Below are positions 1 through 64,000 of a DNA stretch of 64,000 nucleotides, piece after piece. Source of the stretch: Eukaryota sp. GEM-RC1 (taxonomy: Eukaryota); the NCBI GenBank assembly GCA_040285855.1, contig JAUFOQ010000002.1, forward strand, positions 2,852,001 to 2,916,000. The letters are read 5' to 3'. Under the pieces are notes generated by a model. The model saw nothing but the letters and a program-made list of their open reading frames with translations, ran no database searches and was not told the DNA's origin. Position numbers and translations under genes: made by a program. How positions within the stretch are numbered: the stretch's first letter is position 1; every line of letters begins with the position of its first letter.

Positions 1-2768
1 GAATTTGTGCGGCAGTAACAACTTTTCTAATTCCGCCTTTAGATAATGTGAGTGGTTCTAAAGACTCAGATATTTCAGAAAAGGCAAGTGGCTGCCAATC
101 AAGAATGATTGACAGCTCATCAGGTTGATCAATCAACAAAGAGAAATCCTCGACTTCCAAAGGTTCTGGACTACTATGGAACTTTGGAGAGTCAACAGGA
201 ATCAATCGGACCGAATCAGGGGTAAGAACTTTCCCAATATAACGTAACTGATGACAATGAGCAAAAAACAACACGCGATTTGATAGATAACAATCAACCA
301 ATCGATCAAAACAGGTCAAATAATCAACGAGATTCAAGCAGACTCTGACAGCACATCCCAAAGTCAGTGCATCAGTATAGATAGACCTCTTGTCCCCATT
401 AATTAGGAGACTAATGTCAATGGTTTCGAGGGAGGAGTCGTTGACTAGAAGAGATAACATTGAAGAAAGAGTTGTTGAACAAATATGATGGGAAGTCAAT
501 TCTTGAATAATTTCAGGAATTTTTTCAGAATTTGAATTATTTGATGAATTTTTGGTAATGAATAGAAAGTCGTTAACTGCTGTTTTAGTTGCTGCCAAAA
601 GACATTGAAAAGTTGCTGCTTTCAGCGCTAGAGCTGAAGTTTTAGTCGTAGGTCTGTGAGTTAAACAAAAGAGCTCTGAACTGAAGAAAAGAAATTTAAA
701 ATTTGATGAAACGAATCCAAAGTTGATGCTTCAAGCACTTCACCTACAGGCCACGAATCACACCGAACCCCACCAAAATCTTTCAACAACATGGAAATTC
801 CTTTAGGAAAGGGACAAAATGAAGGTCCATTTGTTCCCTTTTTAATGAATCTGTAATCCAAATAACAACTAGAAAGTACTGTACCAAAAGAGGAAGTTAA
901 TAACTCAGTGGAAATGATTGCTAGGGAATAGTCATCCAGACTTTCGATATCGTTATGAAATAGTACATTGAACACGTGATCCAAGTGTTGGTGCAAGTGT
1001 TGGACGTAGAGAGGGCATGAAGTAGGGGAGGAGTGGTGGATGAGTACGGATAACAAGGAGCAGAATTGGACAGCGCTTTCGATTAGCATTAGTTCAGCCT
1101 TGTAGATATTTGAAAAAAGTGTCAGAATTTCAAGTTCCTTAGCCATCTCCTGAGAGAAAGCCAATACTGAACCAACCTTCTGTACCCGTTTCTCAATGAG
1201 CTTCATTGAGTTCAATGATTGTTGAAAGATGACGAGATTCCCGTCATCATCGACAACAAAGCATTTAACTGGAGCAAGATTGAACAACAGAGCTATATCA
1301 ACATCTTCAGAAACGACATTACTAGAAGAATTTAATGTATTTTGGGAGTGATCGTAGAACTTCTTCATTGTTTCTTCAGTTGGGTCAACCAAGGAGTAAC
1401 CGAAACTAGACGAATCGTCAGAGCTATCAATGAAGGTAGACCATCTTTTTAAATATTCTAAATAATTCAACATTGAGAGAATTGAAATTCGACTGCTGAC
1501 TAGAGCTAAATGTCGCAGTACAAGAAAGGAGAAATACTTTCGATTATTCACTGTATTTAAATTTTTAAACGACGGACACGTGTCAACACTTTTGGCAGTT
1601 TTCTCACCGACCTCCATCAAATTAATCATCGACAGTGATTGATTAAGATCAGTAGAGCTCGGTGATGACGTTGTCCTCCTAAATCTATTCGCCAAAAGCT
1701 TAACATCTTTACATTTTAAACTTTTCAGCTCCGCAACGATGGCCAATGAATTTTCAAATATTACTTCAGATTTATAAAAGAACGATTGAGCAAAGGTCTG
1801 AGTAGGAGAAGGTAGTCCAAAAAGCAGAGGCTGAGCAACGTGAAAATAGGCCTCTCTTGTTGAGCAATCATCAATTAGTGCGAACATTGAATCCTCTTGA
1901 ATCTCGTCATTTTCTTCAGAAGTCATGGGAAAAGAATCAAAGAACAAATGTTGGAATTTGACTCCCATGTGGAGCAACTTCTCACACTCAAAATACAATT
2001 GATCCTCATTAAGTCCGTAAGATTCTTTAGGACCATCGGAAAAGGAAACTAAAAATCCAAAATATTCAGTTAATTCAGAAAGTTCTTTCTCCCACCCAAA
2101 ATTAGAAAACATATCTCTATTCTTTGACAATACCTCTGTCAACAACTGCTCAGCTCTAATAACAACCGTCGAATGATCAACATGAAGGGCAGCTTCAAGG
2201 GAGGGTCGGATGAAGCGAAGAAAACGTTTGCCTTCCAGTTCTTGGGCTTTAAGTGAGCAGGCGAGTGTAAGAGCATTAAGGAGAGAACTGGGAGATTGAG
2301 AGGAGAAGGAGTGAATGTAGTGAGAGAGAGTTGAGAGTTGATCAGATTTAGTGTTGATCATGTCAGTTAGAAAGAGAGAAGAGTGGGTGGAGTCACTGGA
2401 AGAGGAACGATGGATTGAAGATAAACGGTGACGTAGAAGGGTTATGGAGTGTTGGAGAGAGTCACGGTGTTGTGTGAGGAGATTTTGAGAGGAATTCATG
2501 AGATCTGGGGCAGTTGGGACAGAATAGAGAGAGGTAAGATCAGAGAAACAATCCAGGGAGTACGTAGAATCAGACAGGGAAGGTTTAAGAGCAGAAAGAT
2601 CTGATAGAAGTGAGTCAAAGTCAATGGATGGAAAGTCTATGGATGTTTGGCCTTCAAGTTCACATTTTTTAGTGAGATGAGCAGCATGCTCTGACAGAGA
2701 TCGCAATTGACCTATAAGATCATCAGTGGACAAAGAAAGATAGCTTGCAAAGGGTGCTCATTGTCCAT
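1..2768 (-). CDS. Large host protein of unknown function, runs off the window start
   Basis: ORF 661-2733. ATG at 2768 (MDNEHP) joins it with a 1-nt shift. At ~665 another frame stays open toward the window edge. Confidence 0.6.
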
Positions 2769-2799
2769 GAATCTGAGAAGATGTCTAACAAATTCTAAG

Positions 2800-2875
2800 A
2801 TTCAATAATGCTACAGATTCACTGTAGTAAATACTATGACTATGACAAATAACTGGGTCTAACTCCTAGACCCCG
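2800..2875 (-). ncRNA. Candidate Fanzor omegaRNA scaffold (3' part), overlapping the end of the ORF
   Basis: Hairpin gggtcta-5nt-tagaccc (2855-2873) in the last codons and ctacag-5nt-ctgtag (2811-2827) after the stop, just inside the putative element end. This is where TnpB/Fanzor omegaRNAs lie. Confidence 0.5.
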
Positions 2876-4935
2876 CTCCAAATGATGCTCCACAATGGTC
2901 TTGATGTTGATACATGCTAACTTGTTACGATTCCAAACCTTGGCACTACCATGACATTCTTCTCTACATTCTTGGGACTTGCATCTCAACAAAGCGTGAC
3001 ACTTTACCAGAGGTTTCTTCTCTCTTTCCATGGTTTTGGATTACTGATTTCTTTGAACACTTTAACGGGCTTCCAACAAGTAGGACACTTTGAAGAAGTG
3101 TAACTCTCATCTACGAGAACAAGGTTGTAACCATTTCTCTTAAAGAAGTTTCTCCACATCACACCTCTACTTGATCGGAGGTGTTTTAGGTTATGCCTCT
3201 TATTACCATTGTCACCAAACATCAATACACAGTCATTTTTATTCCATCCTTTTGCAGTCATATTTTTCAACAACTTATTTTCTGTTTTTTGAATATGGAC
3301 GTATCTTTGCATTTTTGAATGCGCCATATCATCAAACAGTAGTAATTAAATGTTGATTCAATAACTGTAAGTTTGGAACTCACATAGTCATAGAAGGTTT
3401 CATAAAGAGTGGACTTTGAATTTTCTTTTGACAACTGTTTTTCCATCTTGGAGAATGAATTCTTTTTTCTTTTCTCTTCTAAACTTTTGATGAACTCTGG
3501 ACAATCTCGACCATTCTGTCTCTGTCAATCTTAGCCACTCGTATTCTTTGTTTCTCATTTCACGAGCAGAATTTTCAGGCTTTCTTATTTTTTCTGAGCA
3601 GAAGTAGAGTAAATCCTTCTTGCCAGGATCAATGTAAACTTTTGTTTTCAATGAAAACTCTTCAACATCATAGTCTTGAACATATTCTTCTTTACTGGAG
3701 AACTTTACACTGTCTGGTTTAAAGGACATTCCCACACAGTCCTCTCTGGTAAGTTCAACACAGGCAGAGAAACCATCAGTTTTAATGGTATTGTTAAACT
3801 TATAACCTTTCTTTATAAATGGACGATTAAAGTTGAAAAAGTAAGACCAGAATTGATTTTGTTCAGCAGGAGACATTCTTTGAATTTCATCTTTTGAATT
3901 CCACTCAGACATTTTCTTCTTGACATTCACTTGTTTTGTTGACAAAGTGGAACGTAATATTCCCCAAAGACCTTGTGTGTCTATTTCAAAGAAACCTGGT
4001 GTGACGTGACGAACAATAGGAATTACATTGTAAGCACTTGCTCCTTCACTTTCAAGATAGTTATTTATTTGAATGGCAGATTTAATAAAGGATTGAGGAT
4101 GTTCACGAACTGATTTTAGTAGAGATTTAACGACTTTCTTTTATAAACACCATTAGCATTTTGAACATCAATTGATGGTGGGAAGAGAACATCAATAAAA
4201 TATTTATCTCTAAACAATCCTTCAACATAGTCGTTAGTTGCCCATAGAAGTTTAATTTTACCTGCAATGTTCAAACTTCTATTACTGTCGTCTTGAAGAA
4301 TTTCTGTATTACATCTTTGAATAAATTGTTTTATTTCTGCACGGGTTTTTGGAATGTCATTTCTGTTACCTTCAAGAAAGACATTTTTAACTTGTCTAAG
4401 TCTCCAACGAAAAACAGACTGTTCTTTTTTTTGACATTGTTTCTTCTTGATCACTCTTTTGAAAATAAACATTAATAAATTTGTCAATGTATTGAGCATA
4501 TCGCATTTTAATGTTTGTGTCCAAATTCGATTTAATAGTTTCACCAACCATTGCCATAAGCCGTGAGGAATGAGCAGCTGGAAAGAGTGGAATTCCTCCA
4601 TTGTTGAGCATTACTTGTTTGTATTCTTCTAAAACAAAGTTTTTCAAGTGTTCATTAAATGCAGGAGCTCGTCCTTGATTACATAATTCAATCTCATTAT
4701 GTTCAGCAGAGATGTTTCTTAACAGAGTTTGAATATGCTCTACTTCTTTCCTTGTAATTAAAGGTAATTTTTTACCATTCTTATCCATGTGTAATAAAAA
4801 CAGCTTCAAACAATAGGAAGTGTGCATTCTAAGTTTGTGAACCAATTGAGCATAATAATCGAGTAATAACGTTAATCCAAAATGTTTAACAATAGACTTT
4901 AGTCCAATTTTATGTGTTACAAAAGTTGGACGAAT
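2840..4935 (-). CDS. Fanzor1 (TnpB-like RNA-guided nuclease) domain
   Basis: HKIGLKSIVK N-terminus, FFEIDT, FWSYFFN, IKTDGFSACV, RuvC-I YIDPGKKDLL, VLMFGDNG, VDESYTSSKCPTC, HALLRCKSQEC, WNRNKLACINI, RPSYLS end. Confidence 0.9.
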
Positions 4936-7900
4936 GATTTTATTTGATTGAAACAATAAAAACAACTTCAATGCTAGTACACTATCTTTGAAGCAATAGT
5001 TCACAACTTCTTGAGGTTTTTCAACAACACAATCAATAGGCAATAAGTGGTGAAATTCGTCATGAAGACGTCCTTTAGATTCGTTTAATAAAAACCAACT
5101 TAATGATCTTAAAGACTTTGAACATTTTGAAACAATAAATTGCTTAGCATAGACGTATGAATCACATACAATTCTACCAGCCCATTCAGAACAAACTTTC
5201 TGCCATAGAGATGATAAATGAGCTTTAGTTGTTTCATCTAGCATTGGTTCTGGAAAGTCGACTCCAAGTGTAACAATCCTGTTGCCTAAAACAACATTAT
5301 CGAAGTCAGTTATGTTAAATCCAGTTAAAACTGACGCATTTTTATCATTCAAATAGTTGACAAAAACTCTAGTAACTGTTTTTCGTTTTCAAAAAATCGA
5401 AGGTTTCTAGAATCAGGTGGCAGTTCAACATCAGATTCATGAGTCAACTCTAAAGTTGCAACAAAATTGTCTTGAAGGTAAAATTGATCTTTTATAAAAT
5501 GACCAAACACTCCAGAAATCATAAAAACTTGTTGGTTTTGAATCCACACTTCTTTTCTGCATCACTTTTCATTTTGAGAGATTCATTCTCGTTCTTTCTT
5601 TGATCATCCAACTCCTTTGTAAGTGTTTCTGCAGGGATTTGATCAATTTCTCTAGTTTCAATATCAAAAGACAATATAGAACAATGATTAGAGTTATTTG
5701 GTAATTGAGAATGTTTGAGAAACTCAATCATTTGTTTTTTAGGAGGTTTCAAACTCTTTGTCGCATTTGACACTCCACTTGCTTTTGGTTTGGTGGTTTT
5801 CCTTTTGGCAACTGTTGTTTTTCTATTTCCTGTTGCTGTTGTTGGTTCAGTGGTGTCAGATGATTCAATTGCTTCTGTTGCTTCTGTTGCTTCTGTTGTA
5901 TCAGGTTTTTCACAAGCAGCAACATTTATTTTTGGAGTTGGTAAATTTATTTCTGGAAGATCTGTTAACTCTGGACGACTAAAGTTATGATAACTTTCTT
6001 GAAATAATTCTTCAGCTTCTTCCAGCGCTTGTTCAATCATTTTTAACTTCAAAAGACGCTTCTTTTCCGATTAGACAAATTTCCAGGTAAACTTTTGAGA
6101 AAGTTTTGATAAGTGAGCTTTGATACCGTTTCCTTGTAACTACTATCATCTACCATTGTTTCAGGAGTTGAACTTTCAGATTGACACTGTACAGGTTGAT
6201 TAACAGGTGATTCAATCTCATCAGAATAAAACTCATTTAAAATACCTTGAGCATGAGTACATACATATTGTCGGTATTCATCAGGGTGATCTTCATCAGG
6301 GTGAGTAGTAACGATTTGAGACAATATTTGTTTTCTCATTTCTAAGGCATTACAAACAACACAATTAGAGACTTTAGACAGAATTTCGAAAAGATTTGTT
6401 GATGTTGATTCACACTCGACAAATTTATTCATATAAATTAGAATAAATGGACCACAGTCATTAAGAGTTTGGACTTGTTGAACTGGTACTCTAGCTATAT
6501 AGCTGAAATTTGCCATATCAAACAGGAATTGCTGTAATTGTGAAATGACTTTGTCAATACGTGATAAAGTGCTAGAAAACTGAGAATGTTGATCTTCTGT
6601 ACACATTGAGTCAATAGAGAATTATTGTTTGTTTTCAATATCACAGATTAACAGTGACCAGTGAGTGGCTGTTGTACCAAAGAGACCGTCATGTATTGGA
6701 ATAAACAAGAAACGTTTCTTACACTCTTTAGTGTGTCTTTTACTGGACTTTTCCATTGATAATTGAACTTCTCTAAATTGTTCAAACATTATGTTATATT
6801 GTGAAAGATTAATAGCATCTTGAATGTTGGCTACTTCAAAGAACTCGCATAGATTACTCTTTTCAGCAATGTACTGACCAACAAAAGTCAATGACAGAAT
6901 CATGAAGCAGCACATTGGGTTTCAGAGTGTCAATTTGATCAGATCTTAGTAAAAGTGGTCTAGGACGAGATTGTGTTAGAATTCCACGATGTTGATGTTG
7001 TAAGATTTGATATTTTTGAGAAAATTTCTTCTTTTTTGGAGGATATTTTCTAGATTGACGAGTTTTTCTTGTACGATTTGAGTCTATAAGTTGATTGGGC
7101 ATAGTCAATGGCACTTGTCGAGTTTCATCAGGAGATGAAACTACTGTTGGATGTTCGGCTATTTCAGAAGTACCAGCAGATCTATTCATTTGTTGTTGCA
7201 AAAATGTAGAATGAACTATGGCACTGTGTTCTTGAACATGTGCTTGAATGTTGTTTGAAAAGCACTCATGTACAATACTTACAGCAAGTATAGCAAAAGG
7301 AATAGGATGCGTGGTTGCTATCAGATTTAGAACTTGTTTTCTCATTTCAAAAGCATCATAATCAACATAACCTTGGACTTGAGACATAATTTCCTGGAAA
7401 TTGTCAGATAATGATGCCAAATGAACAAATCTTTGCATATACATTAAGATATATGGTCCACAGTCGTTGGGAGTTTGATGTTTAATAACTGGAAGCTTTC
7501 CTAAATTTGAGAAATTTCCAATATCACGCAAATATACCTGTAAAGTACTTACAACTTGATCATTTTGAGTTGAAACGTCAAATGAAAGTTGAATTGAACT
7601 GTCAGTGTACATTGGATCAAGTGAAGAAAATGATGTACTATCAATGTCACAAACAAGTAGAGTCCAATGAGTTGCTGTACCACCAAAGACACCATCGTTT
7701 ATTGGAATAAATAAAAACCTTTTCCCAGTCTCTCGCATTGAATTCTGAACATTTAGAAATTCAAGAGCTAATGTGTCAAAATCGCCATAACTCACTGCAG
7801 CATGAAGATTCCCGATAAGGAAAAACTGGCATAACTCACTATTCTCGGTGATGTACTCACCATAAAAGTCAACAACAGAATGATCGAGCCATACGGAGGG

Positions 7901-8092
7901 CTTCAATGTGGTAATTCCTTCCTCAGTGACAAAAGGACCAGGGTTTGACTCTATGTCTCCATCCGTGGTTAAATCATGAACAAACTGTGATGACGGTTGG
8001 TTCAAATGACTATTGAGAAATGACGAGTGATAGTGCGAGTAACTTAATCCTGTTACTATCACCCGAAACACTTTGCAGTGTTTGGAAAGCAT
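2840..8092 (-). CDS. Polyprotein: 2A leader, Ulp1, Ulp1, linker, PolB-type 3'-5' exonuclease, Fanzor1 (about 10 frameshifts)
   Basis: Ten abutting or overlapping ORFs from 6863-8182 down to 2840-3031 join by small frameshifts, mostly 1 nt, e.g. T5 at ~5365 and A8 at ~4428. The breaks fall inside domains. First in-frame ATG at 8092. Confidence 0.75.
4950..5690 (-). CDS. DEDDy 3'-5' exonuclease domain of family-B DNA polymerase type (no polymerase domain)
   Basis: ExoI ILSFDIETR, FENEKQLLEF, ExoII LTGFNITDFD, VCDSY, SLRSLSWFLLNESK, ExoIII NYCFKDSVLALKLF. ExoII/III share ORF 4396-5352 with the Fanzor N-terminus. Confidence 0.85.
6300..6950 (-). CDS. Ulp1/SENP-like C48 cysteine protease domain, copy 2
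   Basis: TLKPNVLLHDSVIDF, FLFIPIHD, THWSLL, SIDSM, QQVQTLNDCGPFI. Catalytic H, D and C plus oxyanion Q are present. Two frameshifts. Confidence 0.85.
7310..7930 (-). CDS. Ulp1/SENP-like C48 cysteine protease domain, copy 1
   Basis: TLKPSVWLDHSVVDFY, FLFIPIND, THWTLL, SLDPM, HQTPNDCGPYI. Confidence 0.9.
7934..7975 (-). other. 2A/StopGo ribosome-skipping peptide DLTTDGDIESNPG/P
   Basis: Exact match to D(V/I)ExNPGP, directly before the first Ulp1 domain. Confidence 0.9.
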
Positions 8093-8167
8093 CAAATAAG
8101 AAGAAAAAGGTGATAGTGCGAGTAACTTAATCCTGTTACTATCACCCGAAACACTTTGCAGTGTTTG
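8027..8167 (-). repeat. Two identical 58-bp copies (8027-8084, 8110-8167) of a two-hairpin structured motif
   Basis: Sense strand aaacact-gcaa-agtgttt cgg gtgatagt-AACAGGATTAAGTTACTCGC-actatcac, present twice with an 83-bp period. Confidence 0.9.
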
Positions 8168-8209
8168 CGACAAAGGGAACAAAAAAGATACAGGTCAAAA
8201 AGATTTCAA

Positions 8210-8219
8210 CTATTTATAG
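8210..8219 (-). promoter_or_regulatory. TATA-like box upstream of the polyprotein leader
   Basis: ctataaatag on the minus strand, ~40 nt upstream of the first structured motif. Confidence 0.3.
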
Positions 8220-8661
8220 CTGATGTTGACACTGACAACTTGACATTATGGCATCTTCATCATATGTTGTACTGGTCTTCTCTTCATGAACACACCTCCC
8301 TATCATCTTAATAGGTGAAGATCCTTTCAATCGTGATCTTTTACTGTGTTTATTTAGCTTCTTCAAAACAGAAGTTCATTTTGACTACAGCTAACTCCAC
8401 CATCATATGCACTCTGTCAGAACTCTTCTCATCTTCACACTTTTGAATGAAAGATTGGGACTGTTTTGATTCAAATGCAAGAAATTGGACACATCATGGT
8501 CATACTCACTCCAACACGTCCCAAATATTAAAGATTTGAACTGAGTTATAGTTTAAAATATTTACACTTACTTTTGTTGAGCACCGCAATGACATTCATA
8601 TAAATAAAACAAAACATAAGAACTACTGCTACATTTTCAACACATAGATGTTGATTTTGTT

Positions 8662-8783
8662 CAACATTTGTAATGACAATATTTGTAGATACAACATTTG
8701 TAATGACAATATTTGTAGATACAATATTTGTAGATATAATATTTGTAATGACAACATTTGTAGATACAATATTTGTAATGACA
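8662..8783. repeat. 15-bp minisatellite, 8 copies
   Basis: Units caa(c/t)atttgta(atga/gata). Confidence 0.9.
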
Positions 8784-8914
8784 CTCACTAAAATCTTGAT
8801 CTAGGGTACAGGTCATTGAAAAAAACGATGAAAGTGCAAAAACAAACAAATAATACAAAGATTAAATCCATTTATAAAACAAAAAATTAAAACACAACAA
8901 CAACTACTGATCTG

Positions 8915-11900
8915 CTACATTTTCCCCAAATTTGGGGAACACTTCCCCAAACCTTCAGCATTGACATCAACAATCTCATCTGATACTTGAGAATCATGTG
9001 CAGTCGGCCGACGACGTTGAATTTGGTCTAATTCAGATTCGTAATCGTTAGTAGAAGCTGAATAGTAATCCACTAAACTCTCCCAAAGCAGATTTGTTCG
9101 TAAAAGCTTTTCATGTCCACATATAAAATTACTAAACCTGCTTCTGGTCAGCATAATATTTATTCTTCGCTCATCTGTCAAAAAACCTAGACTTTGAGTA
9201 ATGTTGCCTTCTTGATAGGATCTCACTGTACTGATAAATACAAAATCTACTTCTTTTCCCTGAAATGCGTCAGTTGTTGATATCTGTACATTGTCTAAAG
9301 GTGGTTCAATAGAGTCAAACAATTGTCTGAGTTGATCAACCTGTGCCCTGTAAGGTGTCAACACTGCCACACTAAATGAACGCTTGAGAACTTTTTCCAA
9401 TGCATCTTTGTGATCCTTCAAAAAATCACAAACTCCTTTAATAACAGCAATGGCTTCGTGTTCGTTGAATAAACTACCTGCCAATTTTTCTGAATAATCT
9501 TGAATTGACCCCCATGTGTTTACAAAATGTCTTTTGGCACATGTCAATTGTTCACCAGTGATTGGTTCCACAGTGTCAATTTGATCACTGTAAAACATTG
9601 AATTAGAAAATGCCCACAATTCTGAGAATTGACGATATTGTGGATTCAGTAGTGTGTAGCGTTCTCTATCAAAGTGATGTGCCAAATCAGATTGATCAAT
9701 CAATCTTTCCATCAAAGACTTGGACAACCCTGGGTTTTGATTGAAGACTACAGGGGGTAATTGTTTATGATCTCCAACAATTACAATGGTTGTAAATTCA
9801 TTACAAATTCATAACGCAGCCACTAGTTCAGGCTCAGTTGACTGGCAAGCCTCATCAATAATTAAAAGTTGTGGTTTAAAAATACCTTTATTCCTGTAAC
9901 TGCTCGCTCCTGCTAATGTTGTGAAGAGAACATCATATTCTTTAGAAATCCACGAAAGATCATCCTTTTCTTCTTCCCTCATCTTGAGCAGCAGGTGTAG
10001 TGGTATGTGGCTGACCATGTTTAATATTCCTTCTTGGTTGTTTAAGTGGAGGAAGTCTGACAGCTTGTTGATCTAATAAATCTTGAGCATCTTGTTCATC
10101 TTGTTTTTCAGCTTCTTCTTTTGCTTGCTTTTGTTCTAACTTTGTACTTAACAAGAACGGTTGAACTTCTGGTAAAGGATGTAATTGAGAACTTATTCGC
10201 ATCAATTTTTGTTCATCAACTGAATGTTCATCAACTAGCTTGGCTAATATTACGTCAACTGCATTATTCGATGGAGCAGCTACCCAAACCTTGCATTTGT
10301 TAGACAAAAAGACATAATCAATTTGACAATGGTCGTTGTTTTCCCTGTACCAGGTGCTCCATGAATCACATATAGACCATGGGAAGTTACATGCAATTTT
10401 CTAATTTCTTCAATTGCCTTTTTTTTGACAGTCATTTAAATTTTGACAGAGTTCTGAATCAGTTTTAAAACTTAAACAACTTGGTAGTTGTGGTGCTTTA
10501 GGAATAATTCCTAACTGGTATTGAACACGTAGAGGAATTTCTAAATCCACCATGGCAGAAATTTGGCGCAAAAAGTGACTACCAGAACCGATTTTGACTG
10601 CAAACAGTACAGTAAGTGGGCAAATAGGGTCTTGGGTAATTACAGACATCTTTGACCATTGAGTTGTCTTTGATAGTCGATGACATTTACTGACTATTGC
10701 AAAATGAACATTGAGACTTGCAGCCATCACGTCAGCCAGAGATCCAATCATAAAAATATCTGATTCACCAACATGCTCACATTGTCGAACATTAGACAAA
10801 AATTCTTGAAAAGCCTGATGAACATTGACTTCACACATTGGTAGATCCTTGGAAATACCTCTATTCAAAAAAGTTTTACAACCATTAATATTTGGCCTAC
10901 TGGTGGGATTCTTCGTTCTATCAGCTAATAATATTCGAATATTAGTCACAAATCCCACTTCTTGTTCGACTGATTGTTGTAAAGAATAAACCATCAAGAG
11001 ATCTTGTTTGTTGAAATTTTTGAATCCGAGACAGCATGAAGATGTTACTTCGTCCAGAATTCAATCAATCCAGTCAGCCGAATATTTGGTTTGTAAATTC
11101 AATTTTGCTCTGAAATTAATTTTCATTTCATCTGGCATCTTGAATCTAGAATCATCTTGAGCTATTTCTTTGTCTTCAGCTGATTCTGTATCTTCGATTG
11201 CTTGTTTTTTGGAACTCCACCACATGAACATTAGTGGTACAAAAAGACTACTGACCGGAGTTTTTCTAGGTCGTTGGATCTGGGACGTTTGATTTGTCGT
11301 CTGAGGTTTTTTTCTGAAAAATTTCTTACCAAAAAGAAACGATGAAGTATTAGGCTCGACTTTATCTTTCAAATTCAATAAAAATAGTAGTTCTTTTTGA
11401 GTTGACGAAGAAAATTGTTGCTCTTCATCTTCAGACCAAAATGGAACAACCTGTCTTTGAATGAACCTATCTGATTTGGGAAGAGGATCAATACCAGTGG
11501 CGAGAACAGTGTAGCAATTACTCAGAGACAGCTGGTCGTCTGGTGGGGATCTTTCTAATTCAGGATCTTCAGGATCGTGTTCAGTCATTGTCTTGATAGT
11601 TTGTTTTGCAAACTGTACAGCTTCTTCATGGGTGTTACATCTGGCTGTGGTAGTTTGTAAAATCCCAAGCCATTGAGACTGGAAGTGTAACGGTTCATCA
11701 TACTTGATCCAATATTATGGTTGTTCCTTGTCGATGGATACAAATGCATGGCATCCCGCTTTCTGGTTGGGTCGGATTCTTCTTTTGTCTTGTTCCGTGG
11801 ACCTGGATCAGATTCAATGTCTCCACAAAGCGTAAGATCAATCTTGAAAAGAACATACAGCGAGTAACTCAATCCTGTTTGTATGCTCTTAATAGCCTTA

Positions 11901-11956
11901 TGGCTATTGGGGGATAGAAAGGTGAAAGGAGGCTCTTCTAACCTATAGAGTTCCAT
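8915..11956 (-). CDS. 2A-led Upf1/DNA2/NAM7-like SF1 helicase (frameshifted)
   Basis: Walker A IHGAPGTGKTTT (~10335-10370), VAAPSNNAVD, IIDEACQ, VGDHKQLPP (~9755-9780), SLMERL, LNPQYR, LTPYRAQV, TTDAFQGKEVD, FLTDERRINIMLTRSR. About 6 frameshifts. Confidence 0.88.
11798..11839 (-). other. 2A-like peptide DLTLCGDIESDPG/P (N to D variant)
   Basis: Matches 2A except DPGP replaces NPGP (gat vs aat). Lies at the N-terminus of the helicase ORF. Confidence 0.75.
11851..11908 (-). promoter_or_regulatory. Third, diverged copy of the two-hairpin motif, before the helicase 2A
   Basis: Sense strand aatagcc-ataa-ggctatt aa gagcataca-AACAGGATTGAGTTACTCGC-tgtatgttc. Same geometry as the other copies with different, still paired, stems. 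Confidence 0.75.
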
Positions 11957-12005
11957 ATAGAGTGTGGAAACACTTATTTTGAGTTCTTAATCACCCACTT
12001 CTTTA

Positions 12006-12603
12006 ATGTCATTCGAGTCCTTAGAATCTGAATACGACAAACTTATAGAACTTCTTTCTAATGTGAGCGATCCATCAGGAAATCTTCCGGATTCATCTTC
12101 TCCTGAATTCCTTCAACTTCTAAACCAAATCAATAAAGTCACTTGGCCTCTGCAGCAGGACGCTGTTAAAGCAATTCAATTAGGCTTGGAATACCAAGAA
12201 CTTGGAGAAGTAGCTCGCAATGTACACTCTCAGTTATCATCACTCAGAATTCGAGCCAATGTTCTGCAACGTGAACATGACCGTCTAGCTAGTGAGATTT
12301 CTAATCCCCTTGATGACCATCGTGATCTCATCCCACCAGAACTTCACCCCATTGACAACAAAGCCGAGCTGTTTGCAATCATGGATTATTATGATGTAAA
12401 AAAAATGTGATGCAAAATTGAAGTTGCTGGACATGCCGCCAGAACTCGATCCGCTTGATAATCCAGATGCGGTGGCTGCTTGGTTGAGAACACAAATTTT
12501 CCTACGGAGGCAAAAACAGCAGATGAAACTGCCAGAGCCCCAAAGAAAATTGGGGAAAAAGGCCAGCCAAGTAAAGAAAAAACGTATGAATTATAAACTT
12601 TAA
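12006..12603 (+). CDS. Small helical protein of unknown function within the element
   Basis: ORFs 12006-12410 and 12418-12603 join by deleting one A in the A8 run at ~12400. Internal repeat PPELHPIDN / PPELDPLDN and a basic C-terminus. Confidence 0.6.
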
Positions 12604-12854
12604 TAAAAATTTAATTTTAAGTTTATCATAGTCTATCATAGTAACACTTTACATGACTGAAAAGTGTAAAACACCAACAAATTTACGACCAATCTCCATT
12701 CCTGCAACCTAGAACATAAATCTGCCGTGCTAATCTAATCCCAGCTACAACCGTCGTTAGCTAACCTGAATTAAAACAAAAAAAAGGTATCTAAAAAGGT
12801 ATGTAATCAAGTATCAAATTCAAAACAGTCAATTTCTAAGCACTTTAACTCCAA

Positions 12855-14943
12855 ATGCCAATGTCGACTAAACCATCCGCTGTTGCAGCAATGTCTAGGC
12901 ACTCAATGGCTCAGCTTCTAGAAGGTTTTAAAAAAGCCTTAGTCGACACTTCTGAGTCATCATCAACCAATGACTTCATTCATGATCTCCTTAAAGATCC
13001 TCAGTCTATGCAAGTTAATCGCTGTACCCGATATATCAACCAAGTCTTTCGTTATGTAGAAAGTCCTCCAGAAAGTCGTGGAACTCTCATCAACCCTCAA
13101 CAATTCGTCTATTCTCTTGTTGAACTCACCATTGCCTCTTATGGACTCTCTCCTGACTCTTTTGCAGCAGTAGAACATGCAATAGAAGACTACATTTTCC
13201 CTCAAATCTATACTAAACTGCTTCCTCTTTGTTTCAGTGATGATGATCTCGTAATGCAAACACAATATGAACGCTTCTCTTCCATCACACAAGACCAACT
13301 CAAAATAGACTCGTCAATGATCGATGAATCCCTTTCTCCTTGGTCACACGCCATCGCCAAGCTTTCTACCCTCCCTCTAACCCCTTCTCCCACACGTAAA
13401 CTCTTCGTGATCCTTTCTGCTGCTCAATCAATCTATACGAATCCAAACATTGAAGGTGATACCAGCATTGGAGCTGATGTTTTTGTTCCTATATTTATCT
13501 ATGTCATTGTCAAGTCCAAAATTCCCAATCTATGGGCCGAGATCAAGTTTATTCACGAGTACGGCGCAGAACGTCATTTTCAAGGAGAACTCGGATATTA
13601 CTTTGTCACTCTAGAATTCTGTTCAAAGTACATACTTGACTTAACCTCTGATAAACTAGAGCCAATGTCTGATGAAGCTTTGTTGTTTCAAGCCTCTACT
13701 TGGTTAGTTGCAGAGAAACATCGGTTTCAGCAATGGTCGGTGAACTTTGGTTATGTATCTGTGTTGGATAATGTTGTTTTGAAAGGTGTTGTACCCGTCG
13801 TCCTATCTAAGTTTGTATTAAACAGAGCTTGCCCTTGGAGCGTTGTGCTGAAGGAAACTGGAAGGGAAGAGGACCAAGTAGACTTGTTGTTGATGAGAGC
13901 GAAGATTTCGAACCTCACTACTGCACAACAGTTGACCATACGTAAGATGTTCTTCGAACCCCAGACTTATGCTGAGCCTTTGTCTACGATATCGACTGGA
14001 TTTGGGTCGACGATTGTGATTGATCCTAAATCAGAAATGATGGAAGAGCTCGGAGCAATCGTACTACCCACGTCTTCTGTTGATCAGTCACTAGTCAGCG
14101 TTAGGAACATTCTGATACTAAAGTTACTTGGAATTGATTGTGGTCACGTTTCTGATTGGTCGAAAGTACCTCAATCAGCTGTGATCTCTTTTAGAGAAAC
14201 CTTTGCTGCCCCGCCTTATGTTCCTTTAACTGATTCTATTGGGGGAGTACTTACCGAGTTTCAGATTTATCTTAAGGCTTTTGATTGCCTGCCATTGATT
14301 GCCCCTCTCACTGCTGAGCCAGACACACCTTCCTATCACGGAGTTTTGAGGTTTTTAACCCTTTACAATGGTGATAATGAAACTGGATATGGAAATATGT
14401 TTGGAATTGCTCCTTGTAAATTTAATGTAAATTTAAAATATTCTGAATATACTGGGTATGATATCAGTAGGAACGTGTTTTCTTTCCCGCACGTTGAAGG
14501 TGCTCCAACGATTTTCCCTTTTTCTTTCACAATTCTGCAATGTTTAAGATCTCTAACTACCGTTGTGCGATCTCATTTAGATATGTTGGGGTTTGCTATT
14601 CCAAATCCCGTGACTTCTTTGCGGAATTTTTGAAAAAATGGAGGAATTTCAGGAAGCTGCGTCTGGAATTACTGTACGTAATGGAGTTTTGAATTCAAAA
14701 ACATTGCTCCGAATTATGGAGCTGATAACTGAAGAAAACTCTGATGAAAGGAAGGAATTGAAAGCTAAGAAGCTCAAAAGTAAACGTGTTAATGACGTTT
14801 CAGTAGTTGAATTACGTAGATTTTCATGTAGCAGAAATGCCAGACTTTCTGAATCTTCTCAACGAAGTTCCGTTGATGTTGAAGGATCGAGGTTTCCACC
14901 GATTAGTTTGATTCCAGTACCTCCTCAAAGTAGAAATGAGTAG
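12855..14943 (+). CDS. VPS9-domain protein (Rab5-family GEF)
   Basis: SPTRKL, IGADVFVPIFIYVIVK, GELGYYFVTLE. The C-terminus continues after a shift at a T/A run (~14630). Confidence 0.85.
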
Positions 14944-15479
14944 ATTTTTTAAAAAATTTGGGAGATTCCTTGAATTTAGATATTGTATTTTGATGGTCAT
15001 GATTTGTTGACTTTTTTTAATTTATTCATTGTGTGAACTAATCATTCATTTGAATTGAACTTGTTAATCATATGATGGTCTTTTTGCAATAATAAATAGT
15101 TATTCGAAGACTTCAAATAACCTTTTCATTTTCCTATTTTTTTCTTTTCATGATGGTAGACAATACATCCTCCTGTAACGACAAAATGTACAACAATTTT
15201 GAATTTTGAAGTGTTTTTGATATATGCCTCAGAGTTATTAAAAGATGCATTCTTGTATTTAGGGACATTGTTTTTCAAATAGCAGAAAGAATTGCTATAC
15301 TGCTTCCAAGCAAATGAAATTGTGGTGAATATTTGATAATGAACCCTTAAATGAAGTAGAAGTCTAAAGAAATGAAGTAATAATTTACATTTATGACAGC
15401 AGATTGATTAACCAGATTAAGAATTCAAATAGTACAATATATCAAAAAACATATGCAAGACCAAAAACCTCTGAAACAG

Positions 15480-16616
15480 TTACAAATCAAAGTTCTCAGC
15501 AATCTCTTCCGGTACAGAAATCTCTAATACTGGCAGCTTATTCTCACTTCGATGCAGGTAAATAGCATATCTAAAAGCCGAAAACCAATCATTTCTAGCA
15601 GTCACTGATCCTGCCTCAATCACAAGTGATTTCTTCTCAGTCAGAATACTTATCACGAATCCTTTCCTCTTCACCAACTTCTCCCGTTGCTCGTCAGTTC
15701 GAGTTTGATTAGCCAGGTTTTCAAACAACGTCTCGACATAGGAACATTCACTTCCTATTTTGAGGCTGGTAATGTCCTTAGTTAAAATAACATCACTAGC
15801 TTTGGGAGCTGCCTTTCTCAAGTCTCTCCACATCACCTCAGCACAATCTTCAGATACAAAAATAAATTCTCGTTGTGCAACCTTGTCCGGAATATAGCGT
15901 AGAAAGACACCTCCAGTGAAGAGACGTTGACTCCAGCTGGTTTTGTATTGAGGTGGGCAAATGAGAGGATCCTCCAATCTCTGAATTCTCAGGTGTTTGC
16001 GTTTCTCCAGGACTTCCTCTTGATGCTTCTTACGGGCTTCCCGGCGAAGGCGCTTCTTCTCTTGACGGAGAGCCTCTTGGATAGCGTCTTGCTGCCGTTT
16101 AAGTTCCATTTGATATGCTCTAGCACGCTGTTCACATAAAGCGGGATCAAACACAGTATCGAGACTACGGGGATTGATCAGGATAGTACGTAGAGTAATG
16201 ACGATGTCTTGGCAGGGATTGTCATCTAATTCGTATGAGTGGACGGGAAGCCGGCATCGGAAACACCAAATGACTTTGGATTTTACATTAATACACAGAG
16301 AATGAGAGCATGCAGCATATGAAATGAGTAGAGACGTGTGACTGGAGGAGTTGTGTTTGGTGAAATGGTCACGTATATGAGTGGAGCAACCAACAAAAGA
16401 ACAGTTGGGGTGAAGGCATGCCCATAGCTTACGGGTGGCCTTACATGTTCCACATCCAATTTGCCCCGATTGCAACGCCTTCTGTATCGTATTGGAGCCA
16501 TATATGCCAAAGAACATCTCCGGTATAACGGAACTGATGTGGTAGCAGGTCATAATCAATACACAACGAAAGAAAGAAGTGAAGAAGATTGGTCTGATTT
16601 GGCAAAATTTGCGCAT
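15480..16616 (-). CDS. zf-UBP zinc finger, coiled coil and PH-domain protein
   Basis: CGTC..LWACLHPNCSFVGC..HIRDHF..H..IWCFRC; C-terminal PH (KSLVIEAGSVTARNDWF). The true start is uncertain. Confidence 0.7.
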   Translation of the reverse strand: MRKFCQIRPIFFTSFFRCVLIMTCYHISSVIPEMFFGIYGSNTIQKALQSGQIGCGTCKATRKLWACLHPNCSFVGCSTHIRDHFTKHNSSSHTSLLISYAACSHSLCINVKSKVIWCFRCRLPVHSYELDDNPCQDIVITLRTILINPRSLDTVFDPALCEQRARAYQMELKRQQDAIQEALRQEKKRLRREARKKHQEEVLEKRKHLRIQRLEDPLICPPQYKTSWSQRLFTGGVFLRYIPDKVAQREFIFVSEDCAEVMWRDLRKAAPKASDVILTKDITSLKIGSECSYVETLFENLANQTRTDEQREKLVKRKGFVISILTEKKSLVIEAGSVTARNDWFSAFRYAIYLHRSENKLPVLEISVPEEIAENFDL

Positions 16617-16889
16617 CTGATGGCAAAACTACTTCTGCAAGGTTTTAGTACATCATTACCGGATGAAGACTTTTTTATCATGAGTACCATATATTGACCT
16701 TGCTTTACATGAATTGAGTCTTTCTTGACCCACATCACATGTGAAATCGCACAACGATCCCGCGGTTCCTATGTGATTCAATTTCATCAAGTTTAGTTCT
16801 ATTCAAAGTATGTGCTTTGTTTAAGTTGGACAATTTCTTATATAATTACCGGAAGAACAATGGTTTTGAATAATCTAAATCAGAACAGT

Positions 16890-17134
16890 TGATAACTGAA
16901 GAAAACTCTGATGAAAGATCTAAACTGAGAGCAATTAAGCTCAAAAGTAAACGTATTAATGACGTTTCAGTTGTTGAACTACTAAGACTTTCTTGCAGTA
17001 GAAATGCTAGACTTTCTGAATCTTCCTCACGAAGTTCAACTGATGTTGAAGGCTGTGATTTCTACCACAAGTATAATTCCAGTAGCTCCTCAAAGTAAAA
17101 ATGAGTAGATTTTTGAAAAAATTGGGAGATTCCT
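16890..17134 (+). pseudogene. Partial duplicate of the VPS9 gene 3' end and UTR
   Basis: Aligns by eye to 14723-14970 (ITEENSDER..KLKSKR.NDVSVVEL..). Confidence 0.85.
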
Positions 17135-17291
17135 CTAGCTTAAATTAGAACAATATATAGTCAGACACTTTTTGATTGAAAGATGTAGACGTGTACTAAT
17201 TCAATCAGTTGCCATATTGGGTTGCGTACTAAACAACAATTAGTAACAATAAATAAAAATAATAAATAAGAATAAGTAATAGAATGGTAAA

Positions 17292-18095
17292 TCAATCAGA
17301 AATAACAACCACGTCATCATCATCATCATCATCGTTATCTTCCACTTCTGATTCCTTTTCCACTCTCTTAACCTTCCAAAAAGGTGACAACGAAGGAGAA
17401 GACGATGGTATCGGCGTGGCTAACTTTGTAAACGTGACCTCCTCATCGGTAAATGAATAACCACATCTAGTTAATAGATCGTGGAAGTTAGTGCAACCAT
17501 ACTGTTCACTCCAGAATCTTCCATCAGTTGCATCAATGATCCTATCCTCAAGAACCTTGGGGGAGCACTTTTGGGTAATGTGATTGTCTATGAGCTTTTG
17601 GGCATCGTCCAGAGGTAGTAGATTCTTTCCGAGTAAAGTGTCCTCAGTAATAAACCTGCACGCAGATTTAGAGTAAAATTTTGAAGTTTTCGGGCTTCCA
17701 ACTACTACGACATTGACTCCATACTGGCGAAGACGTCGAACAAGGAAGTAAAAGTCACTATCACCCGAAGCTAAGATGATTCTTAGAGGAGTGTCTCTAT
17801 TTTGGAAATAGTGATCTAAAACATCAATCATGATTAGACTGTCGGTTGAGTTCTTGTGATTGGAAGGAGGTTGTACAATGATAGGTGAGAGGCCGGCATT
17901 GTGACAGGCAGAAGACCAAGCTTTGAAGTTGTTCTGTTGAATATGGTTTTGTCGTCTGTTGGCAGCAAATAGAGTAACGTATGCATATATGTTGGGTCTG
18001 GGTCCAAATTTGCACTTGAGAGCAGCAAGAAAGTTGGAAGCAACATTTGATGAAAAATTGTCACAATCAATATAAATAAGAGTGTTTAGAGACAT
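17292..18095 (-). CDS. NYN (LabA/DUF88 PIN-fold) ribonuclease with possible OST-HTH domain
   Basis: IYIDCDN, KNSTDSLIMID, ILASGDSDF, LRQYGVNVVVVG, YGCTNFHDLL. Confidence 0.85.
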   Translation of the reverse strand: MSLNTLIYIDCDNFSSNVASNFLAALKCKFGPRPNIYAYVTLFAANRRQNHIQQNNFKAWSSACHNAGLSPIIVQPPSNHKNSTDSLIMIDVLDHYFQNRDTPLRIILASGDSDFYFLVRRLRQYGVNVVVVGSPKTSKFYSKSACRFITEDTLLGKNLLPLDDAQKLIDNHITQKCSPKVLEDRIIDATDGRFWSEQYGCTNFHDLLTRCGYSFTDEEVTFTKLATPIPSSSPSLSPFWKVKRVEKESEVEDNDDDDDDDVVVISD

Positions 18096-18221
18096 CTATT
18101 TAGTTAAGGTTGGTAGCAAAAGAGTCAGTTTTTGGGCTTTTCAAACAGAAGAAAAAGAGACAAATCTTTAACAACTTAAGAAGCTTTTCTTCAAACCAAA
18201 CTTAATTCACATCTTTCTTCA

Positions 18222-19151
18222 ATGTTTCCTACCTTATACAAACACTCAGATGCTCATGAAGATAGCATCTTTGCTGTGAGATTTACTTCTGAAAACCAGA
18301 TCGTTACTGGTTCTGTAGATGAAACTGTCAAAGCATGGGATGTTCAAAAGGCTCTCAGCGGTGATTCTGAAATACTGGTCTCTGAAACTCCGGAGTTTGG
18401 TCTTGGTGTTGTTCAACTTGCAGCATCTTCTCAATCTTCTCTTGTAGCTGCACACTCCATGGATTCTGCTATTCGCCTGTTTCACCCTGAACAAGGAATT
18501 CGTGACACTCTTGAAACAGGTCCTATTGAAACTTGGGGCGTTTCAATGTCTGCAGATGGCCAATTCATCGCTAGTGGAGGTATTACTGGTGTCATAACAA
18601 TCTGGTCTACCGATCCGGAACACTCGAAAAAAACTCTAGAATCTCGTCAAGATTTTGTATTATGCACAGCATTCGTATGCCCTCCTTCTCTACTTAACCT
18701 TAGTCACCCGATGGATCCTACCTTGCTTGTGGTCAACGCAACGGTACAGTCGCAATGTTTGACCTAGCCACAAATTCTCTAGTCTTTGAAGCACGTGATC
18801 ACACTGATCCAGTGCGGACAATCTCCTTTTCCCCCTGATTGTAAGTATCTATGCTCAGGAAGTGATGACATGTCACTACGACTGTATGAAGTCTCTACTG
18901 GTTCTCTGGTGGATACTTTTATAGGCCACTCTTCGTGGGTTCTCTCTTGTTGTTGGGATGTCATGTCTTCTCGAGTTTTCTCTTCTTCTGCTGATTCTAC
19001 GATACGAGTTTGGGAGATTGCTTCGAGGAAGTGTTTGGGTGTAATTAATGCACATACGGATCCTGTTTGGTCGATAGATGTTAGTCCGACTGGATCGTTG
19101 TTGGTTTCTGTTGGAGAAGATAAACAGTTTTGCATTCATCAAATAAACTAA
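18222..19151 (+). CDS. WDR61: WD40 protein, WDR61/Ski8-like
   Basis: AHEDSIF, VTGSVDETVKAW, LGVVQL, SMDSAIRLF, GPIETW, GHSSWVL. Intron 18675-18703; extra C in a C5 run at ~18833. Confidence 0.8.
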
Positions 19152-19266
19152 TCAATTGTATTGTTTTTTAAGTGTTTTTTCCATTATTGTTTTATCAATT
19201 CATCGTATTGTTGGCGGCCCACAATGTGTATTTTCAGGATCTTCATTTATTGAATGAATCTTTTTG

Positions 19267-19910
19267 GCAGGGCTCCTCATAAATAAATATAAATTCTATT
19301 TATTTCTATTTATTTCTATTTATATTTATTTTTGAGCCTTTTTGGCGATCGTGCAAATAAAACAAAATAAAACAAAATAATAATAAATATAAATAAAATC
19401 TCTTTCGTTTATCCATACACTTGAGGTCCTTTTTACTCAATCTAAGTTCAAAACTCTCTTTTAGATCATAGTCAAAATGAACGCGTGCCAACTGGTGCTG
19501 TCAGAATCATCAATATGAACGAAGAATGTGCTCAATTCAATGAAATTGTCAAAATTTCCTACAACGGATTAGTAGATGTTGATGAAGCTGTTTTCTCATA
19601 CAATCCAATCTATTCTTTAGGAGTGAACGAAAGAAACTTTATAGCAACTAAAATGCTGCTCGATCTTCATGGGTCTTGATGAAATGACAATATTGGTGCA
19701 ATCATATTAAGTAATGGGTCATATATGTCTAGACGAGCCAAAAACTGTCCATTGAATTGGTTTCCCTTACCATGACTTGAACTAAGACTTGTATAATAAT
19801 ATTTTGCTTATATTTGTGTTTTATTTTGTTTTAATTATATTTATTTCACATTTATTTTTGGCACTGTTTGATGTTCAAATTATTTTAAATTATCTTATGA
19901 GAGGGCCTGC
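19267..19910. mobile_element. Possible decayed DNA-transposon derivative
   Basis: Imperfect inverted ends gcagggctcctcataa / ttatgagagggcctgc (13/16), AT-rich subtermini, interrupted internal frames. Confidence 0.3.
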
Positions 19911-20132
19911 TTTTTGGTCAGATATCGAAGATCAAATCATTTATCATTTTAATTGATAATTAAAAAGTAGAATCAACAACAAAAAGACGGTCAGCAACAT
20001 ATGCTCATTTAAAGCCCATTTCCATATGTAAAAGATGCTTCAATAGAAACATAGGGCAACACACAAACTAAGCTAACAATCAATAAAAACCCTAATATAT
20101 AAAATTGTACACAACAATACGATAAACTAATA

Positions 20133-21518
20133 CTATTCCGGTAATAATAAATACGTAGAACTACCAACATCAACATTCACACCTCTACCCATCTTTAGAA
20201 ACATTATAAGCACTGCCGCTAAGATCAACCATCCTGAGAATGTCGTAATGACAAAGAACTTAGATACTCCAAATAACTGCTGAAGAAGAGACGAGAGCAA
20301 CAAAACAAACATTTGAGCAAACACACACGCAGCATTGAGGAAACTATAGTAGGTTCCAGTGTTTTCTTTCATAATAATAGGAAGAATATCAAAGGGAAGC
20401 ACATTAATAGCACAAAAGGACAATCCAACCGCAAAATAGCACCCCCATAATACATACTTCTCGTCAATAAAGAAAGGAATGATCAGACCAGCAGCACCAA
20501 GCAACTGAGCAACACAGTACAGAAGCTTATGACCAAGCCATAGAGTCAACTTTGGACATAGAATACTCATACAGAAGGACCCCACAGACATGAAGGTTAA
20601 AGCCAAAGATCCACTCTTCAAGTCAAGAGCCTTGGTGATGAAGAGTTGGAAGGGGAAGAAGCCAGCCCAGGATAGAAAGAAGACGAGGCCAAGTAAACGG
20701 ACTGACGGAGTGGACTTAACAACTGCAGTACCAAGTTGTTTAAGCATGGATGAGAACCCAGACTGTTCCTCATCATGAACATCCTTCAATTGTTCTTCTT
20801 TTCCCACGATTAAAGAAGGAATACAGACAGCAATGACGGCTACAGCAGAGCCACCAAAGACGTAGATCATCGTCCATTGGAAGTCAGTGATGGGGATTCG
20901 AAAGATAGAATCAGCATCTGCCGCAGAGTAGAAGATCATGTAGTTGGTAAAGACTTGAGCGGTGGACATAGCGAGACCACACACTGATTGAGCTCTAGTT
21001 TGTTCATGTACAGAGTCGTTGGTTAAGCGTGAAACCACATCAGTGACGAGAGCACGGGAAGGAGTCTGCAGAGTGTTTAAACCAATGTTAAGCAGCCATA
21101 GACCAGTGAGGATTGTGATGAGGGCAACAGTGGAGTTACCAAAGTACTTGATGAATGGGTAAGTGCAACCAACAAGGAGCAGGGAAAATGACGTGAGAAG
21201 GGATCCTCCAATAACAAAAGGACGACGACGACCCATTTTACTTCTACATTTGTCACTAAGGGCACCCATTATAGGATTGACGATGAAACCACTGAGAGGG
21301 CCAGCTAGGAAGGACAGTGAAGAAGCTAGAGGTGGGAGTAAGAGCTCATCTTCTAGAAAACGCATTAGAAAAGCAAACTCGACAGCAAAACCAATTTGGA
21401 TGGCTAATTGGGCAAAGTTTAAGGCAATAAGGAACCATATAGACAAATGACGGGTTTTAACGGGATGAGATGAGTTGATGGGTTCATCTTTGCTCATTGA
21501 GACGTTTGAGACTTTCAA
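20133..21518 (-). CDS. MFS sucrose/GPH-family transporter (SUC/SLC45-like)
   Basis: AIQIGFAVE, AGPLSGFIVNPIMGALSDKCRSKMGRRRPF, QTPSRALVTD, about 12 TM segments. Confidence 0.9.
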   Translation of the reverse strand: MKVSNVSMSKDEPINSSHPVKTRHLSIWFLIALNFAQLAIQIGFAVEFAFLMRFLEDELLLPPLASSLSFLAGPLSGFIVNPIMGALSDKCRSKMGRRRPFVIGGSLLTSFSLLLVGCTYPFIKYFGNSTVALITILTGLWLLNIGLNTLQTPSRALVTDVVSRLTNDSVHEQTRAQSVCGLAMSTAQVFTNYMIFYSAADADSIFRIPITDFQWTMIYVFGGSAVAVIAVCIPSLIVGKEEQLKDVHDEEQSGFSSMLKQLGTAVVKSTPSVRLLGLVFFLSWAGFFPFQLFITKALDLKSGSLALTFMSVGSFCMSILCPKLTLWLGHKLLYCVAQLLGAAGLIIPFFIDEKYVLWGCYFAVGLSFCAINVLPFDILPIIMKENTGTYYSFLNAACVFAQMFVLLLSSLLQQLFGVSKFFVITTFSGWLILAAVLIMFLKMGRGVNVDVGSSTYLLLPE

Positions 21519-21573
21519 GATGTGGAACTAATAGTAGAGGAGGTCAAAAGTCATTAGCCCGCCATTTTTTTAC

Positions 21574-22776
21574 ATGACTTGCCGACTTATACCCAGTCTT
21601 ACTGCAATGGATTTGTCTATCGGACAATCTAGTTTACTCCCACCAATGAATGTTTCTCCCAAACAATCAGAATCCAAAGTCTTGTCGTTCCGAGGTTCTG
21701 CTCCTTCTGCACCTGCAGGATCGCTGAATCACAATAGAGTGGTTTACTCCCAGAGCCGTGTTTCGAACCACACCACTCGTCAATCAGCAAGAAGACTTCC
21801 TACTGAACCCGATCGAACTCTAGATGCTCCTGGTTTCACCAATGACTACTATCTCAACTTGATTGACTATTCCAAGTCTAATGTTCTTGCTGTTGGTCTC
21901 GCCAATGCTGTCTACTTGTGGAATGGATCAACTGGGTCAGTTTCTGAGCTTTGTGTGCTTCCTGAGGGTGATTCCGTTTGCTCTGTCCAATGGACAGCAT
22001 GTGGAAGTCACTTAGCCATTGGAACTGACTCAAATGTCGTCAAGCTTTGGGATGTTGAAAAGCAACGCCAAGTGCGTACTCTTCGTGGTCATGCCGGCAG
22101 AGTCTCTTCTTTGTCTTGGAACAATCACATCCTCTCTTCTGGATCACGTGATTGCTCCATCATCAACCATGACGTGAGAGTTGCTCAACACATCTCTTCT
22201 ACCTTCAGTTACCACCAAGGTGAAATCTGTGGTCTTTCATGGTCCCATGATGGCACTCAATTAGCCTCAGGATCCAATGATAACCACCTTTGCCTCTGGA
22301 ACCTTGATTCAGCTAGTCCTCAACACATCCTTACTGATCACCAAGCTGCAGTCAAGGCCGTTGCCTGGGCACCCTTCCAACGCAATCTCTTAGCTACTGG
22401 TGGTGGTACAGCTGACAGAACCATCAAGATGTGGAATACTGCCACTGGGATGCTATTGGATTCTGTTGACACTGAAAGCCAGGTTTGCTCTATTGTTTGG
22501 TCTCAAAACTCTCGTGAATTGATCTCCTCTCATGGATACCGAAACAATGAGATTAACGTCTGGAAATATCCCTCAATGGTTAAAGTTGGTCAAATGAAGG
22601 GCCACACTGCCCGTGTCTTGAATTTGGCTTTGTCTCCTGATGGTGAAACCCTTGTTTCTGCCGCTGCTGATGAATCTATCCAGTTTTGGAAGGCTTTTGA
22701 ACAGAAGGAAAAGAGTTTTAACAATGATGTTTCTCACGCTCAAAGAGGTGCTCTCCGTGGAATGGTTATTCGGTAA
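21574..22776 (+). CDS. CDC20: APC/C activator CDC20/Fizzy
   Basis: C-box-like CRLIPS, LDAPGFTNDYYLNL, HQAAVKAVAW, LATGGGTADR, SQVCS, C-terminal IR tail. Confidence 0.95.
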   Translation: MTCRLIPSLTAMDLSIGQSSLLPPMNVSPKQSESKVLSFRGSAPSAPAGSLNHNRVVYSQSRVSNHTTRQSARRLPTEPDRTLDAPGFTNDYYLNLIDYSKSNVLAVGLANAVYLWNGSTGSVSELCVLPEGDSVCSVQWTACGSHLAIGTDSNVVKLWDVEKQRQVRTLRGHAGRVSSLSWNNHILSSGSRDCSIINHDVRVAQHISSTFSYHQGEICGLSWSHDGTQLASGSNDNHLCLWNLDSASPQHILTDHQAAVKAVAWAPFQRNLLATGGGTADRTIKMWNTATGMLLDSVDTESQVCSIVWSQNSRELISSHGYRNNEINVWKYPSMVKVGQMKGHTARVLNLALSPDGETLVSAAADESIQFWKAFEQKEKSFNNDVSHAQRGALRGMVIR

Positions 22777-24060
22777 CTTTTCAAGATTTCTGGTTGTTTG
22801 GGATTTTACAAATGAAGTGTTTTTAAACACTCTAGTGGTGTTTTTTAACATCCACAAATTTCTGTATAATTTAGGTGTTTTTTAATACTTGTAGAAGTTT
22901 TAGTTTCTGATTTTAGGTATTTTTGTATTTGGTGTTGTTCAATACCAATTTCCGAGTGTTTTTCAACAGTTCGTGTTTCAGCATTTTGTGCTTGTAAATA
23001 AAAGGTATGTACAACAGTTGTTTTGTAATTATTTGGGTTACATATTTTTTCAAAACTGAATTTGTGATGATATCATAGATGTAAAAGCATAGCTTGAAAT
23101 GAACAGACAGGGGTTTATGATCAGTCAGTGAAATAAATGCATTTGCAGAAGTTAAATTAACATTACCACTAATTTCCTCATTTTAAAGATGAATCTGTAC
23201 GACTATTAAAGTATCATTCGTGATTTGTTTCCAAGCCTTACATGTCAAGTTAGCAGGTTGTATAGCTCTGTCGTATCATTCAAGAAAATGAAAAACTGTC
23301 GAAATCCCAGTAGTATATGTAATGTAATGATATTTTGACACAGAAAAGGATTGTTCCAACTTTCCTATTTTTCTAACATTGTGGACATGGTAGAAACAAT
23401 AGTTGAGTTTCTTCTTCATAACTTCAAGGTACGACAAAAAGTCGGCAGTGACAAGTATATTTATCTATTACTCAATACTGCTCTCCAATGGTTCATCGAG
23501 TGTATACAGACACTATACATTTAGCAGTCTTGTAAAGTTTTGGTTGAAACTCCCAATGATTCCTAGTGGTCTTGGAGTATTTCCATTCCTATAATGGAAA
23601 CGTTTCCGAAAAACAGAATTGGGAGTCAACAAACAACTTGATTATTCAAAAAAAATAACAGATTTTGAATGTGCGTAAGTACATTTAAATTATGAGTCAG
23701 TGAATGTCTAAAATTCTTCAAAAACGGAGTACCTTACTGTTGTCTTAAAATTGAATCCAGAAATTGGTTTTGGTGACTTCGGTTTCACATTCAACGTGGA
23801 GTACTTGTTATACGCATTTATACTTTCGAAATAAGCTACTTGAGAACTTTGTGAATATTGTTTGGAGAATATATTTTACTACATGTAGTAGTACATTATT
23901 GGTGACACTTGCTCTTGGAAAATTAGAAATTGTGGATTTGATTATTGACTTCGATTTCCAATAATTTGTTATCACTTGGAAGTCATTGTGAAGTTAAGGC
24001 GGTATAATACTAGTATTTACATAATGAGAATTTGGACTTTAAGGATATTGATCAATACTA

Positions 24061-24619
24061 CACTCTTCACAACAATTAGTCTGAATCAGACGAATTATGT
24101 ATGTCCATTGAAACATTACCAAACAATAATTTGTTTGATTCAGAGTAATTAGTGATTCAGACTAATAAATGTCTCGGAAAATTAGTCTGAATCAGAGTAA
24201 TTATGAATATTCATATTTAGTCTGAATCAATATCCCAAACACAAAAACTATCTTGATCCTCAAATCATGTTATGTCTTCATAAATGTTATGTTATACATC
24301 AGGATCGTTGTTGGTACCTTAAATAGAAGTATAAGACCGAAGAAATTGAGAAACAGGACTGATCGGCCATCGAAGTACCTCTTCAAAATTGATTAGTGAC
24401 CGAATTGTCTTCCAAACAAGTGCCAATAATGCATGACACGGGCTGTATATGGAAATTCAACCAAAGTGTCTCGAAAGAAAAGTGAAAAAAGGGATATATA
24501 ACACAATTTTGCTCAAAAGTATTGGATACTCCTAAGGTGGTCAAACAATAATTAGTTTGATTCAGACTAATAAGTGATTCAGACTAATTTTGAATTCAGA
24601 CTAATTGTTGTGAAGAGTG
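24061..24619. mobile_element. Tc1/mariner-type MITE
   Basis: Perfect TIR cactcttcacaacaattagtctgaat, TA duplication (24059-60, 24620-21), internal repeats of attagtctgaatca. Confidence 0.88.
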
Positions 24620-25399
24620 TAGCATTAGTAATTCTATTAGTAATTTGTTCTGAAGATAGGACCTTTTACAAAGTATCGGTCCAATAACTACCATAGCTGT
24701 TTTCATACAATAGCAAAACCCTCATGTCTGTTGTCAACAAATTTTTGCCGACGAAAGGAAAGTGTCACCATTTTTTCGCAATGTTTCAACAGTAGATCCA
24801 AGTGCTCAAACTTATGTTAACGGATTAAATGCAAAGGTTTCATTCACCTAGAAACAGCCTAAAAACGTAAAATTGATTTGTATTCCAAAGATGTTTCTAA
24901 ACTCAATCAAAAAGTATCTTCAAAATTTGTATTTTTCCATTTGCTATTTCTATTTTTGTTAGTATTGGTGAAATGGCTTCTCAGTTTTTAACTGATTTTG
25001 GATCTATGTGTAAGTCTCAGAGTAAGAGATTTAAGTTATCAATTTGGCACAACCGTTTGATTTATTCTTTGTTCCGTTCGATACCTCAGTTTTATAAATC
25101 AATCACAACAAAGCTGTATAAAAACTGTGGTACTGTTGACGAACAATTTTCTGTGTCTAGTGTTTCTTAGCTTCTTTTATGATGTGTTTTTTTGTACCCT
25201 TCAACGATAAACTGTTTTCGTCGAAAACCAAAATTCTGAAAGATTATAGTGTTTGTCACCTCATTTTTGCACAACTGTTTTGTGCAAGAGATTAATAAAC
25301 AGTTTTATTCATGATAAGGACAAACATATAGTAAATTATATATATTTTAACACTGTTTTTTATTGACAACAACACTACAGTGTACATCCATCTAACAAT

Positions 25400-25700
25400 C
25401 AATATCCTCAAAGTCTAGATTACCTATCTGGAAATTCTCACCAACCTTATCCTCATAATGTCTGCCAAGAGATAATAAAGCGCTAGATACTGAACACAAT
25501 TCGCAAACACAATTCGATTTTTCCAAAATCTAAGATCAAAAGTCGTAGATGGTTTTTCTTTAACAATCTTCACAAAGATTTCAAGTAATGAGGTTGCCAA
25601 TTCACCTAAAGAACCCTACAGTGAAAATACAAAAGGGTACAACAAGTAATTCGACTGTGAAACCGAATTCAATAATTTCAATTTTCCATTACATTTTTCA
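25400..25700 (-). mobile_element. 3' fragment of an RLE-type non-LTR retrotransposon
   Basis: YPFVFSL*GSLG...FWKNRIVF, similar to the fragments at 48631-48957 and 49382-49627. Confidence 0.6.
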
Positions 25701-25999
25701 CCAATGAATAAAGGGTTTGTAGCATTAGATTTAGCAAGTTTCTTGTTGGAATCATTACAAACATCGATAGACATAACATCAGCAATAATGAATGATCCAT
25801 TAAGACCAGGAATATTCAGTATATTATACAGTATACAAAAGTTACCCGACCAACAGTACCACATTTCTCAACATAACTTGCAACAATGTGTTTCAAACCA
25901 ACGAAGGATAAATGATGTCAGCTCAAGTCACGAATGTTCTGATGTTCAAAGTGTCAGACTTTGTCAAACTATTTTTGAACCTGAATTTTGGTCCTTTCC

Positions 26000-26809
26000 A
26001 TGGACGCTTCTCAATTTCAATCAACACCTGAGTGTCCCTACTACCAGAATGTCGATCGAGCACACACTACTACGCTAGGTAGAGACAATTGTTCACCATC
26101 AAGATGTCCTAGTTGTCCTCACAGACACAGTTGCGCTCGAACGCAACTTGTTCCCACTTCCACTCCCAATCCTCATGCACTTGTTTATCCGTATCTCAAC
26201 AATCTTGAAGGAGGTAATTATTGCTACTATGTTGTTTCAACTCCACATCAACAAATTCCATACGCTGTTCCGATTTACCATGGCCAAGACTCTAACTACA
26301 TGATGCCTCCATTTAGCCAGCCCTGTCCCACCTCGGCCGCATCTCGTTTTATTGGGCCACAACAGAACGCTGCTTCTTTCCGCCGAAGAGGTCGTCCTCC
26401 AAAGGAAATCCCATTTGATGTTCTCAAGCAATTGGTTGATCAAGGTAAGACTCAGGACGAAATCCTAACATCTCTAAGACAAGATGGAATGAAGGTATCC
26501 TCGTCCACTCTTAAGCGTCGTCTTGCAAAGGCTGGACTTTCCACTCGATTGGTTGGCCGAAAGGATAGCTTTATGCCTAAACCTACTTCTACTTTCGTGT
26601 CTGCTGGCACGCCTTCAGTTTCTGCTTCTTCTCTCTTCAATCCTCTTCATGAGTCAAACCACAAGTTGAAGTCTGAACCTCTGCACTCTTTTACCTCCTC
26701 AACATTGGATGATGAATCTTTTGTGGCTCTCAATGTTGGAGATGAAGATAAAATATCATGTTCTTTTGATGATATAAGCTTGTCTGGATTTGGAAACGAT
26801 TTTTATTAG
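26000..26809 (+). CDS. Putative DNA-binding protein (AT-hook plus Clr5-like HTH)
   Basis: RRRGRPPK, then GKTQDEILTSLRQDGMKVSSSTLKRRLAKAGL. Confidence 0.6.
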   Translation: MDASQFQSTPECPYYQNVDRAHTTTLGRDNCSPSRCPSCPHRHSCARTQLVPTSTPNPHALVYPYLNNLEGGNYCYYVVSTPHQQIPYAVPIYHGQDSNYMMPPFSQPCPTSAASRFIGPQQNAASFRRRGRPPKEIPFDVLKQLVDQGKTQDEILTSLRQDGMKVSSSTLKRRLAKAGLSTRLVGRKDSFMPKPTSTFVSAGTPSVSASSLFNPLHESNHKLKSEPLHSFTSSTLDDESFVALNVGDEDKISCSFDDISLSGFGNDFY

Positions 26810-27260
26810 TGTATATGTTTATATAGTGTTTATCAAAACTACATTATAATTATTGCAGCAATGTGGTGTTTTGGTTGTTGTGAAGCTGCCTGCTGGTTTA
26901 AGTAGAGTTAATTTCTGTTGAACTAATGTTTCCGATAAAAACTTCTTACACTTAATTTACGTGGCATACTACTGTAAGAGCATCACATGTTAAGTTATAG
27001 GAATTAATTTTGCGATGAGGTTCATGCTAGTCATCTGTGTTGTCCATTGGCAAACAATAAGCGTAATTATGTTGTTGCTAGAGCTGTTTGCTTCATACAT
27101 TAGGCACTATTTTTGGGTAACTTTCACCTTGCCGACCAGTAATAGGTTTGGGTTAGTATCATGTTACATCATGTGAATCTTCTGTGAAAAGAGTGTAGAA
27201 AAACGTGTTTTTGCACGTGTTAACACGCTAGAAAATTTCTAACAAAACTCTCTTTCATAC

Positions 27261-27482
27261 ATGCTGACAATCTTTGTCAACGACCGAGTGGGAAGGAAAC
27301 TTCGTGTTCTCTGCAATACTGATGATACTATAGGTGATCTTAAAAAGATCATTGCAGCCAAAACTGGAACCCGCCCTGAATCTTTGCGGTTACAGAAGTG
27401 GTATCAAGTATATCAGGACCAGATCACTCTGGAAGATTATGAAGTGCACTCAGGCTTCAACTTTGAGCTATATTACATTTGA
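27261..27482 (+). CDS. UBL5: Ubiquitin-like protein 5 / Hub1
   Basis: [32 protein letters not shown]...ELYY, 73 aa. Confidence 0.95.
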
Positions 27483-27784
27483 ATCCTCTTCTTGTATCTC
27501 CTGAATTTATGGAATCTCCTGTTTTCCTTTACTTGTTGTTGTCATGCTTAATCTTATGACAGTCTCTCTTGCTTACCGTTGACAAAGGATCGTTTTGATA
27601 TGAAGACGCTCTCGTTAAGCACTGGCTCGTGAAGCCACCCTCAATGTTCACCGTTTCTCAACTGATTATGCATTCTTATATCTATCAAGTTCTACATTTT
27701 CAATTCTCAATAAAATCTATAAATATATTCAGTTTTAACCAATCAATTTTCTTCTATTCTATTACTATGTTTAATCCCAGCCCT

Positions 27785-30697
27785 TCAACTACGATCCTTA
27801 ACTTTAATTTCAGATCGTTTCTTGGCCTCCTTTAAAGATCTAATTTGTCCAACATTCACAGCCCTCACATTAAACGAAACAAAGTTAGAAATACAACACC
27901 CGAAAGCTTTAGATAGATCATTAAAATGACGTGGAATTAATCCTAAACAGAAATTGAACTTTGACGATTGATCTGTTAATTGAGAAGCAGAAAATGGAAA
28001 TGAAAACTCAAAATTAAAAACTGTCGCATCACAACAATTCATTGTCGTGAGCTCATCAATAGAGATCAATTGTGAGTGACGGTATAATCGTGCATTGAGA
28101 ACTAAAGGAGAAGTAGAAGTCTGGGACGAAATACCCACAAACTTTGAAGGAATTAAATTATTCAAATATTTTAATTTGGAGAGAAATTTTGGGGTGAAAA
28201 GGCAACTGAGTTTGATGATTGCGCCGATTTTTTTGGTGAAAGTGATGTCAGAATTAAAGTATGCAGAAATTTTAACAGGGCTCTGATCGGAGAAACTATA
28301 ATTTTTAAATATTTGGACGAAATCAGAACTTTGATCGGGAAGCCAGAATTTAAAGCCAGATAAAATCGTTGCAAAATCAATGTCAACCTCAGAAATTGGT
28401 CGTGAAGACTCAAAATCAGGAAAAACAGACGCAAACATTCCCAAATTATTTAAATATTTAGAAATATTTGCGAAATCATGTGCAAAGTCAATCCATCTAC
28501 AACAAACCCCCAAAACACAAAATACTTGGTAAAAATACAACAATTCCTGGAAAAAAGTCGATGATTCGACGTTAATTTCAAAGAAAAACAGCACTCTAGT
28601 AATTAAATGGTGAAGATTCAACAATGAGGTGGCAACAAACTTACAAAGAGAACGATGAGAGAAATTGGAATCGGAAGAATGTAATTTCTTTGAAAATTTA
28701 ACCAAAACTTCATAGAAATTGAACAAAATTAAAAATTCTTGCGGAATACTTGACATTCCATGAGAAACTAAATTGTGTTTGGTATGAGTTATACAGTTTT
28801 CAAGACTTTTAAAATTATCAAGACAAAGACGATCAACCGAAATACTTTCATAATAATTTAAAAAGTATCGTGTAACTTCCTGTTGTCTCTCCTTGACTTT
28901 TTGAAATTTCAATAAACATTTCAAATTACTAAAAAATTTCCAAACAATATCGGAGACATCAATTTGAGACACAAAAGTTTCAAATATTTTAAATAATTCG
29001 AGTACAGTCGACTTTGGCAAAGAATTATCCATTTCACGTACAGCAAACCCCAGTTTTATATTCTCCAACACTTTTGGATATGTAGATACCTGACTAATCA
29101 AATTGTCAATGGAATTCCTCAAAAACCCAATCAAAACACACGTAATCATAGCAGTATGAACTTTGCTTTGAATTGGACCAGTCAACAACGACTCCAATAC
29201 TGTAATCATCAACGTCATATCCGGATCTAAACTTTGTAATCTCGAAACAATCAAAACTGATTGATTACGAATTGACTGATACCTATCATGATGACACGTA
29301 ATCGCACCCTTTAAAGTTGACATCAACACACTTTCCGAAACCAGCTTGGAGTCGATTGAATAATTCACAAGTAATTTCCGAGTGTAAAAAAGACCTTCAA
29401 CTCTAACTAAATGGTTCAAATCTCCAAACATTTGAGATAACAAAATAAAAGAAAGATTTAAAACAAAGTCATAATCCACACAAAGAGTGTAGATCAAATT
29501 ACACGTGGCAATTCTGACCCTGAAATCTTGCTCATTAATTCCATCAAAAACTAGACCTGATATAGATGTTGATGAGAGGTTTGTTAGAGTGGGGAAAAGG
29601 TGTCCAAATGGACGGGAAATTGTTTCATCATCAATCTTAGTAAAAATAATAGATTCAGGTGGTTTGCTCTGCTTCTTTTTGACATGATGATTTGATTTTT
29701 GAACTAAAGAAATGTTCATAAACTGCAGAGCCTCAGGTAGAACTAACTTACTTGGAGGTGCAACTACTGGAGCAAGCATTGCATCAACAACAAAGGGGGA
29801 AATACCTTTGAGAGGGAAAGTGGAAAGAGCACGTATGCAATCAAATTTGATTGAGCTGACGTGTTCCATGAAAATCGACTTGGCAGCTTCGATAATGAAG
29901 AATTCAATTAGTCTAGAGTTTTCTTTAACAATGTATGGATCGAATTTTAATAAATTTTCAAATAATAGAACAGCTGAATGTCGAATAAATGGAGACGGAC
30001 TGTTAAGCATTGATTTAATATCAACCAAGTCAAAACAATCAAGCATGAACGGAATCAAAAATGATTGCTTAGAACACGTCACCAAAGAATTGATTGCAGA
30101 TCTTCTAGAAGGATGATGGAAAGATCGAGACAAAGTGAACAATTGCTGTAATGAAGATGAAACGTGACCAGAGAGCGAGGGATCCGGTGGTACTATCCTA
30201 CTGATGAATACTAGAAGAGATGTAGAAAGAGAGGCTAAAGAGGGAAGGATATTGGAATGGGGAGGGAGAGTAGAGAAGAAGTGAGCGATACAAGAGAAGA
30301 TGGGAAGGAAAGCTGCTGGATCAGGGGTATTGGGTGGTGAGTGGTTGGAAAGGAAGAAAGTAAGCGAAGAGAAAAGATGGGGGATAAGCTGCTGAGGTGC
30401 AGAACGAAGAGCAGAACCTATGTGAGGGACGAAGGAGATGTCCTTTGATAAAACGGCAGCCATTGATCGGATCTTCCACAAAAGAGATTGATATGAAATC
30501 GATAAACTAGGATCTTTCAAATAATCTACAGAAGCCACAGCTGCCTTTCCCAAAATGCATTGCGGGACTTGTGATATAGGAACAGAATATAGAAGATTTA
30601 CAGTACGTGCAATTGACGACTGCAAAGGTAACTGTATAAAGCTATCTAATCTGTCTTCTAGAATAGTTGTTACATTATGGGTTGTCTCCTCCAACAT
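27785..30697 (-). CDS. HEAT/ARM-repeat protein, Integrator subunit 4-like
   Basis: SGLVFDGINEQDFRVRIAT...LSQMFGDLNHLVRVEGL resembles the INTS4 core HEAT repeats. 970 aa. Confidence 0.55.
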   Translation of the reverse strand: MLEETTHNVTTILEDRLDSFIQLPLQSSIARTVNLLYSVPISQVPQCILGKAAVASVDYLKDPSLSISYQSLLWKIRSMAAVLSKDISFVPHIGSALRSAPQQLIPHLFSSLTFFLSNHSPPNTPDPAAFLPIFSCIAHFFSTLPPHSNILPSLASLSTSLLVFISRIVPPDPSLSGHVSSSLQQLFTLSRSFHHPSRRSAINSLVTCSKQSFLIPFMLDCFDLVDIKSMLNSPSPFIRHSAVLLFENLLKFDPYIVKENSRLIEFFIIEAAKSIFMEHVSSIKFDCIRALSTFPLKGISPFVVDAMLAPVVAPPSKLVLPEALQFMNISLVQKSNHHVKKKQSKPPESIIFTKIDDETISRPFGHLFPTLTNLSSTSISGLVFDGINEQDFRVRIATCNLIYTLCVDYDFVLNLSFILLSQMFGDLNHLVRVEGLFYTRKLLVNYSIDSKLVSESVLMSTLKGAITCHHDRYQSIRNQSVLIVSRLQSLDPDMTLMITVLESLLTGPIQSKVHTAMITCVLIGFLRNSIDNLISQVSTYPKVLENIKLGFAVREMDNSLPKSTVLELFKIFETFVSQIDVSDIVWKFFSNLKCLLKFQKVKERQQEVTRYFLNYYESISVDRLCLDNFKSLENCITHTKHNLVSHGMSSIPQEFLILFNFYEVLVKFSKKLHSSDSNFSHRSLCKFVATSLLNLHHLITRVLFFFEINVESSTFFQELLYFYQVFCVLGVCCRWIDFAHDFANISKYLNNLGMFASVFPDFESSRPISEVDIDFATILSGFKFWLPDQSSDFVQIFKNYSFSDQSPVKISAYFNSDITFTKKIGAIIKLSCLFTPKFLSKLKYLNNLIPSKFVGISSQTSTSPLVLNARLYRHSQLISIDELTTMNCCDATVFNFEFSFPFSASQLTDQSSKFNFCLGLIPRHFNDLSKAFGCCISNFVSFNVRAVNVGQIRSLKEAKKRSEIKVKDRS

Positions 30698-30764
30698 TGA
30701 TTAATTGGGGATGGGAAATGTTAATTAAGAACTAGAAGAAGAAACATTTTCCGTCATCATCAAA

Positions 30765-32820
30765 ATGTCTGAAGACCTGGATTTATCTCAAGAGACTCCT
30801 AGGCCGAATAGAGCTGAAGCTCTCATACAAAAGCATCAGCTCAGTGTCCAACTATCATCTCCAAAACTATCTTCCCCTTCAAAAGTTGGTCTTTCAGACG
30901 AAGCTCTCTTAAACTCGTTATTAACTTCTCTTAGAGATACCTCTAGTCATTGGTTCAATCGACTCACCGCATTACGTAAACTTCAAACTCTTCTAAAATC
31001 CTCATCAATCAATGTTTCTTCCCACGCTATACCCATCTTTAACGTCATTCTCCTTCAGTTTGAAGAAGCCAGACATTCTCTTACTCAATCTGCACTCCTT
31101 ACCCTCTCTTCCTTGGCTGAAGTCCTCCAAACTGACTTCCCTCCCCATAGTCTCTCCCCACATCCCCTCCATACTATCTCTCTGTCGCAATACAGAAGCT
31201 GAATCCGTTGTCTCCAATGCTTCACTCACTATCCGTAACATAATCCAAGCATGTTCTATCAATGAACAAATCCTTTCAACACTCTTCTCCTGTATCTCTG
31301 GGACTGATGTACCAGCTGCTAAGGAGGCCTGTTCCCATGGACTAGTATCTGCAATCAGAACTGGACTGGAACGTCATTTCTTGGATGGAATCATTAAATG
31401 GTTGAGATCATCTTCTGATTTTGAAACTTGCCCTTTTAAGAAACCAGTTTTTATGACTTTGGTTGACTCTGGACTGTGGATTGATCCGAATGAGGATCAA
31501 AATGACACGTTTAGTTTTGACCTTGATGACGAACCAGAGCCGATGATTGCAGACGCCGTGGTGGAAACTGTTGTTCAAACTGATAATGACGATTTTCATC
31601 CTTTAAAAGAAGTAGTTAGTGAAGTTGTTGTTGAAGAACCAGTATTAGCACAAGAGGAGGTTGAGAAGGAACCTGAAGTTGTTGTTCATGAAGAGCAAAC
31701 AGTGTTGCTACCGAAAAAGGAAAGTGTTGACGTGAGTGTTAATGAGGTGATTAAGGATAAAGCACCCGAACCTCATCAGCAAAGCAATCAGCAAGTGTCC
31801 AATCAAACAGTGTGGGAGTCGAAGTACAATCAAGAGGTCAGATTCAGAGTTGAGCTCCAGGACATACTTTCCCAATACGAAGCTACTCTCACATCAGTTA
31901 TTGATCAACAAAACGAATTCGTGGCGTTAAATTTAAAAAATCTTTTATGCGAGAATTCTGATCTCACCTCGCGATATAACGAATTAGAACTTAATTTCAA
32001 ACAACTAAGTCTTCGTTATGAAGAACTCAAAAAGCTCGTAGTCTCACTCAAAAGAATGAACAATCACTCACAGCTCAATTATCCGAAAGTATTAGCTCCA
32101 AAGATTCGCTTGAAAGTAAATACCTAACACTCAAAGAGAAGGCAGAAGGAGCTCTTTCTGAAGCCAGGAGCAGTACTGACGTGTATAAGCAAAGAGAGGG
32201 GGGTGTTGAAGGGACGAATTAATGAGTTGGAAGGTGTTTTGAGTGAGAAGGATGGTGAGGTGGCAAAGGTTAATAGAAGTGTTGCAGTGTTGGAGAAGAA
32301 AATTCAACAGTTGACTGACATGAATGAGAAGTTGTTAGGTGAAAAGTCTGAGTTAGAAATGGAAACTTCAAAGAAATTAGAAGAAAATCAATCGTATAAG
32401 GCTCAGGTTCAATCAAAGGATGATATGATTAATGATCTACAGGGTCAAATTCAATCACAATCAAGTAGGAGTCAGCAATTATCCCTTCAAATCACCAGTC
32501 TGGAATCAAAACTTTCCGCAACAGAGCAAACCCTGCAGATACAACAACAGGAATTACTCTCAGTACGACATCTACAAGACGAGAATGCTAAGCTAAAAGG
32601 CCGTCTTTTTGATTCAATGGAAAAGATTAAAGAGTTGGAAACTAGTTCAACTGTTGATAGCGATGCTTCTCCTTTGGCCTCTTCCTTGCAGCAGCAGTTG
32701 AAGGCCAAGGAGGATGAATGTCAGCAGTTGTTTATCATGTGTGAGAATATAGTGAAGGAAATGGAGGAAACAACTAGAAAGAACAAGGTTTTGGAAGAAA
32801 AGCTAAATGTAATGAGCTAA
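30765..32820 (+). CDS. TOG/CLASP-like HEAT N-terminus plus TACC-like coiled coil (2 frameshifts)
   Basis: WFNRLTALRKLQ HEAT start; ELQDILSQYEATL, LSLRYEELKK, KEDECQQLFIMCENIV. Shifts at ~31145 and ~32055. Confidence 0.55.
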
Positions 32821-34639
32821 GTTTTTGTGACTAGTTCATTTTGTAAAATGTTTTGGTGTTTTTACCGGTTTTTGTATTTTTTATTATGATGATAAATGAG
32901 GTTTTCCACAATATTTTAATTCTTTGTGACCAGTTATCAGATTTCAGACAGCTTCTCATTTATCTAATGTACTAGGATTTTTTCACGGAGTGACTGAGAT
33001 CTCGATCAGGAGGAACTATTGTGGTCTTCATGTTGGTTCAGAATATGGTAAGAATTTGTAGGAAGTGTATCTGTTTGGGTACCGTATAAAGTCTTTATAT
33101 TGGTACAAAAGTTCAACAATGTTGACTTGCTAAGTCATTTGAGTCTTTTTCACAGAAAAATACTTGTATTTGAAGAGAGAGTTCACTATTCTGCTTACAT
33201 TATTCTGTTTTATGTGTTTCAACTTGAGAATTTGAAAGATGAATGTAATGATGTGATTAGTATTGGTGATGAAAGCAACTTTCATTACTTAGAAACTCTA
33301 ATGAAAATTTTGAAACCGTGCTTTTTCTAGTAGTTGATGCTCTCTCCTTTAAAACAAAGCCTCTTGTTTTTAATCTAGTTGGAGGAAAGTATTGAACTTT
33401 CTGTCATTATGTACAAATGTTGGACTAACATACTCTTAAATGTAACCCTTCCATTCCGTACAGGTTATGAATTGTTTATAACAAATATTAATGATTCCTA
33501 ATGTGTGATGAGACTCACCAATGCAGAAACACTACTAGTACTATCACGGACAAATTATTAATAAATTGTTAATTGTATCGTTCAGGACGTTCCAGCAGTT
33601 AAAGCCATGTAACTAACTTCGATCTCTGCAATACAACTGAGGTACACTGTTTGTGTGCTGCTACCATGTTCACTGATACAACAAAACGATATCAATCAGC
33701 ATACACGAAGATCCTATTGTGAGTAAACGGCTGTTCTAATAGAGTTTATAAAGGTTGTATCACGAGGCTACTTCAATGATGGAAATGCTCTCAGAACTAC
33801 GTCTGTTTAGATCTTATACTCCATTAAGGATGATCAGATCGGTGGACTTCAAGTAATATTGTTCTTGCTGTAAACTCATTATCGACAAAGTGCACAGTAA
33901 CAGAAAAAGAGGACTTATACTCATATGTTTGGTGTTAGATAAACTAAAGATGAGATGCTGGAGAGAAATGCAGCAGTCAGAGATCTAATTTCATCGATCG
34001 TACAAGCATTTTAACTACTTTATTCCCTTGCAAAGTCGAACTGAAAACCAAGAGTTCAAAGAAGTCGATCAGGTTGAACTACAAGTGATTTGCAGGTTAT
34101 GAGCTTCATGAAAATATTTATTAATCTGGACTGTTTTTTGCGGTGAATACTTGAGAAATTGGTGCATTTTTTCGTCTGTTTATTTGAGGTTGACTGGAGT
34201 TCTGAGACTTTACATGATTGGATACTGAATCAATTCTACCTGAAGTAACATTTCTTACATGCAAAGTTTGCACCCTATTCCTATGGCCACACCATTCAAG
34301 AAGAATGTATAGTATTTGAAGGGGTGTAACACGTTTGATCGTTTCGACTTTCTTGTTGGATCTTTAATTACTTTATACAAACATAATAAGCACGATGTTG
34401 ACAAATTCTACTTTTAAGCATACTTGGAAAATACAAATACATGTGCTGTATTTTTTTTGTATTTTTGTATTTTTGTAGTTTCTCAGACTCAATAAATGCT
34501 GTATTTTTTGTATTTTTTTATGCTAAATTAATACTGTATTTTCTGTATTTTTATGGACACTGGAAAATGGTTCTCTACTGAATTTCTGGTTCGCCATCTG
34601 GAAATAAATCTGACCACAAATTGGAGTCAAGATTATTAA

Positions 34640-34825
34640 CCTCTTCCGCAAAAATTTGGGCCGGAAAATTCGGTGATTTTTCAGCAGTTAAAACTATTTA
34701 CCCATCTTTTTTCGGTCCAAATGAATAATAGTGGAATTTACACATGCAGTACAATTTCCCTATCTTTTTTCGCCACCATCTTTTTCGCCACCACTATTAT
34801 TCGGCCCAAATTTTTGCAGAAGAGG
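34640..34825. mobile_element. piggyBac-type MITE
   Basis: TIR cctctt(c/c)(c/t)gcaaaaatttgggccg matching 23/24, flanked by TTAA at 34636-39 and 34826-29. Confidence 0.85.
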
Positions 34826-36427
34826 TTAATTGAGTCGTAAAGACTAATTGACCATGCACAAGGTGTGAGAAGTTAAAAATCTTTTGTTTTCCACAACCAA
34901 GAACAACGATTCAGAAATTCAAACAAAAATTCTCCAAAGACTCCAAAAAGGCACATTCATTCATGTATTCGTTGCTTTGGATCTTTTAGAAGCATGGTCA
35001 AATTGTAGATCTGGATTTTGGTAAACAAGTGTCGTTGGCAATGCTTCCATTATGTTTTGGTGGTGATATACAATTTGGACGTGGTTTTCCACCTAAACAA
35101 ACTCTGGATGTACCTCGAAATTTCAATTCAATGTGTACCAATTTTGTGCCAACGGCAGTACTTTACAACTATTGTAGTCTTATTTAGGGAGGAGTTGTTC
35201 TAACCCAACACAAAAACCTTTTTGTTACCATCTTTGTCATGTATTAAAGCAACTAAGAGACCACCTGAAAAACCCTTCAAACTACAGCGATCGATCTCAA
35301 TCTGACCGTTGGTATCTCTTTTGATCTTAGCACGAGAAACAACTGGTTCCACAGTTGTGCCAAACGGATGACCAATAAGAAGAACACAATCGTTTTGTTC
35401 ACGAATCATAGCGTATTCCTTAACACTTTCTAAAACTATAAAGTTCCTAGCACTACATGAAAAGTTTAATTAAAGTAACCATACTTTATTTGTAAATTAA
35501 TGAAATTTTGTAATGTACAGAAATTAACAAACTACATGTACATGTATTAGTACTTAAAGATATTAAATGCTCTACATATACTCTACGAACCACGATACAA
35601 TTCGTCCGGAATACGATTTAAATACTTTGGAACACTTCTATACAATGAAAACACAATGCAATTGCACGATAGAGGTTTCTGAAAGAAGATTACGTACACC
35701 CACGAAATGATTTTGAAACAATAATATCAATGAGAATCCTCAGCAACATTACCATGAACGAAAATAATGACTAGACTTTTACTTCGAATCTGACAGAATT
35801 TCGCAGAATTTCTGGAATTCGGGGTTATTGACGACATTAGGAGCAATTCCACAAGATGATAACATATCAACTAAAGCAACATCGCATCTGTCTTTAAATA
35901 TGTCTTTAAGTCTAGTAGCCAACATGTTAAGAGCTAATGACTACTCATGCAAAGTGTACTACACGAACCCATGTGACCATGTTTGTATGGACCATTTGTA
36001 TCAACTTGATTTTAAACAATCTTTAGCTATTGTACCAACTTTTCAGAATTTTCAAATAATATCTTTTCAAGTTTAGTGTGCTTGATTTCCAAAAACTCTA
36101 TTGGTCCTGAAGGTGCCAGAGCATTGGCGGAGTCCTGAAAGTGAATTAAACAATGGTTCAAATTTATCGTGGCAGCTCTATCGACACTGAAGGTCCTAGA
36201 CAGTACATATGGATGCAAATGTGTAGCACACAACTCCATTGTACATCATGATATAGCACTACTTTCAGTGATTTCTCACAACTCAAGAAAAACTGATGTG
36301 CTCGTATTGTAAAAGAAATTGACGACTCAGTAAACACAAAATAGTGGTGTGATGTCAATTATTGAATTCTGTTGAATTCCGAATCTCTTGATGACTTTCT
36401 GGTCACGAAAATTAGAAATCACTCCTA

Positions 36428-37026
36428 TGACTTCCTTTCATAAACTCAGCTGTTGGACAGTTGAAGCTTGTGATTTTCTTGGCCTCTCATCTACTTGCAA
36501 GAGATTGACCGTCGATTGGTTATCAACAATATATCACAACAAATCGTACTTCCCTCATTTAAATATCATAGCCTGTGCTCCTGCTACCATTGTTCTTACA
36601 TCTGCAGCAGTAGGGGAATCATTAAATGTTGATCTTGCCTTTGTGTGCAGTTTGATAGGCAATGAAGTGACTGTAGAGCAGATACGCTCCACATTGAACA
36701 TCCTCTACTGGATATATCATTATTACCGCCATCCAAGTCTGGTCCAAGTAGAAGCTATTTCAACTTTGTTTTTCGAAAGAGGAAAATGTTCACACAACCA
36801 GAGTCTGCTAATCCGAAAAATGACATCTAGTCTTATTGTGAGGTTACTGAATGGGTTGGATGATATCAATTTGTCCCTCCCTTCTTTGCATCTCACATTC
36901 TTTGTCATGAGAAAAGTATGTAAACAGTTTGCAGAGTTGGGAGCTCTTGATGTGCTGTATGAAGTCGTTGATTGTACCCAAGTTTCTGAGTTGGAATGTG
37001 CTATAGTTCCTAATTATTCTCCTTGA
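36428..37026 (+). CDS. Hypothetical protein, possibly cyclin-fold
   Basis: Open 199-codon frame; WTVEACDFLGLSSTCKRLTVDWL resembles a cyclin-box start. Confidence 0.4.
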
Positions 37027-37685
37027 TCTGCTTGTACAGTTGTGTATATGTGTAAAGTTGTAACATAATGTCTTTTTCACACGTTTCTACTCTAAATACG
37101 GAGTCACTAGACAGGCATTGCTGTGATGTAAACCCAAATCTGTAAGACCATATATCTTTGAATTAGACAAAATATAATTATAGAGAAACTTTTGGAGATA
37201 TAGTACAATGTAGTACTATATTATAATACAACTGTATTACTGATGTTGGAAAGCAAATGTTCCGTACCGCGGCGATTTTAGGCGTAACGTACCGTACCAT
37301 ACGTACGTACGGTACATGTACCGGTACTATACTTTTGACCGACAATAATAAAGTAATACTATTTTAAACATGATAATACATTGTGAGATTTTAACAGCTA
37401 CCAACGTCATACATCCAACCGTTAAACATAGCTCGTGATATCAAAGTCACGAATATCTTTCCTATTCAAATTTAGGGTATATCATATGCTGACCACAACT
37501 GTTCCAAAATGCAAATGGTACATTATATGCATAGGAATCGCATGAAATCAGCAATAGTAGCGTTTTCGTCTCACAATGCATTTAACAAGTGACTGAAACG
37601 AGCTATAACAATGATAATGGGCCCATAAACCCAAAGAGTGTATTTCTAAACGAATTAACTGAATTGCACTGAACCTTTGAACTTA

Positions 37686-38206
37686 ATGCCTCAGCCTACT
37701 GAAGAACGTATTCGTATCCACTTTGACTCTATTTCTGAAGCCAATGCTGCTTCATTGACTCTTGTTAAACCTTCTTGTATGGGTTTTTCTCCTTGACCTA
37801 AGATATTGAAATCAATGATATAGTTCCTGATCTTTCTGATGTCAACTTAAAGGCAGCTCTTGTTTACAGAATTACTCACGTATTTGACAGGAAAGCTGGC
37901 AATGGATCGTCGGTTCGCATATTCGATGTAGTTCTTGGAGATGAAAGTGGTTTGTGATCCCTTTCTTTGTTCATTCTAGGTATCATACACCTAGTTGCTC
38001 GTGAGGATCAATGTGACTTCTTTAAGGAGAAGTCTGTAGTTGAAATACTTGGTGCTCGGGTTGTTTTTTATAAGAATCACATTGTTTTGGAACTGGATCA
38101 GTGGTCCAAAGTTAATCCCGTGTCGGCATCCACACTAAATGATTCTCACATCAACATTGACAACAATATTTCTCGTGTCATTTTTGAAGAAGAAGAAACG
38201 GGGTAA
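37686..38206 (+). CDS. OB-fold single-strand nucleic-acid-binding protein, 2 introns
   Basis: Removing introns 37777-37802 and 37950-37979 restores the frame: VRIFDVVLGDESGIIHLVAREDQ..LELDQWSKV..NNISRV. Confidence 0.8.
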
Positions 38207-38678
38207 AAAGTACATATTTGGCATATTCAAAAAACCTGTAATTTGAGCGTATGAGTGGAATAAATGTGAGACATGGTTGTTTTTTTGTTATTCTTGTAAG
38301 AATGAATTTTTAATTATCTGACATTTGTAATGTTGGTATCAGCAAAGGAACTTGGAGATGTTAGTCACTCTTGCATAAGGTAGATGGAGGATCAAGTCAC
38401 GATGTTGACAGAGGCAATAAACATTTCAAATTTAGTAATTAGAATGATCCTTTGCTGCTAAACAACAAACGCCTTTACATATGCTAAACAATTTTTCTGT
38501 AGAAAATTGGTACAGTTGCTCTATTTACATTCGTTCTTGAGTCAAGAATCTTGACATGTACAATAAAGTTCATCGTATGAAGTTTTGTTATTGATAAATT
38601 TTGGACTCACAATTAGGACTTAAACTGTATTTGATTTGTTCTAATAATATATTCTGAACACATGCGCAATCTAATTTA

Positions 38679-39920
38679 CTAAAGAGAAACACTATGAACC
38701 TCCTCCAACTTGGACACAGTTTGCGTTTTAACAACCTTGTTAGGAACAGAAAAGCATCTCGCAGTGGCAGTATGGTCGCATATCCAGAAATCTCTCTTTG
38801 AGTATTCATTATCCAAATCAGATTCACCCAACATTCCTAAAAATCTAGGAGCAAAGCTGGGAGTAGGTGGCAAGCGTATAAAGAATGGATAGCGATCACA
38901 TTCTGTAGCAGAATACAGGGAAGAAACTTCTGAATCTGATTCCAGTTGAGTCTGTTTCTGTGAATGTAGTTGGAAAAAATGAATGGTTTCACGGTCGGAT
39001 GACACACAGAGAAATGGTGGCTGTACAAGGAGAAAGTTGACGCTCGCACTTACATGTCCTCTACGATATGCAGTAACAGGAGGACTGTCAATCTGTAAAT
39101 TACTGAGGTTAAATACTCGCGCAATGGTTCCTCTTGTTGAAGCAGTAGCAAGATATTTACCATTGGGACTATAATTCATCGCAACCAACCCATGATTATG
39201 TGCTTTGAAAGTGTATATAGGCTGTCTGGTCCGTAAGTCAAACACCGAAACATGTCCGGTCTTCTTCGGCTCAGCATAAGCGATTCTATGCGCCCCAGAA
39301 AAGTCATAAGCACACAATGGAAAACTTCCCTCCATGGTCTCGATAGAACATATCTTCTTCAGGTTGGTCAGTGCATATACCTCAATCTGGTTATGATGGA
39401 TGATGAGCAAGTGTCCTTCGTATAACTTTAGACCAACAACAGTAGACTTGTTGACAGTGAGATGGCCATTGCTAATCGGTCTTGATGCCTTAATTTCCAA
39501 AACCTCTATATACATGTTTTCCACATTTTCATCGTCTCTTGCAATAGCTATGAAGGATATTGGTGAACCAGAAATAGAAGCAAATCTATGTTGAGTTCTA
39601 GTAGCTGATATACCTGATGTTGGATGCTCCAATTCTTGCTTTGAGAGAAACTTGATTGGGACCACTGAATTCGTAAGCAGTTAGTGAACCGACTCTTACA
39701 ACACCAAAAGCAGAAGAGTCTTCATTAGAACAATATGAAAGGACGGACATGACACAGTGTAGATCTCCTTGTAGAACTCTTACAGAATCTGAAAAAATCT
39801 GTTTGTTTTAGGCATCTTTCAATGTTTACAGTAGTCAGATCTAGACTTTCTCTAAGATATCCACGGAATATGTCTGGCTCAGTGAGTGTTGATATTGAGG
39901 AAAACCGGTATAATGTACCC
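38679..39920 (-). CDS. PROPPIN / ATG18-WIPI-like WD40 protein (5' exons approximate)
   Basis: FKAHNHGL, SPNGKYLATASTRGTIARVF, YRRG (FRRG-like), SSDRETIHFF. Confidence 0.85.
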
Positions 39921-41485
39921 AAGATTCAACTCACTAGTATGACAAAAGCAACTTATGCGGAGTAATCAGCAACACAGTGTAGATGATGGCCAATGACAAT
40001 TAATTGTCGATATACTGGTACTTCTTGGTAAGAAGAATTGAAGAGAGTATTTATCAGTGTTGTTGGGTGCGATCTGGGGGTTTGGTTTTTTTTGACCTTC
40101 ATGTTGAATCGCACCCCCCCCCCTCAAATCTTTTTTTTGGAAGAACTCCTCTCCTTACAAGATAACTGCGATGGTAGTTCAAAATGACAATGGCTGCTCT
40201 CTTACTGTAACATCTTTCCCAATCTGTAATCCATCATCAGTAAAAAACTGTATTGAACCACAAACAACCTAATCTATCAATTCTGAACTAAATTGGGGAT
40301 CAACAAAGAATGGTTCTCCCAAGTCCTCAGTCATCAAAAGCTCCAGAACTTCGCTTTCATTGACAACAACAGCTTCACTGTTAACTTCATCTTCTTCTTC
40401 ACTCATCTCAACATCTGATACGACAACTTCACTATCATCTTCATGTTCAACTACATTTGATTCTTGTGCTGATCTCTGATAATCTACAGAGTTAGTTTAA
40501 ATACTGGGGATAAATACTATTTATCTATCCTTTTGCAGCTTCCTCCGCTCGTGCTCATTCTTCAACAACGTCTAGAGTCCACCACTTTTTCTCAATTCAT
40601 AACATTCTTCGTCCCATCTTTCAATTTGTCTTGACTGAGTGTTTCTCTCTATTGTTCAACGAGGTTGTCATGAAGAGAGTTCATTCTTCTCATGATCCCC
40701 TCCCAGTTACATCTGCCCTGCCCTGATTCTGCTGATGATCTCCACTTCATCCATTCGCCGCTCTTTGCTTCTCTCCAAAGAAAGGTCTATTAGATCTTCT
40801 CAAGTTGCTGTATTCCGACTTCCTGTTATCATCATCACGTCATCAGTTCATCACGTTCAAGAAAGAAAGAGTGCAGTTCTCACCTTCCCAACTCTGAGGT
40901 CTATTTCTGAACTGATCTCGTGATAATCACGTGATTCATTTTCTTTTTACTGTGAAGTTGTTGAAGAGTTACTTTCTCACCTACGTTTCTTACTGCCAAT
41001 CTCATTCTTTAAAGAAATCTATTTTCAATTGATTCCAATGTAATTCTATTCGATGGGGAAAGAAATTTTCTGCATTTAGAGTTTCTTTTTCATTTGATCT
41101 CCAAATATTTAAAAATTGTCTTCTTCGAAATGTAATTTCTTCATTTGTCAATTGTTTCTTTTTGATATTGATAATTGGAAGAATCCTTATACATTCCTTC
41201 AAGTTTTCAAATCTTAAGTTTTAAATACCCATCCTTGCCGATCAGGTTACATGTTAAATTGAGAAAGTTTCAATGATGAATTAACGTTCAGAGCCATGAC
41301 TTCTTTATCGTAGATTGCATTCTCGGATAGTCACAGTTTCTTAACAGCAGTGTTAATCATTAGCGCGTCAGCCAAGGTTTTAACTGTCTCATTTGGAATA
41401 GAGTTATTATAAAGAAAAATGTTTCTTATTGATGAACTCACTTTTATTATATGAGCCAATGTTAAAAAAATCTGGGAGTAGAGAT

Positions 41486-41592
41486 TAGGGCTCCCAATTC
41501 ACCCGGGTGGGGTCACCCCAACCTCAATCTTTGAGAATAACCCGGGTGACCCCAAACCTAAAACCGGGTGAAGTCACCCGGCTCACCCAGGA
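41486..41592. repeat. GC-rich cacccgg/ccgggtg repeat cluster, probable transposon end
   Basis: tagggctc followed by several direct and inverted cacccgg motifs. No partner end found. Confidence 0.4.
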
Positions 41593-42067
41593 AAAGTATA
41601 AACTAGTACTCGTAATAAAATACCTGAAATTTGAAATATGTTATATATTCAAACAATTAACTCAAGAACTTAATGATGTTTCTAATAATCAAACAATGGC
41701 TAGTCTTGAGAAGGTTCTGGAAACCTTTCCAACATCTCATCGGTCAGTTTTTCACCCATATCCAAGCCCAGGAACAACTCCACTCCAACATTTTAAGCAG
41801 ACTCGTGCTCGAAGTGATTCATCAGTAAGTGATGCTCTTTGCAGAAGAAAGCCATCCAGTCGGACGTTGAAGTTTTGTGACAGTGACGGGGGGTGAAGGG
41901 AAGTCAGGTTAAATCGTAACCCGCCATCCTTGTTACGTAGAGTACTAGACATTAATGGTTAGGAAGGTACTAGTAAAAAAATTTTGTACAAAAGTCTTAC
42001 TGTTCATGTAACAATTGTTTCTACTGTAATTTTGATTTTGTGTATTGAGTCAACTAGATATTAAAAC

Positions 42068-42837
42068 CATAGCTGTCAAATACAACCAACACGTGTTTGA
42101 AAAATACAAAAATACAAAAATACACACGAAAATACAAAAATACAAGTAATACAAATTGATTTATTAAAAACTATAACTATTTGTTGTTTGTTGCTCAAAT
42201 TATTGGAATAAGCTAAGTAGGTTTGTGACTACAATACTCTTGAGTTAGAAAACTGATTCTTCACTTTCTAACAGATTTTCGTCTTCTCTCATCTTCATAA
42301 TACGTGATCTATTTTTACGCCGTGGCTTTCCAGCTTCAGGGGAGAAACAATTCATTATTAGATCACTGCTATATATTGGGAGGTCCCTTTGGGGTTGCTG
42401 ATAGCAACCATACTCCAAAGAGGATTCCCACCCTTGACGTGACGTAAAGAACAGTTGACAGGGGGGGTTTTACTAGGAGAGGGTTGTATCATAATTGTTG
42501 AGAGAAGTAATTTACCAACTGTGAAAGCACCAACAATAATTATTGTTGGTGCTTTCACCAATGGAATGAAGAAAAGCTTGTTTATTGATCTATACAAGAA
42601 AGAAGAGATACTGCCACGTCACTATTCACTAACACTGTATTAGCAGTAGCAGAGATGTTACCGCAACAACTAGAATCAAATTTATGAACCAATGCCGTTA
42701 GTTGATTGATCTACACATACTAACCATGGCTTTCAACGGTTTAGATAGTACAATCAGAGAAATATTGAAATCTAGCGAAATTCGTTCAAAAATACAAAAT
42801 ACACTAAAAATACACAAAAGTGTATTTTTCAGCTATG
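42068..42837. mobile_element. Probable non-autonomous hAT-like element
   Basis: Inverted ends catagctgtcaaatac / gtatttttcagctatg; aaaatac repeats at both subtermini. Confidence 0.5.
42521..42558. repeat. Perfect 38-bp palindrome
   Basis: gtgaaagcaccaacaataattattgttggtgctttcac equals its own reverse complement. Confidence 0.95.
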
Positions 42838-42999
42838 CATAAAATGCCGTTGATTACAAGGGACAATATAACGAATACGAAATTCAAATAGATAGTTCTT
42901 TAAACACCCCAAAAAAGCACATTCACGTAAATATGTAGCTTTTGGAAAAAACAATGCATCCATAAATAGTTGAAGAGCAACAATGAGCTGGTAGAGTAT

Positions 43000-43584
43000 C
43001 TAAACCACCAACCAAATTATATAAAATATTGTCCTCAACTTGTTAAAATTTCTTGAAAACTCGCAAGTAACCTCAGGCGGAAGACGTTTCAGCCAGTGAT
43101 TTATCTTAACAGCAAAACAAACCGGCAACACAGTAAAAGACACTTGCTTGCCAACATCCAAATCCAAAATTTGTTTCAATTGACAGAAAATGGAATCATT
43201 TTTGTCTTTCAACTTTTTCTTTGTTTCATTCAAATTACCAATGGAATTTGCTAGAAAGTTAATACTGTTTTCTGAGCAATTGAAAAGGAATCGGGTCATG
43301 ACATGCAAATGAATCTCTTTTGAGACCATCATTGACACACCTCTTAATTTTAATAGATGAACCAACTGACTCTGACAGACAAACAACACGAACAAAACCA
43401 CGGGTAAAAAAAGATCAAAAGTACCAACCAAAGATGTAACATCAGCGTAAGAATTAATTCTTATTTCTGGAAATTCAACAGAAAATGATCTCAAAATCTT
43501 CCATAAGGGCAAACAGAATAGAAAGGGACCCAAAGTTTCACCTTGTTTAACTCCACGTGAAGAAATAACATTGTAATCGACCAC
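43000..43584 (-). pseudogene. Decayed non-LTR reverse transcriptase fragment
   Basis: SSRGVKQGETLGPFLFCL, SYADVT (degraded YADD), KINHWLKRLPP. Confidence 0.8.
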
Positions 43585-44914
43585 AAGAGGGGAATGAAAT
43601 TTGTTAATATTGATGATAATCTTAATTTGAATGATTAAATAAGAGGAGTTTCAGCAGAACCATGTCTATCTTAAACATGTTCTCAATCTAAATTGGAAAA
43701 CAGCATTTGTGAGCGTATCAACGTTTATGTAGCATTCACAGAGACAATCTAACGAACTACCTACTAATAATTCTGAAAAAGTAGTTACCACCAAACAACT
43801 TGGCTAAAATACAAACAACATCTACCTACATTGACTTATATAGAAAAAGCAAATTTACTCTTCCAGTAGAACCTGTTAAACTTCCTACCAAATTTCGAAA
43901 TTATTTGAGCAACTGCTTACTATAAAGCGATATTTGTTTAAAAAAGTGAAAATGATCGAAAGATATTTTCTTTGTTAATTCTTTAATTCGTTAAATCAAT
44001 CGCACAGAAACTTATGAGGACCTCTTATAGTTCTGTGTCTGTAGAGGATTTACTCTGGAACACTCTTATTAGTTTTTAGTTGTTGTGCCACGTGTTGAAG
44101 TTGGTTTCACTTACTGTCAGATTCCTTGATTGGTTTTAAATGAATTAAGAGACTAACAGAAATACATAACTGCTACCATGTCGGTCTCATTTAATTCCAT
44201 TGCTTTAAGATACTAAGTCACTTGTTCCACTGAATAAATATGTATTGTTCAATTGTTGGATGTTAGCCATTACTTTCGCTATTCTTAAATCAGTGTGGAT
44301 AAACGTTCGGTCCATATCGATTTATTTTAACCACATCAATGAAAAGTTTATGTTACTAGTAAATAAAGACATTTTCATAAATGTGTTCAAATAATATCAT
44401 TTCCAAAGTGGTGATGTAAAAAAACAGAATACCGTACATTTTTCACAACAACCTTGAAAAGTATTTACGACTACTACTTTTGTACATCAATGTTCCAAAG
44501 TAAAGGAATATTCATTCGTCAAAGCCAGTATCATGACAACAAAATCAGTTCTCTGTTTCTTGTGGTCGTTTCATATAACCAACGACTCTTTGAGTTTACT
44601 TAATATGTTTGTTTCAAGAAGTCGTTCGTAACATTGCGATGTCTATTTAAGAATATACTTAAAAGCAAAGACGTTCACGTGTGATGCTTAGGCTCCGTAT
44701 CTACCAGTTAAATTGTGCAGAGGCTACACTCAGCAAATTGTGCACTGATGAATTGAAAGGGTGTGTTTGCCGCGATTAGTACTGTACTTGGGTATCACAT
44801 GGTGAAAAAAAACTACTTTTCGGAATTAGGTAGTTCGTTTGATAATTTGTTTTAATAGTGTTTATTTATTTGTTGATTTCTTATTATGTGTTTTTCTCCG
44901 CAAATAAATCCGTT

Positions 44915-45290
44915 TTCTTAAAGGAATAGCAACACCTTCATGCAAAACAGTGTCATCCACACGACCAATAACAACACAATTGCTCAAATTGATTTTCAAA
45001 CCAATTTGACCAGAAAGATCAACGAATCGTGCAAAACTTGGTTTCAAAGTATGCATTTTGCCAACCAAAGAAGTGTCATTAGCATACGAATTAATCATTA
45101 TACCTGGAAACTCACTATGGAAAACTCGTAACACTTTCTGCAAAGGCAAACAAAAAGAAAAAGGGCCAAGAGGATCACCTTACTTCACACCACGAGACGA
45201 TTTCAAACAAAATTCGTTAAAAATCAAATCAGTAGGACTTCCATAAAATGCTTCAAAATATGGAACAAGTTCAGGAAAATGCTCCATCCC
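44915..45290 (-). pseudogene. Decayed non-LTR reverse transcriptase fragment
   Basis: SSRGVK*GDPLGPFSFCL, SYANDT, IGLKINLSNC. Confidence 0.8.
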
Positions 45291-45534
45291 ATGGTGTGTT
45301 TAACAGTAAGATATATCAATTTTATAAATTTCAATGATCTACTTTAAGAAACGGGACCTCTCAGAATTGGTCTCAGTACAAATTGTTCGAATTGCTGAAT
45401 AAAAAACTGTCTTGCTTTATTTGGCACAAGTCAAAGTACACTTGTGAACATTAATTCAAGAGCACAATACCTAAACGAAAACTGAGGGAATTCATTAAAT
45501 AGAAAAGTAAATACAAATGCAAACTATAAAAATA

Positions 45535-46667
45535 CTACCAATCCTCAAAAAGCTTGTCAACATCTGGTGTAGGATCTCTATTCGGCATTCTAGAAGAAGG
45601 ATAAATCTCAAATAGAGAAGCATCACCAGCATGTCGAGGTTTTGGTCTAATCGGAGCAACCAATTCAGAATTAATAAGCTTATCCCAATCAATGTCACGG
45701 AAGAACTTGTGACGCTTCACATCACTTGCACCACCTCGGAAGCAACCTAGGCGTCGGAAGCGATCATGGACAAGCAAACGCTGGATAAGATCTCTAGTTG
45801 TAGGATCAAAATGCGGTGGAAATCGCAGCGGGTCATTGAGAATCATGCGGTAGGTCTTATACGGGTTATCAGAAGAAAAAGGAGCAAAGCCGGCAATCAT
45901 TTCATAGATTAAGATTCCCAACGCCCACCAATCCACTCCTTTGTTATGGCCACGACTCTGAATAATCTCTGGAGCTAGGTATTCGGGGGTTCCACACACT
46001 CTGTGGTAAGTAGAAAGATCAATATAACATACGTGAAAGTACGATCTTCGACTACTTTAGCGAAGCCAAAATCACAAATCTTCATGTTTCCGTTTGAGTC
46101 TAGTAACAGATTCTAAAGTTAGAGATGCGTGATTTAACAAACCTCAGGTTTCAGATCACGATACACGATGTTGTGGGAATGAAGATGTTCAAGTGCCAAA
46201 ACGATTTGCGCAGCATAATAACGAGCTGTATCGACGGGAAAACGTCGATGCCGCCGAAGATATGTAAACAACTCTCCACCATTAACAAACTCCATAACAA
46301 TGTAGATGTCCCGGGGAGAATTAGCTGTCCCCAATAGGTTAACAATGAAGGGATGTTCGATACGCGCAAGAATATCTCGCTCATTTATGATGTGAACAGT
46401 TTGTTTAAGAGAAACTATGTGCATTTTGTTCAAGACCTTGACTGCGCACCACTGTGACGAAGGTTTGTGAAAAGCAAGAAACACGTGGCCAAAGGTTCCA
46501 GTTCCGATAACCCGATCAAAAGTGAACTCAGAAAGCGAATATCGATGTTTAACTGGACGTCTCTCAGGAGGATGTGACGAATAGACAGTCTTGTCTGTAG
46601 TCTGTACATAAACATTTGATTCAGATGGCGGCACACTAAAGGCCCCCATGAACAATGATTGTGCCAT
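45535..46667 (-). CDS. cAMP-dependent protein kinase catalytic subunit (PKA-C/PRKX-like), 2 introns
   Basis: GTGTFG, YRDLKPEN, DFG, CGTPEYLAPE, VDWWALG, FEDW end. Introns 46113-46142 and 46001-46032. Confidence 0.93.
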
Positions 46668-46754
46668 AAAATCAACAGAAGGAAGAGAGGAAAGTGGGAA
46701 AAGAGAAGAAGATGTCCGCTTTTTGGTTTCCTCTTCGCTCCTTCTCTTTCTAAA

Positions 46755-47306
46755 ATGGCTCGAAACTCTGAAAAGGCTCTTTCAATGATGAACAAATGGG
46801 TTGCTATGAAGTCCCAGGAGCATTATGCTCGATACCACAAAGAAGAAGTTCGACCCGATAATCCAAATCATGTCAAGTCCATTCAGGACTGTGAGAAGTG
46901 GCGACGCCAACTTTTAGCAGAAATTGCTTCTAAAATTGTTAAGGTCCAGAACCTTGGACTCTCCAAGGACGATTCCTTATCTTTAAATGATGAAATTAAC
47001 AATCTTTTAGTAGTAAAAAGCAAATGGGAACAGCGCATACAGACATTGGGAGGTCCTGATTACTCTTTTGTGTCATCTAAGCTTTTACAGGAAGCCACTT
47101 ACTCACCATCCGCATCATTGTATTTCTTTGGCTCGGCAAAGCAGTACATGCCTGTTCTTGCTTCACCAACGGTGGAGAGCAAAGAAACTATTTCTAGAAG
47201 CAAATTGATTTCTATAGCAAACTCTTTTTATTTCGGATTCAATGATGAATCTGAAGAACTTTTGGAAGCTGAATCTAAAGCTGAAAGTGCTGTTATGAAT
47301 ACGTAA
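46755..47306 (+). CDS. ISY1: Pre-mRNA splicing factor ISY1
   Basis: MARNSEKALSMMNKW, CEKWRRQ, LNDEINNL, WEQRIQTLGGPDY. Confidence 0.92.
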   Translation: MARNSEKALSMMNKWVAMKSQEHYARYHKEEVRPDNPNHVKSIQDCEKWRRQLLAEIASKIVKVQNLGLSKDDSLSLNDEINNLLVVKSKWEQRIQTLGGPDYSFVSSKLLQEATYSPSASLYFFGSAKQYMPVLASPTVESKETISRSKLISIANSFYFGFNDESEELLEAESKAESAVMNT

Positions 47307-48299
47307 CTGGCGAAACTTTATGATTACCTCACTTTTACTCTGAATGTCCGTTGGTCAACTTTTTAAGTTTAGTCGATCAATTCATATATATTACGGACTC
47401 AGGAATTTCATGTGTGGAAATTCTGTTAGGATTTTCTTTGTGCAATTGTTTTTTTGGACATTGATTTACCGAAGCATTACAATGTATAATGTTTGTTGTG
47501 GACATCAAAAATCTTTAGGTTGCTAGTCCTACTCTTCTCTAGTTGGAAGCATTATATTTGGAATCAAGTTAGTATGGAACTTTACACGTCATCAACTCTT
47601 TTCGTTGTAATTGTTTATTTAGCATTCTATGTTATATGTATCTGTTTTCTAGTCCCAAGTATAGTAAACCGTGAATACAGTGTATCCGATATAGAGAGTG
47701 TATAATTAATGTTTTCACTGTCGACATTCTTTTCAACATTGTGGTTCTGAACCGTTCATTGATGCCTTTCAGTGTTAAACAAATGATGATAACTACATGC
47801 ATGTAGTTGTGTATACTGAACTTTGTTAAAAAACTGTTTCAGCTGTAGGTTTAAAAGCTTAATTAAGTATACTTTTGTTTCGAGGTCAGTCTCTTTAGGA
47901 GAATCAATAGTATTATGCAGTTATGTATATTGTAATCAAAACTTAATTCGGTACCTAATAAGGAAACCTTCTTACAAAACTGTGAAATTGCAAAAACAAA
48001 CATCTAATACTAAGATTAAATCCAAACGACTTCATCACCACCCGGTAAAAGATTACGCTTTTCAACATTAACCTTCACACCAAACTTGTACAATTTCTCA
48101 ATCAATTGAGAGAAATAGAAAGGCATATTCCGATATATGGAAAATACTATACGGGTTTTCCATCCAGCCATTCTAAACTTACGCTTCTTGTCTTTACACA
48201 GTTCTTCGAAATCCTTGACAAATTGATCACCAGCAAGACTAATCGATCTAAAAAGAGAAACAGCAAAAGGTTGAAATACAAATTTGGAATATGAGTTTC

Positions 48300-48957
48300 G
48301 ATTTTATTCTTCTACTTGAGAGTCATACTTGGAGTGTTTCAGCTTGTCAGCTGTTAACGGATTAAAAGAAGAATCAAATATCCTACTAACACAAGATTTG
48401 TTACAAACATCTACTGTAGTAAAATCCATCAATGAATGACTAGATTTAAGCCACTGAGTATGGAGATCCCCTCTTTTTGATCTGAAAATTCATTTTCATA
48501 AAGGTGATTCAAAACTGGTTCAACTTTAGAGTGAAAACCATGTGCTTTAAACATGGAATAACAAGAATCACGTACACCATCATGAATTACTGCACGTAAA
48601 TGAATAAATTTTTTTCATGTATTTTTTATATTATAAATGTAATAGATCAAACAAATAGAATTTGATATCATTAAAACAACACCCGTCGCTATCAAACCTT
48701 ACAACAGCTTTGTCCTCATAAAACGAACTCACTGCTAATAAAGCTTTGGAGATGATTAGGGGAACTGTTTTAAAAACAGTAAAAACGATCCGATTCAACC
48801 ATAACATATGATCAAAACGTTTGTTCATCCTATTTTTTACGATTTTTCCGAAATCGTTTAAAAAATTCAATGGACTTTTTCCTAAACGTCCGTAAATTGA
48901 AACGGCAAAAGGGCATAATTCGTACTCAACATGTTTTACATGTTTTAAAGCCATCAA
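48300..48957 (-). mobile_element. Two RLE-type non-LTR retrotransposon 3' fragments
   Basis: RAVIHDGVRD..KVEP..GDL..MDFTTVD (48300-48620) and PFAVSIYGRLG..WLNRIVF (48631-48957). Confidence 0.7.
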
Positions 48958-49309
48958 TGGTTTTCTGTACTTATCCTGTTTGGCCTGTTCAGAAATGTCT
49001 AAAGGAGAAGTTTCAGACGAAGCGTTCTTTAAAGATGTCTTTTACAAACATCCTCTGACACTACATCAACAACAAACAATTTGTCTGAAGAAGAAGGGAC
49101 AACAACATCTGCTCTCCGTTTACCAACAAATTGGTTCTGTTTTTCGACATTACAATTATTATTATTAATGAATAAAATAACGACAATTAATTAAATGACA
49201 AAAAATGCATTAGCTCTACAAGAGCAAGTTGAATAGTTTAATAAATTTGCAGGCCAAATAGCCAAACGAAGACGCATATTGATCATCCAAGCTTCATCAG
49301 ATAGATAGA

Positions 49310-49627
49310 TGTAAATATGTTTCTTCTTTTAATCCGTTAACAGCTGCTGAAAAGCTCAAACACTCCAAGTGTGACTCTCAAGTGGAAGAATTAAATAGAA
49401 ACTCATATTCCAAATTTGTGTTTCAACTTTTTGCTGTTTCTCTTTTTGGATCTATTATTCCTGCTGGTGATCAATTTTTTAAGGATTTCGAAGAATTGTG
49501 TAAAGAAAAGAAGCGTAAGTTTAGAATGGCTGAATGGAAAAACCGTATAGTGTTTTCCATATATCAGAATATGCCTTTCTATTTCTCTAGATTAATTGAG
49601 AAATTGTACAAATTTGGTGCCGAATAA
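49310..49627 (+). mobile_element. RLE-type non-LTR retrotransposon 3' fragment
   Basis: AAEKLKHSK..FQLFAVSLFG..WKNRIVF. Confidence 0.65.
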
Positions 49628-49663
49628 AGTTTTCTTCAATGTAAAGCAAAAAATCTTGAACCA

Positions 49664-50176
49664 ATGTCTCGACGAATTCCATCCGCTTCTTCCTCCTTTC
49701 TTACTGAAGAGGAACAACAGTATACCCCTGAACATCTTCTAGAAACTCGTAAACAACGTAAACTTCAAAAGTACAAGGATTTCGGTGAAGCGGTGCTCTT
49801 ATTAGCCTGCTCAATTGCTATCTGGTACTTTACTTCCTCTTGGCAAAAAAATCCTTGATGGAAAAGTCATGCAGTATGTTAATCTATTCTCTTTTCTCAT
49901 CCTTGACCATTCTTCACCATAGCGGTTGTTTCTTTGTCTATCAATTTTTTCCTCGTTATTCTGGCTAAAGTGTACTACAATGGTGTTCTGAAACAAGACA
50001 TGGAAGTGACGTTGGACAAACATCCACTTCTTGTTTACATTATGACATTCCTCGCTGTTGCTAGTTTCGTCTGCTCCATGACTGGTATGTGGAAAATCTA
50101 CAGAATTGGATCTCCATTTGTTATTTTCATCTACACTCTCACATTCATTGTGTGTTCTAAGTATATTCCTTTCTAA
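49664..50176 (+). CDS. Small 4-TM membrane protein, TMEM128-like
   Basis: Two ORF pieces joined through an A-run shift and a probable intron (~49873-49922); hydrophobic pattern ending GMWKIY..SPF. Confidence 0.5.
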
Positions 50177-50265
50177 CAGCTCAATGAACGATGTATATGT
50201 CTTATATTTACAATGTGAAACCTCAAAATTTGAAAAATAAATACTATATAATACAGGCCAAAATC

Positions 50266-51434
50266 TTATCTTCGACCGGAAACAATTAACTCACTCAACA
50301 AACCCCCAGTAGACGGTTTAGAATTCTTCCTTATGGGTGATGTTATACGGTCTTTATCTGTCATATTAATGGGTGACAGAACAAGATTCCTCTTCGAATC
50401 AGGTGAGCAGAACGGCGTTTCAGTGGAGAAAGACGGAGATGAAGGTAGTTTAGATACAACTCTCTTTTCCCCAGGTACGGGGGGAAGTAGGTGGGGATAA
50501 CGGATTCTGTTGAGATAGAGTCTCCAAGTCACACTCCAAAAGCTCCCTCACCATTTTCCCCTTTTTCGAAGGCGGTAGTATAGCTGCAGCATTCTCTTTT
50601 CTAAGATTGAGAATAGAAACATCAGCTCCCGCAAATCGTAACACTTTAACAACTTCTTTCGACTGAGCCTTGTATGAATTCAGCATTAACGGCGTATCCC
50701 CTTCTCTATCAATGGAGTTTAAAAGATAGTCGAGTTCATCCTGTTTACACCTATTGATAAAGAGTCGTAGAATCTCATGTTTTCCAAACTGAGCAGCTAA
50801 ATGAAGAACATTCATATAATCCTTTGCATTTCTCCTATCAAGATCAGCGCCATACGTTATCAGCAGAGCAGCTGCCGCAATGAAATAGAGTGATTTGAAA
50901 GAAGAAAGTTGACCAGATAGCCGACTCCAGCGCTGAACTAGTATAAACAGAGGAGTTTCCCCATTATAATCAGTGTGATCAACAGAGTCTGGAGCTGCTG
51001 CTAGAAGTAACTGCATTATGCGCACGTTTCCTCTTCTAGCAGCAAGGGTAAGGGGGATCTGTAGAGTGTCGGACAAGGCTCGAGGACAGCTACCCATTTC
51101 GAGAAGTTTTTCCACAGCACTGACAAAGCCGAACTCAGCAGCGTAATGGAGAGGATACCATCCATGATGGAGAGTCTTTTGAACAGCTGTGTGTTCGTCT
51201 AAAGCTTGAAAGAATAAAGACATGTTCCGAGTTTCAATAGCATGAACAAGAAAGAGAACTTTTGGTACTTCAGACGCAGGAAAACGTTGGGGTAGTTCAT
51301 CAGTACGGAACCGTTTAAATTTTAAGGTAACAGAGTGATCAAGTGAAGAATAATCACGGACACGGACAGGAGTGACTATTTGGTTGTCATAGACCATGAG
51401 CAGATGCTCATATTCCTTTGTAGAAGAAGTCATG
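50266..51434 (-). CDS. Ankyrin-repeat protein
   Basis: PLHYAAEFG, PLTLAARRG, GETPL, VLHLAAQFG, GDTPL. The C-terminus probably continues through a shift at ~50490. Confidence 0.85.
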
Positions 51435-51485
51435 TGAGTTTTACCTACAATGTAGACAAATGGAGTGAAACTTTCACTCTTCAAA

Positions 51486-51884
51486 ATGTCTCAACCTTCT
51501 GATGAATTCGTAGCCGAAGTCCAAAAGCTACAACAGACTCTTTCTCATAAAGTTAATACTCTACATCAAACTCAGGCTCGCTTAATGGAGCGTGATCGCG
51601 ATCGCCGAAGAGCTGATCTTACTCTCCAAGAACTATCCACTCTTCCTTCTTCTGCTCGAGTGTTTCAATCTCTTGGTAAAACTTTCGTCTTGAAGCCCAC
51701 TGAATCAATACGTGAAGAACTAACAACACAGTCAAAGAAATGTGGTGATGAACTAGTTGCACTTAAGGTACTTTAATTCTTTCTCTTATGATATTCACCA
51801 CAGAGCCTTCAACAGAAACTACAGAGTGATTCTGTCAAGATTGAAAAAGAATTAGGAGAACTCTTCCGATCTTCACAACAGTAA
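51486..51884 (+). CDS. PFDN1: Prefoldin beta subunit (PFDN1-like), 1 intron
   Basis: RADLTLQELSTLP..VFQSLGKTFV. Intron 51768-51803 gives a stop at 51884. Confidence 0.8.
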
Positions 51885-51890
51885 GAATAT

Positions 51891-52553
51891 TTATTTTGAT
51901 AAACATTCCTGTACTTTCTGTCTCATTGTATTAATAACATCACGTGGATTTGTTGCTTTAAAAACACCTGACCCACTTACAATTACATTGGCTCCAGCTT
52001 CAGCAGCTAGACCAACAGTATTAACATCAATTCCACCATCGACTTGAATATCAAGTGTCGGTTTAAGTTTTCTTATTTCAGCCACTTTCTCGAGGCATTC
52101 AGGAATAAGAGCTTGGCCTCCAAATCCTGGTTCTACAGTCATGATTAGAACCATGTCGATCTGGTCTAAAAAGTCAACAATTGCTGATACCGGAGTCTTG
52201 GGCTTGATCGTTATCCCGACTTTCATTCCTGTGTTTTTAATTCTCTGAATAACAGAATGAACATCTTCCACAGCTTCTTGGTGGAATGTGAACATGTTTA
52301 CTCCTGCAGATGCGAAGCCATCAATGTAAACAGAAGGATCGTCAACCATTAAGTGGCAGTCAAAGTACATATCACTATGCTTTCGTAGAGCCTTGATTAT
52401 TGGAAGTCCAAAGGTCAGATTAGGAACAAAGTGCATGTCCATTACATCTAAGTGAAGCCAGTCAGCACCTAAATCCTGCATACGCTGAGCTTCACTTGCA
52501 AGATTAGCAAAATCACATGATAACATGGAAGGGGAGATGATGGGTTTAAGCAT
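51891..52553 (-). CDS. RPE: Ribulose-phosphate 3-epimerase
   Basis: ISPSML, HLDVMD.HFVPNLTFG, DCHLMV, MTVEPGFGGQ, IQVDGG. Confidence 0.97.
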   Translation of the reverse strand: MLKPIISPSMLSCDFANLASEAQRMQDLGADWLHLDVMDMHFVPNLTFGLPIIKALRKHSDMYFDCHLMVDDPSVYIDGFASAGVNMFTFHQEAVEDVHSVIQRIKNTGMKVGITIKPKTPVSAIVDFLDQIDMVLIMTVEPGFGGQALIPECLEKVAEIRKLKPTLDIQVDGGIDVNTVGLAAEAGANVIVSGSGVFKATNPRDVINTMRQKVQECLSK

Positions 52554-52617
52554 GATTTCGAAGAGGATAAGCTAAATAAAAGTGTTTTATAAAAGTGAAA
52601 TCGTCTTGATGAACAAC

Positions 52618-53740
52618 CAGGCTTCAGTGAAGCACTTTTTCACTTTTGTGAAGCCGCTTCACTAAAGTGATAAAGTGCTAAAGTGACTTTACTTTGCTTT
52701 TTTTTACTTTACATTAAAGTTTTGCAAAAGTAAAGTAACAGACCCTCAAACTTGTTTATTTTGCTTTCTGAGCACTGTAAATAACTCTCTTACACCAGTA
52801 TAACATGTTCTATCATAGGTACTCAACAAAAAACGATATAAAGTGGTTTCTTGCAGACACTTTTTCAAACAAGATCCATTATTCAAACGTCAGGTCACTT
52901 CAATACATCAATCAGTATCTGATAGTTCGAGATTGTCCCCTTTAAACACAGAAACCAGTTCATTTCCGATGCACCATTCGCTATGTCTCTTCAGTTTTGG
53001 ATAACTCTCGATTCATTACCTACTGGTATCCGTTGTTCGGAGTTGAGTGAAGTCATGTGTACATGGGATCGGAAATTGAATAAGAAAACTTAAGAGAGAA
53101 AGTTGTGAAAAGCGGATTGAGAACAGGTCAAACTTTTAGTGTTGTACGAAACGTTTCGGCGTTTCCAACGTTTCAGAAACGTTAATGACTCACAGGAAAC
53201 GCATCCGAACCGTGAATGAACGTTTCCAAAACTTGATGACTCCCGTAGATTTGTTGAAAAGTATGTTCTGTTTAATGTACTGTAATACTCTCTATATGAA
53301 TGTAACGAATAAAATTGGATGCACAGTAGCAAACCACTAAAACGAAAACACTTACAGGCATAACTGTAGTTTGTGATCCAATTTTCTCTCTAAATTTCAT
53401 ACCATTGAGAAATACAATCCATAACAACATGTATGACACCTGCACATACAACAAAGAACTGATAAAAATCAATTATACCAGTTAAACGGAATTGTTTCGA
53501 AGAGAGAATGTTGGTGGAGAAAAATTGAGATGTAGAACCATAAAACGACGTTTCGGAAACGGAAACGCGATTCCGAAACGTAAACGGGTTTCCACAAGAA
53601 TTTTCACACGTTTCGTGCAACACTACAAACTTTATTGACTTTAAAGCAACTTTTTAGCTGAAGTAAAGTAAAGCTTAAAGTAAAGAAGATTACTTTACTT
53701 TACTTCAATTTGGAATTTTGGACTACTTAAGTGAAGCCTG
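52618..53740. mobile_element. hAT-like non-autonomous element hosting a nested MITE
   Basis: Inverted ends caggcttca / tgaagcctg and aaagt/acttt subterminal repeats. No TSD seen. Confidence 0.55.
53137..53625. mobile_element. hAT-type MITE, copy 1
   Basis: TIR tagtgttg(t/c)acgaaacgt with a perfect 8-bp TSD caaacttt (53129-36, 53626-33). Confidence 0.9.
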
Positions 53741-54331
53741 GGGCCTATTGCAGGGATCGAAAAAACATATTGCAATATATTTCTAGCATAAAAAATGTAC
53801 AATAAATATGTTGGAAAATGTGATCATTGCAATAAGGATATTGGAAACTGACATGATTGCAGTAAGTAATTGCAATATATGGCAATATTTTGGGTAAAAT
53901 TTGGTGGTTCGTGAAAATGTAAGAAATTGAGACGTCCTGCTGAAATTTACTGACTGAAAATCAACCACTAGTTCGTCAGAGCTTTTAGTCGGTTACCCTT
54001 TCAGATACATGCATAAGAACATTAATTAAACTTCTTAACGTACTGTAAATCTTGACACCGCTTCTGATCATAATGTCCGCTAACTAGTAAAAGATCCCGT
54101 TATTCGATGTTTACCTTCACACCAAACTTTTAAAGTTACTATCCTAATCGACAGCAATAGAAAAACAAAGCTGGAACTAGAAGTTGTTTTCATTAATACA
54201 GTGTACTGCTACTAGTAGTGCTGGAAGTGGATGAAATATTCTAGTTGCATTCCGTACCCATACCAATGGCAATCCTCTTGCAACAGAATATAGTCTCATT
54301 GATCCATATACACTTGGTGAGACATCTCTGC

Positions 54332-55623
54332 ATGTCTTCAATTGAACCAACTAGCTGTGATCCTCATAGACCTCTTTGTTGTTTGAAACGCGATCTCCCT
54401 TCATTTGTTAAAAACGTTGGATATGTCAGTCAACGTTTTTATGAATGTTCTTTCACAGCCATTGATGTGTTCTTCTCAACAAACACTATTCATGTTGTCC
54501 CTGAACAGACTTCCCTGCTTTTTTCTATTGCTTCGTTCTTTAAAGCAAAGATTCGTTCTGTTTTCGTGTACTTGGAAGATTCTGTTGAACTGAAGAACGT
54601 ACTTAAGTATTCTCAAATCATTTCAGGTATAAAAGTGAGGATGCGAAACAAGACAGATTGGAACGTTCTTAGTGTATCTTCGCCTTTCCCTTTCCCTCGT
54701 CTTAAGCGACTTGATGTGATTGTCGATGATGCATCTAGTTTCTTTGGATTAACTGAAGCATTGAAAAGTAATTCTGTAATTACTGAAATTAATCTTGACC
54801 ACATCTCTATTAGTGCTGAAAATGCTGTGGCATTTGCTGATGTTCTTAAACGCAATTCAGCTTTGAGGCGGGTGAAACTATCATATAACTTTGTAGACTC
54901 TGATAGTGTGATTTCTTTTGCCAATGCGTTAAGAGTGAATTCAACTATTACCATGATTGATCTAGGATACAACTCTATTAGTCCTTCATGTACTACTATG
55001 TTGTCAAAAGCATTGAAAGTGAATTCCACAATTTCTGAGATTTATCTAGAGTATAACTCTATTGGCGATGAAGGCGCAAAATCATTATCAGAAGCGTTGA
55101 AAGTGAATTCTTCAATTGTTGTTCTTAATCTACGTGACAACTCTATTGGAACTGAAGGTGCAATTGCTTTAGGAGACGCTTTGAAAGTCAATTCCTCGCT
55201 TAGAGATATTTATCTGGGGTTCAACCGCATCGGTGATAGAGGCGTGATGGCGTTATCAGAAGCGTTCCAAGTAAATTGCTCAATTACTGACATCAATCTT
55301 TGGGATAATTCTATTACTGCTGAAGGTGCCACTGCATTGGGAGAAGCTTTGAAAGTAAATTCTACTCTTAATCGGATTCATCTTGGGCTCAACTGTGTTG
55401 CTAATGAAGGCGCTATCGCTTTTGCTGAAGCGTTAAAGTGAATTCTTCAATCACAGTGATTGAACTCGGATGTAACTCCATAGGTGATGAAGGCGCTATC
55501 GCTTTTGCTGAAGCTTTGACATGGAATGTTTCGAATGCTGAGGTTTATCTTTGGGAAAATTCTGTTAACTTAGAAACCATACCACGCATTGAGAGTCTGT
55601 CTAACAATCAAATCAAGTGTTAG
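54332..55623 (+). CDS. RI-like leucine-rich repeat protein
   Basis: 28-aa repeats ALKVNSxIxxIxLxxNSIGDEGA. Frameshift at ~55435. Confidence 0.85.
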
Positions 55624-56335
55624 TAAATTTAAAATTAGTTCGTCGTTTTCAAAGATGTCTCGTTGTAATATTTACCTTATGACGTCATCCTTCAAAAAAC
55701 TTTAGGAACCCCTTTCAACATGAGCCGACATTGTTTTCGTCTTTAAGAGTCCGGTATTTATTTTACAGCCGATCTGTATTGACGGTACACTAATTAACTT
55801 TTGGAATAACTATGATACGTTCTTTTCCAAACTACAGTTGAAGAATATTGTTAATTACATTATGTTTATGACCAGGCATGAAAACTAGATATATCGTCGA
55901 CATATAATGACGCGATATCCAGGGTTGACTGCACCTCATTCCTTAAATAAACTACACTGTGAATTTGAACTTTTAGCCTACTTAAGTCTTGTCTCAGTCA
56001 GTAGTAGGGATTTTGAGAAATGGTCCATTTTTCATAGAGCTGTAGCTGAAAGCCAATCGACTTGAGCCAAGTCATATCCAAATTTGGCTTGACTTACTCA
56101 AATGACTCAAGCTAAGCCAGTTTGGAATTCGCCAAACCAAACCCCATGGATCAAGCCATGGCCTGAACTAAATTCGAACAATAAAAAGTAGTGTTTTATG
56201 TTATAAATTATCGAAATACAAACAACTAGTACTTAAAAGACATTAAATGATCCACATCTACTGTTGAACTACACTATACAATTTGTCCAGAATACGATTC
56301 AAATACTTTGGGAAACTTCTATATAAGGAAGAAAC

Positions 56336-56801
56336 TAGTGTTACACGAAACGTTTCAGAAACGTTTATGACTTTAAGGAAATGCATCAGAAACGCCAATA
56401 AATGTTTCCAAAACTTGATGATTAATTTCTTGAAAAGCCTGTTCCGTTTATTGTACGTTATTGGTATTTTTATGAATGTTCCCAAGAAATTGGCCTACAC
56501 AGTAGCAAACCGCTAAAACGAAAACACTTTCTGACATAACTGTATTTTGTGATCCAATTTTCTCTCTTAATTTCATACCATAGTAAAATACAGACCTTAA
56601 CAACGTGTATAACACCTACACATACAACAAAGAACTGATAAAAATATATTATACCAGTCAACCGGAATTTTTTCCAAGGAAGAATGTTGGCGGAGAAAAA
56701 TTGAGATGCATAACAATAAAATGACGTTTCGAAAAAGGAAACGCAATTCCGAAACGTAAACGCGTTTCCACAAGAATTTTCACACGTTTCGTGCAACACT
56801 A
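56336..56801. mobile_element. hAT-type MITE, copy 2 (same family as 53137-53625)
   Basis: Same TIRs and internal sequence; degenerate TSD gaagaaac / gaaacaac. Confidence 0.85.
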
Positions 56802-56809
56802 GAAACAAC

Positions 56810-57240
56810 AATACGATTGCGTTAAAGAGACTGATTTAAATATTTCCTTTGCTCACGGTACAATTTTGAAAATGCATCAAAGAGATTTTCAGTAGCAATT
56901 CCACTATTACCAAGAATTGAAATAGCAAAAGAATGAACTTAAAAGAAGAATACAAATTAGAATTCAGTTTGATCATTGTGTCAGAATATGTACTAATCTT
57001 TCTTTTTCAGCTTTGGATAAATGATTTTCAGTATCACTCGAAACTGAATTCAAATCTACTTTAGCATATGGATCAACAGTAGTAAAATTTATCACAGCTT
57101 GACAAGAATCAAGATATGGAACAATAGAAAAGGTAAATCAACATAAGACAGACAAAGAAATCAAGTAATACAAATACCACATCTTTGATTGTGATCATTA
57201 TTAATTTTGTTAATTCGACACTGCTCTCTTTCATGACTGC
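56810..57240 (-). mobile_element. RLE-type retrotransposon 3' fragment
   Basis: VINFTTVDP..HLSKAEK, similar to the fragment at 48300-48620. Confidence 0.5.
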
Positions 57241-57966
57241 GTTTACTAGTATATTTCACAAGCGTTTATATCCAACCGATATTAAATCATGTCCGCTTAG
57301 GTAATGAAAATTCCCCAATAAAGAGAATCCTACTTTGACAGAGATTTTCTGAATTTCAATTCCCTGTGAAAGCGCTTTTTCCCTTGCCGGTCATATCAAT
57401 TACAACTTTGTAGTAAAGCGACATTAGTTTGTGATGAGTTTGATCAATAGAAACAATTACAATATATGTATTTATTCCAGCCGAAGAGAAATCGACTGGG
57501 CTCGGATTCAAGTCGACTTGTCACTTTGGCTTGACTTACTCAAATGGCTCAAGCCAAACCATATGGCTCAAGGCGTTGACAGCTCTATGTGATATGTGTT
57601 AGAAGAAGATTTATAGTGTTGTGTGTTTATTGCATTTTTGCAATATACTTATCATAATCCCTGCTGACGATGTATTCAACAACATTTAGTTCAGTAAGAG
57701 ATTGGGTTTGAGTAGTTTAGTAATCTAATGTAATGAATTGCAACTCCAGAGTTGAAAGAATTTAAGTGGAACCATGTGTATTTTAGCAGTTGTAGAAATA
57801 CATCAAATCTCTCGAATAAGCTCATCATTAAGCAGTTATTCCGCTCTACTGAGGAGTAGTAAGTAACGTTTGAGACCTGAAAGAACTCTATACAGTGACA
57901 TTGAATTCAATATATGTTCCCTGAGCATTTATAGTCCCTACACCAGAAGAGAAAAGACAACGAGAA

Positions 57967-59520
57967 TCATCTCATACTTCCTTTGATTGTACTAACTCTT
58001 TTAAAACTTAAAGATTTTTTCCCACCTATTGAAGGTATACTCGTTAATGAGGGAACAACAGACTTGGTAGTGAATGCATTAGTCATTGGTTGCACAGTAT
58101 TGCTATGAGGCTGATGAGTAGTCGACGGTGTACTTACTGCTGATACAGTTCCGCTTGATGGGACGACTGTTTTCAATGGAACTCGTAACAAGGAAGAAAC
58201 ACGAGAAAATATTCCAGTTCTTAAATGTTGCAAATTGAAATTCATGACTGGAATTGAATCCAAAATTCCACTATCAAGATTTGTTTCAAGATCTGCTGCA
58301 GGGACATCAAGTTTTGTTATTGGAATACAATACTCAAAACTTCCCATTGGTAACAACGTAAAGGAAAAACTTCCTTCCTCGGGTATCAACACAAACCAAG
58401 ACGAGGAAACTTCCCTCACACTTAGAACATTACATAGAGGATTTGAAGATCCTTTTAATAAAAGTACTTCTCTTTTCTCAAGCAATTCCTTATGCAATTC
58501 TCCTTGAACAACGTCAACATCCTCATCTACTGCAATTGAATCATCCAAATTAGGAACAACTAGCATTGCAGGCCCATTGATCATGCCTAAGGGAATGGTA
58601 TCCAATGGAACCCGACGAATCACAGTCAACATCCAATTGGGGAAAACATCAGACACATGAGTACAAGGTACTGTAAGACCTCCAATAGAAACAGCATCAT
58701 AATGCTTTGAGGAATTGATCATACCAAAACAACGTTGGCACGTACTATTCTGATCCATGAGATGTATGTGAGTTGAAACTGGAAGTTGATGACATGCGCA
58801 GAGGTAGTTGGGCACTGTAAATGAAGGAACAACTTCTTGATAAACTTTGTAATTTAGATTGTTTTGTTGAGGGTTTTCAAATTGTAAAGTCATTGAGTGA
58901 TAAGTAGATTCAAATAGCCATTGAGATATCTTAACATAGAGAGAGTAAAAAGAGCAGGTAACGTCAGTGATTCCAAAGATATCAATTCCACGACTGTATA
59001 CCTCGGCAAGCAATTGTTGACGACTCGAAGAAGATCTTGAAGCACTAGAATTCAAATGTGGAGACTCTACATCTGTGGTGTATAATATTAGATCAACTAC
59101 GCACCCAGCATCTTGTAATCGACTTAGGCAATTGATAAACTTTTCATCGCATTTCGCTCTAGTGGAAAGAATCAGTATCCTGCCAGCATTTACTTCGGAA
59201 ACACACTTCTCAAGACAGTTGCCTAGCGAGTGATAGGTCTTTGTGTGAACTCCACTGATGATACTGTCCAGTTGGAGGAGAAAATCAGTGGGAGAGAAAG
59301 AGGAAGGACTGGTACGATGGAACAAACATTGATGAGATGTGTCGTCTGTTTTATAGAGTGTCAGCTCACTGTGCAATATGAAAGGAGATACGGAGGAGAT
59401 CTTCCATAACCAAAACACTGACTTCAGAGCGTCCTTCACATGCTCACAGAATTTGGCAGATAGCTCAGTTTCCCAAGAATCTGCTGCACATAGATCAAGA
59501 ACAATTGCTTCTGATAACAT
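57967..59520 (-). CDS. VWA-like fold protein, possibly M1AP-related
   Basis: ATG at 59520. AIVLDL and RILILST strands, CACH motif, LTVIRRVPLDTIPLGMINGPAMLVVP. Confidence 0.4.
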   Translation of the reverse strand: MLSEAIVLDLCAADSWETELSAKFCEHVKDALKSVFWLWKISSVSPFILHSELTLYKTDDTSHQCLFHRTSPSSFSPTDFLLQLDSIISGVHTKTYHSLGNCLEKCVSEVNAGRILILSTRAKCDEKFINCLSRLQDAGCVVDLILYTTDVESPHLNSSASRSSSSRQQLLAEVYSRGIDIFGITDVTCSFYSLYVKISQWLFESTYHSMTLQFENPQQNNLNYKVYQEVVPSFTVPNYLCACHQLPVSTHIHLMDQNSTCQRCFGMINSSKHYDAVSIGGLTVPCTHVSDVFPNWMLTVIRRVPLDTIPLGMINGPAMLVVPNLDDSIAVDEDVDVVQGELHKELLEKREVLLLKGSSNPLCNVLSVREVSSSWFVLIPEEGSFSFTLLPMGSFEYCIPITKLDVPAADLETNLDSGILDSIPVMNFNLQHLRTGIFSRVSSLLRVPLKTVVPSSGTVSAVSTPSTTHQPHSNTVQPMTNAFTTKSVVPSLTSIPSIGGKKSLSFKRVSTIKGSMR

Positions 59521-59550
59521 GTTGAGAATGCAGGGAAATTTGTTCTTTTG

Positions 59551-60684
59551 ATGACAAGTTCCCCCAACTTTTGTGTTGTTCTTGACTCCGGAGGCTATTC
59601 TATCAAAGTTATTCTCAATGATCTTCCAGTTCAAGAGTTTCCAAACCTGACCATCTCCTCCTTTCCAGATCCCACCGCAAAACCCCAAATGGAATTCGGA
59701 TCCAAAGTCCTTCCCATTCTCTCAACTCTTTCTCCATCCCACGTCATCCATAAACCTATGCAATTCGGCTACGTCACCAATTTCGATCTTCAAGCAGCAA
59801 TCTGGCACTATATCTTAGGTCCAGACGAACTTGACATAATCCCTGCAGAATCTCGCTGTATATTTCCTCAACCTCCTTTCAACTTCGAATGGTGTCGCAA
59901 ACAGTCAGTCTCAACTCTTATCAAAAACTTCCACCTCTCAGCATGCGCCTTCCCCGTTGCTGCCTTCCTCTCAATGATCTACGGTTCTGCTTCATATCCC
60001 AACTTCTTCAACTTGGACAAATGCTGTGTTGTAGTGGACATGGGATTTAGTTCTACCTGGGTCTCGGTCTTTTTTCAAGGAAGAATCGTGCTGAAGGCTT
60101 GTAAGAGATTAGATGTGGGAGGAGATGTTTTAACCAAATATTTGGAGTATCGATTAAAATTGAAAAATGTTAATATGAATTATTTTCAGACTAATGAGAT
60201 CAAACATGGTCATTGTCGAGTATCAAGTGATTTCATCAATGAAGTTGACGTGATTCAACCAGTTTTGATTGAAAATGATACGCACTCTTTTATGTTAGAT
60301 ACCGAGTTAATAACTGTGCCAGAACTGTATTTTAAACCCTATCTGGCTTCAATCAATCAAATGGGATTGCATGAGCTAATTGTTCATTTGATCGATCTTG
60401 TGCCTGTGGAAGAAGTTCAAAAATATTCACTTTTTTCAAATATTTTGCTGGTAGGCGGTAGTTCGTTGTTTCCAGGACTTAAGCAACGACTAACTGAAGA
60501 ATTAGACAAGCAAACTCCTTGCTCGGTTAGTGTCGAGATTTATCATCCGGAGAATCCGAGGCACGCGACTGTTATTGGTGGTCAACTATGGTCACGTCAA
60601 CCTGATTCTGTTGACGTGTCAGTCATTGAAGCTGATTTACAGTACAAATGGCATAGTTATAGTTGGAAAACTGACTTACGGTGA
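59551..60684 (+). CDS. ARP6: Actin-related protein, ARP6-like
   Basis: VVLDSGGYSIK, GYVTNFDLQAAIW, VVVDMGFSST, KRLDVGG, VPELYFKP..INQMGL, NILLVGGSSLFPG. Confidence 0.8.
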   Translation: MTSSPNFCVVLDSGGYSIKVILNDLPVQEFPNLTISSFPDPTAKPQMEFGSKVLPILSTLSPSHVIHKPMQFGYVTNFDLQAAIWHYILGPDELDIIPAESRCIFPQPPFNFEWCRKQSVSTLIKNFHLSACAFPVAAFLSMIYGSASYPNFFNLDKCCVVVDMGFSSTWVSVFFQGRIVLKACKRLDVGGDVLTKYLEYRLKLKNVNMNYFQTNEIKHGHCRVSSDFINEVDVIQPVLIENDTHSFMLDTELITVPELYFKPYLASINQMGLHELIVHLIDLVPVEEVQKYSLFSNILLVGGSSLFPGLKQRLTEELDKQTPCSVSVEIYHPENPRHATVIGGQLWSRQPDSVDVSVIEADLQYKWHSYSWKTDLR

Positions 60685-60911
60685 GTTGTATTCCTTTCAA
60701 AGTTTATTGGCTTTTTTTTCATTTGTACAGCTTCATGTATTTTAGGAAACCTTTTAATCACAACTCAATCAATGCTGACAAGCGGTTGACGTGTCTGTAA
60801 ATCTACTCTTTCAATCAAAAAGTTATAGATTTATTTCAAATAGATCCACCGGGATGTCATACAAAAACCATCATCAAAATGATCAACACATTGCAAATTT
60901 TTGAGAAAATA

Positions 60912-62599
60912 CTATACACATATATTTACAATATCATGTCGACCTTCCTCTCTCGCCAAAAGATCCTTGGCCCTCATCAAAAGAGCCCTCCCTTCGACTA
61001 GAAGATTAGGGTCCTCGTTAACTTCATCATGATTGAAAGTGTTAACTCCAAAAACACGTAGAACACTTGAAAAACACTCAAAAAAGACCAGGAAACACGT
61101 ACCTACGATTGCAACAGGAAGCCATGTGTTCAGAGTGACTCCTAATAGAGGTAGGTCTCGCATAGGACCAAACATGGCAATAAAAGCCGTGTTATCAACT
61201 TTTAAAATATTTAGAAAATTATAACACAATGGGAAAACAATTCTCAGCATAAACCCAGATAGAAATATTCCAGACCATGGAGCTGTAAGCTTTTTTAGAA
61301 CAGCATAATCTTTTCCTTTACGTACATTAGCTAACGAGTAAAATCCACACATTAACATATATCCAACTGGCATCATAATCAAAACTGAATGAATGATTGC
61401 GCTATCAACTGCTTCCATGAAAAGACTGATTGGTGACGTGATGTAATCAGAAACCAGTGAGATTTCAGAAAACAGCAGAAGGCCACTAAATAAAGATAGA
61501 ACAATTGACAAAAACTTGAAGAACCATGGGCGTATCTCAATCCATATACTTCGTTTGACTGCCCCTTGATTACCTGAAACTAAAGGTTTCCTACCAACTT
61601 CTTGTCGTTGTCTTTTAACAGACAAGAGGGTTTTTAAAGTGGAATACTTTTTGACTAGATTCATCCATCGGGCCTCATGAATTCTGAGCGATGACGTGCG
61701 CATTATGACCTCTTTATGCAGGGAACACACAAGTTCATAGGAAATATCAGCTCCGCCCAACCCATTTCCCTTCCCAATGTTCAACAGAGACGTACTATTC
61801 TGATAAGCTGAGAGAGGGCATTTAGAGATGACCTTGGAGAGGTAGTGGTAGAGAGGGTTTCGTGGAGGCACCTGGGTAGCTACTTTGGTAACCTTGGAAA
61901 GGGTTTCAGAAAGTTTGTTCTTGGACTGTTCTAGATCTGAATAGACTGCGCTGGCACTAAACTCTGCAAACTTAACTTCACGTTCATAGTTAGACTTTCT
62001 CCAGAGACTTCTCGGGAAGTTGACGAGCCCATGTCCACAGAGGAGAACGAGAAGAATAAGTCCCCAGAGATTGGCTAGGGACATGCAGAGAGAGACAATA
62101 CCATTGAAAGAGATTCCAACTGAGATGAAGAGGTATATGATTCCACTCAAGGAAAGAGATCCCAGGATGAGATAGAAGCGTAGACTTGTTTTGATTGCAG
62201 TAACGATACGTTCGCTGAGCTTGAATTCTGCTGCACGGGAAAAATTAGTGACAAAAGGCATGAAAACCCTAAGATGAGGAAGAAACACATAACATACCAC
62301 ACGAGGAAAAAGGTGATCCAATAGATGAGCTTCCAAGTAAGAGAAAGAGCAGATAGAGGGATGTTCAGAGAAGGAGTAACACACTTTTCAGGGTGTGTTG
62401 GATGTTCGTTTATACAGTCATTGTAGTTGGACAACTCAAGATCAAAAGGAATAAGGACAACAATACTACCACTGGCAACAAGAGCTAAGAAGACTATAAT
62501 TCTCACAGAGATAGAAGATAGTTCAGGGTCCATGTAGACGACGAGAAACCATGTGACCACACACAGGAGGATAACCCCTGCGAAAATGACCGCTATCAT
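60912..62599 (-). CDS. LMBR1-family membrane protein (LMBRD2-like), 1 intron
   Basis: VLIPFDL, WKLIYWITFFLVW, SLANLWGL..GHGLVNFPRSLW, PLCYNFL. Intron 62269-62297. Confidence 0.88.
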
Positions 62600-62627
62600 G
62601 GGGTAAAGTTTCGGGGTAAAGGTTTAA

Positions 62628-63299
62628 ATGAATTCCATCTCATTCTTTGTTTGCGGCATAACTTCTGGCTTGGGATCATCTGTTGCACATCAAGCTGCTC
62701 TTCATTCGTTTAATGTTTTTGGTTCGTCTCGTTCAGCTGAGAAAGTACAATCAACCAAGTCAGACTTGATATCCGATTTAAACATTTCTATTGGAGATCC
62801 TGCTGACCCCGTCTTCTGGAATTCAGACAATCTCTCACTTCACCAATTCTCCCAAACTTCTTCAGATGTTCATGTTATTTTGATTTCTACAGGTTTCTGC
62901 AATTACGAGTCTGTCTTTGAACTCACTCCGGAACTTCTCCAAAAGTACATGGAAGCTCACACTTACCCTTTGCTTAATTCCCTGAAGTTTGCCAAGCACA
63001 ACCTCGCACATCAAAAGAATGTTTTAATATTGTCTATCAATTCATCTATCATTTCTGATCAGGATTTCAACATTGATTGTGCTGGATATCAGATATCTAA
63101 ATCCGCCTTACATGGTCTTTGTAAGTCAACGGAAGCTGATTGTTGGAACACCAATATCTCTATGCACTCCTTCTATCCGGGTAACTACAAAACTAATCTG
63201 TGGCCTAATGAGTATGGAATTCCTGGAGATGCAGAGGATCCTGAGAAGTTTGGATTAGAGGTTGCTCAGTTTGCATTAAAATTTGTGAAAGATTTATGA
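62628..63299 (+). CDS. Short-chain dehydrogenase/reductase
   Basis: VCGITSGLG, INSS, YQISK, FYPGNYKT. Confidence 0.85.
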   Translation: MNSISFFVCGITSGLGSSVAHQAALHSFNVFGSSRSAEKVQSTKSDLISDLNISIGDPADPVFWNSDNLSLHQFSQTSSDVHVILISTGFCNYESVFELTPELLQKYMEAHTYPLLNSLKFAKHNLAHQKNVLILSINSSIISDQDFNIDCAGYQISKSALHGLCKSTEADCWNTNISMHSFYPGNYKTNLWPNEYGIPGDAEDPEKFGLEVAQFALKFVKDL

Positions 63300-63573
63300 G
63301 TTTTTTAACTCGGTCTTTTGTTTTCATAATTGTTTGAACTGTGTTGGGTTTAATGAGTATTGAAATATTCAATATTCTCAGGACAAATTAAAAGTACATT
63401 GTTTTATTCAATAAACCGTTGAGTTTTATTCCAATAAGTAAAATAGAATAAGTTGGCGCTACCAAGCCGCCGAAAAGCTTTCTAGACTACAACTGTCAAC
63501 TAAATAAATTGACAGACAATCAAAAACAATCAAATCAAAAAAATGATACAGTTCAAACTAAAACCACCTGATA

Positions 63574-64000
63574 CTATCGTTTCCTTCCTTTTTTCTTCGA
63601 TGCGCTCCCCCTACGTTCATTGCCTTGTCTAACCGTTGAAACTGAAGAAGTGGAAGGAATTGGTGGTAGTCTAGCGGAAGAACTTTCAAACAACTTCGGT
63701 GTGACCACAGAAAATGGCTTTTCAACTTCACTTAAACAGGTTAGAGAACGTTTCCTTGTCAGCGACGGCGGCGGGTGATCAGTAAGATCTGGTTGTGATG
63801 ACGTGTCCTTACGTTCAATAGGGACAAAAGTAGAAGATATGGGGACAAATGATTTGGCTTTTTTTCTCAATGTGTTTCAAGTGATCAATCAAACTCGCTG
63901 ATTGAGCCCTTCTTTTGATAGTAGAGCTCAACAGTGATTTAGAGAAGGGTTCCTTCCCTTCGTCCATTGATGATAAACTGTCAAATGATAGTATCCTCTT
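63574..64000 (-). CDS. 3' end of an unknown Ser/Pro/basic-rich protein (partial)
   Basis: ORF 63574-63870, with coding-like sequence continuing to the window end. Confidence 0.45.

Follow-up and report, generated by a model that had tools for sequence, protein, structure and literature searches.

A broken copy of a multi-copy element encoding a proofreading-type exonuclease fused to Fanzor1 in a skoliomonad

Results

The window, by which we mean the whole 64,000-nucleotide stretch of DNA that was analysed, comes from a skoliomonad, an anaerobic single-celled eukaryote in which the element family described here has multiple copies. The minus strand of the cluster holds two long broken reading frames, ORF-A and ORF-B, and the following features were identified (strand in brackets; a dot marks features without one).

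2789..2799 (+) left 11-mer, candidate target-site duplication (sequence)
2811..2873 (-) predicted omega-RNA scaffold across the Fanzor stop, with a stem of 7 bp (2873-2855) and a hairpin of 6 bp (2827-2811)
2827..2849 (.) candidate asymmetric subterminal repeat, left-hand arm of an inverted match with gaps (alignment)
2840..8092 (-) ORF-B, broken ~1,750-aa polyprotein (reading frames and intact relatives)
2840..4926 (-) Fanzor1 domain (sequence, PDB sequence search, model of relative P0051)
4940..5685 (-) Pol-delta-like DEDDy 3'-5' exonuclease, directly N-terminal to Fanzor (profile match)
6300..7930 (-) tandem pair of Ulp1 (C48) protease domains that retain the His and Cys motifs
7934..7960 (-) 2A-like (StopGo) motif GDIESNPGP at the ORF-B start (sequence motif)
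8027..8167 (.) span of an exact 58-bp duplication, 8027-8084 and 8110-8167 (sequence comparison)
8662..8792 (.) 15-bp tandem array in the ORF-A/ORF-B gap (repeat detection)
8822..8870 (-) 49-bp piece just past the helicase stop, 88% identity to LINE-like remnant 48024-47976
8915..11956 (-) ORF-A, broken, ~1,010 aa, Upf1-like SF1B helicase (reading frames, profile and structural matches)
12006..12603 (+) small coiled-coil ORF, frameshifted here, divergent from ORF-A with 49 bp between the ATGs
12622..12652 (.) right-hand arm of the same gapped match; hairpin at 12645-12667 (alignment)
12830..12840 (+) right 11-mer, candidate target-site duplication (sequence)

The defining trait of this element is the exonuclease-Fanzor polyprotein and not the helicase. 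An initial annotation had described a Fanzor/helicase cluster, and both components are indeed present, but its account of the core does not hold, as ORF-B is one broken exonuclease-Fanzor reading frame; the PolB exonuclease fused to Fanzor, the two Ulp1 domains, the two 2A-like motifs and the continuity of 8092-2840 as a single ORF were all absent from it. In ORF-B a 2A-like motif is followed by two Ulp1 domains, a basic linker, the PolB 3'-5' exonuclease and Fanzor1, an order interrupted in the window copy by nine frameshifts and one nonsense codon and found intact in a sister species (P0003, 1846 aa; P0009, 1905 aa). The window copy has three nonsense codons in all (6622, 9811 and 11061) and, given these, may be dead. 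The Ulp1 (C48) assignment follows from two stretches in which PF02902 exceeds its cut-off, with His, Asp and Gln-x-x-x-x-Cys motifs; the pair share 66% identity at the DNA level. The StopGo/2A core D(V/I)ExNPGP is exact in ORF-B, has D for N in ORF-A and H for E in one family, and 13 related proteins have a motif comparable to that of ORF-B, so that by motif the 2A-like sequences of ORF-A and ORF-B qualify as putative StopGo sites. The 58-bp duplication sits where the window copy diverges from the leader of other copies and weakly resembles the ORF-A leader (11847-11879).

The exonuclease matches PF03104 with an E value of 2e-5 in the window and 3e-13 in an intact relative (Pfam), and its best structural-database match is DNA polymerase delta (3iay; E 3e-12). 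Its motifs in the window are SFDIET (ExoI), GFNITDFD (ExoII) and YCFKD (ExoIII), conforming to the DEDDy pattern of DxE, NxxxFD and YxxxD that is also present in six families. All five catalytic residues are kept across these families at a mutual identity of 26-39%, which points to selection on nuclease activity. In the remaining Fanzor matches the profile starts at the protein's own N-terminus and the exonuclease is found in none, so the fusion is a clean N-terminal one.

In the Fanzor domain the RuvC-I Asp (3628-3630), the RuvC-II Glu (3106-3108), a C4 zinc finger and a RuvC-III Asn (2924-2926) can be recognized, the relocated RuvC Glu adjoining the zinc finger (CxxC/CxxxxC) as in Fanzor1. 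The best PDB sequence matches are SpuFz1 and PpFz1, and both sequence and modelled fold place the domain with Fz1 rather than with Fz2, TnpB or Cas12; the model of relative P0051 (pLDDT 89) has a TM score of 0.65-0.70 to SpuFz1/PpFz1 and 0.52 to GtFz1. The third RuvC residue is Asn in 22 of 22 members of the fusion clade, against Asp in 100 of 106 Fanzors outside it. GtFz1 is an active enzyme with this D-E-N triad, and the D606N change raises the activity of SpuFz1 (PMC11423790); Asn is thus tolerated at the third position, and RNA-guided cleavage by the fusion is predicted. Fanzor forms the 3' end of the element, with a hairpin 11 nt inward of the 11-mer. The predicted omega-RNA scaffold is weakly structured (z about -1.6) and has no Rfam match; Fz1 omega-RNAs typically start with a 7-bp stem (PMC11423790).

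ORF-A comprises a 2A-like variant, GDIESDPGP (11824-11798), a low-complexity stretch, a 1B beta-barrel-like domain (~11060-10440) and a helicase core of AAA_11 and AAA_12 (E 1e-21 to UPF1). The helicase of Helitron RepHel proteins is Pif1-type, whereas that of ORF-A is Upf1-like. We rejected an autonomous Helitron, as there is no Rep match in the frames tested and the domain ahead of the helicase resembles the Upf1 1B barrel. The small coiled-coil ORF is 199 aa long in relative P0032. The 49-bp piece matches the stop codon and 3' UTR of the LINE-like remnant (E 6e-10). Pieces of ORF-A occur at two other loci, against 29 for ORF-B, and the helicase is paired with Fanzor at only one of the other loci seen (tag 012053 for the helicase, three tags from 012056 for the exonuclease-Fanzor); for this reason the helicase looks like optional cargo. 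In the reading favoured below, the small ORF is likewise optional 5' cargo. The 10-kb unit is supported by that one other locus, and four other copies differ upstream of ORF-B.

The element is not single-copy: the 29 further loci with ORF-B pieces lie on eight contigs and in one skoliomonad proteome, and copies are 90-95% alike at the protein level. The exonuclease-Fanzor fusion clade is monophyletic (support 1.0; 29 tips from three skoliomonad proteomes). Two gene models fuse host domains to a 5'-cut, 3'-complete copy (P0011, DEAH helicase; P0054, DM10); both may be splice artefacts. No paper on an exonuclease-Fanzor fusion or on skoliomonad Fanzors was found in the literature searched.

A search of the tested frames against Pfam, PHROGs and NCBIfam gave no match to DDE, HUH, tyrosine-recombinase, RT or capsid families, in agreement with the initial annotation, as is the absence of long TIRs, LTRs and poly(A) from the region. 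The window yielded no HUH transposase, RepHel included. No mover gene was found in the 10 kb or in those long relatives that were scanned, and no RT or REL endonuclease in the element frames and scanned relatives. The proposal of an unclassified mobile element without its own transposase, moved in trans or by homing, is upheld by the multiple copies (29 other loci), the GtFz1-type triad and the lack of a mover in tested frames.

The two 11-mers proposed as boundaries are present and differ by one mismatch, but such a match is near chance and they are unproven as ends: over three search zones, 300 shuffles produced an 11-mer with at most one mismatch in 30, 91 and 175 cases, and stretches of real sequence did so in 85 of 1671 cases at 76 nt and in 81 of 493 at 256 nt (5-16%). 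Removal of the insert leaves 44 bp between the ATGs at 2769 and 12855, in agreement with the initial annotation and within the range of the five other divergent pairs measured (28-87 bp). The gapped inverted match (~25 bp), a competing end signal, has a hairpin outside each arm and fits asymmetric-repeat geometry. Its score is as marginal as that of the 11-mer: 7 of 1000 shuffles reached it, in one comparison out of 10, as did 55 of 1972 windows of real sequence. On the minus strand AGTG precedes the 11-mer; a T-rich tetranucleotide of the CRe type is not present in this one copy.

Discussion

The reading we favour, though tentatively, is that the window holds one broken copy of an element that occurs in multiple copies and has no transposase, that its fusion is likely an RNA-guided cut-and-trim homing enzyme, and that its mover likely acts in trans. 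By analogy it would best be read as a Fanzor element that is non-autonomous and anchored at its 3' end, comparable to CRe-1/2/3 of Chlamydomonas. These occur as Fanzor1 copies intact at the 3' end and truncated at the 5' end, with duplications of 7-19 bp and additional sequence within the 5' duplication (PMC3627910). The architecture, multi-copy status and intact catalytic motifs are observations, and a working mechanism can be set beside them. An omega-RNA from the element 3' end, extended by about 15 nt of flanking sequence, would, as Fanzor1 biology suggests, guide a TAM-distal cut of the empty allele, after which the TAM-side 3' end would bear 15-20 nt of far-flank sequence unmatched at the donor junction. 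The fused exonuclease would remove this tail in the manner of yeast Pol-delta proofreading and so allow the element to be copied in by host repair; such proofreading trims invading 3' ends by up to about 40 nt and removes 3' non-homologous tails (PMC9477423). The Ulp1 domains might strip SUMO from factors that act in repair or silencing, and a 2A-like motif might free the leader peptide. Dispersal, the weakest step, may proceed as in CRe-1/2/3 (non-autonomous Helitron2), by a copy-and-paste process anchored at the 3' end; copies would then be truncated at the 5' end and show duplications of variable length, of which the 11-mer would be one. The evidence for such truncation consists of the two gene models P0011 and P0054. 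Against a trimming role, recombination needs a 3' overhang, which a 3'-5' exonuclease does not make, and the exonuclease could instead serve target destruction or RNA trimming.

It is possible, though we doubt it, that separate insertions make up the 10-kb span, namely a Fanzor element of 5.3 kb, a scrap of LINE and a helicase unit; such a view bears on the boundaries alone and can be combined with the other readings. The different leaders upstream of the 2A motif in four copies (P0017, P0039, P0044 and P0045), the two ORF-A loci against 29 for ORF-B, the failure of a weak search to find an ORF-A relative of >521 aa in the sister species, and the occurrence of duplication, tandem array and LINE piece all at the ORF-A/ORF-B joint point this way, while at tags 012053 and 012056 helicase and Fanzor recur in the same order and with the same spacing, related 2A-like leaders open both ORFs, and the entire span lies within one short divergent promoter. 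It is rather unlikely that the units are non-autonomous retroposons copied by host REL-type LINEs through target-primed reverse transcription in trans, with the 11-mer as a LINE-type target-site duplication. The window does contain many related LINE-like C-terminal remnants and RT fragments, which we take from their motif to be REL-type (the RVT_1 match is only E 0.0098), and a LINE stop and 3' UTR piece follows ORF-A (8870-8822), although this may be a separate short insertion; gene models with a 5' cut would also fit. Ulp1 is present in NeSL and Utopia non-LTR elements (PMC4640811), Fanzor1c has been reported near LINEs (PMC10530073), and non-LTR elements feature N-terminal 2A-like motifs (PMC3708506), although the bearers in that report are APE-type and the local remnants look REL-type. 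Against retroposition, the Fanzor 3' end has no poly(A) or tandem tail and matches none of the LINE ends in the window significantly (best score 45, null mean 41), the unit contains a divergent gene pair, and restorative homing requires DNA-level excision (PMC13565253).

We consider it decidedly unlikely that the element moves itself without transposase, RT or recombinase, its Fanzor cutting a guide-like new site, its exonuclease trimming, its Ulp1 domains stripping SUMO, all from one StopGo polyprotein, and host strand invasion and recombination copying up to 10 kb, cargo included, from the 3' end, with the helicase as accessory. The absence of a mover from the 10 kb and scanned long relatives, the retention of both nucleases in several old families, and the association of Chlamydomonas target-site duplications with Fanzor-bearing families, such duplications being very rare in Fanzor-less Helitron-N (PMC3627910), would suit it, but homology-dependent copying accounts for allelic spread and not for 29 dispersed loci. 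Derivation from a cut-and-paste (DDE) transposon is very unlikely; the TIRs of ~45 bp would have decayed, TA at 2812-2813 and 12667-12668 would bound them, and a mariner/CMC-type transposase would act in trans. Most Fanzor1 reside in DDE elements, Mutator and Ginger commonly carry Ulp1 (PMC2836005), and the inverted match (2827-2849/12622-12652) has TA-CAG and GTG-TA on its outer edges; yet the arms need gaps to align despite the 90-95% likeness of copies at the protein level, 55 of 1972 control windows reach the same score, and the empty site would be about 230 bp, compared with 28-87 bp in other divergent pairs. Large DNA viruses contain a PolB exonuclease, cysteine proteases, SF1 helicase and Fanzor, and the element, with these four protein kinds, is AT-richer than host genes; that it is what remains of a giant virus, a Polinton or a Polinton-like virus is nevertheless highly improbable. 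There were no matches to viral contigs in a search sensitive to close relatives only, the exonuclease is nearest Pol delta and the helicase nearest Upf1/Sen1, and no PolB catalytic domain, capsid, packaging ATPase, integrase or long TIR was found in the element and scanned relatives, so that the virus-derived origin allowed for earlier is not borne out.

Fanzors are usually lone nucleases on DNA transposons. A natural, old and selected fusion of Fanzor1 with a proofreading exonuclease would offer a direct test of the homing model, which with the fusion predicts trimming of a non-homologous tail after the cut. Engineered nuclease-exonuclease editors exist, and the fusion would be their natural counterpart. 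Its clade-wide D-E-N triad is of the kind that raised SpuFz1 activity. The element also adds Fanzors in metamonads, and 2A-like motifs in a non-viral element without RT.

Compared with known systems, the N-terminal Ulp1 is shared with REL-type NeSL and Utopia-1_TSP and the N-terminal 2A-like motif with Ingi, L1Tc, CR1 and Crack, but unlike all of these the element has no RT, REL or APE endonuclease and no 3' tail at the Fanzor end. The helicase has the core and 1B-barrel-like domain of Upf1, Sen1 and IGHMBP2 but lies in a repeat, with a 2A-like leader. The ExoI-III motifs are intact as in the proofreading domain of DNA polymerase delta (3iay), although here there is no polymerase domain and the exonuclease is joined to an RNA-guided nuclease. 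CRe-1, -2 and -3 of Chlamydomonas reinhardtii (non-autonomous Helitron2-Fanzor1) likewise have Fanzor1 without transposase and a 3' hairpin (PMC3627910), and the candidate asymmetric inverted repeat, apparent 5' truncation and possible 7-19-bp duplication would be further likenesses; the skoliomonad element differs in its non-T-rich target, in a polyprotein with exonuclease and proteases and in frames without introns, and for it no autonomous Helitron with common ends is known. With SpuFz1 (8gkh), PpFz1 (9cf0) and GtFz1 (9cer) the fusion shares its fold, the RuvC-II Glu beside a C4 zinc finger and the position at the element 3' end, and with GtFz1 the D-E-N triad as well. Unlike these enzymes, the skoliomonad Fanzor follows an intact DEDDy exonuclease on the same polypeptide, with as many as two Ulp1 domains and a 2A-like motif further N-terminal, giving proteins of 1,200-1,900 aa against about 600-800 for known Fz1.

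Structure and state of the window copy

Six-frame reading, combined with mapping of stored relatives, resolved the cluster into two long broken ORFs on the minus strand, with a small ORF alongside:

8092–2840, minus strand: ORF-B, with a 2A-like motif, two Ulp1 domains, a basic linker, a PolB exonuclease and Fanzor
11956–8915, minus strand: ORF-A, with a variant 2A-like motif, a candidate domain like the Upf1 1B barrel and an Upf1-like helicase core
divergent from ORF-A, plus strand: a small ORF

Nine of the 11 frameshifts mapped over ORF-A and ORF-B fall at runs of at least four identical bases (background 26%), and one of these sites is common to five other gene models. The assemblies of the named relatives are described as Nanopore-based and short-read polished (10.1101/2023.05.03.539051), and many of the breaks in reading frame may therefore be consensus errors. 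There are also three nonsense codons, which suggest that the window copy is truly damaged as well.

The window holds further repeats and genes. At least eight related short LINE-like remnants, whose motifs resemble those of REL-type (CRE-like) non-LTR retrotransposons in their C-terminal endonuclease region, lie at 24901–25167 and 49283–49624 (plus strand) and at 25401–25729, 35559–35663, 48019–48379, 48634–49041, 54088–54162 and 56276–56935 (minus strand); two are inverted about a third at 48–49.6 kb. Reverse-transcriptase-like remnants occur at 43003–43650 (minus; RVT_1, E 0.0098), 44865–45200 (minus) and 34981–35145 (plus). A MITE-like element at 24054–24626, which carries short repeats between inverted ends of 33 bp (97%), sits within a LINE-like remnant, and a small element at 34635–34830 has 35-bp inverted ends (91%). 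There are, in addition, a leucine-rich-repeat gene with 84-bp units (54266–55507) and its decayed paralogue (36094–36194), two pairs of dispersed direct repeats of 84% identity (14720–14970/16887–17134 and 53167–53630/56349–56806), and near-perfect palindromes at 42521–42558 (38 bp) and 52631–52679 (49 bp).

The exonuclease–Fanzor family

When the exonuclease–Fanzor frame was used as query, four long relatives were recovered, with the source names Eukaryota sp. GEM-RC1 and TZLM3-RCL; the host, GEM-RC1, is likely a skoliomonad metamonad. Cluster look-ups gave at least 32 locus tags in GEM-RC1, representing at least 31 loci on 8 contigs, at least 29 of them with pieces of ORF-B, a count that is a lower bound as 20 proteins were looked up and one tag was inferred from its accession. 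TZLM3-RCL encodes polyproteins that are intact, at 1846 and 1905 aa. More families from TZLM3-RCL and TZLM1-RC were added when 1.84 billion representatives were searched with a profile and by a further look-up. No related locus was found in the viral contigs, metagenomes or prokaryote genomes scanned. In a 153-sequence tree, restricted to rows with at least 170 aligned C-terminal positions, the exonuclease–Fanzor proteins grouped into a single 29-tip clade (support 1.0).

The fusion architecture is well supported. ExoI, II and III are complete across six families, whose exonuclease domains are 26–39% identical and have Pol delta as their nearest solved relative. Exonuclease matches were confined to clade members among the 149 representative hits scanned, and in non-clade hits to the Fanzor profile the match begins at the protein's own N-terminus, the point at which the Fanzor of the fusion starts. 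This domain is Fanzor1 both by sequence and by fold (predicted model pLDDT 89, TM 0.65–0.70); the predicted fold of a 1096-aa exonuclease–Fanzor reached a pLDDT of only 31. A 2A-like motif lies ahead of the exonuclease in five families, including that of the window, and the number of Ulp1 domains varies between families (two, one or none); in one relative, P0214, Ulp1 precedes the 2A-like motif. In three other relatives (P0039, P0044 and P0045) the motif is preceded by a tandem-repeat leader with a period of ~31–35 codons, which the window copy lacks. Two gene models join a 5'-cut, 3'-complete Fanzor copy to host sequence, which is a DEAH helicase in P0011 and a DM10-domain protein in P0054.

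Within the clade the RuvC-III residue could be read in 22 members and is Asn in all of them (seven others do not reach it), and outside the clade it is Asp in 100, Asn in three, Gln in two and Arg in one (18 not covering it). That this substitution marks a dead nuclease is ruled out by published activities: GtFz1, which has the same triad as the clade, cleaves, and SpuFz1 D606N is the better cutter (PMC11423790).

Extent and ends of the element

We read ORF-A as optional 5' cargo. The order and spacing from helicase to Fanzor recur at one other locus (tags 012053 and 012056) and the leaders of ORF-A and ORF-B are related, both of which argue against a chance composite across the 10-kb span. 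To that alternative we give an appreciable but minority probability: ORF-A pieces occur at two other loci versus 29 for ORF-B, four other copies carry a different leader, and the joint between the ORFs holds a 58-bp duplication, a 15-bp array and a 49-bp piece of LINE tail. An OTU or transposase domain had been suspected before the helicase; Atlas scores of 0.87–0.92, which we treat as leads only, indicate a barrel like Upf1 1B instead, and other searches yielded no match.

The initial annotation had placed the ends at two 11-mers, and these are indeed present at 2789–2799 and 12830–12840 with one mismatch between them. Its short gap after removal of the insert (~45 bp) also held, as 44 bp separate ATG 2769 from ATG 12855; five further divergent gene pairs in the window are spaced by 28–87 bp, and the insertion ends must therefore be close to the 11-mers. 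As evidence for the ends themselves the repeat is weak, since matches of this grade arose in 30, 91 and 175 of 300 shuffles (from narrow to wide search zones); among real windows the frequencies were 85 of 1671 and 81 of 493. A candidate rival signal is a gapped inverted match (2827–2849/12622–12652) with an outer hairpin on each arm, reached in seven of 1000 shuffles, as one among 10 comparisons, and in 55 of 1972 real windows. The resemblance of the Fanzor 3' end to the MITE-like end at 24580–24649 was rejected as a chance-level match (score 42, null mean 41). In the left host gene (661–2769, minus strand), a one-base offset near 2755 puts ATG 2769 out of frame with the long ORF; a homopolymer error may be the cause.

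A possible role in homing

Fanzor-type nucleases are currently modelled as acting by restorative homing (PMC13565253). The Fanzor1 guide is reported to be RNA from the 3' end of the element plus ~15 nt of flank (PMC10711439), with cleavage close to the target's far end (PMC10530073). Where omega-RNA would be expected we found a stem of 7 bp together with a further hairpin, which are statistically weak, and no match in Rfam. Cleavage of this kind would leave, on the TAM side, a 3' end with far-flank bases missing at the junction of the filled donor. The proofreading activity of Pol delta in yeast removes as much as ~40 nt from invading 3' ends (PMC9477423), and by analogy the fused Pol-delta-type exonuclease would trim the TAM-side 3' end in cis. 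This cut-and-trim role is our preferred reading of the protein, and we consider it moderately likely; target destruction or RNA trimming is a possible alternative function.

Novelty, dispersal and comparison with known elements

Full-text literature searches, as represented by titles and abstracts, gave no description of a natural Fanzor–Ulp1 combination and, among the matches listed, none of a natural Fanzor fusion with a DEDD/exonuclease domain; among the matches listed for skoliomonads or metamonads by name, none mentions Fanzor. The fusion is likewise absent from the available portions of PMC6338049, PMC10691335 and PMC12846837, and supplementary Fanzor catalogues (PMC10530073, PMC10711439) and Repbase could list such proteins. 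Our verdict is that the element is an apparently undescribed variant among Fanzor1-bearing non-autonomous elements.

Homing does not explain the 29 dispersed loci. The main rival explanation for dispersal is LINE-driven retroposition, which has precedents for both 2A (PMC3708506) and Ulp1 (PMC4640811) and is favoured by the LINE-like remnants close by in the window. Ulp1, which occurs in Mutator and Ginger too (PMC2836005), is not diagnostic. The closest precedent for dispersal is provided by CRe-1/2/3, non-autonomous Helitron2–Fanzor1 elements of Chlamydomonas, which are described as Fanzor1-only, 3'-intact and 5'-truncated, with 7–19-bp duplications (PMC3627910; see also PMC10288648); in the present family, two gene models have host domains joined to 3'-complete copies.

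Follow-up and report, generated by a model that had tools for sequence, protein, structure and literature searches.

Fanzor1 (Fz1) proteins are defined by a rearranged RuvC-II glutamate that precedes a C4 zinc finger (PMC13565253), and their RNAs consist of the 3′ end of the element followed by 14-15 bases of flanking DNA (PMC10432273). Stem-loop 1 has 7 bp in all three Fz1 structures; the RNAs range from 75 to 150 nt, and those of SpuFz1 and PpFz1 contain only two stems (PMC11423790). The GtFz1 RNA overlaps the 17 C-terminal codons of its gene, and in two published scaffolds, inspected visually in the supplement, the final stem closes where the guide begins (PMC10432273). The target duplication contributes to the scaffold at the 3′ end of the element and to the TAM at its 5′ end (PMC10711439, PMC13565253), and reported Fz1 TAMs are AT-rich and 4-5 nt long (PMC13565253).

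We analysed a window of 64,000 nt (the whole stretch of DNA under study) from the metamonad Eukaryota sp. GEM-RC1, a single-celled eukaryote, in which a first-pass annotation had read an omegaRNA, its guide and its TAM from the end of a TnpB/Fanzor-like element. The reading that we prefer, a Fanzor1 3′ end within a 10-kb multi-copy element that encodes an omegaRNA in a (C)TTAG register, has, when taken as a whole, an even chance of being correct. To meet an omegaRNA where a Fanzor element ends is no surprise, and the RNA would be an unremarkable addition to its class; more unusual is the element around it, in which a Fanzor with a D-E-N triad is fused to an exonuclease and no TIRs were found.

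The Fanzor1 gene and the element that carries it

The Fanzor1 gene and its catalytic residues are located as follows.

2840-4945, minus strand: Fanzor1 coding region, in pieces (motifs; structure-database match)
3630-3628, minus strand: RuvC-I Asp, in DPG (motif)
3108-3106, minus strand: RuvC-II Glu (motif, beside the C4 zinc finger)
2926-2924, minus strand: RuvC-III Asn (motif)

The identity first proposed for the gene, a TnpB/Fanzor nuclease, was borne out and narrowed to Fanzor1. A 107-aa piece from the window matched SpuFz1 (E 5e-9) and PpFz1 (E 8e-9), the only solved nucleases matched, which points to Fz1, with its enlarged REC/RuvC, rather than Fz2 or TnpB; a 238-aa piece gave no structure-database match. 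The relative P0004 matched SpuFz1 at E 5e-24, with similarity spanning the WED domain to the C-terminus; its AlphaFold model (pLDDT 36) was unusable. At RuvC-I, the window reads VYIDPGK at 3639, and DPG is present in 13 of the 13 TZLM3-RCL proteins that cover the site. The RuvC-II Glu lies six residues ahead of the C4 zinc finger (VDESYTSSKCPTC at 3114) and is kept in 13 of the 14 relatives that cover the position. At RuvC-III, the Bao and Jurka pattern calls for Arg-Asp, whereas Arg-Asn is found in the window and in all 13 TZLM3-RCL relatives that reach the motif. This Asn is no bar to Fanzor1 membership, since active GtFz1 shows the same exception: it has Asn at RuvC-III yet cuts, and the D606N variant of SpuFz1 is more active (PMC11423790). 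A reading of the gene as nuclease-dead through an Asp-to-Asn change was rejected on account of that active enzyme (PMC11423790). The catalytic motifs are all kept across two species at ~50% identity. Judged by its sequence, the gene is a Fanzor1 with a D-E-N triad and a predicted RNA-guided DNA cutter. Intact motifs are no proof of cutting, given that CrFNuc-1 bound its RNA without any cleavage being seen (PMC10530073).

The rest of the element lies upstream of the Fanzor1 gene.

4980-5680, minus strand: PolB/Pol-delta-like 3′-5′ exonuclease with Exo I-III motifs, Exo II and III being in one frame with the Fanzor N-terminus (motifs; Pfam in a relative)
6049-7975, minus strand: 2A-like peptide (7975-7934) and two Ulp1/C48 protease domains, the front of a putative ORF2 polyprotein (Pfam; single ORF through to Fanzor in P0026)
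8027-8807, no strand: spacer containing two tandem repeats, a duplication of 83 nt (8027-8167) and a 15-nt array (8632-8807) (repeat search)
8915-11956, minus strand: ORF1, in pieces, with a 2A-like peptide (11839-11798), a middle region and a UPF1-like SF1 helicase (1B-like domain, AAA_11, AAA_12) (domain matches)
12006-12603, plus strand: ORF0, ~199 aa, putatively element-borne and present a second time, at 94-96% identity, on another contig (cluster look-ups)

From its right end, the ~10-kb element contains Fanzor1, a PolB-type exonuclease, a linker, a pair of Ulp1 domains and a 2A-like peptide, followed by ORF1 and, putatively, ORF0. PolB-type exonucleases carry the motifs Exo I (DxE), Exo II (NxxxFD) and Exo III (YxxxD). 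All three are present in the window, as befits a DEDDy exonuclease, and P0004 matches both Pfam PF03104 (E 1e-15) and the Pol delta exonuclease (E 3e-6). P0004, P0023, P0026 and P0029 each carry all three Exo motifs together with a complete RuvC triad, and in P0026 the 2A-like, Ulp1-like, exonuclease and Fanzor parts form a single protein of 1571 aa. The 2A-like peptides of ORF1 and ORF2 are assigned by the 2A consensus. The helicase is attributed to the element because, in other copies, helicase pieces lie near Fanzor or Ulp1 pieces: three tags from a Fanzor piece (GEMRC1_012053/012056) and three accessions from a Ulp1 piece. For ORF0, no relatives of similar length were found beyond its own cluster of 2, and an atlas search was empty. 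The nearest retrieved Fanzor-piece locus tag is 89 genes away from the second ORF0 copy; since that copy adjoins no retrieved Fanzor piece, ORF0 could be a host duplicate.

Ahead of the exonuclease the copies vary: P0019 set against P0026, and P0196, P0201 and P0202, show Ulp1-like cassettes that are not the same downstream of the 2A-like peptide, as well as an N-terminal peptide in tandem repeats that is absent from the window copy. The GEM-RC1 helicase paralogues P0049, P0193 and P0045 are more distant (43-60% identity), which suggests further element subfamilies. A natural element combining Fanzor with exonuclease, helicase and Ulp1 domains was not found among the papers listed in the literature searches; Repbase and the supplements of PMC10530073, PMC10711439 and PMC3627910 may hold some. 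Among the papers listed in a separate search, none combined Fanzor with the genus name, nor were organism names found in the searched files of the PMC10432273 supplement.

The proteins are multi-copy. A search with longer proteins gave 6 matches among 961 candidates (GEM-RC1 at 92% and 82% identity, TZLM3-RCL at 57-58%), and cluster look-ups gave 12+1+1 proteins of the GEM-RC1 type, among them that of the window itself, and 16 from TZLM3-RCL, the latter spread over 8 contigs. By these protein sequences, the Fanzor family is multi-copy in two metamonads, with intact proteins in the relative. Scans for the relatives' DNA returned 0 of 9 stretches from viral contigs, 0 of 45 from prokaryote genomes and 1 of 63 from metagenomes, the last being a spurious 13-aa match. 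The single hit of a second viral scan (1 of 111) was a distant, unfused Fanzor1 (L002 4675-7119, 814 aa) with Asp at RuvC-III, on a 527-kb giant-virus-like contig.

The window copy contains many frame breaks, most of which lie beside homopolymer runs (7 sites inspected). The break in an A-run at ~3314-3318 ends all 6 of the other GEM-RC1-type proteins that reach it, including the 82%-identity subfamily, and is read through by 11 of the 12 TZLM3-RCL proteins covering it. Downstream of this break, the RuvC-II/III piece has its own ATG at 3327. A second break, at ~6060, also terminates P0202 and P0204. For both assemblies, R9 nanopore data were used together with Illumina correction (10.1101/2023.05.03.539051), which makes base-calling error in repeats plausible; the shared A-run breaks may plausibly be such a systematic error, or else a real split or a programmed frameshift. 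Other lesions are specific to the window copy: in-frame stops in the helicase and in the second Ulp1 domain, which other copies do not have, and a ~20-nt deletion near 3433, in the RuvC insertion. The window copy is decayed and probably not autonomous and, carrying these breaks, it would need protein from another copy.

The predicted omegaRNA at the right end

The region between the last Fanzor codons and the flank contains the following features.

2855-2873, minus strand: stem-loop 1, 7 bp with a 5-nt loop, predicted omegaRNA scaffold (sequence; pair probability; 7-bp SL1 in three Fz1 structures)
2840-2842, minus strand: Fanzor stop, TAG (sequence)
2802-2845, minus strand: stem 2 region, folding as a 6-bp hairpin (2827-2811) or, at about the same energy, as a long bulged stem (2845-2802) (folding)
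2780-2794, minus strand: predicted 15-nt guide in the preferred register

The letters claimed by the first-pass annotation (two hairpins, the stop, CTTAG with its flank and a distant gtgCTTAG) are all present on the minus strand. Stem-loop 1 reads GGGTCTA-GGAGT-TAGACCC at 2873-2855, within the final codons of the ORF 3031-2840; hairpin 2 reads CTACAG-TGAAT-CTGTAG, with 6 bp, at 2827-2811; and CTTAG at 2799-2795 is followed by the flank AATTTGTTAGACATC at 2794-2780. As folded RNA, the two hairpins fared differently. Hairpin 1 is robust, with a pair probability of 0.95-0.99 in 8 of 8 trial boundaries and, by energy, the 6th rank among the window's 48 perfect stems of 7 bp and longer, whereas hairpin 2 is metastable (probability 0.37-0.92), its rival being the long bulged stem 2845-2802, the base of which has a probability of 0.38 or less. 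A pair of hairpins of this kind in a span of 100 nt occurs in 7 of 639 windows.

The predicted RNA lies between the 3′ end of the gene and the predicted element end. Its position, its length of ~80 nt and its 7-bp first stem all fit Fanzor1 omegaRNAs, and for these reasons we consider it likely that an omegaRNA is encoded at the Fanzor end of the element, in the region 2775-2875. An improbable alternative is that the hairpins are incidental, with stem 1 derived from codons and the remainder a 3′-UTR or DNA end signal, so that no RNA guide comes from the right end and the protein acts otherwise or is a passenger. Thermodynamic stability agrees with this alternative. The 101-nt RNA 2775-2875 has no excess stability over its shuffles (z -0.73, with 40 of 200 shuffles as good), 9.6% of 1559 same-length windows fold as well, and a z of -2.2 was reached by only one of five folded stretches, 2760-2900, which includes host flank. 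As single-stranded DNA, 2790-2880 folds better than 200 of 200 shuffles (z -3.7), which fits a DNA end signal equally, and the six matches in an Rfam scan of the region were all far below the gathering score. Against it stand the full conservation of the catalytic motifs across two species at ~50% identity, the 7-bp stem at the expected place and the finding that characterised Fanzors bind RNA from exactly such a position (PMC10432273, PMC10530073).

Searches for further copies of the RNA end were negative within their scope: the window held no second copy or ghost of the Fanzor right end, and an exact hairpin-pattern search for relatives gave 0 matches. The predicted guide 2794-2780 has no further site with two or fewer mismatches within the window.

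Element ends, guide register and the empty site

The following features delimit the two predicted ends.

2789-2799, minus strand: right direct repeat, 11 nt, in which CTTAG (2799-2795) is the predicted scaffold end (repeat comparison)
12830-12840, minus strand: left direct repeat, 11 nt, in which CTTAG (12840-12836) is the predicted TAM (repeat comparison)
661-2769, minus strand: right neighbour, putative host gene, no Pfam match; its ATG at 2769 joins a 690-aa frame only with a frame change near 2735 (ORFs; Pfam)
12855-14633, plus strand: left neighbour, host gene with a VPS9 domain, cluster of 1 (domain; cluster look-up)

The right end is bounded by stem 2 and by the neighbour's presumed ATG at 2769, a start that needs the frame change near 2735. 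The left end most likely lies in 12604-12854, since ORF0 has a second copy and the VPS9 gene is a cluster of 1, and this bracket contains a single minus-strand CTTAG. There, ~10 kb from the right CTTAG, GTGCTTAG is found at 12843-12836 on the minus strand; taken by itself, it is at chance level (1 found, 1.12 expected). The first-pass annotation had described a shared CTTAG. This motif is indeed at both ends, but the repeat is longer than 5 nt: it covers 11 nt, one of which is mismatched, and reads CTTAGAATTTG on the right (2799-2789) and CTTAGAAATTG on the left (12840-12830). A 10-of-11 repeat is expected by chance with P 0.17 when 41 x 251 nt, the whole bracket, is compared, and with P 0.044 within 60 nt of the VPS9 ATG (41 x 60 nt, a span picked after the match had been seen); 35 of 406 unrelated real windows match as the 11-nt repeat does. 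CTTAG also terminates one of two introns that we inspected. These introns, of ~30 nt, lie at 46110-46145 and 18675-18705 and have a branch-like CTAAC or TTAAC a few bases ahead of AG.

A repeat of 11 nt rather than 5 makes three registers possible, and folding gives no preference among the three. With 2795 as the last scaffold base, pairing of that base costs 1.7 kcal/mol and has a probability of 0.02; the cheapest stem closures are at 2803, 2802, 2798 and 2794, and last-base pairing never exceeds 0.28 for junctions from 2806 to 2785. Set beside the junction-closing stems of the two published scaffolds, these values count against a scaffold that ends at 2795. The register that we prefer has a scaffold to CUUAG, a guide from 2794-2780 and the TAM (C)TTAG, and it is chosen for its agreement with the published origin of Fz1 RNAs, the 7-bp stem, the duplication within the scaffold and the 4-5-nt AT-rich TAMs. 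We regard this guide start and TAM as equally likely to be right or wrong. A TAM deduced from contact residues was dropped, that region being not conserved between Fz1s (PMC11423790).

With the same omegaRNA, the element could instead end at ~2802-2800, immediately ahead of the repeat, which we consider quite unlikely. The whole 11-nt repeat would then be a variable target duplication, with the guide at 2799-2785 and an AGTG-like TAM before the left repeat. The minimum-energy long stem 2 closes at 2802, just as stem 2 of SpuFz1 closes at the junction (PMC10432273), and CRe-1/2/3 have variable duplications of 7-19 bp after a fixed TTTT motif (PMC3627910). However, the base of this stem has a probability of at most 0.38, AGTG is less AT-rich than reported Fz1 TAMs (PMC13565253), and a guide in this register would match the filled left junction, beside a TAM, at 10 of its first 11 bases, a risk of self-targeting.

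It is also possible, if unlikely, that the omegaRNA is here and the pairing of the two CTTAG motifs is coincidental, in line with a repeat P of 0.09-0.17. The left end would then be near 12645 or, should ORF0 belong to the host, in 11957-12005; alternatively, the guide would start from 2788. The TAM would then be unreadable from the window copy. Near 12645 there is a hairpin and an 8-nt inverted match to 2832-2839, an 8-mer just upstream of the 3′ hairpin, like the ATIRs of Helitron2 (PMC3627910), and other copies differ in the sequence ahead of the ORF2 2A motif. Yet windows of this size share an 8-mer with P 0.47 (calculated on direct matches), the hairpin on the left is weak (z -1.7), neither a Rep/HUH nor a Pif1 domain was found, and no similar-length ORF0 relative was found outside the cluster of 2.

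Under the preferred (C)TTAG register, the scaffold would span ~80 nt, comprising the 7-bp stem 1 and stem 2 and ending in CUUAG, and the flank (2794-2780) would supply the 15 nt of guide that follow. The target of the ribonucleoprotein would be (C)TTAG plus a guide match, as present where this locus, with its two divergent host genes, is free of the element. A match of the guide to the empty site follows necessarily, as the guide is the flank. Cutting of the empty site, followed by repair from a filled copy, would restore or spread the element (restorative or allelic homing), and the fused exonuclease might process the cut ends. The filled left junction agrees with the first 6 guide bases at only 5 positions and would be spared. 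The 11-nt repeat would be the insertion scar, consisting of the motif and six further target bases, as in TIR-less MCi-2 (PMC3627910). The rebuilt empty site has divergent start codons separated by a gap of 44 nt, which fits the local spacing: eight divergent pairs were found in the window, with gaps of 28, 30, 76, 87, 126, 314, 1266 and 1712 nt, five of the eight being 28-126 nt. The interpretation in the first-pass annotation is upheld as to the Fanzor1 gene, the fold, position and size that fit an omegaRNA and the left bracket with its single CTTAG; the guide start and TAM that it gave are not fixed, with a repeat P of 0.04-0.17.

Transposition and comparison with known systems

Of 813 inverted pairs, the 25 longest include none that would connect the element ends as a terminal inverted repeat. 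Between the end brackets, the longest exact inverted match is 8 nt, subterminal, and as a Helitron2-like end this candidate is at chance level. No DDE transposase, recombinase or Rep match was found in the pieces scanned with Pfam or in the seven proteins scanned with NCBIfam and PHROGs. A Helitron2 RepHel is not apparent; the helicase is UPF1-like, AAA_11/AAA_12 with a 1B-like domain, and Rep/HUH and Pif1 were not found.

As a conservative guess, the element reaches new sites through a partner in trans, which could be a transposase. RNA-guided self-copying with no transposase, which we consider very unlikely, would have Fanzor open a TTAG-led site, the exonuclease trim it, and the helicase and host repair copy the element in, leaving the TAM and a few target bases duplicated, while the 2A-like and Ulp1 parts process the polyprotein. 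If true, nature would have produced an RNA-guided editor that joins a nuclease to an exonuclease, and eukaryotic DNA transposons would gain a new kind. A family on many contigs in two species, with no recognisable transposase in this copy, bears on the mobility of Fanzor elements that, like MCi-2 and CRe-1, have long duplications and no TIRs. In engineering, exonucleases are fused to Cas12f, Cas9 and Fanzor with the aim of altering editing outcomes. This family has a Fanzor-exonuclease fusion by nature, its motifs intact in several copies, and offers a concrete predicted scaffold, guide and TAM to test.

The window contains other repeats. At 48078-49619, 274-nt inverted repeats (91%) ~1 kb apart surround a 136-aa frame that has no Pfam match, and look like a separate TIR element. 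Direct repeats of ~370 nt (53167-53548 and 56349-56724, 83-85%) surround an LRR gene whose repeat units measure 84 nt (54245-55503); the whole may be an LRR cassette that moves or recombines, and related sequence lies at 35591-36168. Direct repeats 2.17 kb apart (14720-14961 and 16887-17126, 84-89%) surround a zf-UBP/PH gene, a decayed reverse-transcriptase-like frame (RVT_1, E 0.01) lies at 43000-43650, and short direct and inverted repeats (33-47 nt) cluster at 24012-25438, possibly a MITE.

Among described systems, SpuFz1/Spu-1 (PMC10432273; PDB 8gkh) is the best structure-database match and resembles the element in its two-stem scaffold of similar length, its 15-nt flank guide and a target duplication at the scaffold end and within the TAM. 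Spu-1 is 2.1 kb long, with one ORF, 30-nt inverted repeats, Asp at RuvC-III and its RNA after the stop (PMC10432273). By contrast, the element here is ~10 kb long, with TIRs not found, Asn at RuvC-III, stem 1 inside the coding region and an N-terminal exonuclease/Ulp1/2A-like extension. GtFz1 of Guillardia theta (PMC11423790) shares the D-E-N triad and an RNA over the last codons, and its TTAA TAM resembles the predicted TTAG. It differs in its 150-nt four-stem RNA, and the available text of that report mentions no fusion. Because GtFz1 is absent among the matches at E 0.01, the shared Asn may be convergent. The Helitron2-derived Fanzor1 elements CRe-1/2/3 of Chlamydomonas (PMC3627910, PMC10530073) have ends that match verified Helitrons with RepHel, whereas the element here has a UPF1-like helicase, with Rep/HUH undetected; they are alike in the 3′ hairpin end, the duplications (7-19 bp) and the many 5′-truncated copies. 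The MCi-2 Fanzor1 element of Mucor circinelloides (PMC3627910), likened by description only, includes a copy, MCi-2A, with a partial Crypton recombinase, and the available text leaves exonuclease, helicase and protease unmentioned. It is also TIR-less, with 11-12-bp duplications made of a fixed motif and variable bases and no complete transposase, and it has a variable 5′ region and a conserved 6-kb 3′ region, as here.

What the first reader, a model, noticed from the sequence alone, without database searches (positions are those of the whole stretch)
2840..8092. Fanzor fused into a polyprotein with a PolB-type 3'-5' exonuclease, two Ulp1 proteases and a 2A leader
Seen: domain order 2A - Ulp1 - Ulp1 - Thr/Lys linker - DEDDy exonuclease - Fanzor1. 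All three Exo motifs (DIE, NITDFD, YCFKD) and both protease triads are intact. The Exo-Fanzor junction lies within one uninterrupted ORF (4396-5352), so that fusion does not depend on frameshift correction. Known: Fanzors are RNA-guided TnpB relatives of eukaryotic TEs and viruses, usually standalone. Inference: an RNA-guided targeting module coupled to end resection and deSUMOylation or self-processing. I do not recall this architecture being described.
Basis: partly seen in the sequence, partly recalled or inferred. Interest (0 to 1): 0.95.

Follow-up and report, generated by a model that had tools for sequence, protein, structure and literature searches.

The report
Fanzor fused to proofreading exonuclease
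A multi-copy gene of single-celled eukaryotes, broken in this copy but whole in relatives, joins a Fanzor (predicted RNA-guided DNA cutter) to the proofreading exonuclease of a DNA polymerase and two proteases; the exonuclease likely trims the cut DNA end so that the element can copy itself in.

Summary
Confirmed. The minus strand reads 2A - C48 protease - C48 protease - linker - PolB 3'-5' exonuclease - Fanzor1. This copy has 9 frameshifts and one in-frame stop, mostly beside homopolymers. Two named gene models of a relative (1846, 1905 aa) carry the whole order in one chain; 10 of 56 fetched models run from Exo I to the last RuvC motif. The fusion occurs in three genomes labelled GEM-RC1, TZLM1-RC and TZLM3-RCL (Skoliomonas-type metamonads), in families 24-55% identical, with an Exo III-to-Fanzor spacing of 55 residues in 8 of 9. 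I found it nowhere else. RuvC is D-E-N in 20 of 20 C-termini, the triad of the active GtFz1. Corrections: the proteases are closest to SENP8/NEDP1 and optional; a 3'-5' exonuclease cannot do classical resection. Best model (inferred): a homing nuclease whose exonuclease removes the ~15-nt 3' tail between cut and insertion junction, as the T4 polymerase exonuclease helps intron homing. Also found: a covarying RNA-like structure ahead of this 2A and of a neighbouring 2A-helicase gene. Element ends, guide RNA and transposase are not established. No paper I searched describes it.

The parts
8024..8083 (-). Structured motif inside the leader: 7-bp hairpin followed by an 11-bp stem closing a conserved 20-nt loop; function unknown
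   Evidence: 11 of 18 pairs change on both sides against the copy at 11849-11908; G-U pairs point to the minus strand
8107..8166 (-). Exact tandem duplicate (83-nt spacing) of the structured motif
7934..8092 (-). Leader peptide from ATG 8092 ending in a 2A-like core (GDIESNPGP, 7934-7960)
   Evidence: consensus DxExNPGP as given in PMC5814959
7300..7933 (-). C48 cysteine protease 1, SENP8/NEDP1-like, His-Asp-Cys and Gln present (ends approximate)
6290..6940 (-). C48 cysteine protease 2, tandem duplicate of protease 1 (66% DNA identity over 399 nt); broken by a frameshift near 6883 and TAA near 6622 (ends approximate)
   Evidence: whole in P0002/P0005
5670..6290 (-). Low-complexity linker with basic stretches, predicted disordered in the relative
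   Evidence: pLDDT under 50 for residues 23-131 of P0012
4960..5670 (-). Family B polymerase 3'-5' exonuclease domain, Exo I/II/III residues present, no polymerase domain; frameshifts near 5556 and 5365
2840..4930 (-). Fanzor1 (WED/REC, RuvC D-E-N, C4 zinc finger); frameshifts near 4428, 4141, 3430, 3316, 3026
2768..2880 (-). Candidate omegaRNA scaffold and right end: three short hairpins around and after the stop codon; not established
   Evidence: 2740-2880: z -1.93, 4 of 200 shuffles fold as well
8915..11986 (-). Neighbouring broken gene with the same leader design: structured motif (11849-11908), 2A-like core GDIESDPGP (11798-11824), unknown region, Upf1-like SF1 helicase; probably a related mobile unit, link to the Fanzor unit unproven

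Best explanation
This is a copy of a multi-copy, likely mobile gene that fuses a Fanzor1 nuclease, predicted to be active and RNA-guided, to a PolB proofreading exonuclease that likely chews back the single-stranded 3' tail left by the cut so that the element is copied into the site by recombination (homing). Shown: domain order, catalytic residues, multi-copy spread, fixed junction. Inferred steps: (1) 2A skipping sheds the leader peptide; (2) Fanzor with an omegaRNA from the 3' end cuts an element-free site 14-21 nt from the TAM, as measured for SpuFz1 and GtFz1; (3) the TAM-side non-target strand then ends in a displaced 14-17-nt tail that in the donor lies on the far side of the element and must be removed before copying can be completed; (4) the fused exonuclease removes it, which also blocks simple re-ligation; (5) the SENP8-like proteases are optional accessories that likely strip NEDD8 or SUMO from nearby host proteins. 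How copies reach new loci is unknown; no transposase was found in the window.
For: Whole architecture in single named gene models P0003 (1846 aa) and P0009 (1905 aa). 28 of 56 named models hold Exo III and the Fanzor start together; the 2 that hold the Fanzor start without Exo III begin only 20 residues before it. Exo III-to-Fanzor spacing 55 aa in 8 of 9 chosen representatives, 54 in one, across families 24-55% identical. Exo carboxylates kept across all families. The 10 Fanzor rows from the three genomes form one side of a 100/100 branch against 7 stand-alone relatives. AlphaFold2 model of P0012 matches SpuFz1 (Foldseek E 1e-26) and then PolB exonuclease domains. RuvC-III Asn in 20 of 20 C-termini; GtFz1 is active with this triad and SpuFz1 D606N is more active than wild type (PMC11423790). 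Cut positions from PMC10432273. Homing role of OMEGA nucleases reviewed in PMC13565253. The T4 polymerase proofreading domain contributes to td intron homing (PMC2988022, PMC12153337).
Against: No activity, RNA or DNA of sibling copies was seen. Homing has been shown for TnpB and IscB, not for Fanzor, in the passage I read. No transposase and no convincing terminal repeats were found, so nothing shows that empty sites arise. Engineered fusions of TREX1, TREX2 or T5 exonuclease to MmeFz2 lowered editing (PMC12923547). The relatives are predicted gene models whose DNA I could not see; predicted introns may bridge breaks. The position of the exonuclease relative to the displaced strand was not tested (pTM 0.57).
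Confidence: 0.5

Rival explanations
1. Cut-and-destroy: the exonuclease degrades the cut ends to make deletions, and the element uses the fusion against rival elements, viruses or empty alleles rather than to copy itself.
For: Same anatomy; exonuclease fusions are used by engineers to raise deletion rates in other nucleases (PMC12923547 passage). No transposase found.
Against: Dozens of dispersed, near-identical and often broken copies look like a selfish element, not a domesticated defence gene; no guide array was seen in the window.
Confidence: 0.2
2. The exonuclease trims the 3' end of the omegaRNA precursor (guide maturation) rather than DNA.
For: omegaRNAs extend 14-15 nt into variable flank and must be trimmed (PMC10432273); DEDD folds include RNases (recalled).
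Against: Sequence and fold matches are to DNA polymerase delta, alpha, epsilon and herpesvirus exonuclease domains, which act on DNA (established).
Confidence: 0.1
3. An RNA-intermediate element: the transcript is reverse-transcribed in trans at a Fanzor cut, the trimmed 3' end serving as primer.
For: 5' structured motif plus N-terminal 2A recalls the ribozyme-plus-2A leader of L1Tc (PMC5814959); many models share the 3' part but differ 5'; a weak RT-like fragment lies at 43003-43650 (E 0.0098).
Against: No RT in the unit, no poly(A) after the ORF, no Rfam match for the motif, and I could not fit it to an HDV-like or hammerhead core by eye. 5'-variable copies also arise from incomplete gene conversion or gene-model errors.
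Confidence: 0.1
4. A passive relic: Fanzor landed in-frame in a viral or Polinton-like protease-PolB gene and the exonuclease is a bystander.
For: Polinton pPolBs have a protease-Exo-polymerase order (PMC11161782).
Against: That protease is vOTU, not C48; the exonuclease here matches RNA-primed PolBs; catalytic residues and junction length are kept across three genomes and deep divergence.
Confidence: 0.08

Closest known systems
Fanzor1: SpuFz1 (PDB 8gkh, 9ceu), PpFz1 (9cf0), GtFz1 (9cer)
   Same: Fold, DPG RuvC-I, Glu six residues before the zinc finger, C4 finger; D-E-N triad as in GtFz1
   Different: These are stand-alone proteins of about 600-720 resolved residues; here the domain is the C-terminus of a 940-1900-aa chain behind an exonuclease
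I-TevI homing of the T4 td intron with the gp43 3'-5' exonuclease and DexA (PMC2988022, PMC12153337)
   Same: A homing nuclease helped by a PolB proofreading exonuclease
   Different: Separate phage proteins, protein-guided nuclease; here a single chain and predicted RNA guidance
Engineered exonuclease fusions to Fanzor2 (TREX1, TREX2, T5 on evoMmeFz2; PMC12923547)
   Same: Exonuclease tethered to a Fanzor
   Different: Man-made, other exonuclease families, and they lowered editing; this one is natural with a fixed junction
L1Tc non-LTR retrotransposon leader (Pr77 ribozyme plus 2A; PMC5814959)
   Same: Structured 5' element followed by an in-frame N-terminal 2A in a protist mobile element
   Different: No RT or AP endonuclease here; the motif matches no Rfam family
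MCi-2 Fanzor1 elements of Mucor (PMC3627910, section 12)
   Same: Conserved 3' Fanzor region with variable 5' regions, no recognisable TIRs
   Different: No exonuclease or protease fusion reported there
SENP8/NEDP1 deneddylase (PDB 1xt9, 2bkq) and Ulp1 (1euv)
   Same: C48 fold motifs and triad; best PDB sequence matches
   Different: Here one or two copies ride at the N-terminus of a mobile-element protein; substrate untested

Membership tests
Fanzor1 | RuvC-I DPG motif | tested here: met
   IDPG 3622-3633; definition PMC10711439
Fanzor1 | Alternative Glu six residues before the first CxxC | tested here: met
   VDESYTSSKC 3085-3114
Fanzor1 | C4 zinc finger between RuvC-II and RuvC-III | tested here: met
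   Pfam TNB 23 bits, under the 26.3 cut-off
Fanzor1 | Third catalytic residue Asp or, as in GtFz1, Asn | tested here: met
   Asn in the window and 20 of 20 models; PMC11423790
Fanzor motif as written in 2013 (PMC3627910) | Terminal RD strictly conserved | tested here: not met
   RN here; the later-accepted GtFz1 fails this too, so I file under the widened definition
Fanzor1 | Overall fold with enlarged REC | tested here: met
   Foldseek E 1e-26, TM by target 0.75 to SpuFz1 for the relative P0012
Fanzor1 | omegaRNA from the 3' end with variable guide | tested here: inconclusive
   hairpins at 2768-2880, z -1.93; no sibling DNA or RNA reads
Fanzor1 | RNA-guided DNA cleavage | not testable with these tools
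   needs biochemistry
PolB-type DEDDy exonuclease | Exo I DxE, Exo II NxxxFD, Exo III YxxxD | tested here: met
   Pfam above cut-off
Family B DNA polymerase | Polymerase (palm/fingers) domain after the exonuclease | tested here: not met
   no DNA_pol_B match in any fused model scanned; Fanzor follows directly
Peptidase C48 | His-Asp-Cys triad with oxyanion Gln | tested here: met
   second domain interrupted in this copy
Peptidase C48, Ulp1/SENP1 SUMO-specific branch | Closer to Ulp1/SENP1 than to SENP8 | tested here: not met
   SENP8 ranks first in 3 of 3 searches; margins modest, specificity untested
2A/StopGo peptide | DxExNPGP core in frame | tested here: met
   7934-7960; relatives carry exact or deviant cores in 8 of 56 models
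2A/StopGo peptide | Ribosome skipping | not testable with these tools
   needs a reporter
Non-LTR retrotransposon | Reverse transcriptase in the element | tested here: not met
   no RVT match among 18 frames of 1-12400 or the full-length models
Polinton / PLV | pPolB palm, integrase, packaging ATPase, capsid genes | tested here: not met
   none in Pfam scan of 1-12400; host genes resume at 12849; no structure-based capsid search was run
Helitron | HUH Rep fused to a Pif1-type helicase | tested here: inconclusive
   neighbouring helicase is Upf1-like; its N-terminal 430 aa stay unassigned
DDE cut-and-paste transposon | Terminal inverted repeats and target duplication | tested here: inconclusive
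   only an 18/23 pair at 2768-2790 and 8415-8437, reached by 4 of 200 random pairs and picked after the fact

The most novel reading that the evidence does not exclude
A transposase-free class of eukaryotic selfish element that spreads by its own RNA-guided cut-trim-and-copy enzyme: Fanzor opens the site, the fused proofreading exonuclease prepares the 3' end exactly back to the insertion junction, and partner units with the same structured leader and 2A (such as the neighbouring helicase gene) supply the rest, possibly through an RNA intermediate.
Probability: 0.2. Interest if true: 0.95.

Novelty: new variant of a known kind. Interest (0 to 1): 0.82.

Why it matters
What Fanzors do for their elements is still open; a lineage that has welded a DNA 3'-end-trimming enzyme onto Fanzor and kept the junction fixed gives a direct test of the homing model (Exo-dead versus wild type) and says that end processing is a limiting step. 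It is also a natural template for exonuclease-coupled compact editors, where hand-made fusions to a Fanzor2 failed, and it adds a second natural group with the D-E-N triad, which searches that demand a terminal Asp would miss.

Tried and rejected
Nuclease-dead Fanzor: my first reading of the RD-to-RN change, dropped after PMC11423790. Sibling DNA: no whole genome is held; no sequencing run was listed (no evidence either way); metagenome scans found no relative among 595 and 153 pattern hits; viral scans none among 243 and 1 of 116, which proved to be a chance frame in a phage tail-sheath gene and was dropped. The 20-nt loop had no exact match in viral or prokaryote contigs. Rfam gave nothing credible in 1-13000. 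The fold of 10413-11714 was unusable (pLDDT 30); Atlas searches for 664-2757 and 11064-11714 gave only weak leads. The helicase search found one distant protein only. The protein search used a wrong frame and is ignored. Assembly chimera as the cause of the fusion: rejected, since it recurs in three genomes. Earlier scan notes on this genome or sequence: none. No complex prediction was run.
Full report
1. Observation. Six-frame translation of 1-12300 shows the minus-strand order leader-2A, C48, C48, linker, exonuclease, Fanzor between 8092 and 2840. Pfam supports protease 1 (32.3 bits, cut-off 20.7), the exonuclease piece (24.5, cut-off 23) and, below cut-off, the TNB finger and the two halves of protease 2. 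Exo II, Exo III and the first 180 residues of Fanzor lie in one stop-free frame, 4396-5388. A frameshift-aware alignment to four close named models found 9 frameshifts and one in-frame TAA. Eight of the nine lie beside runs of 4 or more bases (background 26%, P 1.4e-4); the slip at 3316 is shared by 6 GEM-RC1 models and read through by 18 models of the other two genomes. Host genes nearby are long open frames. I read most breaks as uncorrected long-read errors in a repeat, with some real decay possible; no reads were available.

2. The fusion is real and multi-copy. The junction frame finds P0001-P0004, named gene models of Eukaryota sp. GEM-RC1 (78-91% identical) and TZLM3-RCL (50%). P0003 (1846 aa) and P0009 (1905 aa) hold 2A, two C48 domains, the exonuclease and Fanzor in one chain. 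A phmmer scan of 1.84 billion representatives gave 23 hits: 8 span both exonuclease and Fanzor, all named from these genomes or TZLM1-RC; 3 cover the Fanzor part and belong or seem to belong to the same group; 1 is an archaeal PolB; 11 are stand-alone Fanzors from metagenomes. That these labels are Skoliomonas, free-living anaerobic metamonads, is my inference from the name GEMRC in PMC11316075 (passages) and recall. Of 56 named models fetched, 28 hold Exo III and the Fanzor start together, 10 run from Exo I to RuvC-III, and none has a long non-exonuclease N-terminus directly before Fanzor. These are predicted models whose DNA I could not see. A single-sequence scan can miss distant fusions, so restriction to this lineage is not proven.

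3. The constant unit is Exo-Fanzor. Families are 24-55% identical, yet Exo III to the first Fanzor helix is 55 residues in 8 of 9 representatives and 54 in one, with no linker. The exonuclease carboxylates are kept in every family (one copy has Exo I Glu to Lys). On a tree of the Fanzor part, 10 rows from the three genomes are one side of a 100/100 branch against 7 stand-alone relatives (unrooted, few outgroups, one long branch). AlphaFold2 on P0012 (pLDDT 72.7, pTM 0.57) matches SpuFz1, PpFz1 and GtFz1, then Pol delta, alpha, epsilon and herpes exonuclease domains; sequence search agrees. Proteases come in 0, 1 or 2 copies and are exchanged between families; the two in the window are a tandem duplication. 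They rank SENP8/NEDP1 above Ulp1 in 3 of 3 PDB searches.

4. Catalytic state. RuvC-I Asp and the alternative Glu are present; RuvC-III is Asn in the window and in 20 of 20 models with a C-terminus, against Asp in 8 of 8 stand-alone relatives that reach it (12 examined). I first took this as nuclease-dead. PMC11423790 (passages) reports that GtFz1 cuts with D-E-N and that SpuFz1 D606N is more active than wild type, so the domain is predicted active.

5. Leader. Upstream of the 2A, and again upstream of a second 2A-like core at 11798-11824 that leads a broken Upf1-like helicase gene, lies a hairpin plus an 11-bp stem with a conserved 20-nt loop. Between the two independent versions 11 of 18 pairs change on both sides and sliding the partners destroys the pairing; the structure was derived from these sequences, and only two independent versions exist. 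It lies in the reading frame before 2A, so the 2A would discard the peptide it encodes (inference). No Rfam match.

6. Ends. No clear TIR, target duplication or poly(A) was found; hairpins after the stop codon are compatible with an omegaRNA of about 75 nt but prove nothing. No transposase was found in 1-12400. Every attempt to fetch sibling DNA failed (see Tried and rejected).

7. Mechanism. SpuFz1 cuts the non-target strand after base 16-17 and GtFz1 after 14-17 (PMC10432273, passages). If, as for other OMEGA systems, the element sits between TAM and guide-matching flank (PMC13565253, passages), the TAM-side product ends in a displaced 3' tail that does not match the donor at the left junction. 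A proofreading exonuclease is suited to remove such a tail. T4 td intron homing uses the polymerase's 3'-5' exonuclease and DexA (PMC2988022, PMC12153337, passages; the primary 1999 paper was not held). That yeast Pol delta proofreading removes short non-homologous tails is recalled, not checked. I give this model 0.5; cut-and-destroy 0.2; guide trimming 0.1; RNA intermediate 0.1; passive relic 0.08. Against easy optimism, man-made exonuclease fusions lowered MmeFz2 editing (PMC12923547, passages).

8. Novelty. Searches: Fanzor+exonuclease+fusion, Fanzor+catalytically inactive (33), Fanzor+nuclease-dead (65), Fanzor+domain architecture (69), TnpB/Fanzor/fused/proofreading exonuclease (107), Skoliomonas (23, 72), 2A/transposon/Ulp1/polyprotein (80), 2A-like/non-LTR/ribozyme (99); mostly listings seen. 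Term searches in the main text found no exonuclease in PMC3627910 (also outline, first third of Results and section 12 read), PMC10530073, PMC10432273, PMC10711439 and PMC10691335, and no Fanzor in PMC11316075. The text of two supplementary files of PMC10530073 had none of six terms, but its fig. S1B, a census of extra Fanzor domains, is a figure I could not see, and Repbase and subscription papers were not searchable. Also read as passages: PMC6338049, PMC11161782, PMC5814959 and bioRxiv 2026.06.03.729735. Unchecked notes of this scan describe FEN1/XPG-Fanzor fusions in fungi, which, if right, would make repair-nuclease capture by Fanzor a recurring theme.

9. Verdict. A real, apparently undescribed variant of Fanzor1 with a fixed, catalytically complete exonuclease partner and optional protease modules. 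Interest 0.82.

Noticed in passing
window 8915-11986 (-): Broken 2A-led gene ending in an Upf1-like SF1 helicase (Walker A 10337-10360, Walker B 9848-9862), two in-frame TGA stops and several frameshifts; shares the structured leader with the Fanzor unit; no close full-length relative found.
   Followed up: partly
window 8024-8083, 8107-8166, 11849-11908 (-): Unknown structured motif: stems fully exchanged yet paired, 20-nt loop 19/20 identical; 3 matches in the window against 0 in 100 shuffles. The two independent versions are all the evidence.
   Followed up: partly
window 8632-8807: Tandem array of 15-bp units between the helicase gene and the Fanzor unit.
   Followed up: no
P0011 (KAL0221217.1): Gene model joining a DEAH-box helicase to the linker-Exo-Fanzor part (95% identical to P0009 from residue 676); either a 5'-truncated insertion into a host gene or a gene-model artefact.
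   Followed up: partly
P0020, P0042, P0057: 2A-protease modules are swapped between families: P0020 shares its protease with P0057 (78%) but not Exo-Fanzor (27%); P0042 shares Exo-Fanzor with P0057 (98%) but not the protease (32%).
   Followed up: partly
window 43003-43650 (-): Weak reverse-transcriptase-like fragment (RVT_1 E 0.0098, below cut-off).
   Followed up: partly
window 48078-49619; 24054-24626; 34635-34830: Inverted-repeat-bounded elements (274-nt arms at 91%; 33-nt and 35-nt arms), MITE-like.
   Followed up: no
window 2-2757 (-): Long frames directly downstream of the Fanzor with no Pfam match; weak helical-repeat look-alikes only; probably a host gene whose start lies next to the element's right end.
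   Followed up: partly
precomputed annotation of P0001, P0003, P0004, P0019: A newer Pfam family PF26935 is listed on Fanzor-bearing models; the local Pfam copy did not report it, so I could not read its name.
   Followed up: no

Follow-up and report, generated by a model that had tools for sequence, protein, structure and literature searches.

A 57-nt motif of two hairpins, found three times in the 64,000-nt stretch of DNA that was analysed (the window), is, as judged from sequence, a real structured RNA element on the mRNA strand, and it precedes both 2A-led large genes of what appears from its gene content to be a decayed Fanzor-carrying mobile element. The sequence-only reading had proposed a cis-acting structured element on this strand rather than a peptide motif, and the pairing, the folding by strand and the reading-frame data bear this out. 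The explanation favoured here, with confidence somewhat below even, is that the motif is a covarying mRNA-leader module, which likely starts translation and is probably HDV-derived, and that the 2A peptide is predicted to shed the variable leader peptide.

The last unit before the 2A of the Ulp1/C48 protease gene consists of hairpin 1 (8066..8083; 7 bp and a 4-nt loop) and stem-loop 2 (8025..8064; 10 bp and a 20-nt loop at 8035-8054), all features here and below being on the − strand. A duplicate lies further upstream in the Ulp1 leader (hairpin 1 at 8149..8166, stem-loop 2 at 8108..8147 with its loop at 8118-8137), and the third unit lies ahead of the helicase-gene 2A (hairpin 1 at 11891..11908, stem-loop 2 at 11850..11889 with its loop at 11860-11879). 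Copies had previously been placed at 8027-8083, 8110-8166 and 11851-11908 and were located there, on the − strand. The two Ulp1 units are an exact 58-nt duplication that ends where stem 2 ends, with a unit spacing of 83 nt, which is not a multiple of three. Each unit follows a pyrimidine tract: 8084..8107 for the last Ulp1 unit, which contains an in-frame AUG at 8092 (21 of the 25 nt upstream of hairpin 1 are pyrimidines, placing it in the top 0.6% of − strand 25-mers), 8167..8191 for the upstream Ulp1 unit (20/25 nt, top 1.3%) and 11909..11933 for the helicase unit (22/25 nt, top 0.2%).

In a gap-free alignment of the three copies, two of which are distinct sequences, all 17 pairs were present in every copy, and 10 were kept by double changes; with two independent DNA sequences this covariation is a single comparison, within a structure derived from the same sequences. 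Controls in which the register of the stems was slid were 31-49% paired. When the units are compared, 13 of 34 stem bases are identical, as are 19 of the 20 loop bases, which confirms the earlier description of stems that differ yet stay paired around a near-invariant loop. The 11-nt spacing that had been reported holds if it is measured between hairpin 1 and the loop, whereas stem 2, at 10 bp, sits 1 nt from hairpin 1. Similarly, what had been described as a single mismatch is indeed a G-U on the mRNA strand, but there are three such pairs, one per copy; these are the only non-Watson-Crick pairs, and the − strand has no mismatches. The coding strand outfolds the opposite strand in all three trimmed copies, and the folding z-scores on the − strand were −3.9, −4.0 and −4.2 (equally good shuffles, 0/200).

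The loop pattern, with up to three mismatches allowed, gave three matches in the window against none in 100 shuffles, and a sequence-free two-hairpin descriptor found only these three sites in the window, with one match in 1 of 30 shuffled windows. A model of the unit found no fourth copy in the window, as the runner-up scored 15.7 bits compared to 87-93 for the real copies. An exact search for the loop in viral contigs gave no matches and a looser gapped pattern gave five viral loci; exact matches numbered two in metagenome contigs and, for the 18-nt core, 17 in prokaryote genomes. All of these outside matches were rejected as true copies, as none has both stems and they scored 17-25 bits. 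The hairpins downstream of the Fanzor stop had a folding z-score of only −1.8.

The 2A-like peptide of the Ulp1 gene (7934..7975) has the canonical core DIESNPGP, and its skip-site Pro codon lies 89 nt past stem 2. That of the helicase gene (11798..11839) has its Pro codon 50 nt past stem 2 and the non-canonical core DIESDPGP, so that the claimed position of the motif before both 2A peptides holds, but one of these departs from the canonical NPGP. Both helicase-type cores that were examined depart from the consensus, each at its own position. In-frame AUGs are present at 8092 and 11956, each 156 nt upstream of the skip site, and because they precede both 2A sites, translation may start by ordinary scanning.

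The sequence-only reading had itself raised the case that conservation extends to the peptide TGLSYS alone, with incidental stems. The single base change in the loop leaves the peptide of the 2A frame unaltered, the last units of both genes read TGLSYS, and the loop third positions are over-conserved only mildly (5/6, P about 0.03), all of which this explanation would accommodate. It is nevertheless refuted by the double changes in the stems and by changes of frame, since the upstream Ulp1 unit is translated in a different frame of the same ORF and frame-shifted units also occur in the related proteins P0002 and P0123, and it is scarcely credible. The peptide flanking the loop is almost wholly different between the two genes, though the stems covary, and TGLSY occurs in only 4 of 37 2A-led relatives and is therefore not the conserved feature.

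These relatives are 37 filtered 2A-led predicted proteins, with leaders judged from protein sequence, and in-frame arrays are over-represented among them because only predicted proteins were visible. NPGP is kept in 35/37, and the D(V/I)ExNPGP core is also found in the Ulp1 gene of the window. Tandem units of 23-42 aa occur in 21 of the 27 relatives with a leader of at least 70 aa; P0117 carries the helicase-type unit in six 33-aa copies. The same leader can stand before different proteases (P0195/P0196 versus P0131/P0208, and P0122 versus P0001), and related arrays have a constant point beyond which their last copy no longer follows the unit. Related genes use other leader units, and the window unit is tandemly repeated. 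A two-hairpin descriptor ending CUCGC was fitted by 4 of 14 related units (shuffles equalled the stem length in 1, 6, 4 and 21 of 200), and because so few units fit it, many of the related arrays may be different RNAs. An unconstrained back-translation test was powerless, with 23-59 of 60 shuffles passing. Protein-led locus searches of viral contigs returned no relatives for any of four single-protein queries. A CRISPR-like array was rejected, as the spacers are identical inside several arrays, and so was a splice acceptor, as there is no AG at a common position.

The cassette that carries the units comprises the Ulp1/C48 gene with two protease domains (6049..7936), which is interrupted near 6885 by a frameshift and near 6622 by a stop, a fragmented stretch that encodes a PolB-type exonuclease and then Fanzor1 (TnpB-like) (2840..6040), and a gene for an Upf1-like SF1 helicase, split into several pieces, plus an N-terminal region (8915..11800). 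The only Pfam domains in the cassette are Ulp1, AAA_11/12, PolB exonuclease and TnpB zinc ribbon, the last (PF07282) with an E value of 9e-5, under its cut-off. Fanzor1 was assigned from matches to two solved Fanzor1 chains (E 3.2e-9 and 7.3e-9), and the copy is broken. The N-terminal pieces of the helicase gave no usable match in the ESM Atlas. Similarity between the C-terminus of P0196 and the N-terminus of the window Fanzor was not significant (E 0.62) and does not support a Fanzor fusion in the relatives.

Rolling-circle origins show a variable stem capped by a fixed loop, which the unit resembles, and its hairpins also form under DNA parameters. They might accordingly act in single-stranded DNA, as the origin, terminus or promoter of a rolling-circle (Helitron2-like) or virus-like element, and Fanzor1 is known in Helitron2 elements, as set out in part of PMC3627910. 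We consider this improbable: the units lie inside the element and go with 2A rather than with its ends, no RT, APE, Rep/HUH or transposase was found in the cassette, and in the search for terminal inverted repeats the best flank match was 12 nt, inside the null range of 10-15. The cassette resembles the DNA transposons that carry Fanzor1 (Helitron2, Mariner, MuDr, Sola, IS4-like; PMC3627910) in that Fanzor1 stands last among the genes of a multi-copy element; it differs in that no transposase and no above-chance terminal repeats were found and, from Helitron2 in particular, in that its helicase is Upf1-like and neither RepHel/Rep nor asymmetric terminal inverted repeats were found.

The last Ulp1 unit can alternatively be drawn, under a relaxed descriptor only, as a candidate P4-less HDV-like fold (8008..8064). 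In this fold P1 would pair 8064-8058 with 8031-8025, P2 8049-8045 with 8012-8008, P3 8044-8042 with 8034-8032 and P1.1 8040-8039 with 8024-8023, L3 would be 8041-8035, and the predicted cut falls between 8065 and 8064. The relaxed descriptor, which was loosened after this sequence had been seen, matched the window at 8064 only, with 0/100 shuffles and 0/20,000 of a fixed-loop null; the strict descriptor had no match in the window. Earlier the motif had been said to match no known ribozyme consensus, and this stands for hammerhead, twister and Rfam, but not fully for the 8027 copy, which fits the relaxed HDV-like fold. P1 comes given with the hairpin because it is part of stem 2; a P1 of 7 bp from G1-Y is present at 8064 and 8147, and the 11851 copy starts A-U in the same register. 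P3 has 3/3 pairs in both Ulp1 copies versus 1/3 in the helicase copy and is not family-wide, and the last seven loop bases of all three copies fit the fixed U, C and G of L3 (positions as given in the relevant part of PMC6326823). By the published descriptions of L3 and of P4-less folds (sections of PMC6326823 and PMC10879173), 8008-8064 resembles P4-less HDV-like/theta ribozymes in its strand order, lack of P4, 7-bp P1 from G1, 3-bp P3 and L3 U/C/G. It differs in having a P1.1 of C-G plus A-U rather than two C-G pairs, an A-U rich P2 of 5 bp preceded by C-U-C-A-A with no J4/2 of the CRRA form, and a P1 whose 3-bp extension competes with this fold and is kept by covariation; the P4-less descriptor in PMC10879173 may permit a junction of this kind. 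The extended hairpin is favoured by about 6.5 kcal/mol (−11.8 versus −5.3 for P1+P3), and the pairing probability of P3 was 0.0 in a model without pseudoknots.

If every copy were a functional HDV-like ribozyme, like the one that heads L1Tc, the long hairpin would be merely a misfolded form. The 8027 copy, with P1, P2, P3, L3 and a two-pair P1.1, fits far beyond the nulls tried, and P0003 and the last P0122 unit keep an identical peptide across the HDV-like stretch. We regard this reading as highly unlikely, however, as two of the three copies fail by sequence: the upstream Ulp1 copy (8110; 8108-8147) has neither a P1.1 C-G pair nor a P2 partner, and the 11851 copy, likewise without C-G in P1.1, fails P3, P1.1 and G1, the first three bases of its 3' stem covarying with the pre-loop bases and not with the P3 strand. 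Upon back-translation the relaxed fold was fitted by 3 of 20 leaders, all from the subfamily of the window, and a loose version by 10 of 25, with shuffles fitting about equally often outside that subfamily; P0117 and P0110 fail even the loose descriptor (which shuffles pass in 8/15 and 7/15).

Catalytic cores typically show a near-invariant loop amid free stems. The resemblance raises a rather unlikely alternative, that the 57-nt unit or a neighbouring pair is a new or strongly rearranged self-cleaving ribozyme, whose cut makes the 5' end and whose arrays arise from copied circularised monomers. The unit looks self-contained, with the duplication stopping at the end of stem 2 and related arrays diverging at a fixed point, and viruses are reported to have tandem ribozymes whose stop-free units come in multiples of three (PMC13725137), which speaks for this alternative. 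However, no known core was found: a scan of the unit against Rfam 15, which had been proposed as a check, matched no family (best E 1.2-6.9, far under the gathering scores, with twister, pistol, hatchet, hairpin, IRES and snoRNA included), and hairpin-ribozyme likeness was rejected for want of an Rfam match. The hammerhead CUGANGA was absent from the motif on either strand, its single match being within the protease coding region, and the twister-sister-like internal loop strands of 5 and 6 nt (residue numbers from PMC11620745) were in neither leader. Successive cuts would also be redundant, self-pairing of the loop was no better than in shuffles (33% of which were as good), nor was loop-loop kissing, and the 83-nt array spacing is not a multiple of three.

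The same combination of a sequence-fixed loop on a sequence-free stem in tandem copies would also suit a protein-binding operator, bound by the element's own Upf1-like helicase, the Fanzor or a host protein, with tandem copies tuning repression or RNP assembly and translation beginning at ordinary AUGs. An RNA helicase within the same cassette and the in-frame AUGs 156 nt before both skip sites are consistent with this. We think it quite unlikely, as it leaves unexplained both why 2A follows the arrays across the family and why one copy has an HDV-like fit, and as the related loops differ, so far as peptides reveal.

Under the favoured translation-start module, the cassette would be transcribed across both genes, and the pyrimidine tract and two stacked hairpins with their constrained loop may attract ribosomes or an initiation factor in a cap-independent way. 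At times the last Ulp1 unit may refold and cut between 8065 and 8064, which would release the downstream mRNA from the helicase transcript. The array-encoded peptide, whatever its content, would be dropped at the 2A, so that the enzymes would start at a fixed Pro irrespective of unit number, sequence and frame. There are precedents in the portions of the literature concerned: an IRES-like action has been suggested for the HDV-like ribozymes of R2 and L1Tc (PMC6765202), cap-independent translation can be induced by self-cleavage (PMC13725137), and non-LTR elements have their 2A some 40-80 aa from the start of ORF2 (PMC3708506).

A close comparison is with L1Tc/ingi, described in parts of PMC6765202 and PMC3708506, in which an HDV-like ribozyme within the first 77 nt is followed by an N-terminal 2A; in both systems a structured RNA with some HDV-like character heads a mobile-element ORF with 2A within about 50 codons. 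This parallel, drawn in the sequence-only reading, is closer than was thought in that one copy fits the relaxed HDV-like fold, but weaker in that the cassette has no RT or APE, its cargo being Ulp1, exonuclease, Fanzor1 and Upf1-like helicase. The window unit is moreover tandem and stands before two genes, and it is the two-hairpin fold that is conserved, whereas one copy only fits HDV. Ribozymes in the 5' UTRs of linear RNA viruses, as surveyed in part of PMC13725137, are also small structured RNAs before an ORF, sometimes tandem, for which cap-independent translation has been proposed or shown. Those are hammerhead, delta or twister ribozymes in RNA genomes (PMC13725137), whereas the window unit is chromosomal, matches no class across its copies and is coupled to 2A. 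Neither a 2A-Ulp1-exonuclease head nor structured leader arrays were found in the literature searched.

More broadly, and unlikely as we hold it to be in full, RT-less Fanzor-carrying eukaryotic elements may express their genes via 2A-coupled, swappable arrays of small RNAs that cleave or load ribosomes. In that case the 57-nt unit would be a new RNA class in mid-descent from an HDV-like ribozyme, with further undescribed RNA motifs in the other leader subfamilies. If inactive, the unit is a structured repeat, not described before, within a decayed element. An initiation or cleavage element of 57 nt would serve in expression vectors, and the relatives, with their many unrelated repeat units ahead of 2A, point to a cheap, well-defined source of new small RNAs. 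If the module starts translation or cuts itself, it would show a route by which a Fanzor nuclease may be expressed from within a longer transcript, and an RT-less element would join trypanosome LINEs and RNA viruses in using the strategy of ribozyme plus 2A.

Three copies of a two-hairpin motif had been claimed by the sequence-only reading at 8027-8083, 8110-8166 and 11851-11908, and all three were found there on the - strand. They align without gaps, each unit comprising a hairpin of 7 bp capped by a 4-nt loop and, after a single base, a 10-bp stem around a 20-nt loop. The stems covary as proposed: all 17 pairs are kept in every copy (standard pairing in all 51 cells, 17 pairs x 3 copies) and 10 of the 17 have changed on both sides, while sliding the partners by 1-3 columns as a control left only 31-49% paired. 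The two distinct sequences share 13/34 stem bases and 19/20 loop bases, which bears out the near-invariant loop. Copies 8027 and 8110 arose as a duplication identical over 58 nt, which leaves only two independent sequences; the structural evidence for the motif is strong but comes from these two. A sequence-free descriptor matched just these three sites in the window, and 30 shuffled windows gave one match.

Folding z-scores were -3.9 to -4.2 on the - strand vs -2.5 to -3.8 on the + strand. Each of the three non-Watson-Crick pairs is a G-U on the - strand, which favours the coding strand; G-U pairs alone leave RNA and single-stranded DNA undistinguished. That the unit acts as a DNA hairpin is considered improbable. 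Conservation at the level of the peptide (TGLSYS), named beforehand as what would undo an RNA reading, is ruled out because the reading frame of the unit varies, both within the window itself and in the related proteins P0002 and P0123. TGLSY is present in just 4/37 single-2A relatives, where NPGP is kept in 35/37, and the peptide explanation retains a negligible probability.

Both 2A-led genes lie in one decayed cassette on the - strand (~12000 to 2840), flanked by host genes of ordinary appearance. The first runs from 2A through a region without assignment to an Upf1-like helicase with AAA_11 and AAA_12 matches, for which human UPF1 is the best match of solved structure (E 1e-21). In the second, 2A is followed by two Ulp1/C48 protease domains, with a PolB-type exonuclease region and then a Fanzor1, similar to a solved Fanzor1 at E 3e-9, further downstream. 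Frameshifts or stops interrupt all cassette genes. A reverse transcriptase, transposase and Rep domain were looked for in the cassette and none was found, nor were terminal repeats exceeding chance. The motif does precede both 2A peptides, stem 2 ending 89 and 50 nt ahead of the skip-site proline codons. Each gene has one in-frame AUG (8092 and 11956, -) exactly 156 nt ahead of that codon, an equal spacing that may be chance since relatives show other lengths. Ahead of every unit lies a tract with 20-22 pyrimidines in 25 nt, a density that ranks in the top 0.2-1.3% for the strand.

Several other features were observed in the window. Several frameshifts interrupt the Fanzor1 copy (2840-5050, -), whose last RuvC motif has R-N in place of the R-D of the family motif in PMC3627910. 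Three successive hairpins after its stop codon (2727-2830, -) could be a putative scaffold of its guide RNA, although the z-score for folding of this 201-nt region is only -1.8. A 15-nt tandem array (8632-8807) separates the helicase gene from the Ulp1 leader, and one 13-mer is found twice, at the stop codon of the helicase gene (8912-8924, -), with short palindromes ahead of it, and right after the array (8626-8638, -). The 49 nt at 8822-8870, after the helicase gene, are 88% identical to 47976-48024, which adjoins another repeat element. Beside the helicase leader is a divergent frameshifted ORF (12006-12590, +), which may belong to the element because a near-identical copy (P0119) exists elsewhere. 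Inverted repeats of 305 bp at 48078-48379 and 49315-49619 (90% identical, ~0.9 kb apart) look like a non-autonomous DNA transposon, and 464-bp direct repeats at 53167-53630 and 56349-56806 (84% identical) flank a leucine-rich-repeat-like ORF (54245-55441). Two related fragments at 43000-43650 and 44862-45179 (-) resemble a non-LTR reverse transcriptase by eye and are not linked to the cassette.

Related copies were compared as protein sequences, not DNA. The Ulp1 search returned nine proteins, eight assigned by NCBI to Eukaryota sp. GEM-RC1, and a profile search gave 77 matches at E <= 0.001, many of them viral-type multi-2A polyproteins or distant proteases. Ten proteins whose source was checked came from GEM-RC1 (7), TZLM3-RCL (2) and TZLM1-RC (1), skoliomonad metamonads with genomes rich in repeats (PMC11316075). 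The 37 single-2A relatives are those in which one 2A only is present and precedes this Ulp1-type protease, plus P0117; the filter dropped some 2A proteins, such as P0141, P0149 and P0167. Repeated units of 23-42 aa occur in 21/27 relatives with a leader of at least 70 aa, three of the 21 being supported by just 2-4 repeated 7-mers, and P0117 has the helicase unit six times. One same leader precedes different proteases, and leaders are therefore exchanged as modules near 2A. In several relatives protease and exonuclease are fused in a single ORF.

Sharing of the fold was assessed by back-translation of protein leaders only. An 8-bp stem 2 with a UCGC-ending loop was compatible with 8/10 leaders vs 1/10 protein bodies, these leaders being close relatives that include the window's own protein. 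Against shuffles 4/14 units fit the motif and 10/14 do not; two of the four come from subfamilies with other peptides (shuffles equal in 4/200 and 21/200), a faint hint that the fold may be present in two more subfamilies. Most other arrays may be different RNAs. Further kinds of tandem unit before 2A, in P0129/P0198, P0131/P0196, P0132, P0135, P0137 and P0009, do not fit by back-translation and are candidates for other RNA motifs.

The motif had been said to match no known ribozyme (hammerhead, HDV, twister). An Rfam scan gave nothing near threshold and the hammerhead core is absent, as is that of twister-sister-like ribozymes; for HDV the claim is not fully right as regards copy 8027. When copy 8027 is extended 17 nt toward 2A, every strand of a P4-less HDV-like fold is in order: P1 of 7 bp from G 8064, P2 of 5 bp, P3 of 3 bp, a 7-nt L3 with U, C and G at their fixed positions, P1.1 with two pairs, and C-A-A ahead of the P2 3' strand. 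A relaxed HDV descriptor, whose rules were eased after this sequence had been seen and were uncalibrated on known ribozymes, matched only this site in the window, both strands being scanned, and matched none of 100 shuffles and 0/20,000 constructs with the loop kept and stem and flanks randomised. Copy 8027 fails published HDV rules at P1.1 and J4/2 (PMC6326823).

That all copies are working HDV ribozymes is very unlikely, since copy 8110 lacks the P1.1 C-G and a P2 partner, and copy 11851 keeps 1/3 P3 pairs and begins with A. In copy 11851 three post-loop bases changed jointly with three pre-loop bases and not with the P3 strand, so selection has maintained the long hairpin rather than P3. 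This hairpin is 6.5 kcal/mol stabler than P1+P3, excluding P2, P1.1 and metal ions. The relaxed fold was compatible with 3/20 back-translated leaders, all of the window's subfamily. These features are read as HDV-like ancestry, probable rather than certain, with one unit perhaps retaining some activity; they are not taken as HDV membership. A candidate new self-cleaving class is unlikely, and a putative protein-binding operator marginally more so.

A translation-start module is tentatively predicted, at somewhat below even chances, and is the simplest joint account of a fold kept on the mRNA strand, a sequence-fixed loop, variable tandem copies, leader peptides unrelated to one another and, directly after them, a canonical 2A. 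Ribosomes would load at or ahead of the array; the leader peptide read from it would need no fixed length or sequence, as 2A would remove it. Ordinary scanning may also serve, given the in-frame AUGs. At this one locus, the HDV-like-capable last unit of the downstream gene would answer the need for release from the upstream transcript. R2 and L1Tc carry HDV-like ribozymes believed to serve in addition as IRES-like elements (PMC6765202), N-terminal 2A occurs in L1Tc and many other non-LTR elements (PMC3708506), and self-cleavage alone can yield cap-independent translation (PMC13725137). As for the suggested parallel with L1Tc, the motif would most likely work like its ribozyme-plus-2A start but does not belong to the L1Tc family.

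No description of this arrangement was found among the papers listed from a literature collection with few subscription papers, and the main text of a survey from 2026 covering 2A-like peptides in eukaryotes mentions neither these organisms nor Ulp1 (PMC13405545). The motif is a real, covarying and undescribed RNA motif within an undescribed family of Fanzor1-carrying elements.

Follow-up and report, generated by a model that had tools for sequence, protein, structure and literature searches.

A broken Upf1-family helicase gene as putative optional cargo of a composite Fanzor1 element in a metamonad genome

Introduction

Studies of Fanzors have so far dealt with them as single, compact nucleases. 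Fanzor1 needs no help to open and cut DNA, also when it carries a D-E-N catalytic triad (PMC11423790), and an association with LINEs is listed for Fanzor1c (PMC10530073 and PMC3627910). In the main text of the Fanzor literature examined, the word 'helicase' is absent, save for two occurrences in PMC3627910. Related features are known from non-LTR retrotransposons, whose ORFs can carry an N-terminal 2A peptide at 40-80 aa (PMC3708506) and which, in NeSL and Utopia, encode an N-terminal Ulp1 (PMC4640811). Skipping at a 2A peptide requires the Asn of its motif (PMC12338488 and 10.64898/2026.09.24.754024).

The locus described here lies in 64,000 nucleotides of Eukaryota sp. GEM-RC1 (contig JAUFOQ010000002.1, positions 2,852,001 to 2,916,000), referred to below as the window and numbered from its first nucleotide. 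Here Fanzor1 belongs to a polyprotein of 1,850 aa, which in one lineage is joined by a Upf1-like helicase under a covarying leader and a 2A; no paper on such an element was found in the literature searched, which consisted mostly of open-access texts without supplements or Repbase. With a probability of about one half, the helicase gene is a broken copy of a multi-copy Upf1-family (SF1B) helicase that is optional cargo of a ~10-kb non-autonomous composite Fanzor1 element, likely clearing the RNA:DNA hybrids of that element. A new class of leader RNA or a helicase-assisted Fanzor, if true, would be of consequence both for transposon biology and for editing tools, and even the more modest reading adds a new type of cargo and a cassette design to the Fanzor elements.

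The helicase gene

A preliminary description of this DNA treated positions 8915-11956 as one intronless helicase gene with a complete set of SF1 motifs, on the same strand as the Fanzor polyprotein. A single ORF does not span the interval, which comprises six ATG ORFs of 69-265 aa each, and the reading frame is interrupted by four frameshifts (right after the 2A and at ~10422, ~10305 and ~9975) and three in-frame stops (11717, 11063 and 9811). Runs of 8 A and of 5 T are among the sites of the shifts. The motif set and the strand were correctly described, as both genes lie on the minus strand and all motifs were located there, spread over two frames, at 10439 (Q), 10363 (I), 10283 (Ia), 9865 (II), 9778 (III), 9640 (IV), 9277 (V) and 9169 (VI). 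The Upf1-like SF1B core from Q to VI (8915..10439, minus strand; three of the frameshifts and one stop) consists of Pfam AAA_11 and AAA_12, with DEAxQ as motif II and GDxxQL as motif III.

The gene begins on the minus strand at 11585..11956, a 123-aa ORF in the six-frame translation, with an ATG, a short in-frame leader peptide and a 2A-like motif. Between the 2A and the stalk lies a region of ~250 aa (11154..11795, minus strand, containing the stop at 11717) with no usable match in Pfam, NCBIfam or the structure atlas; its first 70 aa are predicted to form three strands and a helix, and the remainder appears to be of low complexity. The best folds for its model (pLDDT 59) reach Z ~3 and include the AP2 GCC-box and dsRBD folds. 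An AP2 or hybrid-binding identity for the first 70 aa, an idea formed by eye, was dropped, as neither Pfam nor fold comparison supported it. The next part (10425..11153, minus strand, with the stop at 11063) probably supplies the stalk and the 1B region found in SF1B helicases: it is 95% identical to the copy P0130, reaches a TM score of 0.54 against a DUF6469+AAA_11 cluster in the structure atlas and aligns weakly with Sen1 (E 0.19). A model made of it (pLDDT 46) gave no informative fold match. Other copies align colinearly with the gene, consistent with its being intronless, and they read through two of the three stops and two of the four frameshifts, which indicates that the ancestor of this helicase was recently intact.

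That the helicase is the host's UPF1, SEN1 or IGHMBP2 orthologue, adjoining a transposon by chance, finds some favour in its best solved-structure matches, UPF1 (98 bits) followed by Sen1-like (93 bits). Against this, at least four near-identical copies exist, 2A-led and broken, and identity does not exceed 36% to anything outside one genome in sequence searches. No Pfam match to the UPF1 zinc-binding, UPF1 1B, SEN1 N-terminal or SMUBP-2 1B domains appeared at E up to 1. The relatives compared ranged from 201 to 2000 aa in protein length, and two quick trees, of 26 and 19 rows hand-picked from ~155 matches, contained no UPF1 row. Within that sample one tree puts the helicase loosely near SEN1-like rows (support 81, on a very long branch), and an AU test opposes nesting with the three SEN1-core rows (p 0.026). 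In both trees the helicase falls outside the IGHMBP2/MOV10 group, with AU p values of 0.11 and 0.20, and TIGR00376 scores 151 bits against a cut-off of 349 on the partial helicase sequence. No subfamily could be assigned to the helicase. Together with the leader in common with the Fanzor gene and the proximity of two of three other copies to Fanzor pieces (see below), the multi-copy state and the lack of a UPF1 or SEN1 N-terminal domain uphold the view that this is not an orthologous host UPF1/SEN1 gene; the host alternative is exceedingly improbable.

The Fanzor polyprotein

The neighbouring gene, on the minus strand and broken in the window, has the order 2A-Ulp1-Ulp1-exonuclease-Fanzor1, and intact 2A-Ulp1-exonuclease-Fanzor1 polyproteins of 1,850 aa occur in the sister species TZLM3-RCL. 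Two broken Ulp1/C48 peptidase domains (6052..7933; Pfam PF02902 twice), which form one ORF in P0206, are followed by a PolB-type 3'-5' exonuclease domain (4950..5555, 3' boundary approximate; PF03104) with its acidic motifs retained. The Fanzor1 nuclease itself (2840..4949, 5' boundary approximate) is likewise broken and carries RuvC motifs DPG, E and RN; this region is 48-57% identical to intact relatives. The relative P0123 aligns with SpuFz1 at E 2e-22 and with PpFz1 at E 1e-21. The features of Fanzor1 were found, namely the RuvC DPG, the alternative Glu, the C4 zinc finger and a third catalytic residue D or N, with RN at this position in all 11 relatives having a C-terminus. A 'nuclease-dead Fanzor' with RN for RD was considered and dropped, since the D-E-N triad is active (PMC11423790). 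The short 3' end of the gene (2800..2840, minus strand), with a 6-bp hairpin at 2811-2827, is a candidate omega-RNA or right end of the element.

A shared leader and 2A

In the helicase gene as in the Fanzor gene, the reading frame opens with a leader peptide and a 2A-like motif. Both genes also contain a structured leader in which a 7-bp hairpin is followed at once by an 11-bp stem enclosing a conserved 20-nt core. On the minus strand, one copy heads the helicase gene (11849..11908) and two head the Fanzor gene: a proximal copy (8024..8083) within the in-frame leader peptide and a distal copy (8107..8166) in an 83-nt tandem duplication. The helicase leader and the proximal Fanzor leader form all 18 pairs, the distal copy 17 of 18. 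Between the first two, 19 of 20 core positions are identical, and 11 pairs differ on both sides yet still pair; such divergence with the structure kept implies selection. The pattern fits five positions in 128,000 (both strands), three of which are these leaders, and a covariance model built from the three recovers those three alone within the window.

A search of positions 1-25000 with the Rfam covariance models gave no match for the leaders at E ≤ 1. Compared by eye with the HDV, hammerhead, twister, pistol, hatchet and hairpin ribozyme cores, the leader resembles none to our knowledge. The core had no matches in viral contigs; two matches in metagenome contigs were set aside as chance, lacking flanking stems and lying in prokaryote-like DNA.

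The claim that both genes follow the same leader design is therefore borne out for the structured motif and, in part, for the 2A. The Fanzor gene has a canonical 2A ending in DIESNPGP (7934..7980, minus strand), which agrees with the consensus D(V/I)ExNPGP, but that of the helicase gene ends in DIESDPGP (11798..11845, minus strand). Because Asp replaces the Asn of the motif, the helicase 2A of the window is predicted to be inactive.

Copies and linkage

Three further helicase copies, 92-96% identical, are named in the GEM-RC1 genome. In two of them the accession number precedes that of a Fanzor-polyprotein piece by three (KAL0232982 before KAL0232985, and KAL0233308 before KAL0233311), a proximity with a chance probability of 0.003-0.009; counting the window, three of the four known helicase copies adjoin Fanzor. 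For the third, KAL0232582, no Fanzor piece is listed up to a distance of 262 numbers. In the other direction, a helicase is listed within four numbers of just 2 of the 25 Fanzor pieces named in GEM-RC1. These counts use accession numbers of annotated fragments rather than DNA, with strands unseen, so that masked or unannotated pieces escape them, and repeats were masked before gene calling (PMC11316075). In TZLM3-RCL, with 23 named Fanzor pieces, sequence searches revealed no close helicase. Four Fanzor copies (P0133, P0200, P0205 and P0206) carry the same 2A behind a different leader. Viral contigs contained no loci related to the Fanzor polyprotein or the helicase, and no phage match was found.

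The linkage is one-way: the helicase tends to sit by Fanzor, and Fanzor is mostly without a listed helicase. Co-occurrence, which had been proposed as a check, thus holds when counted from the helicase but not from Fanzor. The recurrence of the pair and the common leader with its 11 compensatory pairs favour the assignment of both genes to one element, as the preliminary description held, and with the helicase as cargo; the scarcity of listed helicases, the copies with another leader and the sister species, where no close helicase was found, argue that this cargo is optional.

The same evidence bears on a functional partnership, in which the Fanzor R-loop would recruit the helicase, and this, together with the 3'-5' exonuclease of the polyprotein, would extend unwinding or resection in the manner of Cas3 or CasDinG. 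The shared leader and 2A design, the proximity of most helicase copies to Fanzor and the retained exonuclease motifs are in its favour, as is P0149, a TZLM3-RCL gene model in which a DEAH helicase and a 5'-cut Fanzor polyprotein are joined in one reading frame. P0149 stands alone as a model, however, and could reflect an insertion downstream of a host gene, and no helicase of the present kind was found for most Fanzor copies or in the sister species. As most Fanzor copies lack a listed helicase, several carry another leader, Fz1, which unwinds DNA itself, needs no helicase (PMC11423790) and the present copy is broken, with a 2A predicted to be inactive, the partnership put forward earlier is weakened and now appears decidedly unlikely. 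Doubtful to the same degree is a multi-gene guided system of Fanzor1, SUMO proteases and exonuclease with a Upf1-like helicase acting in trans at the R-loop, both switched on by a new, possibly self-cleaving class of structured leader coupled to 2A.

Mode of mobilisation

The composite element was likely mobilised by retrotransposition. Clusters of related pieces grow towards the 3' end (Fanzor core 12, second Ulp1 10, first Ulp1 3, helicase pieces 2, 2, 1 and 1), counts that depend on how ORFs broke, and some relatives begin mid-linker. The N-terminal 2A and Ulp1 recall non-LTR elements. RT/RLE-like fragments, which we take to be CRE-like from the appearance of their motifs, are numerous in the window (RVT_1 match weak, E 0.0098). 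No inverted match longer than 9 nt, as expected for a TIR transposon, was found between the 3' zone and 11950-12860, both ends of the element being candidates. Just behind the helicase lies a 49-nt stretch (8822..8870, minus strand) that matches the end of a LINE-like fragment, comprising its stop codon and 3' flank (47976-48024), at 88% identity (62.6 bits, against 27.4 for the second-best match). It may, however, be a separate tiny LINE insertion. The spacer before the Fanzor gene also contains a 15-nt tandem repeat (8632..8807).

Other observations fit retro-copying less well. At the Fanzor 3' end neither a poly(A) tail nor a LINE-like end was seen, and a candidate target-site duplication (2789..2799, partner 12830-12840, 10 of 11 identical) is not above chance, as 39 of 150 shuffles match as well. 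Upstream of the helicase, a frameshifted divergent 199-aa ORF with weak coiled-coil matches (12006..12603, plus strand) probably belongs to the element because a second copy exists (P0216, 94-96% identical), but a divergent gene is unusual within a retro-copy, and P0216, like KAL0232582, has no listed Fanzor piece close by, which counts against the linkage. Homopolymer spectra did not distinguish the element from host genes.

Truncation at the 5' end also fits Helitron2-type Fanzor1 elements (PMC3627910). The helicase could accordingly be cargo of a Helitron2-like, rolling-circle DNA element copied from its 3' end, with the leaders as hairpins of single-stranded DNA ends and the helicase replacing Pif1 in strand displacement. 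Chlamydomonas Fanzor1 Helitron2 elements are 5'-truncated and 3'-rich, with 7-19-bp target-site duplications (PMC3627910), the candidate 3' end is preceded at a distance of 11 nt by a 6-bp hairpin, and a divergent gene is easily carried as DNA. Yet no Rep/HUH or Pif1 profile was found among the window ORFs scanned, the leaders lie within reading frames, in the same frame ahead of the 2A, one of them is ~920 nt inside the candidate end, and their G-U pairs fit RNA. Such a carrier is possible, though on balance unlikely.

The LINE-like 3' end right after the helicase stop also suits two independent retro-cassettes, leader-2A-helicase-LINE tail and leader-2A-Fanzor, that met once and were then co-copied, the helicase decaying with no role for Fanzor. 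Seven breaks in 3 kb with a spoiled 2A, the copy without a listed Fanzor and the fact that the helicase copies are no more than 92-96% identical and known from one genome only in the searches made agree with this. On the other hand, all catalytic motifs are kept despite the very long branch, the ancestor was recently intact, and the leaders imply selection; such a history is quite improbable.

If the helicase is optional cargo of a retro-mobilised element, the leader would act at the RNA level, as a signal for initiation or for processing of the 5' end, and the 2A would remove whichever leader peptide precedes it, so that leaders and cargo genes become exchangeable as cassettes. Copying would proceed 3'-first, most likely in trans by the RT of the host's abundant RLE-type LINEs, which would leave the Fanzor end common and the helicase end often lost. 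Fanzor1 would find and cut its targets alone, without the helicase, which would be an ATP-driven 5'-3' motor stripping RNA from a hybrid, either a reverse-transcription intermediate or a spent guide R-loop.

Comparison with known systems

The helicases of Cas3 and CasDinG systems are obligately tied to multi-subunit effectors, and Cas3 and DinG are SF2 helicases. As in those systems, a guide-bound effector, a nuclease and a helicase occur in one locus here; in contrast, the present helicase is SF1B and missing from most Fanzor copies. Among non-LTR elements, L1Tc carries a 5' ribozyme. L1Tc/Ingi, CR1/L2/Rex1, NeSL and Utopia share with this locus a structured 5' RNA, a 2A within ~50 aa of the start or an N-terminal Ulp1, whereas here there is no RT or endonuclease, and the leader matches no Rfam family and recurs ahead of two distinct genes.

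An accessory, non-essential SF1 cargo is likewise found in those insect LINEs and LTR elements that carry a viral SF1 helicase (PMC6338049), but there the viral-type helicase is fused to the RT polyprotein, and here a cellular AAA_11/AAA_12 helicase forms its own gene. Helitron RepHel, too, is a mobile-element SF1B helicase, but of Pif1 type and fused to Rep (PMC8788227), and neither Rep nor Pif1 was found here. In the known Fanzor1 transposons (PMC10530073 and PMC3627910), Fanzor1 also lies at the 3' end of multi-copy elements without a transposase of their own; the CRe-1, CRe-2 and CRe-3 Fanzor1 elements (PMC3627910) show the same overabundance of 3' ends. Unlike in those elements, Fanzor1 here comes last in a polyprotein that begins with 2A-Ulp1-Ulp1-exonuclease, and a Upf1-like helicase is encoded by a second gene with a 2A at its head.

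Organization of the two genes

In the window, two genes in the same orientation are each led by a 2A-like motif and share a conserved RNA leader, and they are found together repeatedly. The first, an Upf1-like SF1B helicase gene (8915-11956, minus strand), is identified by Pfam AAA_11 and AAA_12 and by its motif set, in which motifs Q, I, Ia, II, III, IV, V and VI all occur in order. Among solved structures, it matches UPF1 (98 bits), a Sen1-like protein (93), Sen1 (80) and IGHMBP2 (73). The second is a broken 2A-Ulp1-Ulp1-exonuclease-Fanzor gene (2840-8092, minus strand), assigned from domain matches and relatives. An AT-rich 15-nt tandem repeat (8632-8807) lies in the spacer between them.

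The preliminary description of the helicase holds for the complete SF1 motif set, but 8915-11956 is not a single reading frame; it is divided into six ATG ORFs by four frameshifts and three stops. The stops at 11063 and 9811 and the shifts at 10422 and 9975 are read through in other natural helicase copies, while a shift near 10305 is common to the window helicase and one other copy. Two frameshifts coincide with homopolymers, one of 8 and one of 5 bases. Because the named relatives' assemblies are described as R9.4/9.5 Nanopore reads with Illumina correction (PMC11316075), part of the indels may be sequence errors in repeats; the nonsense codons suggest genuine decay. Eleven host ORFs in the window (15.9 kb in total) are unbroken, a control biased by their selection as long ORFs.

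Leader RNA and 2A-like motif

Motif search and a covariance model place three minus-strand copies of a 60-nt leader motif in the window, one before the helicase (11849-11908) and two before the Fanzor polyprotein (8107-8166 and 8024-8083). Each consists of a 7-bp hairpin followed directly by an 11-bp stem enclosing a 20-nt core, with 19 of 20 core positions identical between the two genes. When the helicase leader is compared with the proximal Fanzor leader, 11 of the 18 pairs are altered on both sides and one on one side with pairing kept in all, against at most one double change in slid controls; this covariation comes from two independent sequences only, from which the structure was also derived. 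An Rfam scan of 1-25000 gives no match at the leaders at E values up to 1.

Helicase and Fanzor genes alike open with an in-frame leader peptide that contains the motif and closes with a 2A-like sequence about 53 aa after the ATG. The Fanzor polyprotein 2A is canonical, and the helicase 2A has Asp in place of Asn, a position where substitutions are reported to abolish activity (PMC12338488; 10.64898/2026.09.24.754024), so the helicase 2A of this copy is predicted from its sequence to be inactive. Four Fanzor-polyprotein relatives (P0133, P0200, P0205 and P0206) carry another leader ahead of the same 2A, with tandem repeats in three, which may represent a second structured RNA class.

Origin of the helicase

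Identity of the helicase to anything outside GEM-RC1 is at most 36% (best 120 of 678 matches of 642-2000 aa; 35 matches of 201-641 aa). A Pfam profile search detects no accessory domains of UPF1, SEN1, IGHMBP2 or MOV10. In trees, built from rows without UPF1, the branch of the helicase is very long and has no supported position; the AU test rejects nesting with SEN1 (p 0.026) but not with IGHMBP2 or MOV10. The best match of the probable stalk/1B region appears to be to plant SEN1-like DUF6469 proteins, leaving tree evidence and predicted structure at odds on the subfamily. A viral SF1 identity is ruled out by domain search and by viral-contig and phage comparisons. Searches of Pfam, NCBIfam and the atlas assign no family to the N-terminal 215 aa.

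The Fanzor polyprotein and its linkage to the helicase

Fanzor-polyprotein relatives are named from two metamonad genomes, GEM-RC1 and its sister species TZLM3-RCL; among them are intact proteins of 1,846 and 1,905 aa with identical domain order. The Fanzor part is Fanzor1 (match of relative P0123 to SpuFz1, E 2e-22). Asn occupies its third RuvC position, both in the window gene and in 11 of 11 relatives whose C-terminus is present. GtFz1 is described as active with the same D-E-N triad, and Fz1 proteins as opening DNA unaided (PMC11423790). Relatives P0125, P0147 and P0154, like the window gene at 2840-8092, combine 2A, one or two Ulp1 domains and a PolB-type exonuclease with a Fanzor1 carrying the D-E-N triad; the 2A-Ulp1-exonuclease-Fanzor1 fusion is intact in TZLM3-RCL. 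This fusion is probably of greater interest than the helicase.

At a 5-A run (~3300 in the window), three GEM-RC1 Fanzor proteins (P0121, P0122 and P0142) end in an identical shifted frame, and TZLM3-RCL relatives read through this site; a common assembly error, an inherited lesion and a programmed -1 frameshift are alternative explanations. In the relative P0149 (RCL1_001071), a DEAH-box SF2 helicase and a Fanzor polyprotein cut at its 5' end share one reading frame, either because a helicase was captured independently or through an artefact of the gene model.

The other named helicase pieces (KAL0232582, KAL0232982 and KAL0233308) are all from GEM-RC1 and 92-96% identical. Two of the three lie three accession numbers ahead of a Fanzor-polyprotein piece, a proximity with a chance of 0.003-0.009 given six Fanzor pieces in a 779-number span; for the third, no Fanzor piece is listed within 262 numbers. 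In reverse, only 2 of 25 named GEM-RC1 Fanzor-polyprotein pieces have a listed helicase within four numbers, these counts covering annotated pieces and missing unannotated ones. TZLM3-RCL, with 23 named Fanzor-polyprotein pieces, has no close helicase among the best 120 of 678 matches (642-2000 aa) or the 35 matches of 201-641 aa. Co-occurrence is supported from helicase to Fanzor but not in reverse, and the four 2A-keeping copies with the other leader fit this one-way linkage.

Probable extent and copying of the element

Because a second copy is also present of the divergent ORF lying 50 nt upstream of the helicase, the element probably spans ~2800 to ~12830. This ORF (12006-12603, plus strand) encodes 199 aa with no family match. 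If the element is removed, its two flanking divergent host genes are 45 nt apart, inside the 28-126 nt spacing of five other divergent gene pairs. An 11-nt direct repeat at the element ends is at chance level (39/150 shuffles).

Cluster sizes of 12, 10, 3 and then 1-2 toward the 5' end suggest that the element would be copied 3'-first. A LINE reverse transcriptase acting in trans is the most likely agent, since an N-terminal 2A and Ulp1 are described as non-LTR traits (PMC3708506; PMC4640811), the window is rich in RT/RLE-like fragments, and the helicase is followed by a 49-nt stretch resembling a LINE end. A Helitron2-like route is possible, as an identical truncation pattern is reported there (PMC3627910). 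The 2A would free both proteins of a leader peptide that can vary, in keeping with the exchange of leaders among Fanzor copies.

The RT/RLE-like LINE fragments lie at 24919-25729, 34981-35657, 43003-45200, 48022-49663 and 54088-54162, several of them paired in inverted orientation, such as the arms of 91% identity at 48078-48351 and 49346-49619. Short MITE-like elements with 33-35-nt inverted ends occur at 24054-24626, where a mir-3338 match is spurious, and at 34635-34830. The window also contains a perfect 38-nt palindrome (42521-42558), a GC-rich hairpin pair (41520-41581, minus strand), direct-repeat pairs of 83-89% identity (14720-14961/16887-17126 and 53167-53548/56349-56724), the latter flanking a frameshifted LRR gene with 84-nt repeats (54266-55503), and a stand-alone NYN-domain ribonuclease gene (17292-18095, minus strand), sole member of its cluster.

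Proposed role of the helicase

Motors of the Upf1 family translocate 5'-3' along RNA and separate RNA:DNA hybrids, and the helicase would therefore most likely clear the element's own hybrids. Of the preliminary description, the observation is confirmed in part and the interpretation supported in part. The Cas3/DinG-like role that it suggested requires obligate linkage, and none is seen. As a Fanzor1-bearing variant, the element has an unusual cassette design and an RNA leader outside Rfam, and the locus tables of Fanzor surveys could include the family. For the viral SF1 domains carried by insect retrotransposons, an accessory role like the hybrid-clearing one has been suggested (PMC6338049).
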